Assembly (NCBI GenBank): GCA_965285935.1
Contig: OZ260667.1
Coordinates: 29,512,001 to 29,576,000, forward strand
DNA length: 64,000 nucleotides
Direction: 5' to 3'
DNA from: Ophelia neglecta
Taxonomy: Eukaryota
In this document: positions 1-64,000 of the stretch, piece after piece
How positions within the stretch are numbered: position 1 is the first letter of the stretch
Layout of the letters: the number at the start of each line of letters is the position of its first letter
Position numbers and translations under genes: made by a program
Notes under the pieces: generated by a model
The model's input: the letters and a program-made list of their open reading frames with translations, nothing else
Databases searched by the model: none
What the model was told of the DNA's origin: nothing

Positions 1-589
1 GCTTTGTCGTAGTGCAGAATACCGTAAGATGAGGGGAGAGTGGTCTTCTAAGCTTGTGTACAGGCCTACTCTATAACTGGAGTACTATCTTAATGTAACT
101 ACACTGATGGCAGAGACTCTGGTGCAGCACTACTGTACATAGAATCCTCAATATGTCTAGTATAACTTATTGACGGCTATATATATTTACAATTTGTTAG
201 TAGAAAGTCCCAGTACATTGACCAGGGGAGTTAGCCATCGACTAATTAATTAACAAAATGAAAGATTTACTACAATTGCAAATAATAGCAGCATTTCTCA
301 GCGAGGTGAACGACGATAAATAATAATGGATCTACTCAAGAATGGCTGCTTTCAATTTATATTGCTGCAACAATAAATGTAGATTTCTAAGAAAGAATGT
401 ATGGAACAGCAAAGACGATGCAGGTTGTTGAGACGCATGTGGCAAATAGTTTTGTTGAATATAATTTTCCGTCATTCAGTCAGGAGTAGAAGACTTGTCC
501 TTTCACCTGGTTGTGAGCCTGGGATCTTGTTTCAACAGAGGTACACCTTGGCAGGCGAGCAAAGACAAGGGTCGAGGAGGTAGCCTCAC

Positions 590-652
590 AACTCGGCACT
601 GATGCCTTGTACTTGTAGTAGATACAGGGCGGGTGAGAGGGGCTCCCGCCGC
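590..652 (-). CDS. Candidate 63-nt phase 0-0 exon for the M3-M4 intracellular loop (AAGAPLTRPVSTTSTRHQCRV)
   Basis: gtgcttctag| acceptor, |gtgagg donor, open in phase 0, locally GC-rich; no homology support because this loop is poorly conserved. Confidence 0.3.
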
Positions 653-2830
653 CTAGAAGCACGTAACTGTACCGACCGTATGCTGACCCAAAGAGAAACG
701 CGCAGGGAAGGTGTCAACTTTTCGGCCGACTCTAAACGTGGACAGGACAGAAACACTACAATGCTTGTGATAGGCATATGGTACAGTAACAAGTAAAGAA
801 CCTGCAGTAGTACCTTTCGATGTCCAAGCAATGGTACGCGCCTTGCAAAGGCAATGTATATATATAAATGAATATATTTGGTAATATATGAGCATGCCTG
901 GCATAATTATGTATAGTATAGGCAGGTCTGTTAATCTTGTTCCTGTGAAAGAGAGGTCTCGGTGCGCTTATCGACTTAATGCACAGTGGTAAGCCATGTC
1001 ACCGAAATTAATACGCTCACAAAGGGCCGTATATAGAGTGGAATTGACCTTAACATCGTATTTCGGTTGTTATTGTTCATTAAATACACGCGTTGTGTGA
1101 ATGAGCGTTCTTAAGTTTGACCGGATGAATGACATACATTTCTTGTTGGTTCCTTTAAAGCTGGCAAAATTCAACAGTTTGTTTGAACACATGAAAGAAC
1201 ACAACTTGTCCTCTTGTTTTGTGCAATGAACTGATTTGTCAATGTGATAAAACCTGTACTGACAAAATGAATGACACACTCGGAATAATTCAAAGTCTAG
1301 ATGCTAAGGTGACGTGTGCAAAAGGGTTTTTTTCTAACAAAAAAGCAAACTGTGGTGAAAAAAGAAGAAAGCTTTTAAAGACATTTTATGAAAGATAAGA
1401 CTAGGATAGTGCACCAGAAATACAAGTAGGACCAGAAGATACATGCAGTCTCAAGTTGTCAAAGTACGAAAAAAGGCGACAAGGAGATTAAGTTATGATC
1501 AGGGTGACAACATTGAGCTATTGACGTGATAGCACAAAGCAGGGTTTGTAGGCCAATCTTCATTTTGTGTTATATCAGGCGATTTTATACAGAAAATGAG
1601 AACAATAAGAGGTAAAGAGGTTAACGAGTTGAAAGTTGAGAAATGGTCATTATTCACAATAGGGTGGAGCTGAAATTGTTGATGAGGATTTTTAATAATT
1701 GAAATGTCATTGCACAAAGAAGCCAATTATTAAATATAAAATCCGGATGCATACAATTAACAAAACTCTAGGCCTTTAGACCATTCCATTCAAGCATTAG
1801 TAAGAGGTTTGATCGCGCGATAAGGGCTCACCAATTAAACATAAATATCAGACGATTTCCTCATTTCTGATCATTTTTACGAAATGTGTTTCATAATTCT
1901 TATCACTTTATAATTAACTTTCCGCATTAATCAATTTTATATATTTTTTTTTTTCAATAAATTCTTTTTGAAGTCCTAACTCAAATTCTTTTACAGTAAG
2001 TGGGTGGTCCAATAGGCCTCGGTGAAGGTTACATTCATTATCCGGCAATTGACATTTTGTGTTTTAGACGCCTATCCTTCCAGATATTTATACCGACTGG
2101 CGTTATGGTTCTTAATTCCTCCGGTTACACGGGACATGTGACCTTTCCAAAAGGCCTCTGTCATTTCGTAAAACATATGTGCAGTACTCTATGTCTACAG
2201 TGATGGCCTACTTTGTGACAACGGTAATATTGCCGTTAACGTAAAACTGATTGCAATGACTTTTAACTCTGTGTTCAAACACACTGCAAAAAACCCAACA
2301 GTGAAAAGTTTGAAACAGAAAGAATCATCATAACATGCCCAAGGATAAACTGAGATTCGAAGTGAAGCAATTGTGAGATTGATTATGACCGAACCGGTTG
2401 CTTACTGTCTCTCTCAAGGAGGAATTTTGTCGTTTCTTATGTGAAATAATATTATTGAAGAAACAATAGACCGGGACAAATTGGCACGTGTGAATGTGTC
2501 TTGGACATTCATGGTTCTCATGTGAGAGGGTTCTAGTTATTTGATGGTAAATGGGTGGAAGCGGCCATGTCAGTTTTTTTAAGGCCTTTACGTTATTCCA
2601 AACTGCCTGACAATCTGACCGCACCCCACGAAATCTCTGTCGACCGAACCCAAAGCACCCCCTCCCTGACCGCGCATACTGATAGTCGGAAATGGATAAT
2701 ATGTAGACGATGATGTTCTTTCTGTTTCATAGCTTTTCCGGTGGTTTCTTTCTTGAATTCCTTAGTGGCTATGACGCATTGTGCGGGGTGTGCTTGGTGG
2801 CCTCTGCGCCGACTTCACTCTGGGGTATAC

Positions 2831-3219
2831 CTGTTCGAGCGCCCAGCCGCCGGGCTCGGGTATATGTAGCCGCCTCCGGGCAGGGTTATCCACTCGAATA
2901 CTGCGCCTGGATATAACATTGACGATAGCGAACTCGAGCAGCCCAACAAAGACAAAGAAGAGGCAGACGATCATCCAGACGTCGATGGCCTTGATGTAGG
3001 ACACCCTTGGGAGGGCCTTGTTGGCCCCAGAGGTCTGGGTTGTCATTGTCAGCACAGTGAGTAAGCCAATCGACACCCGCGCGGGAATTGCGTCTATGTT
3101 CAGCCAAAACGATACCCATGATAGGATGACGATCAGAATGCTAGGGATGTACACTTGGATAAGGAAGAAACCGATGGAGCGCTCCAGTACGAAACGGATC
3201 TCCTGGCAGGGAAATGCTC
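2831..3219 (-). CDS. Alternative exon 7D: loop C end + M1-M3 + loop start
   Basis: tctccaccacacag|GA GCA ... CTC GAA CAG|gtatac, 389 nt, phase 1-0; M2 = [23 protein letters not shown]. Confidence 0.92.
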
Positions 3220-6200
3220 CTGTGTGGTGGAGAGAATAGACATTAAAGCACATGGGCACGCTTAATTTTATTATTTTGTTTACGGCTCTGAGGGTTCGAT
3301 TGTGTGGACACATATCCAAGGTTTCTTGTAATCTATTCCAGACGTCGGCTGCAGCTGAGCAAAGAGTAAATGGTGCACATCAGTAAAGCAAGACACCTAG
3401 ATCTACATGTTCGGGTTGACCATTCTGACAAGGACCACAAATGGAAAAGCTAGAATTAATCAGAATGAACTGAACATATACTTATATTGGGACTGTCCTA
3501 TATTCTTCCACAGTGTCATGATCCTTTGTTCGACAAAATGAGTAAGTTTCAGCAATCCTCCTCTTGTCTTTCTGCTCGCCGACTGTTTATACAAGCGCTG
3601 ACAGGGTATAAACGGCTTCCTTTTTTCTACTGATGGCTCTGCAGGAAATTCAATGAACTAATAGTCGGCTATTACATGGATGGCCTGCTGTAGCGTTCGT
3701 TTCGCGAAGTCTATGAGCTCGATGAGATTCGGCGAGCCTAGATAAGCGTCGTGTGAAATGTCAAGAGTTTGGTGAATGATAATGGAGGAGTCACTTTTAA
3801 TTATGACATGGACATATCAGCGGCGGCGGTGTGAAGCATCTTTACTCAACACTATAAACAATAAGTCGGCAAGGCATATATTTAACACACGGCTTACAAG
3901 CTAATTGAAGATTAAGCATCGAATTACTTGAGGTAACATGGTATCTCTAAAGCACTGCAAAAGCAGAAACAATATGACAATGGAAATAACGTTTAACAGT
4001 CAAAAAGCCACAGTACAGACGCAGGGTCCAACCGACGGGTAACTAAAAAAAAATACAAATTCCTTTATTGACTATCTTAGATGTCTTTAAGTTGATTGAC
4101 TACGTCAAATAAATGCATCTCACATTTGATAAATCTTCCCCTATAACGTCAGAAGGAACATTTACCGGAGTGGAGCTTGGTCGTAAAGACTTGGCATTTT
4201 AACAGATGGCAGAAAAAGCAGAAGCAAATAGAGAAAGAGACAAGGTTAGCAAGGTTGTATCGGGGAAATATATTTATGCAAACCATTATTCGTATGTGTC
4301 TACTGAAGTGTGTTTTGTGGGATTTCTGAATTCTTTAGCATAATTCAAATTGAAATTATGAGTTTCCTGAAAAACATACACGGCGACTGCTATTTTGGTG
4401 TCAACAAATGGCGACTGACGCTTCATCGTCGATTTAATGTGCAAAGTCACCTGATATGTAAATGGTGCAAGAGAAAAGAAATTCTCCATTAGCTACCTGC
4501 TCCATCTGGAGGTGGCCGTCCATGTCCAGCTTCTGCACGGGCGGGGTCGGACGGCGTACCGTGCTCCCCGTGCGCACGCCTTTCCGAGATATCACATTGA
4601 CCAGGGCGAACTCGAGCAGCGAGGCAAAGACGAAAGACAGGCAGACAGACATCCACACGTCGATCGCCTTGATATAGGAGACTCGGGGCAGGGAGGCGTT
4701 CGCCCCCGAGATCTGGGTAGTTGTGGTCAAGACTGTCAACAGACCCAGTGTGACACGCGCCGGTATAGCATCTATGTTTAACCAGAACGAGACCCAGGAC
4801 AGTATCACTATAAGAACACTTGGTACATACACTTGGATGAGGAAATATCCAATTGAGCGCTGTAGGACGAAACGTATCTCCAGACACGGGAATGCGCCTG
4901 TATGGAAAGAGGTAATGGTTTTATCATACTACTTCGGTTAAGACTTACCCCACTGGCTACTACTTCCTGGTGACTGAATGCCAACACGAAAAAATGTCTG
5001 TTTCGGTGCCGAGAGATAACGGTGATAGCGACATGGCTGAATGCATAGAGTTGTCTTTCCATACGGATGTTTTTGGGGGTATAGCCCTTAACTTTTTATA
5101 TCTTTGTGCCACTTATTGATAAAGGCATAACGTGTCGGTGGTCGGATCGTCTTTTCGCCGCGCCAAGGGGGTCGAGACACAATATTGCAGTACATATTAA
5201 GAGCATGCAACAAATGGGATAATTTCACACGTTTTTCTGAAAACAAACGCTTCACTACAAATCAAATAATTACTTTTCACAACATTCACACTTTGTGCAT
5301 GAAACTTATATGTGGGTAATACTGAGGGAACATGGAGAGATGTTGCACAACATTTGCGGACCAACTGCTCAATACAAGAGTTCAAGATGTGATCGACCAG
5401 ATGATCTGCTTCAAGATTCAGTTATCTTTTTATTTATTTTGTATGTGAATTCTTCGTGGATGTATTAATTAGTCATGGGAACAAGGCCAACCTGCACCAA
5501 CTTTGTACTAATGAACGAAAATTCTAGGGACTGAAATAGAAAAAGGTCGACGTTGTTTATATAGGTCTATATATATAAATATATATGTATATATATAAAT
5601 ATATATATATATGTATAATTCTAAATATTCGGGTCAAAGAGGAAAAGAGTAAGCGATAGAAGAGTGCATAAATGCATTTCCCCAGCAATGAAGCGGTAGC
5701 AGAAGCGAGATACAGCATTAAGTAAAGATGTTACGGGTGTGACGACTCTCTCCATTGAAGGGACATGCCCAATCGGCGATATCTAGAATTACCAATGAAC
5801 TAGTGAATTGAACAAATACTTGAGAATGATCATAGAAATTTTGACCGGGTGGCGATAATGCCAAATTACTGGGCCTTACTAAGGTGTAGAGAGAGAGTGC
5901 ATGTACTGATATAATAAAAATACAATTGGGTATAGCCTACAACTGGACGAGTATGTACCACTGGGTGCAGTGCATCACACTTACACCAAGTGCACACCGT
6001 ATGTTATGTGGAAGTGACGTAATACCTGCTCCATCTGCGCGTGGCCTTCTGCATCCAGCTTCTGTACTGGCGGCGGTGGGCGGCGCACTGGATTTACGGT
6101 GCGCACGCCCTTCCTCGATATCACATTGACGACAGCAAATTCGAGGAGGCTTACGAATACGAATACTAGGCAGACAGACATCCACACGTCGATGGCCTTG

Positions 6201-9200
6201 ATATAGGAGACTCGGGGCAGGGAGGAGTTGGCACCGGAAATCTGGGTGGTTGTGGTAAGAACGGTGAGTAGCCCCAGTGTGACCCGCGCCGGGATTGCGT
6301 CTATGTTTAACCAGAAAGACACCCAAGACAGGATGACGATCAGAATCGAGGGAACATAGATCTGAATCAGGAAGAATCCAATTTCGCGCCTCAGCACAAA
6401 GCGTATATCCAGGCAGGGGAAGGCTCCTGTTGAGGGGAGATATGGCAGAAGTGAGAAAGTAAGGATACGTATCAAACAAAAGGCACCATGCTCGGCAAAC
6501 CAGGGAATGCTGCTGGCATCTTTGTCGTCGTTGTCGTCACGTCATCAACTTGGCTATACATAGGATGGCGCCTCTGAGTTCCGAGTGGAATGACATGTTG
6601 ATGGGAGAGAGGCGGATTCCTATATTATAATATTCAAAATGTGATTAGCAAACGAGCATGCGTTGTCCCCAGACGCCCTTACCGCTCCGTGCGCATGACC
6701 AAAGTTCCAGGCGCAGTCTCGTAACGCGTTTCGCTAGCACGTGATCGTACGAGTCTGGTGTGAGACGTGCATATTACTATGAATGAGTGCAGCAAGGCGG
6801 ATGGTAGATGGATGCGCCAAACAATGAAGAACCACCGTATAATTGAAGGCGCGCTCACCATCGACAATAATGATGACACAAATGTAAAGGTTACTACGTG
6901 ACTACTTAGTGAATGGTGATCTCTATGTTAGATGGCACCAGCAACATATCGCTAGAGAGACCTGGCACCATAATAAGATTCCTATGAAACTAGGCCTACG
7001 TGATGTCTAAAGGAATATGTGCCGAAGCCAGAAGACAAGAACTCGAAAAATGAGGATAATGTGTTGAGGAAAGTCAAACTAAACTATGACATGAACCGAC
7101 GCCACACGAACGAAGACTTGACAGATAAATGGGTCATGTATTGAATGAGTTATCACTCCTTTACTCCAAGAAACCATGGAAAAGATGGACAAGAATAAGC
7201 ATTGGGTTTGGCAGATGCGATATATGCATTAAAGATTTAGAAGCTTAGCAAACAGGCGATAATAGTTTCGAATGGCCATAATTTAGAAGAAGCGTAGTGT
7301 GAGTAGAAGCGTTATAATATTGCACATATGAACATTTGTACACCTTGTGAGGAGATGTTAAAAAAACGTCCAAAAGCGTTCATCTACTGTAACACAAGTA
7401 AAGACATTTTTATTCGCAAACAAACGATTTACTCCTTAATGTTAATGTATTGTTGGCAAAAGACATTTCTCCGGAAATGGCTGCGGGGAGGGGAGGGAGG
7501 GGGATGAATTATTTATTGTTTAAGATGTAGAATAAGCTGTGTACATTTTGTCAGCGAACATAAAACATGTTGTAACACAGGTACAAAAAGCCACAAACCT
7601 TTAAGCTCAGCTACGATTAAACAGGTACTATACACTTTTGGTAATTACAACATACAACATGTAAAAGACGTAACAATTAATGACAGGGAGGGCAAGCCAA
7701 ATACTGGGAATGGGAAGGGTTTAGGGGTAAACATTTACGATGGTGGAGGTGAGCCCGACTTACACATAGCTGAACATACAATTCAAATAACCGCCAATAG
7801 TTTAGTCTGTCACCGATGTTAATGGGTAGACATAAAATGTTTAACGAGTAAGCAAAGACATAGGCATAAGCTGGGAAATGTGACAGATCTAAAGAAATAG
7901 CATGGCGGGTATACTGAAAGTAGGTAACAGCAATAGTAACAGGGCAGTGGGACATGGGAAACAAGGTAGAGGACGCGCATAGCATCAGTGCTAAGGGGAT
8001 GAGTCAAATATTTGTTCGGAAGCAGCGGAGTTACACAAAACTTTTTGTAAGCCAGAATACTCAAACGCACCCCATTTCCAGAACTGTGGTACTCAACAGG
8101 TTAAATTTGAAACCGATGTCAACACGGTTAATCAGTCAAACTAGCAGACTTGGTAGTGATTAGTGATTACTAGGAGCCACGACAAAAGTAGCACCAGCTG
8201 TATGTGCACTTATCAGACATGCGCAGAACATAGCCATACCTTATTAGGTAAAAAGGGTGCACGTCAATCTGGCCCAATATTGGTCAGTTGGGAGACAGTA
8301 TATTTTGTGGTGTATGAAATACCTGCTCCATTAGATTTCCTCGTCTGGCAAGTAGTTTTCGTTTTTGGTTTCTCCGTTTCAATGGGTTTATTGGACGGAT
8401 CCCCTTTCTTGATATCACATTCACTAAGGCGAACTCCACGAGGGCGGCAAAGACGAAGATGAGACACATAGATATCCAGACATCTATGGCTTTAATGTAA
8501 GACACTCGAGGCATGGATGCGTTTGCGTTAGCGCTCTGTGTGGTCATGGTAAGTACCGTGAGGAGCCCGAGCGACACGCGGGCAGGAATTGCGTCTATAT
8601 TCAGCCAGAACGACACCCATGATAGGATGACGATCAAAATGGTAGGGATGTAGATTTGGATCAGATAGTAGCCGACGCTTCGGTGGAATTTAAAGTCGAT
8701 CTTTAAGCAGGAAAAGGATCCTGTCGATGGCAAAAGAAAAGTTTAAAAGGAGTGCTTGAACCGTCCATCCGGTACGTATGTATTCTGTCAGTGTAGCACG
8801 CGCCGAAAACTGCTATCACAGTTTCCCTACCAACAGTAAGTATACCAAACTAAATAGTATCACGATAGAAAGCTTTTGGATTGGCACATTATTATAATAG
8901 TCTCTGACGAACTACTTTCTGTTGCCCCCAGTATTGGAATGAATCATAGTTAATAGAAATACCAAGGTTGTTGACAGAAGACAAAATACCAATGGACGGC
9001 TTAATGTGTCTGTAAAATAGTTAGGAACAAAAATAGGGAAGTTTGCCATTTTTACATGCTATTGCCGTATCAAATGATTTCTACAGAGATAACACTGCCA
9101 TGCATGTACTGTAAACATGTATATGAATGTGTCGTACGACTTCATGCGCAAGGAGAGATGTAAAACGGATCGCTCACAAGAAAGCATTAAGCTATTTTAA

Positions 9201-12200
9201 TCCAGCATTCCAACGAAAAAAAACCTAATAGTTTTAGAAACAGAAGCAAATTCTGTCAATTCAGAATCTATATGTCGCGATAAAATGGCAAAGCTCCCTA
9301 AAATTGTTCAATACAAGATTTCTTTGCGTAAACGAGAAGGTTCGTCTGTAATGACAAAAAAGACGAAATTGATCGTCGACCAAGAAGTGGTTGATATCGT
9401 TACCAAATTCGCGTAGATATATTTTTTTGAAAAATATAATATCGCGTCAGAGCTCCCCACCCCCGACCCTACCCCCAGGCTAAACTATGTTGTTCCGAAC
9501 TCACTTCCAATCGACGATGTCTGTAAAGGGGTCACTATGCATAAAAGTCAGCAAGTTAATTAAGTATTAGCCAAAACATAATATGAAATCGAGGCACAAT
9601 TCTCGTGCACATATACCAAAATTCAAGGCGTCGGTGCCATCGAAAACGTGATCAGTATAACAAGCGTGTGAGCATAACGTTACACAAAAATATCTAGACA
9701 GGAATAATAGTATTGATATCAGAAGGCGATATAAATCATCGGCAAAGGAGAGCAACCTGAAGCGGAAATAACACCGGGCGGTTGAAGCACAGTATGGAAC
9801 CGTCTCATTAGATCATTGGAAATGCGACATTAATGAAACGAGGAAATAACAAATGTTAAGACTAAATTAGGATTTCAACGATATGTCAATTTGGTCTATT
9901 GATTTACGAAAGTTTATCGATAAAATCATTATAAAATCAGTGAAGTGATCGTCCATATTAGGTGATATTGTGAAAGATATATAATAGGAAGCTGTCGTGC
10001 AGACGTCATGTTACTTGGCTTTTATCAAGGAGAAGAAACACATGTCCAACCTGCAGTATAGTTTTGTGAGCAGTCGTAGAGAATTTTGTCCTGCAAACTA
10101 AACTGTGGCAACTGTAGTTCCGCATCGATTTGTACGGGATCTTCCAACCACGCAAAATACATTGTGTCCATGGTATAACCGACTGCAAGATACAATACAG
10201 CAAATATGGAGCTAGTTGCAAATATGCAGCATTGAGCCTAGCTATAACTAGCTAGTGACTGTAGACTGGCCAAGCCAGTGGTTTTATGAGGCAGACCAAT
10301 CTTAGTAGATTTTATCCGGACAAAATGGTCCAGTAAGAATGGTGTCGGACTTATATGGTTCCAGACATAAGGGTCCCAGGCGGGAAGGCGGAGATAAAGG
10401 TCGCATTAGTATAAAACATTTATTCAAATATTTAAACAAAATTTCAATGCACCCCTAATGTGCTCATTTTGTACTTGCAACATTTTATATTTTCTGACGG
10501 GACTATTATGTCCGGGACAGTTATGCCCGGGACTATCTTGTCTGTGACCATTTTGTCCCGGACTCCCCCATACCATATCCAGTAGAGATCTTTGTTGGGA
10601 CTAATTTTGAGTCCATTTACATCACGCGAATCATAAAAACTAACGTTATATTCATGCTGATATGTGTCTTTTGATTAGCAATAATTTCTGTTTAATATAT
10701 ATTAGCGTAGGTAATTATAAACGATAGTATCATATAGAGGAAAACTCTTGAACACGTCTGGATTATCTCTAGGCCAGAGGAGTCGTATGAGAGTTGAATA
10801 AAATGACACCTTAGATAAAAAAGTAAATAATTACTTACAGCTTTCAAACATCATTGGACATGTTTGGGTGTCCAACGGATATTTCTGTAACATCATAGGG
10901 CAAGATAAAGTGGCTGAAATTCTGGAAAAGGATAGGGATGCATAGTTTGTACCCATCTTATACAGTCAGTGATATATCTGTAATTTTTTATCATGCGAAA
11001 TAATAATTATTGTTCAAATTTTCTTTTATTTCACAACCAATTAAAAAAAATCATTTTGTTTGCAGAAAAAAGCACAAACATGCAGGCGATAGATACTTTT
11101 ACACAAGTGAGGTAAGAACATACGTCAAATCAAAGTTAATATTGGTTCAATGTGGCCTAATAAACTCATTCATAAACAATTACATTAGAATTTGGTAACT
11201 TTCCCTATGCCCTAGAGCAAATCCTTCAGCAATATAGCCCAATCGAAAACCTCCAAGGAATGGCAATTAATCGATTTGATAACCCTTGGTACAGTTTTCT
11301 TTTATATATTCGATTAAAGTGTGTAAATTCTTGATGTATACATGGAGCTAGTGAGGGAGGCATCATGCAGTCACAGTCCTAATCACGAGGAAGTGTGTAC
11401 TCCTAGTGATATATGCTTATTTGTTTTAATGATTCAATATGAAGGCGGCTCAGCCAGGGCCCAGAACTCGTGGTCTTGCGGCGATAAGCAATGTGTTTAT
11501 CGCGGCCAAGACTATGTCCTAATTAATTGTTAATTATAACAATGGGGTATACATTTTTTTCAACAATAATACCATGAACATTACTTTTTCCATAGTTCCT
11601 AATTCACTAGTTATTGCATTTAGGTTAGTTAAGGTCATTCCTTATTTCAAACAAGCAGTATAACAAGCTTCTTTAAATCACATTGGGGGAGCAGATGAAG
11701 GGAGCAGGTGAGGCATTAATTCATACTTACTTTGTCACATACCAAAGATGACCAGAGGAATTTAATCGTAAGAGCCTATTATCAACTGTTACGTCATGGA
11801 AGCTGGCTCTCTTTTCGTTCCGAAAGAAAGTATCCGGAATCCATATTTTTTCCCAGCCGTCATCACCGAGCCGAACTTGTTTAGTCTTTCCTTGCGTAAA
11901 GTTGAATTGGAGACGAGGGTCTCTCCATGCTTGACGCAAATACATGCTGACTGAGTAGTCCTGTTAGTAAAAAGCACATCAACTCAAATTCATGCGTATT
12001 AGTTGGTAAGATTGTGTGCTGGGTTAAACACTTACTTCGTGACGTACCAAACTCTGCCTGTAGAATCGAGAGACATTAATCTGTTTGCTACAGTGATATC
12101 ATGAAAGGCCGCCCGTTTTTCATTACGAAAAAACGTGTCTGGTATCCACAGTCTATTCCATATCCCATCTCCTAACTTGAGCTTTTTTCCTAAGTTCGGT

Positions 12201-15200
12201 TGCGGTTCAAAAACCAAACGTGGATCATACCACTCTTGACGCAAATAAAAACTAACGGAATATTCCTAAAAGAGAAACAGTTGAGAAGAAATAAATGAAT
12301 AAAAGATAACTGTCCGGCCACCAAAGATCGAGTCAGTTTTCTAATATCCGCCCTTCAACTGGAATGAATCTAAACACATTTCTCTATTGCAGCGCCAAAG
12401 AAGTCGAAACAAGATGTGTTTGCGCATGCACTCCATCTGGCGTATTTTTCCATTTGTATACGTTTTACCCTCGTCAAGACAACACAAATTGCGTTAAAGC
12501 TATACCTTCATCACAGGCACGTGAGAAGGCTCCATGCGTTCGGGTAAAGGTATTTTAATAGTTTATGTTTGCATTCATTCATTATTTTTCATTCAATATG
12601 GTAAAGTAAATTAATCACGTACCATGGTCTGTTCACTGATGGAGTAAAAACTGTTGACGTATATACCAAGGCGTACTTCAGTGGGAGAGTCTGGAAGAGT
12701 AACGGAGAGAAACACCATATAAAACTAGTAAACGGTAGAAACCGCTCCTCGTCAGCATGCGAGTGAGCATGCGCCCGGGCTAAGTTACTTATAAGGCAAT
12801 GCTTAAAGTTATGTGTCTCTATTAAATTGATTTTAAAAAGGCAATGATATATAAAGAAAAAGTTCATCGGGCCAATTAATGACAGTCTGAATAACTGGCC
12901 TTAAGAACTTGCTATTTTATAACTTAATACGATGGAAAAAATAGTAGCTCAAAACTATCATAGTCTAAATATGACGGTATTTATAGATAACATATCTCGT
13001 TAAATATTGCAATTTCTAATCTAGATGTTTGAAAACCATGCTGTTTTTTCTCAACGCTAGGATGAGAAAACTAGTTGCAATACATATTAAGTCTAAGTGG
13101 CTTATTTTTTTAAAGAAAGTTTGTGCACGTTTTTATACAAAAGTGCGGTGGCCAAGGCATACGGCGCTCTACAAGAGGAACTTATTTGAGAGAGAAAGGT
13201 AAAGAAGAGAGCACAGGAGGCAAGCAGGTGGGCAGAGCAAGCTTAGCTACAACAATCACGATATGAGCACAGGAACTATACCAAAAACAAACAGGTATCC
13301 AATGTGTAGATTCGGTAATAAACATGCCAGATTACCATGTTTCCCAACAATAATTATTAAAAACATCCTGTCTTTTTTACAATAATATAAAAATAATATA
13401 ATCCATTAAACTATTCTTAGATTTTCATCATTTACATACTACTAATGGATAAAAGTTCAGCTTCAACTTCAAACTCCCATCATTTATTGAAGGAAACACT
13501 ACTGAGATTTGAAATAAAATTATAATTCAAACAATAAAACTTATAGCTCCAGTTAGTTAGTTTTGATATCAGAGAGCACAGTTAGTTGTTATGCCTTAGG
13601 TGCCTACAAACGCAACTGGTGAAATAGTGAAGAAAGTTAACCAAATGGTGTAAAGTGCAAAGATGCCTAGCAGCAGTGGTGATGTTGTTCAGGCATTAAG
13701 TCAGGCACGGCAAATTTAGTCATATTAAACAGCTTCAAGCTTGAAGTTTGCAAACTTGAAGTGAAGATGAACATGCGTGTTAGAAAAACGTAAAACCATG
13801 CGTCCGTGCACAGATATATGTACCTAACATAGGTGGGTCCTGCTTCGTGTACGAAGACAGTAGCCGGCGAACCAAAATATCTTGCCTGGCGAATAGAATT
13901 GTAACACGAACATTGTCCAAGAGTGTATCATATTTAACTAAATAAAACAAGGATAAAATAATATATCGTACAACTCATCAGCACCCACAGAAGGCCAGGC
14001 TAACGTGGAACAATGGCCCGGGAAATTGTCATGAGACAGACGGCTAGCACGAGATACTGGCTACGGTACATTCTTTTGTCAATTTTGCGCACAACACATC
14101 AAGAAATCAGTAACAATAACAGCAAATGTCATAGTATGATGTTAAAATACGATCAAAGTGTATATATGAAAGAAAGGGGCAAAAAATGACGGCACATTAA
14201 TAGAATCTATGAAGAGTGATTTCCCTGCAATGCTGTAGTTCCACGTAGCCTAATTTCTGCAACAGTTGGCACGATTAACAGGAAAGATGACGGACGTAAA
14301 GTAAAGTCAGTCATTGCAAACTGAATCCAGAGAGTACGAATCCGACATGCCGCACAAAGTGGACGCCTCCTAGAGCGAAATTCAGAAAGGAGAAAGAAAA
14401 GAGAAAGAGAGAACTGATAGCTCACGATGCTCTGGTATGGATTAACCGTTGCTCATGGGTTTGAATGCTGGACCCACGGGCACTGAAACCGAAACTGCCC
14501 ATCAATACTGTGCTACTTGACGAAGAGCTAACATAAAACTACAAGTGCGCATGTCGCATGCCTAGGCAGCAGTAACGCTCATCCTAGCAGGTTATTGGAG
14601 GAAACTTTTTGTAATGTCATTTTTATGTGTTGATATTTGGAATTAAAAACTTGCCAGTTCTAAGTTATTGATAAAGTTTGGAATTGTACATAGTGCCCTG
14701 GTAAATAGTCCCAGCTCATCCCAGAAGCGCACACGCTCAGGCAGATATGTGACTACAAATCAAGTTCGCCAGATTCAGACATTGCAAAAAGTTCCATCGC
14801 CGCGCAACCGACCAGTTTGATCAAAGGTCACGTGACTACACCACCTGATCCTCCCATTGTTTACCTTTCGATGGAGGTTCCTGTCGGTTGTAGCCCGTTA
14901 ATAAACGCGCAAGCACGCTCGTTCTTCTATAGAAGAGATGTCAAAAATGACAAAATTAGTGCTCTACACTATGGGGGTGCGTGGTTCTTTTAACTATTCA
15001 GAATAATAATCATCCTTTTAAAGGGAATTTAGCAATACTGAATACACGATAGGAAGGACACAGTTAGTTAAGTCCGGTAGGACTAGCACATTAAGAAGTT
15101 CAGGTTCCCCACAGATGATTAGAATGAATCAATACTAACTGCCATACACCCCCTTGTATGTACCATGCAACTAGAACAACCAACGTTTAACAGTTAAGTG

Positions 15201-18200
15201 TGCATAACGTGAAGGTTGATTCGCAGTCGATCGTAAAAAAGTGCACATGTATATTCAAGCAATTATGTCACAAGGTGGTGGTCCTGTTTCTGTTGGACCT
15301 ACGAAGAACTTTGTGTGCAAGAATTTATCAAGAATTATACACTGCGTTCAAACCACCTGGTGGCATGGGATTTGTCATATACCTACTAGGTTACACCAGT
15401 TTTGAAATTTTGACTCAAATACTGATGTTTACAATTCGAGAATTAACCAATAGATAGGTGAGGTATTGGGCTTGAAATTTTGCGTTGCAGGTATATGATT
15501 GTAATTATAACAAATTTCAATAATATCGAACGAAAGTGAATGGCACATATAATTCAAAAGAATAGTTACCAATCAACGTATGTACAAACACTACATATTT
15601 ATATTATATTATTATGATGGTCATAATTGTAAACATTGCAAAAGAAATCAACTACATTATACGTAGTATCCATTTAATATTGTTGATAATTATTAAATGC
15701 TCCATACTCCGCACTGAGTGAGTTATCATTAATGGCAATATAGGCATATAAAAAGAGAAGAGTAATAAATATTAATGTAAATCTTGACATCATTTCTAAT
15801 ATCAAGGTACGTTTAATTAAATAATATAGACATATATGTGTGCATATCTTTATTTATATATTATGCACAATAATAAGGTATTATTTATATAGATGGTCGG
15901 TTAGCATTAAGTGCATATCAAACTTTACATTTTTTATTGTAATAGAATTTTCAAATATACCTTAAACCGAAATCAATGTTGTCTCTATTACAACAGCTTA
16001 TGAACAGTTCAAAGCAATGACTTCACAAAGTAACAGATAAACCTAGACTATTTTTTAGAAGGGGATAAAACACTGAACCAAATGTGAACAAAAACACGGT
16101 CAGATTTAACATAATTTCAACCATAACATTAGACATATACACGAGTATGAAAAACTTATTAACAGGACAGTGTGAACAATGTGGAGACAGTTGGGGTTGT
16201 AAACATAAAAACGCCCAGAACGACTAATCCAGACTGCGCGTTGAAATGGATAAAGCTCGAGATGACTTTTACCATTTTTGTGCTATTCTGTGACCCAGTC
16301 TGGAGTGATCGAAGTGGGCTCTACTAAGTGCACGTTGTAACTACTGGGTCACCATGGTGGCTATTCTTGCTGCTAAGGCCTTTGCTGTGGATCGCGAATG
16401 AAGGTAAACAAATCTATAGCCTATAAAATACTTTGATCTGCCTGGATAATCTATCTTTAAGACGACTGGTTTTATACATCATGCTCTTTCATAAAGCTAA
16501 TTCAGTTGCCTTTATCGTGCTAAGAACCCTGACCGTTTGAATTACACATGATTGCCAATAATAAGGAATTACCATATATAGTGCTATGACATAGGATCAA
16601 TATACTTAACGGAGAAAATGCTTCTGAATGCGACTAACGAGAAGGAAGCAGAAGAACCATGCGTTGGTATTGTCCAAACAAATTATTAAAAAGCAATAAA
16701 GCTACTGTAAGATCATTCGAAACCAATTTTTCTCTCCATAAAATGGGCTGGGATTTTTAGGTTTCGAAGCTAATTAATGTATTTCAAATCAACCATGAGG
16801 GATTGAGAGGAAACAAACAAAGTTATTTAATATTTTGGAAGTTGCATTTTCATAAAGCGACGATTTAGTATTGGTCTTTGGGGTGTTTATTTATTGTGAT
16901 TTCTAACAACAAACAGAAGTGAGAAAAAATCAATTTAGATAAATGTGTGTGAGGTCAAACGAAATAGCAGGCTCTACGTTCTATTTTAGTGCCGAGATCT
17001 CGCGAGATATGGTCGTGCTGCTCACCTTATTTCTTTATCCTTTTTCTCGCTGAAGGAATTACAAGACGACACCTTAACCAGCATTGCTCAAGTTTTCAAA
17101 TTTATCATGTCAACTTTGATCTACAATAATTGCGAGTGAAAGACGACTACGCTTGCGCCACGACTAACACATTGCTCGACGCAGCTGTTCGTTTTCGGAC
17201 CCAGCGTCTTGGCCAGCCCATTTTACTGCCGTTCTATCTAAAACATATTACGCAATCAGTAAAAGAGAAAATGGGCTTTCACTCTGAACAAGTCAGATCT
17301 GATTGAAGAGCAGGATGCTCATAACCAGCGGCAGAATGCTTTCAGTCCCCTGGCAATTGCACAGTGTATTTGCAAAAGCGTGAAGCGTCAAAATAAAATT
17401 GGTGGCAGCGATTTGTCAGTCATTTACCATATTTATTGAAGTTGCCGACAGCCTTAATGCCTGTGAGCCCCGGAGGCGGAGGGTATATCAGAATAAAGCC
17501 TTTTTATCTCACACTGATATTTGCCACATTTTGATTGAATAAACGTGTCGCCTTAAACAAACTGTACACTTTTCTATTCAGAACGTAACACGATGCGTAG
17601 TTTTTTCACGGGCGTGTTAATATAGTGGAGTTTCGATTATTAACCATTTGGCCCGAGCTCGATAGCATACCACTTGAGGCTGGAATGAGCTTGTGTTAAT
17701 ATCTGATGCTTGTCCGATGCCCTGAGGTCAATGTGGGGAGAGGATGCCCATCAATTGACACCTCCTGCCTTGAGATCATACCCACCAATGACTGTCTGCA
17801 ATGTAGTTTAGTGATTTCATTATCATGCGAACATCGATTTTGTGTTCTAGGCGAGCGAATCGGGCTTTGATCCGATCCCTCGTTGACACGAATGATTAAT
17901 CTGAAATCAATGAAATACTTAATCGTCGGTTCATAAATCCATAATACTTACTATAAGCAGTTCGCTGAAAACTCAAACTCACGGTACGTTAAGCCAGCAA
18001 AAGGTCAGGAATGGGATAGCGAAGGCAATATGGCGTATTACCGGGCGTCCCTACCATACAGCTGAGGCGTACACATTAAAATTGCTGATCTGACCGAGCC
18101 TTCCGACAACTCGTTGGTCTTCGTATGCCATACATGTAGGCCCTCACCCTCTTATGCTAGGGCCATTAACTTGAAGGGACTCGGAAGCATTAGTCAAAAA

Positions 18201-21200
18201 ACGAGTCCGCGTTATAAATTATGTCAGGCATGTTTTTGCTACCCTATTGGCGATCACGCCACCTCATTTTCGAATATGTTTCGAGAGATGGCACAGGAGA
18301 AGACAATACAGGACGAGGCGGGGTGGGGAAGGATGTACGACACTTACAGGGTAGATAACCAGGGTGAGGCTCTGTCTGTCAGAGCTGGTAAAGACACCTG
18401 ATATATCACCGTGTCTGCTGTAGAGCAACGCAATAAAATTAATGTAAGACAAGGTTGGAACAACTGAAAGGGATTGAAAAGACGCATGTCGGGAACATCA
18501 AGCAGCATAAATTCTTAACATGAGTTTACACTATAGTAACGAAGCCACTGATCTCACTCTAGACAAGTATCTAATAGGAGTGCGAATTAGAATATTCATA
18601 TAATATGGGATTTAAGCCATTTTATACTCTACGTTTGTCTTCAAGCAATAGTCGGAATGATCCGTTATTTTCATGACGCTAAATTCCTTAAGCGATTGTT
18701 GAAATGCGCGGGAGACAAGCTATATTTGTGTCACCTGTAGGCTATAGCTTTCGGCGCAGGCATATCATACTGCGAACTATACAAATCTTATTTATTCATC
18801 TTACCCTATGTCTTGATTATTATAATCCTACAAATAATCAGAATATGAAACAAGTCGAATATCAACAAGCATATTAATGCGCCATTTCCTTCGTCTCAAA
18901 TTGGAATGCAATGATATGAGTTCAGCTGACAATTTGCTATCAATCCTTAGCAGTCGAAAACTCTTGAATGGAAACAAATGGATGTTCTATTCTACAGTAG
19001 CTATATTGACCTAAGCATGAACACTATCATAAGGACTTGTATTAGTTGTAATGCCTAAACCTGTGACCCATAGTGTATCAACATTTATTTGTAATACATA
19101 AATCTATACTGAGAGTAACATAATATCAAGAACAAATAATGATATGATAAAGCATCGGCGTGATAACCTTACGACATACATTAGAATCGGAAAACGTGCG
19201 AAACTGAACAAGATGAAATCGAGGCTGTACATGCGTCACGAGACGACGCTACACCAATGAAAAGTAGTGCAAATTGTCGGCTAACTCATGATCTCTGGGA
19301 ACTATTAACAAGAAATGGAAAAACAAAATCAACACGTGGCTTGGTGAACATCAGGCAGTCTCGTGTGTAGCCAAGCTTTTCTAGTCTGTATAGGTGTTTA
19401 CCAAATCATACACGACACGATCTTCCACATATAACCATGCGACCAGTTCTTTCTAGGTTTCCAATTTTGACAGTACATGTATTACCCTTTTATTTTCGCG
19501 ACATGCTGCGACTAATCCGAGACTGCCTGGTAAATCCACACCGTAGCAGTAATCATATACACCTCAACATTGCAACTGGACATTATAAAAAAACAAGAGT
19601 TAACTAGTTTACAAAGAGGTATTTCACTTACGAATCCGGGTCTTCGTGGCCCTTTTTTGCTTTCATACTTAAACGCCTTTTTTGTGCGCTGGACAAATTA
19701 ACAGTACAAATTAATGTTTAGAGTTATGCGGGAACATACTGAGGAAAACATTGTCGGTTTTTTTTCTTCCATTGGTTAAGGAAATGGTACACTTTTCACA
19801 AAACATTGTTTTAATTATACACGCATAGGACTGTTACACATTTTTAAATGCTGAAAAAACATATGGTGTGTGTGTTTATAAGGTCTACTACTCTTGAATT
19901 AAAGGCTATTCGCAATACACAGGGTTATAGATTGTGAGGGACGTAATAAAGGATAACACACATAATTTCTGTTGAGAGTAGTAATCCTGCCGTCGAGGAG
20001 CACTTGGCATTGCCAGGAAGCGGTATCTAAGAGGCAAACGTTGCGCTCTACAGGTCTAAATTACCAGTTAAAACCAACGAGACATATCACGGATTGCTTT
20101 ATATTTTTATTATGCAGGGTATAATCACAGTAGTATGTCGTTTGCATTTTTTCAAGTGCATGCTGTAGGGCGAGCTCATCTCAGAACAACAAAAGGCACC
20201 ATGTCATTCCGGAAGGCGCATCAATTTGCAGACGGTAGTGTTCCGATAAACATGTCAATGTTGGGAGTGCTTTTTTGACAGGGATTAGCTCTGTATTACA
20301 GGAAGTCAAAATGACAGATCTGTCTACACGAGACGCACGCTTTATTATCTAACCGTTTACCATGTCCGATAGCACCCATGGATGTAGTTATTTTGTCGTT
20401 TTCAATCATCACGAGGGATAGTAATGAGACCACATTACCCACCATGTCAATCTCTCTTTGGCCTACCTAGCGCCAAGCTTGTTTTTGTCATAACAATAAA
20501 TCGCAAGTTTTAAAAGCAAATCATGGCCATGTCCAATTCATTTCATTTTTTATTGATTGGTATCATTATATTAATGGACGCCAGTCTGGGCTGTAGCTGT
20601 GTCTGCTGGCCGCCCTTAAAAAGACAAGATTACATAAAAACTGTTTTAGGCCTATATAGTCATATTATGTCAACAGAAGAAAGAATCAAAATAATTGAAA
20701 ATTCTTCAACTAATTGCACTTGCACGGATTTTTCTGTAGATTATTTTGAATGGAGTGGTAATTCTGTAAAATTTGAATTGACTCGAGATAAGCCTATAGT
20801 CATATGATCATAGACCAGCGGAGGATAGGGTTTTAAGAAATTTCAAAACTCAGACCAACCATGGAAGACTACGTCATTCGAGTCAGGCTGATTACACGCT
20901 TGAACAAGCAGAAGAATGACCCGTTGGTGATCCGAATATTTAGGCCAATTATTGACTAGTTTGATGATCCTAAAAATATAACGACGGCCTATCAACGATT
21001 TGGTTGTGGAGACTGGCATTCTCGGCTTTGGGAGTCGAGTATATGGCGGCGCCATAGTGATGTGACAGAGATATAAGATGGAGAATGGACGACACGCGAG
21101 GGACTGGGGGAAAGGAATTCCATCGAACCAAATAGTACAAAACTTGGAAGACGGATTTTATGTTCTGTACATTTATAACTGCGAGACTATCCTCTGAACA

Positions 21201-24200
21201 AGAGTAGCCTAAGAAAAAGGTGACGGGCATCATGTCAATGAATATGTTGATTATGAGTAGGCCTATGTATGTCTATTTACTATAGTGGTCTCCCTGATCA
21301 CAGGGCTATTTAATGGAAACCGATAAAAATACACGACAGTGTGAAACACCGACAACTTTTGAGAGTGCCAGGAATTAAAACAACCCCGAATACTAGAGGG
21401 CCTAAATATTTGTATTCTGGCAGACGATGGTAAATATAGGCGCCCTTTTCCAGCTAAATTAAGTTGTACGTGACAGTGACGCTGATCATTGCGCGGACGT
21501 CAGCGATGTATTCTACTTGAGTCTTTGTTTGCTTTCCATGACTAGACATGGCTGTGGATTATTAGAGCACACAGAACTGCTTTTTTGGTGTTAGCTATAT
21601 TCAGAGAATTCTGTCGTGGGGAGGAGGTGGGGCGTGGGGCGTGGGGGGTGGGGGTGGGGGGTTGGAAGAGGGGAGGCTAGTAGGTCAGCAGCCGTGGCCG
21701 ATATCGGTTGATTGTCGGTTTACGGCATGCCTAGTGAAGGGCGAGCCGTTTTACGGCATGACAAGGGCGAGCTGATCTAAGGATTGCCTATTCTCGCGAG
21801 GAATGGGTCGTCAACACACCCCTAATAACCAATCTCTCGACACTCGCCGGGACCACAATATCCCCAAAGCCCGTTAGTGTCTTTAATATACATCAGCTGA
21901 GGTTTTCGCACGCGGCGCACAACACGCCAGGATCGTAGGCATATCCACTCTCCTCCTCTGGGAGAACGACATAATTTGCTGGAGGTTTAGCAGATTCGCC
22001 TAGAAAAGAGGTTAAAATATTGACAATTTCAACCAGAAAAGAAAAATCCCGATGTTCTGTCTTCCTTCACAAAGAAAAAAATAACCCCAGAAAACCACAG
22101 GCTTTATTGATGGCACAATACCTTGTGGGTTCTTAACATAATCAGCTCGCGCAGCAACGACAAGCGGCACGCCGATCTCGTCTGGACGAGACCTGCGACG
22201 TACTCTCACGAGACGAATGGGGGGATCGATTAGATAAGACCGACCCAGGCAGACAAATACTGTGCTGGGCTTAAGTTTCCATCCCGGTCAATAACGTGTA
22301 ACTTCTTGAATTCAGTAAGAAGGAAAATACGAATTAAGACTGCGCGCTGTGGCAGCGAGTTTATCTAGACTGTCTATCTGACTAATGCACACAATGTGCC
22401 GCAGCCCGTCACAGGGTGGAGATAAATCGGTAGATATACGGGCGATTTCAAGGCTAAGACAATGTCTTCAATTGAAGATTGTAACTGCACCAGATATATG
22501 CAATCAATGAGGGAACAGTCAAGGTCAAATTAGACAGCCAGCTAAGCCACTCATATGAGAGGCGCCAACGGGAATAAATTTAATAAGATTATCAGACTGC
22601 AATCAATGTCTGAGATTGATCGCATATCTGATAATTAATAATTGCAACAAGAACGAAAAATCTTATAAGGTCATACGGTTTAATAGCCTGATAGTTGACG
22701 GCTATGAAATGTTATCTTATTAATAATAAAAACATTTATCGAAATATTTTGCCAATAATCGAACGTCTGGGTATACGCAAACCTCACGTTAGGAAATATA
22801 TGTACTTAATTGGCTGTGTGCACCTTAGGCCTACCCCCTTCCGAGATCGATGGCCTAAATACCCCCTCCAATAATATGTGGAATGAGGCCGATGCCCTTG
22901 GCTTTGGTGGCGTTCGTGAGCTCGCTGTTAGCGAGCTAAGAGTCACAATGGACTTAAACACGAGGCAACCGGAAATGATTCTCGGCCCTAACAGACGAAC
23001 AGAATATTAACAATAGTCTGTTATTAGAGGCTGCAACCATGGGAGTCATTTATTATGTTTCAAATATAGTTATCACTGTGGGAGATGCTTTTCTACAGCT
23101 GTGCCCAAAGCATTAAATACAATTACAATGCATCATACATTTTTCATTATTACGGCGAGCGATGTGCGGTGACGCTGGACAAAACTCGATGTTGCGTTTG
23201 ACTGGACGAGCTGAACTTTCATCAACAAGCAATAACAGGAGAATGGTCGGCTAATGAAGCTCGTCGGGAGACAAAAAGCAGGCTTGAGAGGATGGCTAAA
23301 ACGCGCTCGGACGACCTCTGATAATGATATGCTTTTAAATGGGAAGCTCGTTGAGCCGTCAGTAGGCTCTCGAGAGTCGTAAATTGTCGTAAACCAGAGC
23401 TCTGAAGTGGTGGGTGGCGGTCTGAGCAGGACGTTGGTGGTCTTATCAAAGAGGACTCTGCAGGCTGTCGTCTGTCGTGCCTTGTCGTTATATATGTCTG
23501 GTTCAAATCTCCCCCACTCCAACGTGTGGCCTAACTTTTACATTAATGAGTATTTCTAAAGGATAATTCACGTACTAAGGCAGGAAGAGGATCTCTGTCG
23601 GTTCATATTTCACCAGAGCCGTGCAAGTCGTGCCGGCTGTGACGGAGCCTCTTGGAAGATAAGATAGGCAAAATATCAGCTTTTTCCGCCGCTAAGCCCG
23701 TAAAGGCAAATCTCACCGGCAGATAAAACAGAATTATTGATGACTCAAAATGTCATTATACCTTAGTCATTGTATATGCCGAAACAGTGAATAACCTTTG
23801 TGTTTGTAGCTATTTTGGCTAAGATAGGAAGAAACAATATAGCGTGGATAAAATTTAGGGATTGGCCTTTACTAATTTGAAAAAAAAATTTCCCAGACAC
23901 AACATTGACCGAACGAATTGCGCCGACTGAACATATGCATGAAACAACGAAAATGAAGACGAAGACACAGCCCAGGCCTTCAAGCTTTTAATGGGGGATT
24001 TTTCTCCTGGGTTACAAATTCAATACCTTTTGGGTAGAAATGGAATAAGGCAAAGAAGTGAGTACGCGAGTTGACTAAACCAAGTGCTGCCTCGCCGAAA
24101 GGGGTTAGAATGAGAAGACCGTTGAGAAATCAATACAGTGGTTGGCCTTTGAGGGTCAGTACCGATCTAAGCTGGCCCTAACACATTGTCTAGCTGCGAT

Positions 24201-27200
24201 CTTTTTAGGTTATGGCCTCTCCTATACCATATAGGTATGCATCTTGTATAAAGGGAATTATCGCCCAGTCTGTCAGCGTCTTCAGCGCACATTAGCCTGA
24301 GGCCCATCCACCAGTTGGAAAATTACTAGACGTTCTAAGCAAAGAGATGACTGACCCCATGAGATGTATTAAGGAAAAAGGGTCGTCCCGATTTGACAGT
24401 CCCTGTGGACGGCATTGTGATGCCAGCATTGCTTGGTCCTAATATGATTGGGCCCAGTCTGTGGCTTCCAACAAGGAGTTACTAATCGCCATTGGAGCTG
24501 GAGAAACCAGCATTAGGCAGTATTCAAGGATTATTCAGGGCGGGCTTCTATCGCAGCTGTGCCACGTCCCTTGCCTAGTGGTAAATCCAGGGTGCTTCCG
24601 GTCGCCATTGGAGTAACTAGATTCACAGTTGATGACAATTAAGATATTCTCGCCATCCTGCTGCATTGACCAAAATTTTGCCTTTGTTTGAGCTAATTAT
24701 CGTGTTCGTGACAAATCGGTATTTCCGCAAAGACCATGTGACCTTCGCCTTCCTTCCGCCATTAAGGTTAAAAAATCATTTAGAATTGTTATGCGCAATC
24801 CATGTTTAGTTTCAACTAAATCATTGGCCTAGATAGCATCCGGATTCTTTTCTTTTGACTTAAAATGTCCTTACTGACTAGAGCATACTACAAGAACTTT
24901 AAATAAATATAAAGAGAACTTTTATAATTTGAGCCTATACAGAGAAAAAATCAAGAGAGTTGATATATAATCGTTATCCTGCAATTCTGAAATTAATTAC
25001 TACTGCTAAAATGTGTTCGGTGTGAATGCCGTGGGATGACATACGTGTCGAAAAATATGATGTCTCAATATCAAATTTAAATGAGGTCAGTATTTTGTTG
25101 ATAACCTTGAGATACACAATTGTTTCTCATCACGTATATAATTCTCATTTGATTGTTCGCACTATACTTTACAAAGCATTTTACGTGAATCAGTTCATGA
25201 CTTGTTCTCAATAGTATCAATTAACATTAGTTCCATATTTCTCATAGGAACTCAGAATCATAATATGTTAAACAAAATAGTACAAAATGAAGGACCAACA
25301 AGGGAAACGACGCCTTGCTTAACTGATTGGTCGTATGCCTACGTTGATAAATCGTCATTCGATCACGTGTTCGTATAGGAAAGCACATATGTTGGTATCT
25401 ATATATTATCGAAACATGAACATAAAAAAAGGAAAATGCCACTGTGCCATGTGTATACTGTTACACAATGTAAATACTGTTTCACCATGCTCAGATCATC
25501 GCCTTCAAAGCAAGTAAACCACGCTGGCTCTTGTGCTGAACCCTTTGAAAACCCATAATGACTATTATTTCGCCATTCTCCATCAATTTGCAATGCAATG
25601 AAATTCAAAGACTCGATAAGCAAGGTTAACACCTTGTGCAATGTTCAGCCGAGACCAAGTAATAAAACCTCCAAACCCACTACGCTTCCCTCCACCTTGT
25701 TTAATCCGATGATTTCCATATATGGCCTTCAGCAGACGAATATCGAGCGTAAGGATTTCAAATGCACACCATGAAAGCACTTATTTCTCCCAAGCTCTGA
25801 CGTCATTTAGATAGTAGGCTCGGGCGGGCGTAAGCCACAGAGATGGATTGGATGTTCCTGCCGCCTGGTCATCGCGTGACTGGGATGTCAGTTGAAACAA
25901 AGCAACGTGGCCGAGCCTGCGTGGGACCAGGAAGTGAGAGGGTCGACACTGCTGTTTTCTGATAGGGACAGTTTCAATCAATATGTCTCCTACTGCCTTA
26001 CTTAAGACACCCTAGAACAAAGCTAAGTGGACTTCGGATAAAAAAAGGAGACTAATTATAGTGTATGTTCAACCTTAAGGGACAGCCTCATTATTGCAGA
26101 ACCCACCACCTCTAAACCTACCACACGCCATGTTCACATAACTCTGGATATTTCAGGCAGATTCTCTTTAGTTTGTTCGCCACGTTGGGGTGACCCAATA
26201 AGATCCACACTGTTTTGTTTATATGTTCAGCTACGCTGAACTAATACTTGTATAATAAACGCAGTTTTGTTGGTGGTTTTTTGGTAGCGCCCGACAGCAC
26301 GCATGACAGGGCTGATCCACCCTCACCTGCATATAAAACTGTTCATTGCTCCCAAGAAGGCAATATTATTCTGGCAGGCCTCTTCAGGGTGCCTCTTTGC
26401 GCCTAAATCTGCGTAGACAATTGATGAAGTGTTTAAAAAAAACTAGGCGCGTACACGGTAGTTAATGCATATTCACAGAGAGTAGATGAACAGGTTCCGC
26501 CTTGCCATTGCCAATTTCCTAACAGGTAGATATTGCTATTCTTAGCTAATGTCCGAAATTGGATAGTGGTCTCGGGATCTCATGTTGATGCGGCCAATAA
26601 TCCAATCCATATGGCATTGCTCTGCTTTCGTCGCCAAACATCCAGGCTTGCGATGTTTATGCAAGGCAAATTGAACAATGGTTTGCTCAATTCACTGTAG
26701 AAACAAGGGAGTAAGCTGGTTAGACACAGTTTGACCAGGACTTGAACGCAAACCCATTAAACGTCGGTGAAGGGGCCAGTTTTGTCATGAGACCCAAGCG
26801 GTGGCAGGTACTCGAAGTTGAGTGTGTGCCGATTTCCCTGTCTGTGGACACTGTCACTGGACACGCCTAGATCGCAAGGGTCATCTGCAATTGTTTACCA
26901 GGGGGGCTCTGATTTGTTTTTATTGTCCGGTCGCTCTAGGATAGGGCATTCCGGTTATATTGACTACCCCTAAAATAGATATGAGCTTGGTTCATTCAAT
27001 GAAAGCTCAGTTTTAGAGGGGTGCTTAGTTCGGGGCCATGTCCTGGTCGACCTTATACATGTATTGTGAGCGATTCCACATTGGCTGTCGTATGGTGGGG
27101 CGTAGGAATACATGACTGATGGCAGCAATTCGGCCAGTCTGTCTGTGAATGTCATAAATTGTGTTTATCGCCGATTGAGGTGTCGACTGATCCAATTGCG

Positions 27201-30200
27201 GCTGCTTGGCATTCACGGGCATCCCAGCGTACAGCCGGTTTTATACAACTTGGCTGATACTTCAAGGAGAAATTTCCTCATCCTAGATGGGTTGGGCTTT
27301 TGATTCCAAGTGCCGACCGTGCTAATCTCGTTTATCACATCAGAACATCCCAGAGAAAGTCATGCATAGATTGATCATTTATGGGCCCATTTATTTCCAG
27401 AGCAGCCTGCAGCAGACCTTTGCCTGCCTTGTTGAGCTTGGGTTAACACAGGATGTCTCGCTGACCATTGCAATTGCGGTTTCTCATGGGCGCTTATTTT
27501 CATGATCAGCATCTCTATAAACCTTCCTTTGTGAAAACAACTTAGCCACATGCTCGCTCATAAATATTCTTGTCCTAGAAGACACCGCTAAGAGCACGCT
27601 TGTTGGAATCGTTAATTCAGTGGTCTATGCCGACACCCCATTTGCTCAATTCTCATATTGCCCATTCGGCGAGTAATATGTCAGCACCAGAGTGCTAAAA
27701 GGGAGAAGTGGGGTCCTCGTGGCAGTGATTTATCGAGGTTAATATTCCATTATTGGTTATCTTGGAGCGGGGGCCCTTTGAAATGGACAAGTGGAAATTC
27801 ATTGATAAATATGCAGGCACACAGTTTGATAGAAGAAGAAAGCATACTAAGTAAGTATCTAAGATGGATCGAGCGGGTCTGACACACGATACTGTCTAAG
27901 TAATTTGTATGACATAAATATGCCTACAAATGCATAGCGTTTCCGATATCTTAACGTGATAAAAAATTAAACGTGTGCAAACAGTAGAGGTCAATGAAGC
28001 CGACTCATCTTGAGAGTGATATTGCTGAGTATGTCTTTGGCCGGGCTGTCCATAAACATTGTGTACTTATTCGATTTAAGGCTCGAAAGAAACATTAAAC
28101 AAGAAAATCATACGGCTAGGCTCTCCTGAATCTAAGCAGCTGGTAAACATTTATGATATTGGGACAATGTAGAATATTTGATAAAGATTTAGTTTGGGAT
28201 ATTTGCACACTTCATCCCCTAACTGTTCGGGGTAAATACCGACATGTGATCAGCCGTTTGAGGCTTCAGTTCTGACAGACGACGAGGAGGACATTGAAGG
28301 AGATTTAAGCCCTTAGTATTTGCCCTGTGTTGTCCCGGAGTTGTTGATTTGTTAGAGGACATGATGGTGCATCGGCTGGTGTGGATAGCAAGCTAGGCTC
28401 TACCCTAAACACGTGCAAGGCCACTCTAGGTCAATACAAATCATAACATCTATCTGATAACAAATTACACCCCTCCACTAATGGACTTCAACAAATTAAT
28501 CATTGACACTTTATCCGTGCATCCTAAATTCTATCATTTTGTTAGATCCAAAAACAGGCTATTTTCATTAATGTTCTCCAATGTGAGTTATATTCAGATC
28601 AAAAACCTGAACTACCGATTTATAACAACTCATTAATTAACATAATATACAGAGATCAATCTGGGTTAAATTAGTTGCTATTATGAATTGGGCTCTGAGG
28701 ACATCGGCGCCACCAGAGGGTTATAATCCCAAAATGATTTTCTTTGCTAGTGCTTCAAATTTAAAACCGATGATGTGCAATTACATATTGCTCATAGTTA
28801 CTTGGTACATGATTAGCTACATGACACAATGGAACGGCCAGTGCCCGGTTGGCATGTTATTAATCAAGCCATTAATGCTAATTCCACGCACATGTGTAAG
28901 GAGAATGAGGCGGATCACAAGGGGCCGTCCTGTGGTCAGAGGTGTAAAAAGACGATTGTCACAAACAACTGTTAAATCCCCTCGCCCACTAAGAAATGCA
29001 TATGAAATACATGACAATATGAACCGCTGTGCCCAGAACAACATTGTGACAATATGCTAGTATGCAAGGAAAAAACCGATTCTCTTCGAAAGCTTCACCT
29101 TAATAGAGCTATAGGCCAGGCTGTGGCCAAACTGCTCTCGCCTACATATTATACGTGTCCTTAAATTGGGATATTTTCATTGGGTCTGATTTGTCCTAAT
29201 GGCACCTCGGCCTGTAGATTTACCCGCCTTGGGCTAATTGGCTAGTCTATATGTCTATTTTAGGCTCCCAAAGTGGCCATTATCATAATGTGTACGTTGG
29301 TGTTTGGCCGGGCTGGCCGGCGCGTCCTGCCCGGCGATGACTGAAGATGGATGTCGAGCTCGGATGGGTTCCATTTTAGGTCCTTCTCCGTCGGCCTCCG
29401 CCCATCCATCAACACCGACTGCCGGGAGAACAGCACTGAAGGGGACGTGCAGCTAACCACCTGCGTGGGCACATATTTTACCATGTGCTTTACTGCTAGG
29501 CAGCAATGTCTTCAGGGAGGAACAAGGCAAAGGAACTGGCACAGTATTTATTACCAGAGAAGACTGCTTTGCTACTATAAGCCAGCTAGGCAGAAACTCG
29601 TCCAAAGAAGACCTGACAAACAAGATATTTATCTTTCTGAAGAAGCTAAATGCTGCGGGAGCTGGACTTGAATGGGTGTGGCTATCACGTTGTCTATCGC
29701 TTGTTCAGTTTATAATATCCACTTTGCAGATATATATATATATATATAAAGGGTATATTATTACATTTCAATCATATTTTTGTGAAACGTCAAAAAATAG
29801 CCAGATGCGAATAAGCAAAGCTTTAATTAAGTTAAATTTGCATTGCCTGGGGATTGGCTTCCATCGACAACCATTACTTTTGGTAACGATTTTTAGCCGA
29901 CGACTGGTTGTAATGCATATTTTGAGCTTAGGTAATTAAAGAGCCACATTTTGCATCGATATGTCAACATAGTTTTCACCAATTTCATTTGGATCGAGCA
30001 TCCGGGAGTAATGAGATGGTATGACCTCCTCTGGCACGGTCAATATATTCATTGTAGCAGCCAAGATGGGCGGAAATTGATCAATGTAGTCAATCTGATC
30101 AATAACTCTAGGTCCTATAATTAAAGCCGTTTATCGCGGATTGGAATTCGGTGATGCTGGAAGCTTCTTATTCGACCCCTCCGCCTACATTGCTGATGAT

Positions 30201-33200
30201 GTTTGCGCCTCCATATAACTAATGCTTTGAGGAAGGACAATGGACAAATGCACACTATTGATGTCCCATTATCTTGTGGAATTTAGTGAGCATGTGGACT
30301 AGTGCCAAGAGCCGCGTTTTCTTATCCTGCTAAAAATTCACTTGTGTATACATTGGTTTTTGCCTGGTTTGTTAGGCCCTGGTACACATCAGCTAAGCCT
30401 ATAACGGCGAGAAGAAAATGCAGAGAGCTGAAATGATGTATTACCCATGGCCTACACTCAAGTAGCACATCCAATATTAGTCGCGAGCCCACTGCATTCA
30501 ATTTCCCACTTGGAGTTAATTTCCTTTTTCTGGCAAGGACTCTCCGACCTGAGAGACCTGCCGTCGGTCAAAAAGAGCATACGAAGACTGCCACAAAGCA
30601 ATCAAATAAGTGTAGACATACAAGACATAGTGCAGCTCTTCTGTTAACAATGATCAAAAAACACAAAACTGCAGTTCATCCTTGCTCCTATGGGTCGTTT
30701 TGTCGTACATCCGTGGGAGGTCAACAGATGAACGTATTATTCTATAGAATAATTTCGATTTCACACTGTTTGGTTGAAACAAGACATTTCGTTAGCTTTC
30801 TATGTACCATCAGACCAAACCCATTGATTGGAATTAAAAAAAAAAAATTAGGCCTTTGATAAGGAGACGATGAATTAGTTTAAATCCTTGGTAGAGAAAT
30901 CCCCATTTCATAGCGATTTTATGTCATCACAACAAAACAATGTTTACACAATTAGGCGCCAAGGACCCAGATCAAGCCTGATGACAGTCTGCCATGGACC
31001 AAACTCAGAAGATAATCCATATAATTGAATATTAGCATTGTATGCTACAGTGCCTGAGGAAATAGAACTAGAGGGCTACTGACGAGAGGATGTCGAGCCT
31101 TTACCATGATCCTTGAACGGTATGGTAGCATTGTTCATGAACAGGTTTGTTTATTTAGATATCGACGATGAAAGTACGAATAGAAGTTAAACAACCTATC
31201 GACATTTACCATTGAAAACTCTGGTTATAATGTCGTTTCAACCGAGCCGCACCCGATTAATCAAGGGAAGAAAAATATACCGCCATTTACAACCACAAAA
31301 TGGCCTTGGGCACTGAGTTCGTTTCTTTCTTCAATGTCGTGCAGCAGATATTGGTGCTGCCCGATAACGATCCCAGAATCCCTGGGAAATAAGCCTAATG
31401 GAATGTGAAGTTCCGAGCTGAAACCAACTGAGACATATTTACATAAAAGTACATTGGATAAAAATTCCTGGTCCAGCTCCATTTGTTTTAATTTGAACTA
31501 TAACTGGTTGTCAACTCACTCCAGTCAAAAATAATAAGAGGCATCCCAGTTGATAGCTAGGGTAGATAGTGGTCTGTGCTTATTTCTAAATCGTGTTAAC
31601 GTGCTTTTTTTGTAAATAATGCTAGGAGTCTAATGCCAATTCTTTCAAAAAAAAATCTATAAAATTCAGTCAGTTTTCGTATAAAAAGAATCAGTCTATT
31701 GGTGTTTAACCGGTATAAACCCCCCATCCCCTTCCACACATTTACATACTCCAATCCTCTGGACATCAAAATTGGATAGAACAATATAAATAAATTTAAA
31801 TAACCTAATCGGTTCGTATTTCTGAGTTGGATCCTAAAATATTCTTTACGATGTGCAGTCCAGCATTAAATACCTGGCATGAAAATAACATCTTTAATGA
31901 GGAATCATCTATTAAATCAGTCTGAAATCACAAGGAATTGTCACGAGCAGGTCCCAAAAAACCAAACCCCAAGTTAATTATGATGAAAAAAAGTTTGAAA
32001 TGCAAGTAATCGCCCGCAATGAGGACTATTTTTCCATGATGCAATGAAACTCCAAAACTAGCTGGTCAACGTAGGACGCAAATGAAATATTCCCAAGAAG
32101 GATCCATGACGGAGAAGACTCTCATATAAATGTGTGAAAGCAGGTGGAATACTCTCAATAACTCACGTCTAAAATGGGTTATTGCAGACTGAAGTGCTAG
32201 GAAACTTGTTGTGTGTTTCTCGGCAAGGCAATATAAATGATGTTAGTTCTGTAAGGTTAACCAGTCACGCTTTTATTGAGCTAAAACACGTGAATCTGCA
32301 ATACACACTGATACTTTAGCAGTGATATCAAGGCGAAAATGGACCGTTGTAGGGTGAACAGAAATGATCACTAATAACCATTGCAAAATATTGAGAGCAG
32401 ATGTGTCTTGCAGGTCCCTGAATGCTAAACCTAAGTAGGGCGATGTTGGTGATATCAACGATCGCCATGCAGACATGCACCGTGGTTTGGTACGCTAATG
32501 GACACAATTAGCACGTTACATTTGTGTGCCCGTAATATGTTGATTAACACCAGCCCTCTTATTAACAGGGACGGATACCCGACAGAAAAACTAAACGCTT
32601 AACCTGGAATAGCGCAGTGCATCTGAGCAAAACGGTTAACCTGGATTAGCGTATTTGGCTAATTTGTTTTCTCGCACTAGAGACCGGCATTCCCATGCGA
32701 CAAGGAGTAGTGCCCTCAATTTGGTGAATCCCTAATGCAGAGGCAAATCTGGTCAAGATACTAATTTTTCCAGGGTGTGAAATTGTAGAACTCACTCCCG
32801 TCGGAGGTAAAGGGAATTGTTTCCCAAAACTTGTTCAAACTCAGAGCTAAGACCCACTTAATGGGCAAAATGTCATTTTAGTCTGTTTGTTTGTCAAGTA
32901 GTAGAGGGCTGTCTCGCATTGTGTATGTTTGTGCTATGAGAAGTCATATTTCTGGTAGTATGGCATTATTGAATTGCATTTTTTGTGTATATTGTAGCTA
33001 GGGTCTATCATGGAAATAAGTTCCTTTTATGTTATATATTTAAACTTTTGATGCCATCCTTTGCTATAGGTGTGCTCATGATTGTGAATTCTTAATGCTG
33101 CCAAGACTATGTTTGGTACCTTTTCATAACATGTGCTCCCTACGATGAAAATAAAAATCAATCAAACCTGTCATGATACTAGTAAGAACAAAATTAATTT

Positions 33201-36200
33201 GGATATTATATCAACAAAAAGAATTAGGTAACTTTTATCAGTGATGAGAGCACGGAACAAAGGGGCCAGTGTTCAACTTAGGGCAGAGAGAAAATGTGCC
33301 CTAAGAGAGTCATTAATAGACTCTAGATGTGTAACTATAGATGGATGTTTTACCATAAATAAAACACCAAAGAAGGATGGAAATTGACCTTGCACTCCTT
33401 GAAAAACAAGTGTATTGTATCCCTGATAACTTTGTAAACAGGCATCTTGAAAATCAATGTCATTCAACTGCCCGGCTTACAGAATAATATATTTTAACAC
33501 CTTTATTATCAACGTTTGTACCCTTTGACGCCAAAACCACCAATCGGCAGCCCTATCATTATGGGTTCTGTCGTTTTTTTCACCATCTTTGGCCTATTGT
33601 TTATATTAAGATTTAATCAGTTTGAAAGAAGTTCTTTTAGATTATGTAACGGCAGCAAGATAAAGATCATCAGATACCATACTTCATATTTCAAAACGCA
33701 TCTCAATGCAGGTCAAGACGGCTATGCAAGCAAAGCAACCATGAATTACCGCTGCGATCAAGACTCCCACAATCAGGCGGAGAAAGCAGTTCGGCGTTAT
33801 TACAATGTGCCATTGTCACGATGTAGCGCCGTCATGGATCAGGCACACTTCATAAGACGGCCTCCTGACAAGAGTGAATGAATTTTAAGTTAATCAGATC
33901 CTTTTTCATGGTAGCCCGATTGGGCGTTTTGTATTGTTGACGAGGTGATTCAAAAGATTGGCCCCATTTTATTTAACGTTTTGTTGCCAGGAAACCTAAG
34001 TTGTAACGCCTGCCTTTAATTGCATGAATTGTAAAAGGTGGATAGAATATTTATAATACCCAACGTCATGTTATTCCAGGACTGCGAAAACCTCATTTAT
34101 CAATTTGTTTCCTGACAGCAGATGTTATCATTATTTATTTTAATGTTGGATAAAACTATGGATATTTAGTTGCAAGCGAATAAAATGTTGGAAAAAATAG
34201 GTTGATTATCGAAGTGGAAGTTTAATAGCAAAACGACATATTTGTTTATTATATACGAATGAGAAATTATACAAAGAAGAGGGCTGATTTGGGAGTTCAT
34301 TGTGGATGGAAATTCATTGCGGGAAAACATTATTTTAGATCCTTGCACACAAGTTTAATAAAGAAATGTCAGATTTGGAATAATGAACCAGCCAATTGCA
34401 ACGCTCAATAAGACAAAGAAAATAATTAAGCCAGCTCCTTTGATTACTTTATAAACTGTGGGGGGTAGTACAAAATAACAAATTAAAAACCTGAAGGCGC
34501 CGATAAATGTAGACCATTAATGATTTTAATGATATCTCAAAAAGACCATTCTAGCACTGGACTATGAAGATACTACAACACCTTTATTAAAAAATTAAAG
34601 CAGATGAAATTTATGAAAGATAAAATGTACCGCAAACACTGATAGCCAAAACAGTATTGACATTTAAAGCCACAGCACCCTTGTAGGCCCATGGGGATGA
34701 TACTCTGGTTTCAGTGATTCAAGAAGCAGACAGTTATGTTCCCCCAGATTGGACACCAGTCTATCTCTGTAGATATAACACCCAGCATAGTTACTCATTT
34801 GAGGCTGGCTGGATTGATATATATGATATATATGAGTATATGATATATATGAGGCAATAACGACTAAGAACTTTGCCCACTGGTGCAGACAATTGTGCAA
34901 TGGAAATCGAGCCCACCGCTTTTTGCTGACAGAAATGACAATTTTGTAGTAATGTACACTGATATTTAAAACTAATTCGAAACCCGACAGTTGTCTAGCC
35001 TGCGCGCCGTTACATTTTTTTTAATTAAACGGCCTGGTCGCAGAATGAAACTATTTTTAAAAGCTAGAGTTATATTACATAGTACAATAGAGAGGCAAAC
35101 GAAAGAATAAATAATAGAGAATATGCAAAATCTATTTGGTCCTGAATCCACGTCAAAGCGAACATAGGTACCCCATCTAGCGACAACAGCGGGGACTAAT
35201 TCTATAGTACATGTACATTTGCAACAGTGACATCTTTAGTTAAAACATATGAAGGTCATTAGAAATCTACTATTTAAGTAACAATTATGACTGACCAGTC
35301 TGACAATTCCTTGTATATTGTATACCAGTAGTACAAATAGTTTTCATTATCTATTTCAAGCAATAGTCTTGAACTTCCGTAAATTGATAAACGCGAGTCC
35401 AGTATGGCGTTATTTTCAAGGAGCCCAATGTCACGAACATGTCGTCTGGCTTTGTTAAGATTTCCAACCGTGACTTTTAGAATTGTGTAATGTCTTTGTT
35501 TTCAAATTAGTTATGAGTTAACCTAGACTCATTTTTATATGGATAGTGTTCATGTTAAGTCCTTATTAAAGGAATACACCTTATCAAAATTACATTCTTT
35601 TATTTTGATCGACTTGCATTAACTGTTGTCACAACAACATATATTGATCGTCTTTAAGATTCAAATTATAATATTTAGCACGAGAACACAGATAATGGAA
35701 ACGTTTTATAGGAAACCGTGAGTCCTGCGTAACTCGTAGTAGTAACAGTTACTGCCGTATAACCCTCCTAGTTCAATAGAAATGAATGTTTAAGTTTTCC
35801 CGAAAAAAAATCGCAAATTCATATTACCCACAATGTCAACTGAAAGACAGACAATGGCTCATACCCAGAATTCTTCAATTGGCATTATCGAATTCTGTTA
35901 ATTTTATCAAAGATATAAAGATGTACTTTACCGTAAATTCCTTCACTAACTAAATTTATGTGCGCTAAATAAAGTAGGATGTATATTATTTATTTAAATG
36001 GCCTGGTCTTTGGAACACCCTTATATGATTTCTGAGAGTTGTCGGGCAAAATGGCCGACGTTGAAAAATATCATAATCCTTTCTCAGTTGCGAGACTTAG
36101 AGACAATGGCTTGGAGTGTGGAAACTCGGCTGTTGACAATACTTAACGGCTCTTATGGGGGAGTACCGCCTTAAACTGGCGGCTTTATTCATGATGACCT

Positions 36201-39200
36201 TCTAGTCTTTGTAAAATCACTGAGAGCTTAGCTGGTGGCAAACATTTAAATACGTAGTCGCCATACTTTTTTATTCATTGGCCTATCAGCACGCGTAGAC
36301 CTGTCCGAGCGTCTGCATAATCATCCTCTACCAATATTCCGCACATTCAAGTAAATCTTCGCCATCTGAATCTGTTATATGGTATATAGATCTTTTTGGG
36401 GTAATAAGAATGTGACGGGTTAGTAAAACTTGGTTGATTACCAAGGCTGACAGGCGGGCGATGCTGAGATGAGCTTCGACCCAGTCGATACCCGAATCAT
36501 CAAGCCAACCTCAGGACCAAATCGGCCTGAAGCTCGTATATAACATCACCGAGCTCACCTCGACTGGGCCATGTGAACCACAGGCAATCGCATAAATTTC
36601 ACAGCTGATCAACTCTCGGGGCGTCCACCATCAAGCAGAATTCCGGGTACCTCTGTCTCCCAGGCCCGAGCCACCTTAGGACACCATGCGAGAGATCAGC
36701 GTATGCAGGGTAAAGATTGGCATCTAATTGACTGATTGCCTCAATGCACGGATCGATGAGTTCCGAGACGTTATTGTGCCCGGTGACAGGCCATTTGCAG
36801 AGCAAAGGTTTGCTCAGTGGCGTAGGAAGCGGGGGGGGGGGGGGTCTTAAAAGGTTGGGGGGGGGCATCATTTGTTTTGGCCCCTCCCACTTTTTATGCC
36901 GCTGATGTAAAGTTGGCCTCCTCACTTTGATTTTCCTTCCGACGCCTCTGTTGCTCCCTCACTCCTCGACCCAGGTTAAGACGCCTTTGTTGAAATGGCG
37001 CGCATTATAACGTCTCGCCTCCGACAAGGATGTCATTGTGACTGTGGGAGCACTGCCGATAACACTAGATTAGAAAGACCCACCCTACAATCAACTCACA
37101 AGTGATAATCAAGATCACATCGAAAGCGACCGGCTCATTTGTACAGAAACTTCTGATACCATGAACTAGTCGGATGACAGTGACAGCCTATATAATTGGG
37201 TTGAATGTTGATGAAGAAAGTCATTACTAGTCATGGTACGTGATTAGATAGTACCATGATTGAATAAATAGATAAACTGACAATACAATGTAGTCATTAC
37301 AAAGTCTACGATCAAATCTGGCGAGAAATAACTATACATGAAGAGGATAAGCAGTGAACGAGAATCGGCCTTCCAGTGAATGTATGCGAGTAACGTTTAT
37401 CTCTAATCTCCAACTTGTGTTTGCATACAAGCTGCATCTGTACCAAAGTCACGGAAACACATTTCACGACCGTAGAACCACTGAATGATGGATGATAAGC
37501 TTACCGCAACCACAAGCTTCAATACTACTAAAGACAGTCGAAGGGTGCCCTGATCAATCGAAAAACTCAGGTAGAGGCAACTGCATTTAATTTCTTTTTT
37601 TTTAGAGAACAATGACAGTGAAGTGTGACAAAATTATCAATACGGCTGTCATGGCTGTGTCGCTCCTGGCAAGAACAGTGAAATGTAGTGTGTGTGTGTG
37701 GGGGGGGGGGAGGACAGGGCAAAACGGGACAACACCTATATCCATGTACCTCCGTTACTAAATGTGTTTTTTTTTTACACTTAAAATCAATTTGTAGACC
37801 TATTTCATGTCATATTCGAATACAGGTTAGGGAGGGGGGGGGGGGGGGTCATCAAAGGAAATGCATATTACATGCAAGAGCAATTGAGCCAGAATGATTT
37901 CAAAGTGGATAAGTCTAGTCTTAATTAAAGTACAGTGAGTCATTGAAACTGGTTTTATATGCACCTATAATAGAAATGTTTAATTTGTATGCATGGGTCA
38001 AAGTGTGCACCTATACCTATAGGCTTATTGATATAGAAGACCTTATGTGTGTGCCAGTTGTTTGTCGTCTTCCATTCAAATGGACCTGGCAATTCCTAAT
38101 TTGCTCCATTGGCACTCCAGCCTGCACTCTGGCTCTGTATTAACTGACCTCGTGAATAAGGCTCTAGGTCACCGAGAAAAGCTTGTGGTTTGATGTTTGC
38201 ATTACATAAAGGAAAACAAGGTCGTAGATTTAAATAGACACGACGAGGTAAACAATCAGGCCTAGCATCAATAAGGAAACAAAGCCCATAAATATGGGAA
38301 TTAAGAATTATGGGAGATTTTCATTTGTAAATTCTGACCTTTAAGAAGAGGGGCGCCAGTTGTGTGATCAGTCATCCCCGACTTATTCTAATTAATTAAT
38401 CAAATCAGGTTAAATTAGCTTTTCAATATCTTTCAATCATTATAATATTATTAGCTAGAAATTCACCCTGTCACGCCAGGGTTCACTTAGAACAATGTAT
38501 TATCTGCAATGACCGCTCTTTAACATTATATATAAATATATGTTAATTGATTAAATGGCTTTTCTTTCCGAAAATTGTCACGAAGCAAATTTGCTAAGTG
38601 AAGCAAAAAATACAAATTTCCATAGTTTCTTGCTAGTTGAAAAAAAACAATAAAATTTAAATTGATTCGACGATGCCTCGGACAAAAAAATGGTATAAAA
38701 CAGGTAGTGTGCTGGTGCTTTGCCAATGATTTTGTTGAGGGTCAGCTGAAAGAGCGCCTCTGAGCTACGTTAATTGTAGTCTGTGTAGTTATCAGCTGAA
38801 TGCGTTCGCGTGAAAAATTAGATTCATTCTCATAGGACATGGGCCCCAAGAGAACAGCTAAAACAATATCACTCGTTCACGCCTGAATCTAAACATGAAA
38901 GCCAAACTACTACCAAAGCAATTCGGTGCTATAGTGTCTTCCGATTAACCTTGGCGCTCTCCTCCGCTCGACACGATTCATTAATGACTGCCCTAATTCA
39001 TAAAGACAGCGTGACTAATGACTTAATGCTTCAAATACATTGAGAGATTAACTTTCACTGACGTTGTGGGTTATACTAACCCAAAATGATGTTGACCTCT
39101 GGTTCATATTGGATAATTTGCCGGTGATTCCCGGGTGGAGAGGACATGTTAGGCACCTGGCTTCTGGTTTAGACGGGCTTCAGACAAGGATGCACACCAC

Positions 39201-40635
39201 GCTCAGAGAAAATCTGACGTCGACTTCATTTTATCAATTTGGCAATCTACTTCTCAATTCTAGTTTAGAGTAGGTTTTGTTTGCATGTTGCACATCAACA
39301 TTATCGATATATGTCTATGCACAAGGCCTTATCCTGACGAAAAACAATACGAAACTGTATGATAAATGATAATTAAGTGATCCTTTAGATGAAAAACCTG
39401 AGTACCCATGATTGTAGGCATGCATGCACCTTTTTTATGAAATGCAGAAAGTCCGAGGACTTGTGTTATCTAAAGCATTAAGTTTGCAATTTTGTGTTAA
39501 GAAAATGACAAATTGAGCAATAAGATTGTTTCGAAATCTATCCAAAATAAAAAATAATGAAAACGGCGATCAGTGATGAAATAGGTATCGTTTATCAAAT
39601 ATATTTTCAGGACTACATGTATGTAAGACTCAGCATATGAACTCCCCTGTGACCTTGGCGGGACACACTTACATGGAAGACACTATTTAATTAGAATTAG
39701 GCGAGGGTTAACGCGTCGGGAGCGGCTTATCTCGGGGATTAGCGTGTGGATACTAAGAGCAGGGTGATGGAAGTGATCCATGTGGCTGGTAACAGTGGAT
39801 ACCGCCCTGCTTCGTGCAAACACAAGCCCACAAAGACCTGACGGGCACATAATACCGGCACCACCTCTGTCAATACCCAGCCGGGCAGAGCAACCACGCG
39901 CTAATCTGGCCTGAATATCGTCAAACGCCGGACGAAAACATACAATTCAATTATGTGCATTTCGGCAATTGATTCGACAAACATAATAAAATGGCTGTGT
40001 AATTCGCAGACCGTGAGTTGTGCCTGATGGTAGGCACGCGGAATTTGGCTGCGGGAAGTGGCACTGCAGGCGATGCTACGGCTCATGGCCCGGGGATCTC
40101 CTCATGCTAGAAGAGGCATGACACCCTTCCAGCCAGTGACACCAAACATCAAACGATCGCAATTATTTGGCGGAATTAATAGAATATTGGGCGAGCAGTA
40201 AGGCTCAGCCAGACAAATGGAATTTGCAATATGCTTTCAGCGCATTGAGGAGAGAGAGAAGGCTAAGCGCATGTGCCTATGAGCCGACATAATGAGATAC
40301 ATGGCTGAAATACATCAATATTTAACGCAACCATCATCGCGTTCTTGTGAAATCTTAGATGCTCCGGTTTAAATGAGACGATACGGATCAACTTAATCTA
40401 TGTGTATAACACCGGTACCAGGTTAAGTATGATGGTCACAAACAACAAATATAATAGTATGAGGAGATATAAAATTGACTTAACGTGTGATATAGAAGAC
40501 TTGTTTAAGTTAAGTTTTAACTGTAATTTTCACTTACCCTGTTCGTTTGCGGTTGGCCGAGCCTTTCGCCCCGGAGACCACGGCATCCTCTATAGGTAGC
40601 ATCAGAATAAACAGCAGATAGACGAGGAGGTCCAT
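2831..40635 (-). CDS. Multi-exon gene (3'-partial) for an anion-selective Cys-loop ligand-gated ion channel subunit, glycine receptor/GluCl-like, with two clusters of duplicated alternative exons
   Basis: Exons join in frame with GT-AG boundaries and matching phases: [22 protein letters not shown]...[43 protein letters not shown]-[E/D]YSVS.YLRQ.W.DPRL...[11 protein letters not shown]...[33 protein letters not shown]...DCSQNYTAG-.F.C...M1-PAR-M2-M3. The Cys-loop C-x13-C, second (loop C) cysteine pair and PAR anion-selectivity motif are family hallmarks. M4 exon not found in the window. Confidence 0.95.
4497..4897 (-). CDS. Alternative exon 7C: loop C end + M1-M3 + proline-rich loop start
   Basis: tctttccatacag|GC GCA ... 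ATG GAG CAG|gtagct, 401 nt, phase 1-0; M2 = [23 protein letters not shown]. Confidence 0.93.
5568..5616. repeat. Imperfect (TA)n microsatellite
   Basis: Visible TA run. Confidence 0.85.
6026..6426 (-). CDS. Alternative exon 7B: loop C end + M1-M3 + proline-rich loop start
   Basis: tcccctcaacag|GA GCC ... ATG GAG CAG|gtatta, 401 nt, phase 1-0; M2 = [23 protein letters not shown]. Confidence 0.93.
8323..8720 (-). CDS. Alternative exon 7A: loop C end + M1-M3 + basic intracellular loop start
   Basis: ttttgccatcgacag|GA TCC ... ATG GAG CAG|gtattt, 398 nt, phase 1-0; M2 = [23 protein letters not shown]. Confidence 0.93.
10051..10182 (-). CDS. Exon 6: loops B/F/C, (F)[43 protein letters not shown](G)
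   Basis: tcttgcag| ... CAG|gttgga, 132 nt, phase 1-1; GYTM and LPQF motifs and first loop C cysteine. Confidence 0.95.
10300..10610. repeat. Short inverted-repeat element in intron 5 with arrays of GGAC...GTCC sub-repeats (MITE-like)
   Basis: GGACAAAATGGTC (10318-10330) is the exact reverse complement of GACCATTTTGTCC (10546-10558); related ~15-bp units on both sides of an AT-rich core. No TSD identified. Confidence 0.55.
10839..10921 (-). CDS. Exon 5: Cys-loop, [27 protein letters not shown](F)
   Basis: cttttccag| ... T|gtaagt, 83 nt, phase 2-1; C-x13-C signature. Confidence 0.96.
11731..11960 (-). CDS. Alternative exon 4B (loops D, A, E): [12 protein letters not shown]...[11 protein letters not shown]...[16 protein letters not shown](K)
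   Basis: tttttactaacag| ... AA|gtaagt, 230 nt, phase 0-2; same length and phase as 4A, 75-nt spacer intron. Confidence 0.93.
12036..12265 (-). CDS. Alternative exon 4A (loops D, A, E): [12 protein letters not shown]...[11 protein letters not shown]...[16 protein letters not shown](K)
   Basis: ttctcttttag| ... AA|gtaagt, 230 nt, phase 0-2, intact ORF. Confidence 0.93.
12623..12690 (-). CDS. Exon 3: (D)[22 protein letters not shown] (beta1, loop 2)
   Basis: ctcttccag| ... ATG|gtacgt, 68 nt, phase 1-0; resembles GlyR [22 protein letters not shown], which has a 68-nt homologous exon. Confidence 0.95.
14865..14926 (-). CDS. Exon 2: N-terminal helix, [20 protein letters not shown](D)
   Basis: ctcttctatag| acceptor, AAG|gtaaac donor, 62 nt, phase 2-1; LL.GY....PP matches the LL..YD.R.RP motif of Cys-loop subunits. 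Confidence 0.9.
17026..17049 (-). CDS. 24-nt microexon (phase 2-2), EKKDKEI(R)
   Basis: aattccttcag| acceptor, AG|gtgagc donor; purine-rich; phase 2 is the only stop-free frame and is the phase required by the flanking exons. Confidence 0.65.
19632..19688 (-). CDS. 57-nt symmetric (phase 2-2) N-terminal exon, (G)[18 protein letters not shown](S)
   Basis: ttgtccag| acceptor, |gtaagt donor, length divisible by 3, open in the required phase. Confidence 0.6.
24100..27560 (-). mobile_element. Heavily decayed non-LTR retrotransposon (LINE)-like remnant; boundaries approximate
   Basis: Minus-strand fragments in the expected order: VNAKQPQL...RPT (like APE endonuclease DFNAKHPxW...PT, ~27220-27090), LSWCAFEIL...LLKAIY (like RT DLSxAFD...LLxKL, ~25780), [13 protein letters not shown] (like GVPQGSxLxPxLF, ~25560); many stops and frameshifts. 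Confidence 0.4.
36815..36950. mobile_element. 136-bp MITE-like element with 15-bp imperfect TIRs and 5-bp TSD
   Basis: CAGTGGCGTAGGAAG ... CTTCCGACGCCTCTG (13 of 15 complementary); TTGCT at 36810-36814 and 36951-36955; internal poly-G tracts. Confidence 0.8.
40538..40635 (-). CDS. First coding exon: signal peptide ([32 protein letters not shown])
   Basis: ATG at 40635-40633, hydrophobic core, ends ACA GG|gtaagt (consensus donor, phase 2), matching the phase-2 start of the downstream exons; lies in a GC/CpG-rich patch. Confidence 0.8.
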
Positions 40636-41460
40636 GCTGTCCTTACTCTCTACCGGGATTCCTGCGCACGAGAATACATAGAAAATCTCCTTAGGAAGGG
40701 CATATGTCGGAAACAGGTACATTCACCATAGACGGGGTTCCGGCGGGGAGGACTGGGGTAGGAGGGTAAAGGGGAGGGCTCGCGGGTCCCGATACATGTC
40801 TCACCGGACTACAGAGGTAGAGGCGCACACACGCCTTCCTCTGTACACGATACTCCCTCACGCCTGAATTAACGCTTCCAAAATGGACTCCGCAGCATGG
40901 AAACACTGCTCTCCTCGCCTGCTTCAAGATGGCTTCGGTCGGCTCCTTGTCCTCCGGCGGACACGAACGCCGAAAACAGTCATCGCAGGCAACGCTGACC
41001 ACGATTAACAACTACACCGTTCTTTTGGTCTGAGTTTTGTGAGCAAGTGGTGGATAAATTGTGGTTATCCTAGGACTTCACCACAAGCTAGCCAGAGAAA
41101 TCCTCGCGCCACCGATGTACTTCAAATCATCTTACTGCGCAGCGAGCAGGCCAAGAAATAGGTACTGGCTTTAACGCCGCTCAGCCACAGCCTGGTCAGA
41201 GAAAGCAATATCTCGCCTGTGGTTTGACTGTATCTGGCAAAGACGGAACATGGACACTCCTGAACCCATTTTGGAATAAAGGCTCACTTCCTTTAGGGGT
41301 TGTTCAAAAGGGATGCCCGCCCGCCATTGCGATACCTCTGTTCACCAGCATCCATGTTTCTCCCAATGATGTATACGCCGACTACAAGTCGCTAAGACTT
41401 GCACTGGCTTGGCGGAGGGCGGCCAAATCCCGCGAAATATCGATCCAATCTCTCTCTACA
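40636..41460 (-). promoter_or_regulatory. Probable 5'UTR / promoter-proximal GC- and CpG-rich region of the channel gene
   Basis: Visibly GC/CpG-rich relative to flanks and directly upstream of the signal-peptide ATG; possible 65-nt UTR intron 40662-40726 (gtgaat...gtgcgcag). Confidence 0.45.
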
Positions 41461-44400
41461 GGCGAACAGGGTGCCGCACCACTAGTACCAGTATTTTTAC
41501 TTTAAGCATTTGCCGGGTGGAAACAAAATAAGCGTGTTTGCCCCTTAACCTGTTCTCTTCACAAGCGGAGAGGTGTTGGCCAGGAGATGGCATCTCGGCG
41601 GATGTTGTCCATGCACATCCGTTGTCTCCTTCGGTATCTAAATGCAGGAGGGGTGTAGTGCGCGGCTGGCAGCATCAGGTGTGCATGCATACATTTTGTA
41701 TTAGTTTTATCGTCCGACAATTAAAATTGGCCGAAATTGGTAAATCACTGCTGAACTTGCATCCGGACTATAGGCCTCCATTAAACCTCAGTAAGATAAG
41801 GCAGCAATCATATGATATATATGTAGGGAGTGGCGGAGGGAAGCTTTGATAATGCTCGGACCAGATTTCTTTCCAATTGGAAGCCTGATTTTTTTATACA
41901 GTGCACGTTTTATATATGGTCCGCTTAGGGTAAGATTTTTACGAAATAATTTTTTTCTGAAATTTCCATGATCCCCAGTATCAAATGGTTTCTGCCCAAT
42001 CAGGGCAGTCAATTCGTAGCTGTGTGCTGCAATGAATCCCTCATCAGCAGCCATCTGCTTCCGCCTCAGCGCTCTTCTCAGACGCAAGCCCTGGCCACCT
42101 ACCACCACACAAATATCATATTCAATAAAGTCCTCAAACTATATCCCGTATGGACCAAGATTAAACTATCCACTATGTGTGCCCGTGTCACGACCGTATA
42201 ATTAATCAAATTGCCTAAATTGGGCTGGCACTAACGACGAGATGTGACCTATCATTGAATGTGTTGCAGAAATGCATAGCTAAGATATTGCTCAGAGTCC
42301 TTGCCAGCTGAAACTTACTGAAATAACCAAGGGTGCGGTTAAAGGGGAGAATTGATTAGCAACCGACATTTCTGAATCTTGCTAATCGCGAAGACGACAA
42401 TTGGGCGAAAATTGTCACAGAAGACTGTTTCATTTGATAAATGGAAGATAGCGCGATATAAGAGAGGTAATTCTGGCCACTTGACTACACAGTCGGCCGC
42501 CTGTCAATACCAAGTGCCGGTATTCGCTGTAAATTACTGCCCATGTGTCAATATTCAGTCATGTTATGAGCGCTATCTTTGTCCCGACAACCAGTAATAG
42601 GTGATCCCGCCGCCTCGCAGGACGCTGCCTGCGGCTGTCCTTAAGGCCCCCTCACGGCTCATCGCCTTCTATTGATAAAGAAAATCCATTGGTGCTTTTC
42701 ATTGCGGGCGGGAAAGACATGTCAAATCTAATATTCTATAGGAGAATGCAGGCTTGATCGGCTGCTGCCATTAAAGCTCACATGGCGCGTCTTGTTGATG
42801 CATCGCATTTTGTTCAGAGGTGATCGAAACAAGGGCCAGTTCTTCCAGACTAACAAGCGAAATAAATATGATTACATCATCAGAGTGCACCCCATTGTGG
42901 CCAAATATAGGCCCACTAATAAATTATGTGCTATGCTGACGGTATATATATTGTCTTATTTACATTTCCGGTTGCCAAATGGTGATCCAGTAAGATATAG
43001 AATTGACAGTCATATTACTCCCATAAACATTTTCAGTTTCCCATTTGTACTCGATATAAACTTTTTTCCCATTTGTATTGTAATCCTAGCTTCCTCCATA
43101 ATTCGTCCACATTTATGTACATAGTACATGGATTATATATTTTCGATCAACAATAAGTATACTAGACAGTATGTATTTAGATAATAGTCGAAAATCAGCC
43201 AAATAAGTTGAAGCCTTTTTAAGACAGACTTATTTCGAGTTGGCCAAAATAACAAATGACAGTAAGGTATCGGCAATAAATAGCATAATCCCCGCAATGG
43301 CTGCCTATACAACCTTGATGCTCACAAACTGTCTCGGTTGTCAATTGTTTCCCGAGTATTCAGTTCCGCTCTGCCTACGGCTAGGATCAATGTATATCTT
43401 ACTTTGGCTGAAGAGTATCCACTCCTCTTTTTACACTACTTTCTGATCTTCTTGCCGTTAAACGTGTTAACTCACAATGAAAGAGTGATGGCTCACTTTA
43501 CCAAAGGAAAATTACATGTTCTAAACTAGATGATAGGTAAATTAGTTTTCGTTCCTTCTCAAATGGCGTAGGACCCTTTAAAGTCTTAAGCAGTGGTGTA
43601 TTTTGGAGAGCTTCTTTCATGGTTCTGTGTACTCTTGACTAAAGAAGGTGTTGCTCTTTAAGGAGATCTTTGTCCCCTCTGGGGCCAGGTGTCATCCTCA
43701 GTCTACGACTCAGGTTTGACCCACATCGGGCAAAAAGTGCAACACAGTGGACTGTTTCTCATTGCAAGTGGATTTGTGAGATTTCTTCGTTTTAAATGTG
43801 ATAATTTTTATTTATGTTTGGATATATTTGCCTATGCTAAGATACGTAGTCCGGAGTTGTTTGATTTCAGCTGATAAAGTTATAATTATAATTGTCTCTG
43901 CAGAAACGATACAGGTTGTTTTCGATTGGCGTGTTTCTTTTATAGTCAAGGCCTCCGTGCCCTTTTCTACTACTTTCTATGCGAACTAGAATTTGGTGGG
44001 AAAATGAAGTGCTGCATTAGTAAGATTAATGAGAAGTGACGCAAATAACACGTTGAACGAGCTACCGGTAAGCTATTTACTGGCTGCCCAGCGACATTTG
44101 TTATCTTTTGACCACTCGCAAGCTTGACCTAATTCGGTTGCCTTCAGAGAAACATAATTATGATCGGCGCGTGCTTGTCACATTGTATTTGAAATCACCA
44201 TTTAATAGGGCATAAGTATATACATAGTTTACCTAAAGGCCCAATTACTATCCGCCTACCCTTTGGCAGTAGTATTCTAATTAATACACTGCACTTCATC
44301 ACAAAAGTACGCTCAATGGGAAAATGTACAGGTATAAGGCTACATCTTTATCCAGAAAGTACGTTTTGTATTAATTATGTGTATTGCATACTATTTGGAA

Positions 44401-47143
44401 TTTTTTTTGTTGGATCTTCTGAATGCACTGACTTACGTAATCCATAAAGGATTTGCTAATGGTAAAAATAAAACATGAATCTGTTTGTGAAATCAGTAAA
44501 AAGGAGGCATGGGTTTGGCTAATTGAGTTATTTTTTTTTGCTTCAAACTCACTTGCTGGCAAAATGCCAATGGTTGGAACACTGCTCCCGGGAAGCATAC
44601 TAAGAAACACAGGGAAGAACAGGTGAGCGGATTGCCCGAGGGTAACATGCAGGTGACTACCAACAGGCACGCTCGGCTTCATGGGCATGTAGCAGGCCTA
44701 TATCCGAATTAATGATCAATCATATGCGGGCTTATGTCGTACTGAATTGGGATATCAATGGTATCATCATTCCGTTGTAGAGGGCATAGTGAAACACAAA
44801 GAAATTTAACGAACCAAAAGGCCATTTGCAAAACTATATTACGCCAAGAAACTTCACCTTCGGCTTGTTGCAGGGGTAGATAACTGCTTGGCCCCAAGCT
44901 ATTCTCTTCATCTTTAATACCCCAGATAAGAAATACCATGAAATCGAACTATAGAAGATGGGTCAAGGAGAAGGTCATAAGATGAATTATTTAATCAATG
45001 CGCCGTCGCCTCTAGCCTTTCAGTGGTCCTCGTTTTCCTGAGATGTTATTATGTTCCAATTTGAATTGTAGCTTAGCCATGGACACAAAGCAAGCAGGGC
45101 GCGGCTGCAACGCCAGCAATAGCATATTATCATCTCGCCAGATCACCCGCTTGCTAGCTAAATCAATAATAGCTGAGTCCGCTCTCTTGCTTAACAAGCT
45201 TCAAACCCAACCAAAACATGGGCTAACGCGCATTGAAGACCAAAGCCTCCTGGAACAACCAGTAAATAGTTGAGGGAGAGGCCGTGGTCACGTCAGTCAT
45301 GTCCACAAGTCCGAGCCGGAAACTGTCGTACCAAGAATTGGAGTCGAAAATGTCAGAACACATCAAAATTGGCAGACATAGCAATAAGGACGGGAATCTT
45401 TAAAATTGCTGGCTTGTTGTCATGTGCGGTGGAAATGATGACAAATGCCCCTGGCCAAGAAAGATATCTCACCTCACTTCTCTACACCTGCGACGTGGTT
45501 TTCCATTACATCAAAATGTTGGACTTGCTCGAGAAAATAAGAACAAAAATCAATGTATTAGGGGCAAGGGAGCTTCTTCCCACCTGAGCCATGTGCTCTT
45601 GTCTCATCATAATATTTCCTACACCCTAGAGTCCCCAAAGGTGAGCGGTGACACTACAAACCATAGTTTCGCCGTAATTAGGGCTGCATTGTTGTGGTCG
45701 ACTTGACAGTGTGGGGGTCCATTTCAGAACAAAAATCCACAATAAGGTATTGATATCCGATATTTTACCTGATGCTTCCAGTCTTGATCCTTATGCGGGA
45801 GACTTTTTAATGGGAATTGTATATATTGTATAGTAAAGTAAAAACGGAAGGGTAGAATTCCTTCAGAAATTGTCTTGGCCTGTATTATTATACGGGTTAT
45901 TTCAAAGGTGAAATGTAAGCGTGCACTTTATTTTATAATTTTAGCGATTCGCAAAAGTAAACTGCACAAACATTTCATTCTGCATTAGATCATGTTAGCT
46001 TTTTTAATAATCCCGAAAATAGCTTGGCACACTTAAATGTAGCTGAATCCGTGAAAAATTCATGTTGTACACCTGATACAAGGGATCAATCCAGACCATC
46101 CATATATATCCGGTATAAAATTACTGGTCTACCACATACCCTGCTAGTAATGTCCCCCGCTGAGAACATTCTTTACGATCAACACTTCCCTAAACCAGGA
46201 TCAGCAACAGATAAATGACTCAGTTTCTAAATACAATATTATTTTGAAGTTTCACGCGTGCACTGGTTTTTATATCAACTAACGGATGCATTCCAGTTTA
46301 ATCGAGAAAAAAGTAGCGCTGAGAAAAAACATGCCTGAACCCCAGACGAACCTAACACGTAAGTCGTTAGCGTTTATCTATTTGCATTTTAGCATCAGTT
46401 TACACGTGCTTCCTACTATTACTGACGTAGGGCATAATAATAGATATTTCCAATTGATGTTCGGAGATGGGCTCTTAACGTTTAAACGCATTTCGACATC
46501 ACCTGAGTATCATTTTGTTGACATGACCTCATTGACACAGATTTCAGGCACTGTACTATTTTAAATGCCCCTCACGGTTAAATGTAGAATCCTTGTCGAT
46601 GCAAAACTACTGTCTACCTGCATTTCAGGAGTAATCTACCTGGTAAAGCAGAGACTATGGTGTCTGGCTGCTTCATGAATATTTACTTTGTCTATAACGG
46701 AAGCCGGATGGTATTTTTTGAGCTGCCTTTCAGGTTTGCCTGCACAGCAGCGAGTTATGCATGTATGTAGTTCAGACGCCTCGTCTGTCTCACAGCATTA
46801 AGACTACTGTACACTGACAACCTCAGATGTGAAGGCCGGATGGACTACAAAAAGAAACCCACAGGGAATTCGTTTGTTAGGCCGCCGTAAAAACTTTGTG
46901 TGAGGAAACCGAAGCCTAATCGTGGAAAAGCAATAAAATGGTACAGACAACGGGGGCAGACAAACCCAACGCCCTAAAGACGAATTTAGGCACCGACATA
47001 AGCCCGATAAGTCCTAGGAAAGGGACATGGTTTAGTTTAAAATGTTTAATATACACTGTACAAGAGGAAAGCTAACCACCAAACCGCTCATATTAGAACC
47101 GCCTCCTCAGAAGAATCCAATAAACAGCGATAAGCGTAGGTAC

Positions 47144-48606
47144 GGCGCAATGAGAAGGTACGCCTGATATCTACATGCCGCAATGAGAAGGTACGCCTGA
47201 TATCTACATGGCGCATGAGAAGGTACGCCTGATATCTACATGGCGCATGATAAGGTACGCCTGATATCTACATGACGCAATGAGAAGGTACGCCTGATAT
47301 CTACATGGCGCACGAGAAGGTACGCCTGATATCTACATGGCGCATGATAAGGTACGCCTGATATCTACATGGCGCATGATAAGGTACCCCCAGGGCATGA
47401 AGCTAATTGAAATTTACAACTTGCCCTCTGGGCAATTAAATAAACTTTTTAACTTGACTCCTCCCAAATTTGCTTGCCCAGGGGCTAGTTACATGTAAAA
47501 CAAACTTGCCCAACTGAAAATCTAGTTGCCCTAAATTAATTTGATCCAAATATGCTAGATATCTTTAATATTCTAATTCATAAATAAGGCATATCATAAA
47601 AAAAAAAGCAAGGCGCGGGATGGCGCCGGTGACTAGGCTTCAGTTGCAACGCTTTTGCTGCGATACTGTCATACATGCAGTGACCTGCCTAACTTTCACC
47701 CAGTCAAAAATGGCGTCCAGCGGTAAATGCTTGCCTCGGAAAACCATAACTTGCCCGAAATTTAACCCAGTAACTGGCCCCCGCTGCTGTATTGGCCCGG
47801 CGGACAAATTAAGTAACTGATCAGCTTGCCCTTCGCGAAAATAGCTTGTCCCGGGCCAACGGGATAGCGGCAATTTCGTGCCCTGTACCCCTGATATCTA
47901 CATGGCACAATGAGAAGGTACGCCTGATATCTACATGGCAGAATGAGAAGTTACACCTGATATCTACATGGCGCATGACAAGGTACGCCTGATATCTACA
48001 TGGCGCATGATAAGGTACGCCTGATATCTACATGACGCAATGAGAAGGTACGCCTGATATCTACATGGCACAATGAGAAGGTACACCTGATATCTACATG
48101 GCGCACGAGAAGGTACGCCTGATATCTACATGGCGCACGAGAAGGTACGCCTGATATCTACATGGCGCAATGAAAGGGTACACCTGATATCTACATGGCG
48201 CACGAGAAGGTACGCCTGTTATCTACATGGCGCAATGAGAAACCTGCATGGCGCAATGAGACACCTGCATGGTCCAATGGGAAACCTGCATGGCGCAATG
48301 AGAAACCTGCATGGCGCAATGGGAAACTTGCTAGGCGCAATCAGAAATCACGACCTGCTACCTGCATGGCGCAATGACAAGGAACGGCCTGATATCTGCA
48401 TGGCGCAATGAGAAAGTACGGCATGGTATCTTCATGGCGCAAGGACAAGGAACGGCTTGAAATCTGCATGGCGCAATGACAAGGAACGGCCTGCGCTGCA
48501 TGGCGCAATGAGAAGGTGCGCCATGATATCTGCATGGCGCCAGGACAAGGAACGCCCTGCTTGCTGCATGACACAATGACAAATTACGGCCTGATATCTT
48601 CATGGC
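47144..48606. repeat. 27/28-bp minisatellite (ATGAGAAGGTACGCCTGATATCTACATGGCGC[A] family), interrupted by a TIR element and degenerating rightwards
   Basis: Directly visible tandem copies at 47144-47390 and 47886-48230; shorter 19-bp and divergent derivatives up to about 48606. Confidence 0.95.
47391..47885. mobile_element. 495-bp non-autonomous DNA transposon (MITE, hAT-like termini) with 6-bp TSD
   Basis: TIRs CAGGGCATGAA / TTCGTGCCCTG (10 of 11 match); TACCCC duplicated at 47385-47390 and 47886-47891; multiple internal (A/G)CTTGCCC motifs. Confidence 0.88.
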
Positions 48607-51600
48607 GGCCAGTCACATCTGCCATTGCCCCGATATAAATGATGTTGGCTTTACCATCCGCAGGAGGTTTGGTTTTTAATTTCTCGTTTATTTTTTCGAA
48701 AAGGAAGTCCCGTAGACATTAATTAAATAGCCAAACCGTTTGCAGCCGCATGTATGCAATATTAAAAATGTTTCAAAGTGAAAAAAATAGAAGGGGATTC
48801 CAGGTAGACAAACTAAATGAGTAATCATGAATAGTCCTTTAAATCACCAGGAACCATCAGCTATTGCCCCCCACCCCCACCCCCAGCCCATACCCTAAAT
48901 CAATTCGCTTTTTATTGAGTAAATGCTCAGCCACAATATATTACCTAGTCTCCTGTACTCTTTATTGTAAATTCCAGGAGAATACCGTCAGGAATGGTGC
49001 TGACAACTTGGGGAAATTTGATTTAATGTCACATTCCAACAACATATACCATCAAAACGAAGTCACGTTAAAACCTCATTTATAACCTGGTGAAGTAATC
49101 ACGATGCATCGTGGCTACAACTAAGTCACTACGGATCTAGAAGTATCTGAATGGTGGTGTCGGGGAGGGGGGGGGGCATTATCAGATCCTCTCCGTCGAG
49201 GTGTATATGCAGCAGCGCAGGCCGGTGATTCTCAGACCACTGTTGTTTCTGAGGCCTACAAAGCACCTCCCTGACACTGCTATATCATGTGCCTTTCATA
49301 CAGTAATTCTTTAACACGTTCCTTTCGTTTACCTAGATATTGTCAAGGTACAGCTCAAAACCCAAGGGACAAGTACAACGACGCGTGCCAAACGATCTCA
49401 TATATTATTATCTTCCATTGTTTTGAAATCATTTGCATATTGTTGTGCTGGAAGTGAATATTATGCGCGCACTGGACTGTACCTGATAGCCCCTGGTGAA
49501 TTTGGAACTTTATCATACATTGGCTTCTGTGATGTTATAACCCAGTCAGTTTTACCTCGACTGCCCTCTTGGTTGCCCAATTACAATTAGTCTGTTTCCT
49601 GATTCAAAGGGTTGAACTACCGTTGGACATAAGACAGCCATGCAAAGAGACGGCCCAACTGCTCTCCATTTGATGCATGCTTCAATTAAATTCCCATTTT
49701 ATAATATTTCATGGATTTGTTTACTCGGAAAACTTTTTTTTAGCGTAACCGTTTTCCTCCTTATCTGGCGGCGGCCTGTTCCCGAATCCTTCACTTTTCG
49801 TAAAAGCCCATAATACAACTAAAGACAAGGGTAATGCTAAATGTAACCGATCGTATGCCCAGAAAGATAAGGTTTTGCCCAGAGATTGGGCAAAGAATGA
49901 ATACCACTCGATATAAAACCATATTGCACTTCCTGCCGCCGAGTCGTTCAGCTCTATCAGCAAAATCAACCGGCAAAAATACTGAGATAGTCTCGAAAGT
50001 TAAAACTTAATAAACGTGTCTTTTTGCATTAACGTAAATCTGTCTCTATTATGCATAGAACTCTCTTCCAAGCTCCAGTGCATGAAACACTGAAATAATG
50101 ACAACAAATTTCACAATAAAATCAGCACGTTCATGGTTACCAGTACTTTACATTCAATGTAAAAAAAAACAAGGCATATAAATGAAACCAATTTGAAATC
50201 TAAGAGAATAGACATTCATAGAGCTTCCAACTCAACACTACTTGAATCGAGACTATGTGATGTCAATTTGCTGTCTAATTTGCTGTAAAGTCTTTTAAAG
50301 CGATTATTTGGGAGTACGATAATTGGATTTCGATAATAATCTACACATGCATGAATACTCTTATGATTTGATTAGCCCCACACAAAAGGGGTTTAACGCC
50401 ACTGGCGTTTCCTGCTTTGTGTGGTAACCGGACATTAGTCAGGTGATACGAGTTAACATAAAAGCGCTAGTAGCGGCTAATTGGCAGATAATTACTGAGC
50501 AAATCAGGACATAGCGTGTGAAGAAGCCATCTACACGAGAACAGAGAAAGTGTTTATACAAAAATATGCTAAATATACTCCTTCAGCGATATGATGTATT
50601 GTGTGTAGTCAGTCCATAACCAATCATATCACCTCTCGTCTGCCGAAACTCCTGAATATTCATCCTTTGCCCATTGGACCAGATATGAACGCTCTGCAGA
50701 TTAATCATAAAAGCCCCATTCTCTCACTTGTCTGCCATTGGCAACCCATGACCAGATTATACAGGTCAATGGCTTCGTACAATCAGGACACACACGTTTT
50801 TACCAACACTATCGGATTATTGTTCACAGCAGCTGTAGCTTTCTGGCTCTTCGGACAAGCATGTGTCCCAATCACACTTACAGCCGGGCATTAATACCAC
50901 GATTCAGAATACGAATTCCTCCGTATTATCAACCGACGTCCCCCGTTAAACAATTCGATTTATCAAACAAAGCATCAATGGCACACTTTTTTTCGTTTCC
51001 CACATTTACAACCGACCTGTATCGGATAAAGACGCATGCGTCCAGGGCGAAATGAAATTATTAGCCGACTGACGTACGAGTTTGATTCATGAACGCCAAT
51101 ATATTCGGCAAATGCTGCAGAACGAGACCTGATGCTGAGTAGCTCTTAGAGAGATTATGTGACCCGAAAGGATCTCAGTCCCTGCACGAGGTAAGATGAG
51201 AGTAAAATGGCGCAATTTGCTGCTTAGATGCCTAACCTAGATTGTGTTAGAAGTACTGGCCTTGGATCTTTTATGACAGTATGTCACTCTACCAATGTCA
51301 GGTTATGCCTATAACAACAAGCCAATATGAAGGTCCTCATTCGCTAGCCGTTTGTCGTAATGTCCACAAGATATGAACTTAACTATAGACAGTATACTGG
51401 TGGACAGTTCAATATTTAATACCATAGTTTGACCCTTCAATATATTACTGTATGGACATTTGTGGTAAAGATGCCAGTGTACTTCGGAATCTTACCGCCA
51501 TCCTGCCTTTCTGCAATATGTATATTTGTGCTTAAATGACAACAAAGCTCAGCCACGAAATTAGGTAAGGACTTTCGTGACAAACAGACACCATTTTCCA

Positions 51601-52849
51601 CACATGGTCATAGTTTAACGAGTTTATGAAATATGAATTTCAAGGGATGGGGGGATAGTTACAATTATTTTCTTCAAAATTGAATGTAACCATTCAACCG
51701 TCCTAGGAATATATTTGTGATATCTGCTGCTTTTGAATCTTTTTCTAATCCAAAATGCTACAAAGGTATCATGACCTGGTCAATTATCAAATTTACCAAA
51801 ATCCATTCTTCGTCCAGCTCGATTAATATTTTGCTTAAATTCGGCGCCGAGTTTGATGGATGAACAACCAAGTCGAGATATACGGCATCATATGCCCAGT
51901 CGGTGCATATAAAAATTCGGGGCACGAGGGAGAGGGTCTCGTCGCCCCGAGGGTGGCGTGAGTGGAATACTGGGCCACCATAAAGGGGCCAACCTAGAGG
52001 CCAATTATCCCCCGATAAAAAGGTTTTAGAAAACTCCTAGTCAAGCCTTACCTGATACAGACTGTCGAGCTTAACACACGTACTAGTTCCAAATTAAACC
52101 AAATTTCATCACACTGGTTTATTGTACATGTATATATATATATATTTATTTATAATAGCCTTAACGTTATTGTACACTTTCACAGGGATACATAAATTAT
52201 GTATTACAAACATTCAACACACCTTCAATACATAAAACACAACTTTAATTATAAGTTCACATGTGTCGTAATGACGTAGGCACATTGGTGGTACCACCAA
52301 TGGGACGCTTATAAGAACTCAAATCATACGATACATATGATCTGAGGTGTGGCTTTAATGATGGCATTGTGTTGCATCTTCCATACCACAGTCTATGTAT
52401 TTGATTGATCATGAAAGTAATTGTTCCATCATTATCATGACAAACGTTAATATCGATTTAAATCAGAAGTTAACTTGTCATATAGAGGCTCATCTGTTAT
52501 ATTCTATGGAATTCAGTCACGACAAATGTAAGGCAGGTCGTTGAGGTCATGAATATCAGTTTCATGTGTAGGCTGAACCTTATTTGGATTGAACTACACC
52601 AGCGGATGTTTCGTATACATGTATGTCCGGTTTAATAGACAGAACCACGATAATATTAGTAAGTCCGACAAATTTCGTCATGATACAGCTAGTCTCGTAC
52701 AATAATTTAGAAATATTTTTTCCAAAAATGTAAACAAAATTTCTATGCAGTGAACTTGTGCATGTCTGTTTAGCAACGCTTCTTATAACATGCGCTGTGT
52801 ATCGTTCCAAACATGACATTCATTGAATTTCTCCCATTAAAGGGGTTAT

Positions 52850-52892
52850 TTTCTCGATAAGACCAACTGGGTTAATTGGTCTTATCGAGAAA
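52850..52892. repeat. Perfect 17-bp inverted repeat with 9-nt spacer
   Basis: TTTCTCGATAAGACCAA-ctgggttaa-TTGGTCTTATCGAGAAA. Confidence 0.9.
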
Positions 52893-55800
52893 TCACAATA
52901 CAACATAAGCTTGCAAATTAATCGCTAATTCTCATAAAGCCCCGTGGTAGCTTTATGAAAGGTGCCTCGGAAGTGCAGCGCTGGACTGCCAGATTTAGTA
53001 CTCGCTAAGTCGGGGAAGTCTCGGAAGACGAGTACAGACAGTTATGTGCCAAAGATGAATGAACACATAGGGACTTGCCTCGAAAAGGGACGAGGACACA
53101 ACGTTCCTTAAGTCTGTATATCAAAAAAAGCATGCTGTGTGCACTCGCTCACTATAGAGAAAATAAATTAACTGTAGCAAATAGTAGATGACATCTTAAG
53201 TAAGCCAAGTCTCCCTAATGGCCTTAGGGAGAGTGAACTAAAGGAAACACAATCCAAATGTAAACGAAAAATATCCTTGAAGACGTTATCATCATTGTGT
53301 TGTTCAAACTGAATGTATCTTGAAAGCATTTATGCATTTTCGTAAATATGTATTTATATATAATTTTAATGTGAGATATGAACCTAAAGTATAAGTTAAT
53401 AAGCAGGCACATAAATTTATTGCAGATTTTTAAATTATAGAATCGTTAAGTTGCCCCTTTCTTGTATGCCACTATTAAAATGTTATGTTTTCGGTAACAA
53501 TAATTTAGTAACCAACGTACTGGCGGATGAGAGTTTATTAAAGGCGTATATATACATACTTAGAGAATATGTAAGGAAACTTCTCCTTGAAAACACTTAC
53601 ATCAAGTATACAAGGTATTCTGGACAGGGTGAATATGAAACACTTCCGTTTTCTTACCAGCAATGGAATAACATGCTGCTAACTTGGTAAAGTGAATAAG
53701 GCACCCTTTTATTTTGGCTCCACACGTACATCTGCCAAAAAATATGCAAGCGGTTCCTTACTTCGATGGGCATAACTATCAGACATATAAACAGCTGTCA
53801 TTTGCAGAGAATGAAGAAAAGCAATGACAATTTGTTCCTAAACGTTAGAATACAAAGCATAGTGTGACTTCCTGCTTTCTTTACCTGGTGGATTCATATA
53901 AGTAAGAAAGTAAATTATGTACTATTGTGACATGTGCTGTAAAATATATATTCAATGCGTTAACAAAAGCAGCCGGCCCAGATGGTCTATAAGTCACTAA
54001 GGTGAAAATTTTGGATTCAAGGCGTGTGGTCGCCTAAGCCTGCAGAACGTATTACCCTGAACAAAAATTTAGACACCAGGGGAGTTTCATTGCTCTTGTT
54101 TACAATGAAACATGCGCTTTTGAAAAGGGCTCTTCTAACGAAATGTGTACCTTCTTATTATGGAGAGGAAGGAGAAAGTTGTTGTCCAGATTTCTGGAAG
54201 ACGTCAGAATGAAGCTTTTAACTACAGTGTAGTAATTTCATAAGGCACTATAGTGCAGAAATAGAGCTACAAATATTCCCTTTTATTTTAAACTAAACCA
54301 AAGATGAACCTTCCACACAGTGAATGCAGGGCATTTATTACTTCTTATCACTTCTTTCAGAAGCGTTGTAATAGTTGCCAATAATATACGAGTCGCTGGC
54401 ACGTTTTTTTTGCAAATGCATTCTGAATAATCGCCGGCCTCACCCACAACAAGAGCATATTGGTGGTATGCTCAAAGCAATTGAATACCTAATTCGCAGC
54501 GCCATCGGGCGAGCGCTGTTCTAAACAAGAACGAATAGAAAACAGCAGAGCTTTAGATAGATGGCGAGGCCAAGCAATCGATATCCCAGGCGATTAATCA
54601 ACGCACAGAAACTCCATCGCTTAAAGCTTTGCTCAAGGATTGCGTCATTGAAAGTTCAATTGTCCTCGCGACAAGGCACTGTATACTTGCGTTTGTCTCG
54701 GTTCATCTGAGTGCGTGCGCATATATAATGCTTTGTTTCCCTTCACATGTCCTGAATGAACTGCACTGAAAACTCCCCATCTCGTTTGTTGATACATTGT
54801 GTGCAGGCATGAGTGATCTAGAGAAGGTCAACTGTGATGAATAAATCAATTTTATGATGGTAGTGATTTGAAGTGTCGCGTGAAAATAATTCGGTCTTTG
54901 TAAAACTCTTTAAACGATTTAAAAGACGTGAGTTGTGGATACCGTCAGGGTCCGATACAAATTTGTGGTATTCAAATGAGTTAGATGCATGGTCGAATAA
55001 TGCACTTTGGTGAGGCTGGAATCGACATTCGTCGCGTTTGAGGTCATCAGCTCATGTTAAGCGATAACTAGTCCAAATCCAATCCCAAATATCATTACCT
55101 TGTGTTGGCATGCAAGTCAGGAGGCTGCCACGAGGGAATCACGACGGCCTCCAAGTGCCAAGAAAAGCTCTGTCCTTTAATGAAAGTAATCATCAACGAC
55201 AATGTGACCATTTCCGAGATGGCGTGAAGTCGGAGAATACAAATGTAAGTTTGAATCCTGGTATAGAGTTAGCGTGTGGTGGCACGCCGCCCGCCTCCAT
55301 CCGGGCCATTAACACCACTGGAAGTTACGAGTTCGGCGTGATAATCACAAATGTAATAGCATTCTGACCAGTGTTCTCTGCTGGAACATTATTACTGCTA
55401 ATGGTTCGATGAAATTAACTAGTAATGCCTTTGATAAAAGGCAGGCATTGCAACTTTTTTTCTTCTAATAATAGGTTAAGATAGACTCTGGATAATAATC
55501 GAAAGGGTAGATGTGTGTACATCTTTGATATAATGCAGCGATTAAGGCGTTTAGAAACTATTATTAGCAACAACAAACTATGATGGACCTTGTTGTTTTA
55601 ATATTTTTCCAAGACTTAAGTTGAATAAGATAACATGGAAGAGAAATGACGATATCGTTTTTCACGTTGTAAATATTGTAACCTCAGCATTGCCTTCATA
55701 TAAACGTATCTTAAATTCTTCCTGTCAAAGACAGACTCTCGATTTGGTTAAGTTCTTCCAATTCATTACCAGTATTTTATAGGTATATAGGAATTAGCCG

Positions 55801-58680
55801 GCTTCTACTACAAAGGTAAAAGTTTCTTACTAAAAGTCGACAATCATTTCGCGGGAAAAAAAAACACATTTTTATAGGATCGGATACTTTGTATAATATG
55901 TGTCTATCATTTGAAAGAATATAATGCGTTTGACGTCACTTCTTTTCTGTTGAAAATTCACCACTCCTACCCTAGAAGGAAGGTAGCTTTTTAAAGACAA
56001 CAAAAGATAAATTTAATTTGCACTAAATTGTATCGTTTCTGTAATGGATACATCAAATGCAGTCAGTTGGTCAGGTCTCAAATGTCATGAAGTCTAACTT
56101 ACGGTATCGTGCGATATGCTTGCTTAAATATATGTGGAGAGTAATTATTAAACTCGATATGTCAAATATTGGAAAATTACACGGCGTCCGCCCAACCCGG
56201 CGAACGTGATCAAGTAAAAGCTGGAGGATACGGACACGGGGGATCAAATGGAAATCCATCAGCTATGCAATGTCTCCTAGGCTTATGTACATGTGCATTT
56301 ACATTTAAAATGGAAAGTAAACCAGTGTGTCCTCGGGTCAATGCAGAAATGGCATTCCCTACGACCCAGTGAATTTAAGCAGCAATGTGTCAACAGAAAT
56401 ATGTTTTTTTTTAGTTATCAGATGTGTGCCGAACAGAAACTCTAAAGAAATCCGTCATTTTAGGATAAGTACTAAAATCTGCGTCGCTTTTGAGACAATT
56501 TGAAAAGCAATTTTCATGAAGAAAAACGGAAGAAACATATCCCTTATTTTAAGATGAGCATCAAAACCTGAGTCGCAATTGAGCCTAAGCAATACTCGGG
56601 TAAAATCTGACATCAAACAACAAATAGGTTTGCACCATAGAGAGCATGTACTCTGTGTAACATCTTGCATATATGCAAAACATGATATACAGGATATAGG
56701 CTGAAAGCATTTCCCTTCTTAAGGAGCATAAAAACCTTCAGAGATGAGGATAAACGTAAAGATGGAAGTCTAGGCACCCGTTCACTCGACAGCGCAGGTA
56801 ATTTAAAATGCGACGTTGCTGGCAAACCCATGCATAAGTAATCATATGACAGGCGTGCGGCTATACATCTGTATGTATCAAGATGGCGATGACGCAATAG
56901 GGGCCCTTGTCTTGGCAGGTCCCTAACAAGGAGCTGCCAGTTGAGCAAACCACCCGACTCCCATCGACGTCAGTAAGCTTAGCAAACAAAGACCGCCGAC
57001 AGCTCCAGGGTATCAATGAGAACAAATGGACATCAATAACGGGCACAACGTCGGGTCTGACAGCCAAACGCCCAGCCTGGCCGCTAAAGCGAATGTCCGA
57101 AAATAATACCTGGGACGGTTCAGGATACTTGAGAAATAAACATTATTCTTCGATAGTAAAATTCGAATTATTAACTTCAGTTGACGTGTGCATGCACGTT
57201 CCCGGCAAGGTGCCTGGACGGCCGCATTAAGGCTTGGTTAATTGATTCCTAGCAAGGACAGAAAAAAGGCAAATGTGGGCGTATAATTACTAAACTCCTT
57301 ATACCACATGCATTTATTTTTTGGCTGATATTAGGGGGATAGGGCAAACATTGTTTGAAAAAATTGAAGTAGTATATATTGTGTTGTATTGTGAAAGGAA
57401 CAGTCACTCTAACAGAACCATGCTATTTGAACAATTCTTTAAAAAATTAAACTTAAAAACCAAATCGGACTTGTTTTCTCTACAACTCTCTATTTTAACT
57501 TTCTACTTTCGCCTACTCAGTCTCAGAAAACGTATTGAATGTGTGTACTTTGTATTAACTGACACTCGCCTTTCCGGAATGAAGTATTTGGGCAGACCTG
57601 GCATGCTTCTAGGGTAGGCTTTCTGTCAGTATTCTGCCGAATATAATCACAGATAATCATTTAACACATATCAACTGTCTGGTAAAGACCTCGCCCAACC
57701 AGTCATCCTTCAGTTGGGCACGGCAGATACAAGGGAATCCCTTGCACAACTTTCTATAGCCATCTTGGCCTAGTCAACTCCAACTAATAGCCCATGATCG
57801 CCAATGGATCATAGTCAGTCTAAACAGAAGATCATGTCCGATTCGCCGTAATAAATTCAATTTTTATGGTGTTATGCCAGGGCTGGGTGTTAGGGTTGAG
57901 ACAGACCAGGACCAACAGAAATCACGAGTCGGTCGAGGACAGACAGTGTAGCACTGTTTTCCATCATCTAAATCATCGCGTTTGTTATTCCTTCATCTGG
58001 GCGTTTATTTTGCTTGCGGCTGTTTTGATGTGTGTGAACTGCTTGTTGAACGATTGTCTTATTTCAATTTGCCGGCAGCATTAGCCTCGGAGAATTTTGG
58101 ACGTAACAGACGCCTTGGTCTTGTACTATGGGATTCTGCCAGCCGGGAACAACGTGGCCCGAACAACGGTAAATCTCACGACGATATTGCTTTCTCTCCT
58201 CACATCATAGTTCTCAATGTTATTACCTCGCCTGAAAGTCATATTGGCTGCAAATGATGGACGGGGACGCAGAGTAAACTCGATATGAAAATCACCACTC
58301 GGCTGTGGCATGAAGGAACGGGCATTTGGACTAGACCACGAAATTAACAAGTATTTTTAACGGTTACTTGCATCGGGAAGTTTCTGTGGGAAATTCTCTA
58401 AGACTTGGTGTTGATTTATGTATCATATAGAATTTGTTAAGAATGGGAAATTAATAGTCAATTTTGTAACAAGTTCACTACTGGGTACTGATTTTACAAT
58501 TCAATTTTTATACTTCAATTTTATATCAATTACGATCTCATACTATTAAGAAAAAAATACATATTAATTTGCTTTCTTATGAAAAGTTCGATCGAGACAA
58601 TAAAGTATTTTGTCTGCTGATATATTCTCGGGAGTTTTCCATCATTGGGGAATGAAGTTATGAATTAAAAAGGAGCTTAC

Positions 58681-58751
58681 CTTTCAGAATCCGGCCCAGT
58701 CGCCGGCCGACTTACGGTGTGACGCCCGAGCGAACCACTGTGGTCCCACAC
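58681..58751 (-). other. Candidate isolated exon with two alternative donors (possible distal 5'UTR or alternative N-terminal exon)
   Basis: gtatcgtttcag| acceptor; donors |gtaagt (exon 58716-58751, 36 nt) and AG|gtaagc (exon 58681-58751, 71 nt); GC-rich island in AT-rich context. Confidence 0.4.
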
Positions 58752-59505
58752 CTGAAACGATACAAATGCTAATGTCAGGTTTCAGGGACAGTCGGCTCAC
58801 TTAAGTTATTTTCTTCTGGAGAAAAATGTGAAGTGCAGCATCTGTCGAACATATGAATGTATACTTTCTAGGTTCCAGCACGATAACACAAGTCATTATT
58901 TTTAAGAGTCTGTGTGAGCACGCTCAGGCTATATTGCACGTGCTACTATAACTAATGATGAAACAAATGTTAACTTGTACTGGCATCAAGAAAATGAGCA
59001 CTCGGTTTACTTATGTGACAAATAATATAACACAGAAATGATAATTATTTCAAGATAAAATTATGAGGGTCTGGTTTTCCGGAGATATACATGGGTGTTG
59101 TATTTAATGGCTTAAGCTGAATAAGCTCAACGTTTAGCAGACTTGTTTATGTTTTGTCCATGGAAAATAACAGGCGTGTTTCCGGGTACAAAGATCGTTA
59201 TAGAACAGGTACGTACGGATTTTATTTTTTATATCAAGGTGGACATTGGAACATTTTCCTTGGGACTTAGTTTTCCCAGGCTTAAATTGTTCAGGAGAAT
59301 GATGTTGTAAACGAACCAAAACACACTTATAAAATTAGTGAAAGAAGATAAAATTTAAATATGTTATATCTGTTTTTCTGGAATAGCTTTCTTTTGATAT
59401 TTCATATGCGTTTGAATTATATATTCCCCATTATTAATTGGTATCTGTAGGCGATTGGCCTTTGAAGCGGAATTGCCAATTTCTAAACTTATACTTCCAT
59501 ATTTG

Positions 59506-59755
59506 CAATGACGTGCGCGTAGACAATGGCCTGCGCGTTGACAATGACGTGCGCGTAGACAATGACGTGCGCGTAGACAAACGACGTGCGCGTAGACAAT
59601 GACGTGCGCGTAGACAATGGCATGCGCTTAGACAAATGACGTGCGCGTTGACAATGACGTGCGCGTAGACAATGGCGTGCGCGTAGACACGCACGTGCGC
59701 ATAATGGCGTGCGTGTAGACAATGACGTGCGCGTAGACAATGACGTGCACGAAGA
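59506..59755. repeat. 18-bp CpG-rich minisatellite (CAATGACGTGCGCGTAGA), about 13-14 copies
   Basis: Tandem copies directly visible. Confidence 0.95.
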
Positions 59756-62700
59756 AAGCATTCTTCACAACCTGGTGGCTGCGCTTTTTATCGAAGCGTA
59801 GGAGCTCAACAGTGTCAGATTATACGGCATACATGTAATTTAATAGGCCTATTACGTGGAATTTGAATTATCATGATGCACTTTCTTGTATACAATTGAT
59901 CGAATCCTTTAGTTTTAGGCCTTGTAGTTCTATCATTTGCAGTTGTTGTCCTTACATTGTACACGCATCATGTATAAACATAATATCCAGTATTCACAAT
60001 TCATCCGTTGAAATTACCTACACTTAAATATAGATTAAAATATAACAGCCAGGCTCTGGAATAACAATATTTTAACATGCGCGACGCCACAGGTTGGAGC
60101 GTGGCCATTTAACTGGGTGTCAATGGCCGATAGAGGGCGATGTATGAGATTCAAGCGCTATGATGTTTTTCATCAACTGCGCTGGCTGATGGCGCTGTGG
60201 TTGAGTACATATGCGTAAAAAGCCAAGGCAACCGGATGTCAGGAGAGTGTGTGTGTGTGTGTGGGGGGGGGGGGGGCTTAGTTAAATTTACATCCGTGGA
60301 ATGGTTTATAAACCTGGAAAGGCGCTCAAGAGTTGTTATTATAGTATTAACATTATTTAATAGGGTGTCAAATGTACAAACCCATATATCAAATTGCAAA
60401 TCGTCACTCTAGTCACATCATTTCTTTAAAACAGCTTAATTCAATGGGAATGCAGTATTTCAATTCTCAAGTTTCAAGTAGAATCAAGTCAAGTTGCTCA
60501 TGGAAATGGGGACGAATGTCAGGGACGAAGAAATGTCCTGAAGGTCATTCGGCTAATGTGAATGATGAAGACTCTCTTTCTGAATGAGGTTTTCCCTTGT
60601 TCATAACGCTGTACCATTATCTTTGAAAAGCGACGTAAGGAATAAACAAGTAACTTTAAAATGTCATATCGCCTTCGTATTCAGGTATTGGTATGCACTT
60701 CCTGCAGTTATGCTCGTTGGAGTAACGAATATACAAACCACAGGGTGGTTGACGAACGGTGCATGCGGCTAGCAAGACCGACTCCAACGTTCGAGTGATA
60801 ATAATAATGTACAGATAAGAGCTCTGTGGGCGATCCTGCACGTCACATAGATGAGTTGCCGGCAGTCAAGGGGCCGCTACAAATAAAGCTGGCTCTGTCA
60901 TTCATAAACACCCACATTGAATAATAATTTTCCATATTTGAAGTGTTTGATGTAAACAATATAATTATTGTTTTTTCGTGATGTTCTTTGCTTCCATGGC
61001 TTAAAGCTTTCTACAATTGATCTTTAGAGGTAAAATCTGATGATACAAATAAAGCGGGCTCCCGTTTGAATATATATCATCAGGCCCAGAGACTTTCGTA
61101 CGTGTTGCACTTCGATAATCAATATGTCCAACATATGTTGTGCATCCGTTGAACTAAAAAAATAACATAACGCATTGACCCATTTAAATGGATTTATATA
61201 TATAAGTGTTCATAAGTGAAATAGCAGTTAGCTCACTTGATGTATATTCCTCTCCCCTCTGACTTTTATAGGCCAGGACTCTATCGGCCCTTAAGGTTCT
61301 AATAGATATTAATCTGTTGACCCTCTTGACCAATATTAGTTGTGCAGTCCGATCAGTGCATTAATGAGTTTGGGCGAGGAAAGGAATACCAAAGACTTGA
61401 GCAAGTTGTGATAGGTATATACTGTGAATCACGCACATACAAATACAATCGATACACAGCAACCGACGCAATCAGTTATGTCAACACTGCACTGCAGCCC
61501 TATGGGACCAAACACTTTATAAGATACCGAAATCGTCACCGTTAAGTAAGCGCTATGGGATAGAAAGAGGGGTGGGGAAGATAGTGTCGTGACAGAGGGA
61601 TGGGGAGGTAGGGTTCGGGGAGGTGGGGTTGGTGGTGGTGAAGTGTGTGGGCGGGGGTGGGGGGGGGGTGGGGGGGCCGGGGATCAGGCAAAGTTTTGAA
61701 ATGTCAACAACAAGAACACGGACTCAAACTCGCCTGCGCGGACTCCACTAAGTTAATCAATTATGTTTCACACCAAATACTTCTGGTGCTTTATAATAAC
61801 CTACTTTCATCTATACTTTTTCTTGATTTAGCACAATTCCTGCGTTCAAAGGTCAATAACCCCATAGATTCAAGCCATTTTTCAATTACATATTATTATT
61901 TCGGGTTTTTAACGCAAGAATAACAGGCATTTTCTCTCGGTCAAAAAACATTAATTCTGACACTAGATGTGGTAACAAAAACCACACACAAACACAGAGA
62001 CGCACTCTCAATTGATCGAATGGTCTGTCTAATCTTAATGTTCCATATTAAATAAGATGGTTGGAATTTCCAGTTAGATTTTCTATTGCTGCAGAGCGCT
62101 GCGCCACATACAAAACGTTATAAGACTCATTCAGCCCCATCTGAAACAGACAATCAATGTCGATTGGCCTGCTCCCTAATAAAAGTGCGGAGGCCAAAAC
62201 GATCGAGACCGCCATGAAGGACGCAAATTGCTTCATCTGACAGCCAACATCTTCATAAGGACGATGAAGGGACGATTTGCTAGCCAGGCTCGAGCTATCC
62301 GTCGCCATGAAGAGTGTATCAGGCAGCGACAAGCGATGATTAGGCGGTCAAACATCGGAAAAGGCAGATTTGTACCAAGCGGCTTTACAGACAAACTACT
62401 TCACTTTAAACATGGCATCCTACTAATGTTTTATAGTGATCATCGGGATTTCCTTTAAAATTAACCATTTTAAACAATATTTATATTCATTACAATAGTA
62501 TATGCAAAGCCTGTCTTGAAAACGTCCGTTGCTATTTATGAAGGGAAATGTATTAGTGTCAGACTGTATGATCAGGCCCCGTGTGTTAAAATAAGTGGAC
62601 ACAAGTGTAAGTTTGATCTAAGAATTTTTAGTTGAGATCTTTCTTATTGTTGAGGTTCATCTGCAATTACTTATAATCTTAGGTGAAGCTCTGCTAAGCT

Positions 62701-64000
62701 GGATTTGAGTACCCTGGTATGTTAAAGTAGTGATGCTCATTTGACGAGTTCCAAATGGGATGTTTCAATGAATAATTTTCCATTCAGTGTACATGTTAGA
62801 AATAGTCACCACTGCTTTTAAAATGAATCAGACTTCTTTTTATTTAAATCAGCTTAATGCCCATATATTTATATTGACAATAAGTGTTTGCAGCATGTTT
62901 AGCCCTTATTCCTATATTCAGTGGTATTGAAAGTTAAGACAATGAACTAATAGAGATTGATTCAATAATTAACCAAAATTTTCACACTCTAATAATATTA
63001 ATGGAGGCATCAAAGTGAACAAAAACAAGCATTACACAATTTGAGCACACCCTAAAATATCTGTACCCAATTCTTTAGCCTAGATTGAACAAAGCTACCA
63101 TGTTATGATAAGAAAAATATTATTAAATGCTCGAGCAACTGTAGTGGGAAGATCAATGAAAAATGAAAGAAATAGGAGGGTTCTAGTATCAACCCTTAGG
63201 TTACTCCGAGGATTATTTCAACATAATATGAAACTATTCCGTATCCCAGTCCACAGACTGTGTTCTAGGCGTCAGATTGTGCTCAACCATCGATGACAAT
63301 TATGCGGATACCTTATATTTCCAATCTAGTCAATAAAACTTATGTTCAAAATATATTTTTAAAAATATAGTGTAAAAACACTTTAAATTGTAGATCATAA
63401 CACATAATTATGCCCCTAGAATAGTTTATTTTCCAAACGCAGCGTGATCCGGAGTTATTTAGTTGAGATTATACAAAAATATGATTTGAGCTGATTTTGA
63501 ACCATATTTTCAAATAATCTTGCAAGGTGAGAAATCACACAAATAGGCCGAGAGTTATCTGGTTCATCCCTTGGACACTTGCTTCTATATATTAATGTCA
63601 TGCGGACAGTCTTGAAAGCAATAGGAAAGCAAGCTCCGCTTAAAGATGTTCTAAAACATCAGTCAAAGATGAGGCGGTGACGTCCGAAGACAATCTTAAG
63701 CCTTTATGGTCAAAGCCTATAATATCGAGGTTTGACTTGTCTCCCAGATTTAACAATAACTTCTTATAGTTTCCAATATATTTATACACAAGCAAGAGGC
63801 GCCACTGATATAGCGCCATTAACAATTATGCGGGATGTTTTGATAATTATAAACTAATGGGGATGATATACATTATATGTCACAGTAGCACATGCCAACA
63901 TAAACGACTAGGTACTGTGTTTTTTTTTTACAAAAACATCAATGTTTATTACTGACTTAACAAAAATTGGCGGAAGATTCCAGAGTAATAGGGTAAATAC

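Follow-up and report, generated by a model that had tools for sequence, protein, structure and literature searches.

Four tandem M1–M3 exons in a predicted glycine-receptor-alpha-like gene of the annelid Ophelia neglecta, probably spliced as mutually exclusive cassettes

The exon array and its gene

The window, by which we mean the whole stretch of 64,000 nt analysed (contig OZ260667.1, positions 29,512,001 to 29,576,000), carries on its minus strand the exons of one Cys-loop receptor gene, in which a single loop-C exon is followed by four homologous exons, A to D, each spanning pre-M1 to post-M3 of a PAR-motif anion channel (Table 1). From the third base of each exon the peptides run without interruption (132, 133, 133 and 129 aa for A, B, C and D) around a common core, and the Pfam Neur_chan_memb domain (PF02932) matches the copies individually at E 1e-32 to 1e-34. 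PARV is read in all four, so that each keeps PAR, the motif ahead of M2 by which anion channels are recognised (PMC2064938). The exon lengths are all 2 mod 3, the acceptors have a pyrimidine tract and then AG (AG followed by G), and the donors read CAG followed by GTA. The loop-C exon ends in ACTGCAG before its gt, and its last G with the GA or GC of any copy makes a common glycine. The four intact exons, their shared phase and their common glycine start were thus found as an earlier note on this DNA had described them, and its statement that joining two copies would shift the frame was borne out as well, the cross-copy frame having many stops in every copy.

Amino-acid identity among the copies is 67–87% and nucleotide identity 60–77%. 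Copy A is the most divergent in pairwise comparison, and B and C are sisters (87% aa and 77% nt identity, dS ~1.3). The variable sites lie at M2 2', 3', 11' and 15'–17', in the pre-M1 gating linker, in M3 and in the cytoplasmic tail: copy A has pre-M1 KIDFKFHR, M2 2'S/11'M/15'S and a basic tail, copy B has M2 2'T/11'T/15'I and a Pro-rich tail, and copy D has M2 2'S/3'I/11'M/15'T. Outside the exons themselves the introns between copies are mutually unrelated, and the array yielded no conserved family of intronic repeats. A 17-nt near-repeat of PARVTL coding words upstream of copy A (8789–8805) was judged to be at chance level.

Table 1. Exons and exon-like features of the gene (window positions unless marked)
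Feature	Position	Strand	Remarks
Upstream constitutive exon	12623..12691	-	ends ...[10 protein letters not shown], donor gtacgt; 5' boundary approximate
Ligand-binding-domain (LBD) exon, variant a	12036..12265	-	230 nt (2 mod 3); PF02931 match
LBD exon, variant b	11731..11960	-	230 nt (2 mod 3); PF02931 match
Single Cys-loop exon (C-x13-C)	10839..10921	-	83 nt; PF02931 match
Single loop-C exon (...SQNYTA + G)	10051..10182	-	phase-1 donor at 10051
M1–M3 exon copy A	8323..8720	-	398 nt, phase 1 to 0; PF02932 match
M1–M3 exon copy B	6026..6426	-	401 nt, phase 1 to 0; PF02932 match
M1–M3 exon copy C	4497..4897	-	401 nt, phase 1 to 0; PF02932 match
M1–M3 exon copy D	2831..3219	-	389 nt, phase 1 to 0; PF02932 match
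Decayed fifth copy (pseudo-exon)	~551-841	-	66% nt identity to copy C over 268 nt
Two alternative M4 exons	G000:C12:29509984-29510172, 29509583-29509783		4.7-5.2 kb downstream of array, just beyond window

Upstream of the array, Pfam Neur_chan_LBD (PF02931) matches both LBD exons and the Cys-loop exon, and the Cys-loop motif itself ([15 protein letters not shown]) is read straight from the sequence. The gene is predicted to be a glycine-receptor-alpha-like Cys-loop chloride channel of an annelid: a relative's full-length transcript (P0280) has as its closest solved relatives GlyR alpha3, alpha2 and alpha1 (E ~1e-105 to 1e-107), with GlyR beta at E ~1e-85 to 1e-87 and GABA-A beta at E ~1e-84 or weaker. 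The clade also takes in glutamate-gated channels of lophotrochozoans, such as Aplysia GluClAc2.

Searching the exons singly by tblastn, with many natural full-length homologues standing in for the spliced gene, gave no match below E 0.5 to an LBD, Cys-loop, loop-C or M4 exon in the intervals between copies. The same search detected the M4 pair beyond D at E 1e-9 to 1e-13, and recovered full exon sets from a true tandem gene pair 770 kb away (C12:30.27-30.29 Mb). By this measure the copies are exon-level and not gene-level duplicates, as the earlier note had held. These results also bear on a layout like that of nematode unc-49, in which every copy would start a separate 3' block, complete with M4 and polyadenylation site, or a separate transcription unit. 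The top multi-module matches are indeed unc-49 orthologues (P0001, C. brenneri UNC-49), and a Paralvinella paralogue (L039) has a duplicated M3+M4 pair. Against such a layout stand the lack of those exon types between the copies, the M4 pair shared downstream of D, the phase-0 GTA donor where a stop would be expected at the end of each copy, and P0280, where M1–M3 is followed across a splice junction by a homologue of the shared M4 exons; we regard it as very improbable.

Constraint on four copies, decay of a fifth

Among pairs of A–D, synonymous change is saturated or nearly so (pS 0.61–0.96) versus pN of 0.10–0.22, omega is ~0.1 or less for the pairs with computable dS, and no frame-breaking indel or stop occurs within the 129–133 codons of any copy. 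By this substitution pattern all four copies are under purifying selection; the earlier note's many synonymous differences over a conserved protein, and its expectation of dN/dS well below 1, both held.

A fifth copy, missed by that note, lies beyond copy D. Its local alignment score is 67 (shuffles: mean 24.9, sd 4.0, max 42), and its 16 indels and disrupted frame leave peptide remnants in three different frames. Its nucleotide divergence is like that of the live copies, yet it has gathered indels and lost its frame, and so it shows the fate of a copy that is not used.

This comparison bears on the most serious alternative, namely, that only one or two of the copies are now spliced into mRNA and the rest are silenced duplicates too recent to have decayed. 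Loss of copies does occur at this locus, to judge from the fifth; the arrays of other annelids, described below, carry just two; a single origin of A–D is not rejected, so that the expansion may be lineage-specific; and the sequencing runs that match the locus are genomic contigs only. A long-silent copy should resemble the fifth, however, whereas all pairs among A–D combine saturated or near-saturated synonymous change with pN no higher than 0.22 and unbroken frames, and all four copies retain pyrimidine tract, AG and donor. We consider wholesale silencing unlikely, although one copy may have been silenced very recently.

Arrays and splice junctions in other species

Four other annelid-type loci hold two intact, phase-matched M1–M3 copies each, with the exon order seen here; the earlier note's proposal that related genomes be searched for the same array thus yielded two-copy arrays, in Capitella (L038), Ridgeia (L040), a Logan contig (L046) and an ENA contig (L047). 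M4 is present in two copies per array in Capitella, Ridgeia and the ENA contig, and as one match, at the contig end, in the Logan contig. In the Capitella and Logan capitellid arrays, the two first copies group together (96/88*), as do the two second copies (93/64), a pairing which implies that both copies outlived a speciation. The trees, built from 112 columns, are otherwise largely unresolved in their branching, and an AU test did not reject a single A–D clade (p = 0.278).

Two transcripts of relatives supply the two types of junction. In an mRNA contig (L041/P0238) whose constitutive exons are 90–91% identical to those of this gene, and whose LBD variant is 85% identical to variant b, the loop-C exon is spliced directly to a single M1–M3 exon; this exon is nearest to copy D, as its sister with support of 99/94* and 96/93* in two analyses. 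In the Logan transcript P0280, ...DQ is joined directly to INVIENG..., which is the predicted junction from M1–M3 to M4.

Gene models in other genomes concatenate two to three M1–M3 modules, a usual artefact of gene predictors at mutually exclusive clusters. A search among transcripts of other species gave no swapped isoform pair (both from one species, flanking exons at least 95% identical, M1–M3 block different), and the RefSeq/ENA isoform sets for homologous genes of Lineus, Tubulanus, Owenia and Lingula differ only within the extracellular domain or at the termini. No protein or transcript at least 90% identical to any of copies A–D came up in three word-index searches or in an exhaustive search with HMMER.

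Reads and RNA structure at the locus

A run search for the stretch matched three runs, all of them genomic contigs from one sample that is possibly the source of the assembly itself. These short-read contigs tile exons and introns evenly and without joints, covering the whole 6 kb at even depth with breaks only at 29–31 nt words common to B and C. Within the limit set by that possible shared source, the tiling argues against an array produced by the assembly, through collapsed or expanded haplotypes or misjoined paralogues. Duplicated modules of that suspect kind do exist: Marmota has identical ones and Elysia ones with exons 98% identical, in both cases suggestive of artefact or very recent duplication, and we rejected them as parallels to the present array. 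The copies here, by contrast, are far from identical at the nucleotide level and are separated by unrelated introns, and the arrangement recurs in four independent assemblies of other species; an artefact is hardly credible.

In control of the Dscam/14-3-3 type, an intronic docking site is complementary to a selector beside each variable exon. In a restricted scan, with one window size and one flank length, no docking/selector pairing above shuffle level was seen: the best candidate, a G-rich tract at 9442–9483, was equalled or bettered by 56 of 60 composition-matched shuffles.

A model of pore exon choice

Pillmann et al. predict mutually exclusive exons from likeness in length, homology, and conservation of splice sites and frame (PMC3228551), and the array has all of these features. 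We think it quite probable that A–D are mutually exclusive cassette exons, derived by tandem exon duplication within one annelid GlyR-alpha-like gene. The phase-1 donor of the loop-C exon would be joined to a single acceptor, that of A, B, C or D, and the phase-0 donor of the chosen copy to one of the two alternative M4 exons, such that each mRNA would contain one module of pre-M1, M1, M2, M2–M3 loop and M3 plus the first half of a short M3–M4 loop. Because every copy is 2 mod 3, inclusion of two copies or of none shifts the frame into early stops, and only single-copy mRNAs would be productive; exclusivity may thus be enforced by frame and nonsense-mediated decay.

Since the copies differ in pore lining, pre-M1, M3 and tail, one gene can supply differing subunits, and we infer from the residue differences that the choice of copy would alter conductance, gating, pharmacology and anchoring. 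Two LBD exons, four pore exons and two M4 exons would allow up to 16 subunits. The genomic sequence leads us to expect that all four copies are spliced in Ophelia neglecta, singly in each transcript, and that the resulting isoforms are functionally distinct.

A wider reading is possible, and we offer it tentatively: three independent exclusive clusters (two LBD, four pore, two M4 exons) would encode a family of inhibitory subunits, with an old two-type pore cluster having expanded to four live copies here while one died. Pore exons would be chosen by cell type and the products combined in heteropentamers, and splicing would then set conductance, pharmacology and anchoring.

Precedents among channel genes

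Exchange of the channel domain by splicing is already known in anion Cys-loop genes. As described in PMC6920096 (after Bamber et al. 1999), the single N-terminus of C. elegans unc-49 can be spliced to any of three alternative blocks with transmembrane segments, and unc-49 is, like the present gene as we read it, a single anion-channel gene that joins a common extracellular part to one of several tandem transmembrane blocks; its products are distinct subunits able to co-assemble (B alone, or B with C). In that description the unc-49 alternatives are multi-exon 3' blocks, with part of the binding site, M1–M4 and their own 3' end, whereas those found here are single internal M1–M3 cassettes with a common upstream donor and a shared M4 pair downstream. 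The unc-49 gene belongs moreover to Nematoda, and the present one to Annelida and to a different receptor clade (GlyR-alpha-like). In the nematode glutamate-gated chloride channel gene avr-14 (gbr-2), isoforms A and B likewise differ in the ion-channel domain, and AVR-14A is non-functional as a homomer (PMC8841521); there are, however, two alternatives, made by alternative C-terminal regions and not by an internal four-exon cassette cluster.

Mutually exclusive cassettes from tandem exon duplication are also found in insects, at nAChR alpha6 exon 8a/b/c, Rdl exons 3 and 6 and GluCl exon 3, with several clusters per gene freely combined (PMC2064938). Of these, alpha6 exon 8 alters M2 residues, but in a cation channel and over the M2 region only, while the clusters of Rdl and GluCl, which are both anion channels, alter the extracellular domain only (PMC2064938). 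In the present gene the entire M1–M3 block of an anion channel would be swapped, and four ways. Invertebrate NALCN, lophotrochozoans included, similarly obtains alternative pore sequences from spliced duplicated exons, although it belongs to an unrelated channel superfamily (4x6TM) and its swap alters a selectivity-filter residue and ion preference (PMC3557258).

The earlier note had suggested that a four-way M1–M3 swap in an anion channel was undescribed. Its structural reading stands (exon-level copies, frame-incompatible and under purifying selection, lying between one loop-C exon and an M4 pair common to all), but unc-49 (PMC6920096) and avr-14 (PMC8841521) precede it, and in novelty it claimed too much. 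What sets the present gene apart is its form, an internal cluster of four cassettes from which one would be picked independently of M4. The note had also missed these nematode precedents and the duplicated M4 4.7 kb downstream, outside the window.

Implications

Both the birth and the death of alternative exons are on display at the locus: it has four live copies and a dead fifth, and the arrays of other annelids have two. The gene models of Ridgeia and Capitella have M1–M3 copies fused or dropped; since predictors treat such copies in this way, lophotrochozoan subunit inventories are likely under-counted.

Pore diversification in pentameric receptors usually proceeds by gene duplication. If our reading of the array is correct, splicing would here exchange all of M1–M3, together with the gating interface and a portion of the cytoplasmic loop, with the binding domain picked independently, and the exchange would reach M2 2', 11' and 15', positions relevant to channel blockers and modulators in related receptors. 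The gene would then hold a natural set of chimeras, in which a fixed binding site is combined with a varied pore, the experiment that structure–function work builds by hand. On the wider, tentative reading given above, different neurons or muscles would pick different pore exons, with isoforms co-assembling into heteropentamers, and in this annelid it would be splicing, and not gene duplication, that tunes fast inhibition in its conductance, pharmacology and anchoring.

A fourfold exon duplication within one gene

We searched exons singly and aligned full-length natural homologues from the searches to the DNA by tblastn, which yielded the gene model tabulated below for a glycine-receptor-alpha-like Cys-loop chloride channel. 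The four minus-strand M1–M3 segments reported in an earlier note (copies A–D) were located at their positions. Translated from the third base, A, B, C and D give open peptides of 132, 133, 133 and 129 residues, almost invariant from M1 to the start of M3, and each is matched by Pfam Neur_chan_memb (E 1e-32 to 1e-34). A pyrimidine tract and AG precede each copy and CAG/GTA follows it (slashes mark exon boundaries). Introns of 1.1–1.9 kb separate the copies; the one between B and C contains an AT-rich (TATATA-type) low-complexity palindromic tract at 5554–5628.

Features of the gene, the array and the control locus (window positions unless a contig or locus is named; G000:C12 is the contig of the window's assembly)
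Feature	Position	Strand	Remarks
N-terminal exon	near 13819-13884	minus	gene model
N-terminal exon	near 12623-12691	minus	gene model
Ligand-binding exon a, 230 nt	12036-12265	minus	homologous to b; AG and GTAAGT sites
Ligand-binding exon b, 230 nt	11731-11960	minus	homologous to a; AG and GTAAGT sites
Cys-loop exon	10839-10921	minus	single
Loop-C exon	10051-10182	minus	single
M1–M3 copy A	8323-8720	minus	398 nt
M1–M3 copy B	6026-6426	minus	401 nt
M1–M3 copy C	4497-4897	minus	401 nt
M1–M3 copy D	2831-3219	minus	389 nt
Fifth M1–M3 copy, decayed	~551-841	minus	~2 kb downstream of D; from relaxed search
M4 exon 1	L031 7984-8172 = G000:C12:29509984-29510172	minus	outside window; starts INIVENG, ends in stop
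M4 exon 2	L031 7583-7783 = G000:C12:29509583-29509783	minus	outside window; starts INIVENG, ends in stop
Control tandem GlyR-like gene pair	G000:C12:30277860-30291214 (L042-L045)		~10 kb apart, one copy of each exon

The copies might have been whole-gene duplicates, a possibility that the earlier note had rejected. Even at E below 0.5, the DNA separating the four copies showed no homology to the ligand-binding, Cys-loop, loop-C or M4 exons, and the same peptides applied as a positive control to a paralogous region 770 kb away recovered two complete genes with full, ordered exon sets. It was therefore one exon that was duplicated, not genes.

The reading frame constrains how the copies can be joined. 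Each has a length of 2 mod 3. The loop-C exon ends ...ACT GCA G/gt at 10051 in phase 1, so that the copy spliced next supplies, with its first two bases, the rest of the shared glycine codon; the copies end ...EQ in phase 0, the phase in which the M4 exons start, so the cytoplasmic loop is short and divided between two exons. The first-base frame, which arises when one copy follows another, holds many stops in every copy, in keeping with the frame shift that the note had predicted for them.

The gene has duplicated exons elsewhere as well. Ligand-binding exons a and b, at exactly 230 nt (2 mod 3), form a second mutually exclusive-type pair, and variant b is the type found in a relative's mRNA contig (P0238, 85% identity). 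The two M4 exons, 1.8–2.4 kb past the window start, are homologous to each other; a donor-like gtatgtaag lies directly after the stop of the first, so the pair may serve as alternative terminal exons, or splicing may skip the first or proceed through it.

Maintenance of the copies and decay of a fifth

Pairwise identity among A–D is 60–77% for nucleotides and 67–87% for amino acids. Synonymous differences (0.61–0.96 as a proportion) are saturated in most pairs, and non-synonymous differences stand at 0.10–0.22; for pairs with computable dS, omega is 0.06–0.12, well below 1 as had been expected. The fifth copy is 66% identical to copy C across 268 nt, with a local alignment score of 67 (shuffles: mean 24.9, sd 4.0, max 42), and its divergence is no greater than that among the live copies. 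It has 16 indels, many of them not multiples of three, and its recognisable peptide pieces are scattered over three frames. It is thus an internal control for the effect of neutral time on a copy at this locus. A–D have neither a stop nor a frame-breaking indel and have kept their splice signals; this integrity, set against the decay of the fifth copy, is the strongest evidence available that each has been in coding use through most of its history.

The copies differ within M2 (numbered with the Arg of PAR as 0'), where A, B, C and D carry, respectively, S, T, T and S at 2', L, L, L and I at 3', M, T, T and M at 11', S, I, I and T at 15', and AN, SG, SG and SG at 16'–17'. All four have Leu at 6', where the compared mammalian GlyR sequence has Thr. 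The pre-M1 linker reads KIDFKFHR in A vs xIRFVLxR, and past M3 copy A has a basic tail, B and C have Pro-rich tails and D a short one. The differing positions have functional roles in related receptors, and by analogy the copies may differ in function.

Two-copy arrays in other annelids

Among named sequences, those nearest to the constitutive exons are annelid, which places the window in an annelid: a Capitella model (P0244), models from Hirudo, Helobdella and siboglinids, and mRNA contig P0238, whose Cys-loop and loop-C exons are 90–91% identical to those of the window gene. Searching related genomes for the same array, as the note had proposed, recovered M1–M3 arrays with the same exon order in four independent loci, but of two copies rather than four: Capitella teleta L038 (M1–M3 acceptors at about 13012 and 14631; also two ligand-binding, two Cys-loop and two M4 exons), Ridgeia piscesae L040 (two ligand-binding, two M4), the Logan genomic contig L046 of capitellid-like sequence (one M4 match, at the contig end) and the ENA contig L047 (two M4). 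All these M1–M3 copies are intact with the same phase-1 acceptor. Across Capitella and Ridgeia, three of four copies end at an ...EQ/GTA-type donor, and for Ridgeia copy 2 no donor was located.

DAIPARV marks the first copy at each of the four loci, with a Pro-rich tail past M3 in Capitella, Ridgeia and L047 and the same tail in L046; the second has NIEA[TS]PARV, and its tail is different and more basic. In trees, copy 1 of Capitella groups with copy 1 of the Logan capitellid (96/88*), and their second copies likewise group together (93/64), so both copies outlived a speciation. Beyond these pairings the 112-column trees are without resolution, and a single A–D clade was not rejected by the AU test (p = 0.278). 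Window copies A–D all bear the first-type signature. We infer an old two-type cluster, of which the first type grew to four copies in the window's lineage; the decayed fifth copy occupies the place held by the second type in the other annelid loci and may be its orthologue.

Related loci showed further rearrangements. Capitella L038 (KB293367.1) has Cys-loop exon copies at 11974–12057 and 12368–12454, where the window has one, and its two M1–M3 copies agree at each of their first 38 residues, suggestive of gene conversion in their 5' half. In a paralogous gene of Paralvinella palmiformis (L039), an M3+M4 exon pair is repeated (18689–19710 and 21081–22073) after a single M1–M2 exon, a different route to partial channel-domain duplication. 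A repeated two-exon M1–M3 block in Elysia (L037) was set aside as recent or artefactual, given 98% exon identity.

Transcripts and gene models

The three runs covering the array stretch proved to be genomic contigs of one sample, tiling exons and introns evenly and without joints. In all three, the short-read contigs break at 4667–4695 and 6195–6225, words common to C and B; de Bruijn assemblies can be fragmented by exact repeats of the length found in the coding core. Two transcripts of relatives bear on the junctions. The JGI contig L041 (P0238) is spliced cDNA in which a single ligand-binding exon of type b, then the Cys-loop and loop-C exons, lead directly into one M1–M3 exon, sister to copy D (99/94*; 96/93* in a second tree); past ...MEQ the contig continues into unspliced intron. 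The predicted M1–M3 to M4 junction appears in the Logan transcript P0280 (...DQ/INVIENG...).

Gene predictions do not handle the arrays in a uniform way: copy 2 is used in the Capitella model and the copy 1 type in that of Lamellibrachia, and for Ridgeia the model joins both copies via intron sequence. Many top matches of an exhaustive search were two- or three-module models, including C. brenneri UNC-49 and an Ixodes 'GABA receptor'. The Ixodes scapularis entry (P0002, 'gaba receptor invertebrate'), a predicted protein of 504 aa, has three Rdl-like M1–M3 modules, 91–94% identical, and may reflect a mutually exclusive cluster or a tandem gene set in the tick. No transcript pair differing solely in the M1–M3 block was found in any species searched; in nemertean, Owenia and Lingula homologue isoform sets, variation was confined to the extracellular domain or termini.

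Splicing and relation to known systems

A single donor faces four equivalent acceptors, and the copies' own four donors, likewise equivalent, share the downstream acceptors; inclusion of zero or two copies is frame-incompatible. We think it quite probable that A–D are alternatively used, mutually exclusive exons, the structural side of this interpretation being well supported at the sequence level. Each productive mRNA would carry one M1–M3 copy, with mis-spliced forms presumably cleared by nonsense-mediated decay. Steric exclusion between copies is unlikely, as the introns are 1.1–1.9 kb long. A scan, at one window size and one flank length, for a docking site pairing with selectors beside each copy gave G-rich tracts alone, no better than composition-matched shuffles. 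Copy choice may be regulated by trans-acting factors.

The note had regarded a four-way swap of the whole block in an anion channel as apparently undescribed, which goes too far, since in two cases splicing is established as swapping the channel domain of anion Cys-loop subunits: C. elegans unc-49, where shared N-terminal exons join one of three alternative 3' blocks with transmembrane segments (PMC6920096), and nematode avr-14, whose A and B isoforms have different ion-channel domains (PMC8841521). Insect Cys-loop genes have true cassette-type mutually exclusive exons, of which alpha6 exon 8 alters M2 of a cation channel and Rdl exons 3 and 6 and GluCl exon 3 alter the extracellular domain (PMC2064938); invertebrate NALCN likewise has alternative exons for its pore (PMC3557258). 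Searches of full-text literature outside subscription journals yielded no description of an internal four-way M1–M3 cassette of the present kind. The window locus combines features of these systems: an internal four-way cassette spanning the entire M1–M3 block, in a GlyR-like anion channel of annelids, with binding-domain and M4 exons that would be chosen separately from it.

What the first reader, a model, noticed from the sequence alone, without database searches (positions are those of the whole stretch)
2831..19688. Combinatorial single-gene receptor system: binding face x pore (at least 8 subunits; up to 32 with N-terminal cassettes)
Seen: a 2-way cluster and a 4-way cluster separated by two constitutive exons, plus two frame-preserving N-terminal small exons. 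Inference: a miniature Dscam-like logic in a neurotransmitter receptor, with ligand recognition and gating/permeation modules chosen independently. Because the channel is pentameric, co-expressed isoforms could form many heteromers, for example alpha-like and beta-like subunits from one gene.
Basis: inference. Interest (0 to 1): 0.85.

Follow-up and report, generated by a model that had tools for sequence, protein, structure and literature searches.

The report
Annelid chloride-channel gene with swappable exons
One glycine/glutamate-receptor-like chloride channel gene of a probable annelid carries four sets of tandem duplicated exons and could encode 32 to 64 subunit variants, a design already known from insect and nematode receptor genes and unproven here because this species has no RNA data.

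Summary
The two exon clusters are real. On the minus strand lies one Cys-loop anion-channel gene. It has two copies of a 230-nt ligand-binding exon (E4a/E4b). It has four copies of a 389-401-nt exon for M1-M2-M3 plus the first part of the intracellular loop (E7a-d). E5 and E6 lie between the clusters.

One is a 62-nt N-terminal helix exon (E2a/E2b), which is not frame-preserving. The other is a pair of M4 terminal exons (E8a/E8b) just outside the window. Exon 1 lies far upstream, at 40.6 kb.

All copies keep their splice sites and phase. Any double inclusion gives a premature stop. All 64 one-per-cluster combinations stay open. The E7 copies are old (dS saturated) and under purifying selection (dN/dS 0.07-0.13). 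Capitella and Ridgeia orthologues carry E4x2, E7x2 and E8x2.

No RNA run exists for this species, so use, exclusivity and independence of the choices are inferred.

The logic is not new. Insect nAChR alpha6 (exon 3 x exon 8), Rdl, and nematode unc-49 and avr-14 work the same way.

Other notes of this scan (s1-743181, s1-743202, s1-743258) describe these same stretches.

Verdict: a new, unusually modular member of a known kind.

The parts
40538..40635 (-). Probable exon 1, coding part. ATG at 40635, signal peptide [14 protein letters not shown]..., donor AACAGG|gtaagt, ends with 2 nt of a codon.
   Evidence: There is a weak but collinear match to the 5' end of the related-species cDNA L005 ([17 protein letters not shown] against DVMVSGGRRNERKRTG, plus a 12-nt exact word). 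The phase fits both E1b and E2. Inferred, with no RNA support.
19632..19688 (-). E1b: 57-nt frame-preserving small exon in a Lys/Arg/Asp-rich N-terminal stretch. Possibly a cassette exon.
   Evidence: Acceptor ttgtccag|, donor |gtaagt. Homologous to MKSKGDKQDKADS of cDNA L005, where it is joined to E2b. Open frames exist with and without it.
14865..14926 (-). E2a: 62-nt exon for the N-terminal alpha1 helix ([19 protein letters not shown]).
   Evidence: Good acceptor and donor. 57% identical to the same stretch of an annelid transcript (P0170, E 7e-4). Same length and phases as E2b.
13824..13885 (-). E2b: 62-nt alternative of E2a ([20 protein letters not shown]).
   Evidence: 93.5% nucleotide identity to cDNA L005 nt 132-193, with the breaks at both exon ends; the helix motif occurs only at E2a and E2b on the 64-kb minus strand.
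12623..12690 (-). E3: single-copy exon covering beta1 and the beta1-beta2 loop ([22 protein letters not shown]).
12036..12265 (-). E4a: 230-nt ligand-binding exon covering loop D, the beta2-beta3 loop, loop A and the first strands of loop E. It has no N-x-S/T sequon.
   Evidence: It groups with the first E4 copy of Capitella with moderate support (81/85).
11731..11960 (-). E4b: 230-nt alternative of E4a, only 75 nt downstream of it. It carries two N-glycosylation sequons (NFT, NSS).
   Evidence: (this is the copy that matches cDNA L005).
10839..10921 (-). E5: single-copy Cys-loop exon ([15 protein letters not shown]).
   Evidence: This exon is duplicated in Capitella and alternative in Lineus and Owenia isoforms.
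10051..10182 (-). E6: single-copy exon covering loop B, loop F and the first half of loop C. Its donor is weak (CAG|gttgga).
   Evidence: The donor lies at the same position in Capitella and Ridgeia.
8323..8720 (-). E7a: 398-nt exon covering pre-M1, M1, M2, the M2-M3 loop, M3 and the first part of the intracellular loop. It is the most divergent copy and has a strongly basic loop start ([13 protein letters not shown]).
6026..6426 (-). E7b: 401-nt copy. M2 has 2' Thr, 11' Thr and 15' Ile. The loop start is proline-rich ([11 protein letters not shown]).
4497..4897 (-). E7c: 401-nt copy, sister of E7b (87% protein identity, dS 1.27, dN/dS 0.085).
2831..3219 (-). E7d: 389-nt copy. It has 20' Lys, a bulky Ile at the M3 position that is Gly or Ala in ivermectin-sensitive receptors, and an RRS motif after M3.
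   Evidence: It groups with the E7 of the related-species cDNA (93/92).

Best explanation
A single gene of about 43 kb lies on the minus strand. Its coding part runs from window 40635 to about 2.4 kb beyond the window start. It encodes a pentameric (Cys-loop) ligand-gated chloride channel subunit of the glycine-receptor / lophotrochozoan GluCl (GluClAc2-like) group.

Four of its coding exons exist as tandem duplicates:
- E2 x2: the N-terminal helix.
- E4 x2: loops D, A and E, with glycosylation sites in one copy.
- E7 x4: pre-M1, M1-M3 and the proximal intracellular loop.
- E8 x2: the distal loop, M4 and the C-terminus.

Each mRNA most likely takes one copy per cluster. This would give up to 32 subunits, or 64 if the 57-nt exon E1b is optional.

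Exclusivity is enforced at least by the reading frame. E2, E4 and E7 are all 2 mod 3, so two copies or none give a premature stop and presumably nonsense-mediated decay. For E4 the 75-nt spacer between the two copies may add steric exclusion. E8a carries its own stop, followed directly by a 5' splice site. It probably acts as a stop-carrying penultimate exon whose skipping exposes E8b.

The variants should tune assembly and the complementary face (E4), gating, conductance and modulator sites, clustering or phosphorylation (E7), and M4 packing (E8). They should not change the class of agonist.

Shown: the gene structure, intact splice sites, frame logic, purifying selection and conservation in other annelids.
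Inferred: actual use of every copy, exclusivity in vivo, independence between clusters, the agonist, and all functional effects.
For: Family assignment:
- Pfam Neur_chan_LBD and Neur_chan_memb on every copy.
- The best solved relatives are GlyR alpha2/alpha3, at about 70% identity over M1-M3.
- PAR motif, Cys-loop and a second Cys pair are present.

Exon boundaries:
- AG/GT sites are intact and the phase is identical within each cluster.
- The related-species cDNA L005 breaks exactly at E2b, E3, E4b, E5, E6 and E7.

Frame logic:
- 64 of 64 one-per-cluster combinations give one ORF of 416-443 aa.
- All five double inclusions tested give a premature stop.

Selection:
- dN/dS is 0.07-0.13 between E7 copies where dS is measurable.
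- dS is 1.3 or more, or saturated, for the E4, E7 and E8 pairs tested.
- The copies are therefore old and kept as coding sequence.

Conservation:
- The Capitella teleta orthologue (L004) has E4x2, E5x2, E7x2 and E8x2. Ridgeia piscesae (L006) has E4x2, E7x2 and E8x2.
- The splice positions match for the E4 and E7 copies, E5 and the E6 donor.
- W_E4a groups with Capitella E4 copy 1, and W_E4b falls with Capitella copy 2 and other annelid transcripts.

Annotated isoforms of homologous genes show the same kinds of alternatives:
- Lineus: E5x2, E6x3 and N-terminal cassettes.
- Tubulanus: alternative E6 and an alternative M4 exon.
- Lingula: alternative E2.
- Owenia: alternative E5.

Not an assembly artefact: the copies are 56-77% identical in DNA, and three DNA runs hold 94-97% of the words of the stretch.
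Against: - No RNA run of this species is available, so no copy is shown to be spliced into mRNA here.
- The only transcript, from a related species, shows a single path: E2b-E3-E4b-E5-E6 and an E7d-like exon.
- The trees of the exon copies are short and weakly resolved. Ridgeia's two E4 copies group together.
- E7a is a long branch, and E2a has no transcript support.
- No docking/selector pairing stands above shuffled controls, so the splice-choice mechanism beyond frame and NMD is unknown.
- The isoforms cited from other species are database models. I could not inspect their RNA support.
Confidence: 0.75

Rival explanations
1. The clusters are real alternative exons, but the choices are coupled or cell-type specific. 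Only a handful of the 32-64 possible subunits is then made, for example one larval and one adult form, or one neuronal and one muscle form. There would be no Dscam-like combinatorial use.
For: The single related-species transcript shows one path only. Most annelid transcripts in the databases carry the E4b type. In insects some Rdl and alpha6 combinations are much rarer than others (own knowledge; exon 8c of Tribolium alpha6 needed nested PCR, PMC2064938).
Against: In Tribolium alpha6 all six combinations were found (PMC2064938). The Lineus models combine E5 and E6 alternatives freely, in 5 of 6 possible pairs, but these are predicted models. Nothing in the sequence couples the clusters.
Confidence: 0.45
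2. One or more copies (candidates: E7a and E2a) are no longer used. They would be silent pseudo-exons that merely still look intact.
For: E7a sits on a long branch of 0.86. E2a has no transcript match. A possible decayed fifth E7 copy at 626-845 would show that copies can die in this cluster.
Against: E7a has an intact acceptor, donor and frame. Its dN is 0.25-0.28 against a saturated dS (dN/dS 0.13 against E7d). All hallmark residues are kept, including PAR, the M2 9' Leu and the M2-M3 loop [10 protein letters not shown]. E2a is closer to the orthologues' helix than E2b is. The supposed relic has no DNA-level support.
Confidence: 0.15
3. The repeated exons are an assembly artefact, such as collapsed or expanded haplotypes, or a very recent segmental duplication without function.
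For: An Elysia chlorotica homologue does show a 100% identical duplicated exon block that looks like such an artefact.
Against: Here the copies are only 56-77% identical in DNA, with saturated dS. The introns between them are unrelated. The same architecture occurs in Capitella and Ridgeia. Independent read sets hold 94-97% of the stretch.
Confidence: 0.02

Closest known systems
Insect nicotinic receptor alpha6 gene (Dalpha6 / Tcas-alpha6): mutually exclusive exons 3a/3b and 8a/8b/8c
   Same: It is one Cys-loop gene with a duplicated ligand-binding-domain exon and a duplicated exon that changes the pore helix TM2. The alternatives arose by tandem exon duplication and are used in combination. 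All six combinations were detected in Tribolium (PMC2064938). The exon sets are also described in PMC6393475.
   Different: That gene is a cation channel of another subfamily and phylum. It has two clusters, not four. Here the pore-side module is four-way and spans pre-M1 to the proximal intracellular loop, and M4 has its own two-way choice. The insect gene also uses RNA editing.
Insect Rdl (GABA receptor), exons 3a/3b x 6a/6b(/6c), and insect GluCl exon 3a/b/c
   Same: These are anion-selective Cys-loop genes whose ligand-binding-domain exons come in mutually exclusive pairs or triplets, separated by constitutive exons. Exons 3 and 6 of Rdl have two constitutive exons between them, as E4 and E7 do here (PMC2064938; exon connectivity measured in bioRxiv 10.1101/019752).
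   Different: In Rdl both clusters lie in the extracellular domain, and no transmembrane exon is duplicated in insects. In passing I saw three tandem M1-M3 exons in an Ixodes Rdl-like locus.
Nematode unc-49 (GABA receptor) and avr-14 (GluCl)
   Same: One gene gives several subunits that share an N-terminal ligand-binding part and differ in the channel part. UNC-49B and UNC-49C co-assemble into a heteromer, so 'heteromers from one gene' has a proven precedent (PMC6920096, PMC3144221). Predicted proteins of these genes came up as multi-stretch hits of E7.
   Different: There, whole blocks of 3' exons, each with its own M1-M4 and 3' end, are swapped. Here a single exon (M1-M3) is swapped inside the gene, M4 is chosen separately, and the extracellular domain also has alternatives.
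Aplysia GluClAc2-type (lophotrochozoan) glutamate-gated chloride channels
   Same: They belong to the same branch of GlyR-like anion channels. Both E4 copies carry the beta2 Tyr-x-Arg and the loop A Arg (FFRNEK) that bind glutamate's alpha-carboxyl in the GluClAc2 model (PMC4178172). That paper lists Capitella and Helobdella orthologues.
   Different: Identity to GluClAc2 is about 50% in E4 and 66-71% in E7. Loop B has Phe where GluClAc2 has Tyr. The Ser at alignment position 121 is Val here. Loop C is two residues shorter, as in GlyR. The paper's main text does not contain the words splice, exon or isoform.
Database isoforms of homologous genes in Lineus longissimus, Tubulanus polymorphus, Lingula anatina and Owenia fusiformis
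   Same: The gene family is the same, and the alternatives affect single homologous exons: E5 and E6 in Lineus, E6 and the M4 exon in Tubulanus, E2 in Lingula, E5 in Owenia, plus small N-terminal cassettes.
   Different: Different exons are duplicated in different lineages. None of these sets shows a four-way M1-M3 cluster. They are annotation models, and I found no paper that describes them.

Membership tests
Cys-loop (pentameric) ligand-gated anion channel, GlyR/GluCl branch | Neur_chan_LBD and Neur_chan_memb domains | tested here: met
   LBD hits on E4a, E4b and E5 (E 3e-12, 1.5e-15, 4e-7). Membrane-domain hits on all four E7 copies (about 1e-33).
Cys-loop (pentameric) ligand-gated anion channel, GlyR/GluCl branch | Cys-x13-Cys loop, and a second Cys pair in loop C | tested here: met
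   E5 reads [16 protein letters not shown]6 and E7 together give DCSQNYTAG(A/S)F(P/S)C.
Cys-loop (pentameric) ligand-gated anion channel, GlyR/GluCl branch | Pro-Ala-Arg at the inner end of M2 (anion selectivity), and four membrane helices | tested here: met
   AIPARV is invariant in all four E7 copies. M4 lies in E8a and E8b. The closest solved chains are GlyR alpha2/alpha3, E 4e-48.
GluClAc2-type glutamate-gated chloride channel (Blarre et al. 2014) | Tyr96 and Arg98 in beta2 and Arg135 in loop A | tested here: met
   YLRQ and FFRNEK are present in both E4a and E4b and align to P0310 residues 96, 98 and 135 (PMC4178172).
GluClAc2-type glutamate-gated chloride channel (Blarre et al. 2014) | Loop B Ser-Tyr, and the Ser at alignment position 121 that binds the gamma-carboxyl | tested here: not met
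   Loop B is ESFGYT (Phe, as in GlyR). Position 121 is Val in WYVTK. The agonist is therefore left open: glutamate, glycine, beta-alanine, taurine or GABA.
Cluster of mutually exclusive exons arisen by tandem exon duplication | Adjacent homologous exons of the same or nearly the same length and the same phase, with intact splice sites | tested here: met
   E2 62/62 nt, E4 230/230 nt, E7 398/401/401/389 nt. All are 2 mod 3, and all have AG|...|GT.
Cluster of mutually exclusive exons arisen by tandem exon duplication | Joint inclusion or joint skipping destroys the reading frame | tested here: met
   Five double inclusions all give a premature stop. 64 of 64 single choices stay open.
Cluster of mutually exclusive exons arisen by tandem exon duplication | Each copy is kept under purifying selection or conserved in other species | tested here: met
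   dN/dS is 0.07-0.13 with dS saturated. The duplicates are present, with the same splice positions for the E4 and E7 copies, in Capitella and Ridgeia.
Cluster of mutually exclusive exons arisen by tandem exon duplication | Transcripts contain exactly one copy, and different transcripts contain different copies | not testable with these tools
   No RNA run exists for this species. One related-species cDNA carries one copy per cluster.
Dscam-type control by competing docking/selector RNA pairing | One intronic docking site complementary to a selector next to each variable exon | tested here: inconclusive
   The best 3-of-4 duplex energies (-24 to -28.5 kcal/mol) are near the extremes of shuffled windows: inside them for a dock in intron 6, up to about 5 kcal/mol beyond them for a dock in the last intron. 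The inverted-repeat scan found only AT-rich low-complexity pairs and local hairpins.
unc-49 / avr-14 type (alternative 3' blocks) | Each alternative is a complete block holding M1-M4 and its own 3' end | tested here: not met
   The four E7 copies end in a donor site with no stop codon and hold M1-M3 only. M4 is encoded once per E8 copy downstream of the whole cluster.

The most novel reading that the evidence does not exclude
This would be the most modular Cys-loop receptor gene yet seen. Four independently chosen exon clusters cover every structural module: the N-terminal helix, the agonist-site loops, M1-M3 with the proximal loop, and M4. One annelid gene would then supply dozens of subunits that co-assemble into heteromeric chloride channels, doing the job of the multi-gene GlyR/GABA-A families of vertebrates. 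The architecture would be old within annelids and would have been rebuilt repeatedly in other lophotrochozoans by duplicating different exons of the same gene.
Probability: 0.3. Interest if true: 0.6.

Novelty: new member of a known kind. Interest (0 to 1): 0.42.

Why it matters
Alternative use of duplicated exons is a known way for invertebrates to obtain receptor diversity from few genes. It has been documented for insects and nematodes, where it affects insecticide and anthelmintic sensitivity.

This locus, its Capitella and Ridgeia orthologues, and the database isoforms in nemerteans, a brachiopod and Owenia point the same way. The GlyR-like/GluCl family of lophotrochozoans appears to use the same trick very widely, duplicating a different exon in each lineage. 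I found no paper describing this.

The gene offers a natural set of chimeras with the same extracellular domain and four different M1-M3 modules, two M4s, and so on. These could be used to study gating, conductance and macrocyclic-lactone or picrotoxin sites. They also allow a direct test of whether heteromers form from a single gene outside nematodes.

This is incremental rather than surprising.

Tried and rejected
1. RNA evidence. The look-up of sequencing runs found only three DNA runs of one study and no RNA run.

2. Proteins of this species. Three searches with annelid full-length homologues returned no protein encoded by the window. The closest is a JGI contig of a related species, P0159/L005.

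3. Capitella transcripts that would show both alternatives. None were found.

4. Docking/selector RNA pairing. The inverted-repeat scan and the RNAduplex scan in four geometries against shuffled controls gave nothing clearly above background.

5. A decayed fifth E7 copy at 626-845. Two collinear weak protein matches (E 0.1-0.45) were seen, but nhmmer with a DNA profile of eight E7 copies found nothing. It is left as a weak lead.

6. Paralvinella locus L007. It is a more distant paralogue with an identical internal repeat, so it was not used.

7. Elysia locus L008. The duplicated block is 100% identical, probably an artefact, so it was not used.

8. Hirudo 'GABA receptor 2/3/5/6/7' as possible isoforms of one gene. 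Rejected, because they are only 45-63% identical throughout.

9. Owenia protein P0197. It has no record in the contig index.

10. E2 copies in Capitella and Ridgeia. The motif scan of the available upstream flanks found none. The flanks may be too short.

11. Spliced models. They were assembled only inside a script, to count open frames.

Full report
WHAT IS THERE

The finding lies in one gene on the minus strand. The window is G000:C12:29512001-29576000, in an assembly of 762 Mb.

ORF listing and Pfam show four tandem stretches that each hold the first 88-90 positions of the Neur_chan_memb model, with E about 1e-33. Two tandem stretches hold positions 51-118 of Neur_chan_LBD. The four membrane copies are 62-70% identical to the first one, with long invariant runs ([33 protein letters not shown]). 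The two LBD copies are 60-62% identical. The closest solved structures are glycine receptors alpha2/alpha3 (E 4e-48, about 70% identity over M1-M3), then C. elegans GluCl and GABA-A beta.

GENE MODEL

I placed the exon ends using splice consensus, phase, and a cDNA contig of a related species. That contig is JGI record L005, encoding P0159, which is 82% identical to the window's exons. It aligns in blocks that end exactly at the predicted borders of E2b, E3, E4b, E5, E6 and E7.

The model, in window coordinates on the minus strand:

| Exon | Position | Length / note |
|---|---|---|
| E1 (coding part) | 40538-40635 | ATG at 40635, signal peptide |
| E1b | 19632-19688 | 57 nt |
| E2a | 14865-14926 | 62 nt |
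| E2b | 13824-13885 | 62 nt |
| E3 | 12623-12690 | single copy |
| E4a | 12036-12265 | 230 nt |
| E4b | 11731-11960 | 230 nt, 75 nt after E4a |
| E5 | 10839-10921 | single copy |
| E6 | 10051-10182 | single copy |
| E7a | 8323-8720 | 398 nt |
| E7b | 6026-6426 | 401 nt |
| E7c | 4497-4897 | 401 nt |
| E7d | 2831-3219 | 389 nt |
| E8a | L002:7984-8172 | beyond the window start |
| E8b | L002:7583-7783 | beyond the window start |

Each E8 copy encodes the distal loop, M4 and its own stop codon.

The N-terminal part is not quite as described. Only the 57-nt exon is frame-preserving. The two 62-nt exons are homologues of each other (...[14 protein letters not shown]... and ...[15 protein letters not shown]...). 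The helix motif occurs nowhere else on the 64-kb minus strand. They form a third exclusive pair.

IS IT MORE THAN DUPLICATED DEBRIS?

1. Every copy has an AG acceptor with a pyrimidine tract, a GT donor, and the same phase as its sisters.

2. E2, E4 and E7 are all 2 mod 3. In a script, all 64 ways of taking one copy per cluster, with or without E1b, gave a single ORF of 416-443 aa. Each of five double inclusions ran into a stop. The joined models were used only for this frame count and were not sent to any search or fold tool.

3. The copies are old and constrained. Between E7 copies dN is 0.11-0.28, while dS is 1.3, about 2.2-2.7, or saturated. Where dS is measurable, dN/dS is 0.07-0.13. For E4a/E4b and E8a/E8b dS is also saturated.

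4. The architecture is shared. The Capitella teleta orthologue (L004, 74% identity) has two E4, two E5, one E6, two E7 and two E8 copies. Ridgeia piscesae (L006) has two E4, two E7 and two E8 copies. The splice positions are the same for the E4 and E7 copies, E5 and the E6 donor. In a short ML tree W_E4a groups with Capitella's first copy (81/85). W_E4b falls with Capitella's second copy and with transcripts of other annelids.

For E7, E7b and E7c are sisters. E7d groups with the E7 of the related-species cDNA (93/92). The downstream 'NIEA(T/S)PARV' type of Capitella and Ridgeia has no clear intact counterpart here. These trees rest on 77-133 columns and are weak.

5. The repeats are not an assembly artefact. 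The copies are 56-77% identical in DNA, and three read sets hold 94-97% of the stretch.

WHAT THE ALTERNATIVES CHANGE

This section reads the sequence directly; the functional consequences are inferred.

E4 encodes beta2 (loop D), the beta2-beta3 loop, loop A and the first strands of loop E. The residues that Blarre et al. assign to glutamate binding in Aplysia GluClAc2 are Tyr96 and Arg98 in beta2 and Arg135 in FFRNEK. They are identical in E4a and E4b (PMC4178172). The differences lie in three places:
- the beta2-beta3 loop;
- loop E ([18 protein letters not shown] against [18 protein letters not shown]);
- two N-x-S/T sequons (NFT, NSS), present only in E4b.

The E4 choice should therefore tune the complementary face, glycosylation and perhaps assembly. 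It should not swap ligand class.

The E7 copies differ at several M2 and M2-M3 positions, numbered from the Arg of PAR as 0':
- 2': Ser in E7a and E7d, Thr in E7b and E7c.
- 11': Met or Thr.
- 15': Ser, Ile, Ile, Thr.
- 16'-17': AN or SG.
- 20': Ala, Ser, Ala, Lys.

They also differ at the M3 position that is Gly/Ala in ivermectin-sensitive receptors (Ser, Ser, Ser, Ile). The role of that position is from my own knowledge of the GluCl/GlyR literature.

The largest differences lie elsewhere. They are in pre-M1 ([15 protein letters not shown] against [15 protein letters not shown]) and in the first 25-30 residues of the intracellular loop. That loop start is basic in E7a, proline-rich in E7b and E7c, and carries RRS in E7d. 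'Pore module' is thus too narrow a label.

The agonist is open. The gene has the GluClAc2 arginines, but a GlyR-like loop B (ESFGYT), a short GlyR-like loop C, and Val where GluCl and GlyR have the loop E Ser.

HOW EXCLUSIVITY COULD WORK

Frame incompatibility followed by nonsense-mediated decay follows directly from the exon lengths. The 75-nt spacer between E4a and E4b may in addition be too short to be spliced out as an intron; this is an inference.

E8a's stop codon is followed directly by a consensus donor (TAG|gtatgt). No AATAAA or ATTAAA lies between E8a and E8b. The first such signal comes about 170 nt after the E8b stop. E8a therefore probably behaves as a stop-carrying penultimate exon.

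I looked for Dscam-type docking and selector elements. The inverted-repeat scan gave only AT-rich and local pairs. The best '3 of 4' duplex energies were close to the extremes of shuffled windows.

WHAT COULD NOT BE SHOWN

No RNA run of this species exists in the index. No protein of this species turned up in three database searches. Use of each copy, exclusivity in vivo and independence between clusters are therefore inferences.

Support from elsewhere is indirect. Database isoforms of homologous genes show alternatives of single homologous exons:
- Lineus longissimus X1-X10: two E5 and three E6 alternatives in five combinations, two small N-terminal cassettes, and a loop micro-exon.
- Tubulanus: two E6 alternatives and an alternative M4 exon.
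- Lingula: an alternative E2.
- Owenia: an alternative E5 and an N-terminal cassette.

These are annotation models, and I could not inspect their read support.

COMPARISON WITH WHAT IS KNOWN

The principle is established in several systems:
- Insect nAChR alpha6 has two alternatives of exon 3 and three of exon 8, which changes TM2. All six combinations were amplified in Tribolium (PMC2064938, PMC6393475).
- Rdl has alternative exons 3 and 6, and GluCl has alternative exon 3 (PMC2064938; bioRxiv 10.1101/019752).
- unc-49 makes three subunits with one N-terminal domain. UNC-49B and UNC-49C work together (PMC6920096).
- avr-14 makes two subunits with a common ligand-binding domain (PMC3144221).

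Gene models of the nematode genes appeared among the multi-stretch hits of E7.

What differs here:
- the phylum;
- the subfamily (GlyR-like / lophotrochozoan GluCl);
- the number of clusters (four);
- a four-way swap of M1-M3 as a single internal exon, with M4 chosen separately.

Full-text searches for mutually exclusive or duplicated exons in lophotrochozoan or annelid Cys-loop genes found no description. The Aplysia GluCl binding-site paper does not mention splicing.

VERDICT

I class it as a new, unusually modular member of a known kind, with interest 0.42.

The scan's other notes on this window (s1-743181, s1-743202, s1-743258) describe the same clusters. I checked their sequence claims and they hold.

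Noticed in passing
window 626-845 (minus strand): Two weak, collinear protein matches to E7 (GAYHCLDIERYYCR, then VSVLSTFRVGRKVDTFPARFSLGQHTVGTVT followed by a stop). They lie 2 kb downstream of E7d and could be a decayed fifth copy. A DNA profile search did not support it.
   Followed up: partly
L002:7583-8172 (1.8-2.4 kb beyond the window start; G000:C12:29509583-29510172): There are two tandem M4 terminal exons, E8a and E8b. E8a's stop codon is followed at once by a consensus 5' splice site (TAG|gtatgt). No poly(A) signal lies between the two exons.
   Followed up: partly
window 11961-12035: Only 75 nt separate the E4a donor from the E4b acceptor, and the spacer ends in TACTAACAG. Steric exclusion of E4a-E4b splicing is possible.
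   Followed up: no
window 12266-12337 (minus strand): The sequence just upstream of E4a translates in frame to ...[18 protein letters not shown] and then a stop. It resembles E3 ([16 protein letters not shown]) and may be a relic of an older E3+E4 duplication unit.
   Followed up: no
window 13824-13885 against L005:132-193: E2b is 93.5% identical in DNA to the related-species cDNA, against 73-87% for the other exons. Such extra conservation is typical of regulated alternative exons.
   Followed up: no
L009:5959-9910 (Ixodes scapularis, GCA_000208615.1 DS856995.1): A tick Rdl-like GABA receptor locus has three diverged tandem copies of the M1-M3 exon, followed by one M4 exon. The deposited gene model strings them together.
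   Followed up: partly
L004:11974-12454 (Capitella teleta KB293367.1): The Capitella orthologue also has two copies of the Cys-loop exon E5, which is single-copy in this window. The JGI gene model CAPTEDRAFT_3682 appears to include parts of both M4 exons (E8a-like and E8b-like).
   Followed up: partly
L008:14045-17417 (Elysia chlorotica RQTK01000331.1): A two-exon M1-M3 block is repeated with 100% identical protein sequence. This is probably an assembly or haplotype artefact rather than alternative exons.
   Followed up: no
window 20000-64000: No ORF of 130 aa or more lies on either strand. This part seems to be the 21-kb first intron plus upstream intergenic DNA. The highest G+C of the window (0.478) is at 40-42 kb, around the probable exon 1.
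   Followed up: partly
G000:C12:30278157-30291217: Two paralogous GlyR-like genes lie about 770 kb away on the same chromosome, each with a single M1-M3 exon. Many more lie on contig C7.
   Followed up: no
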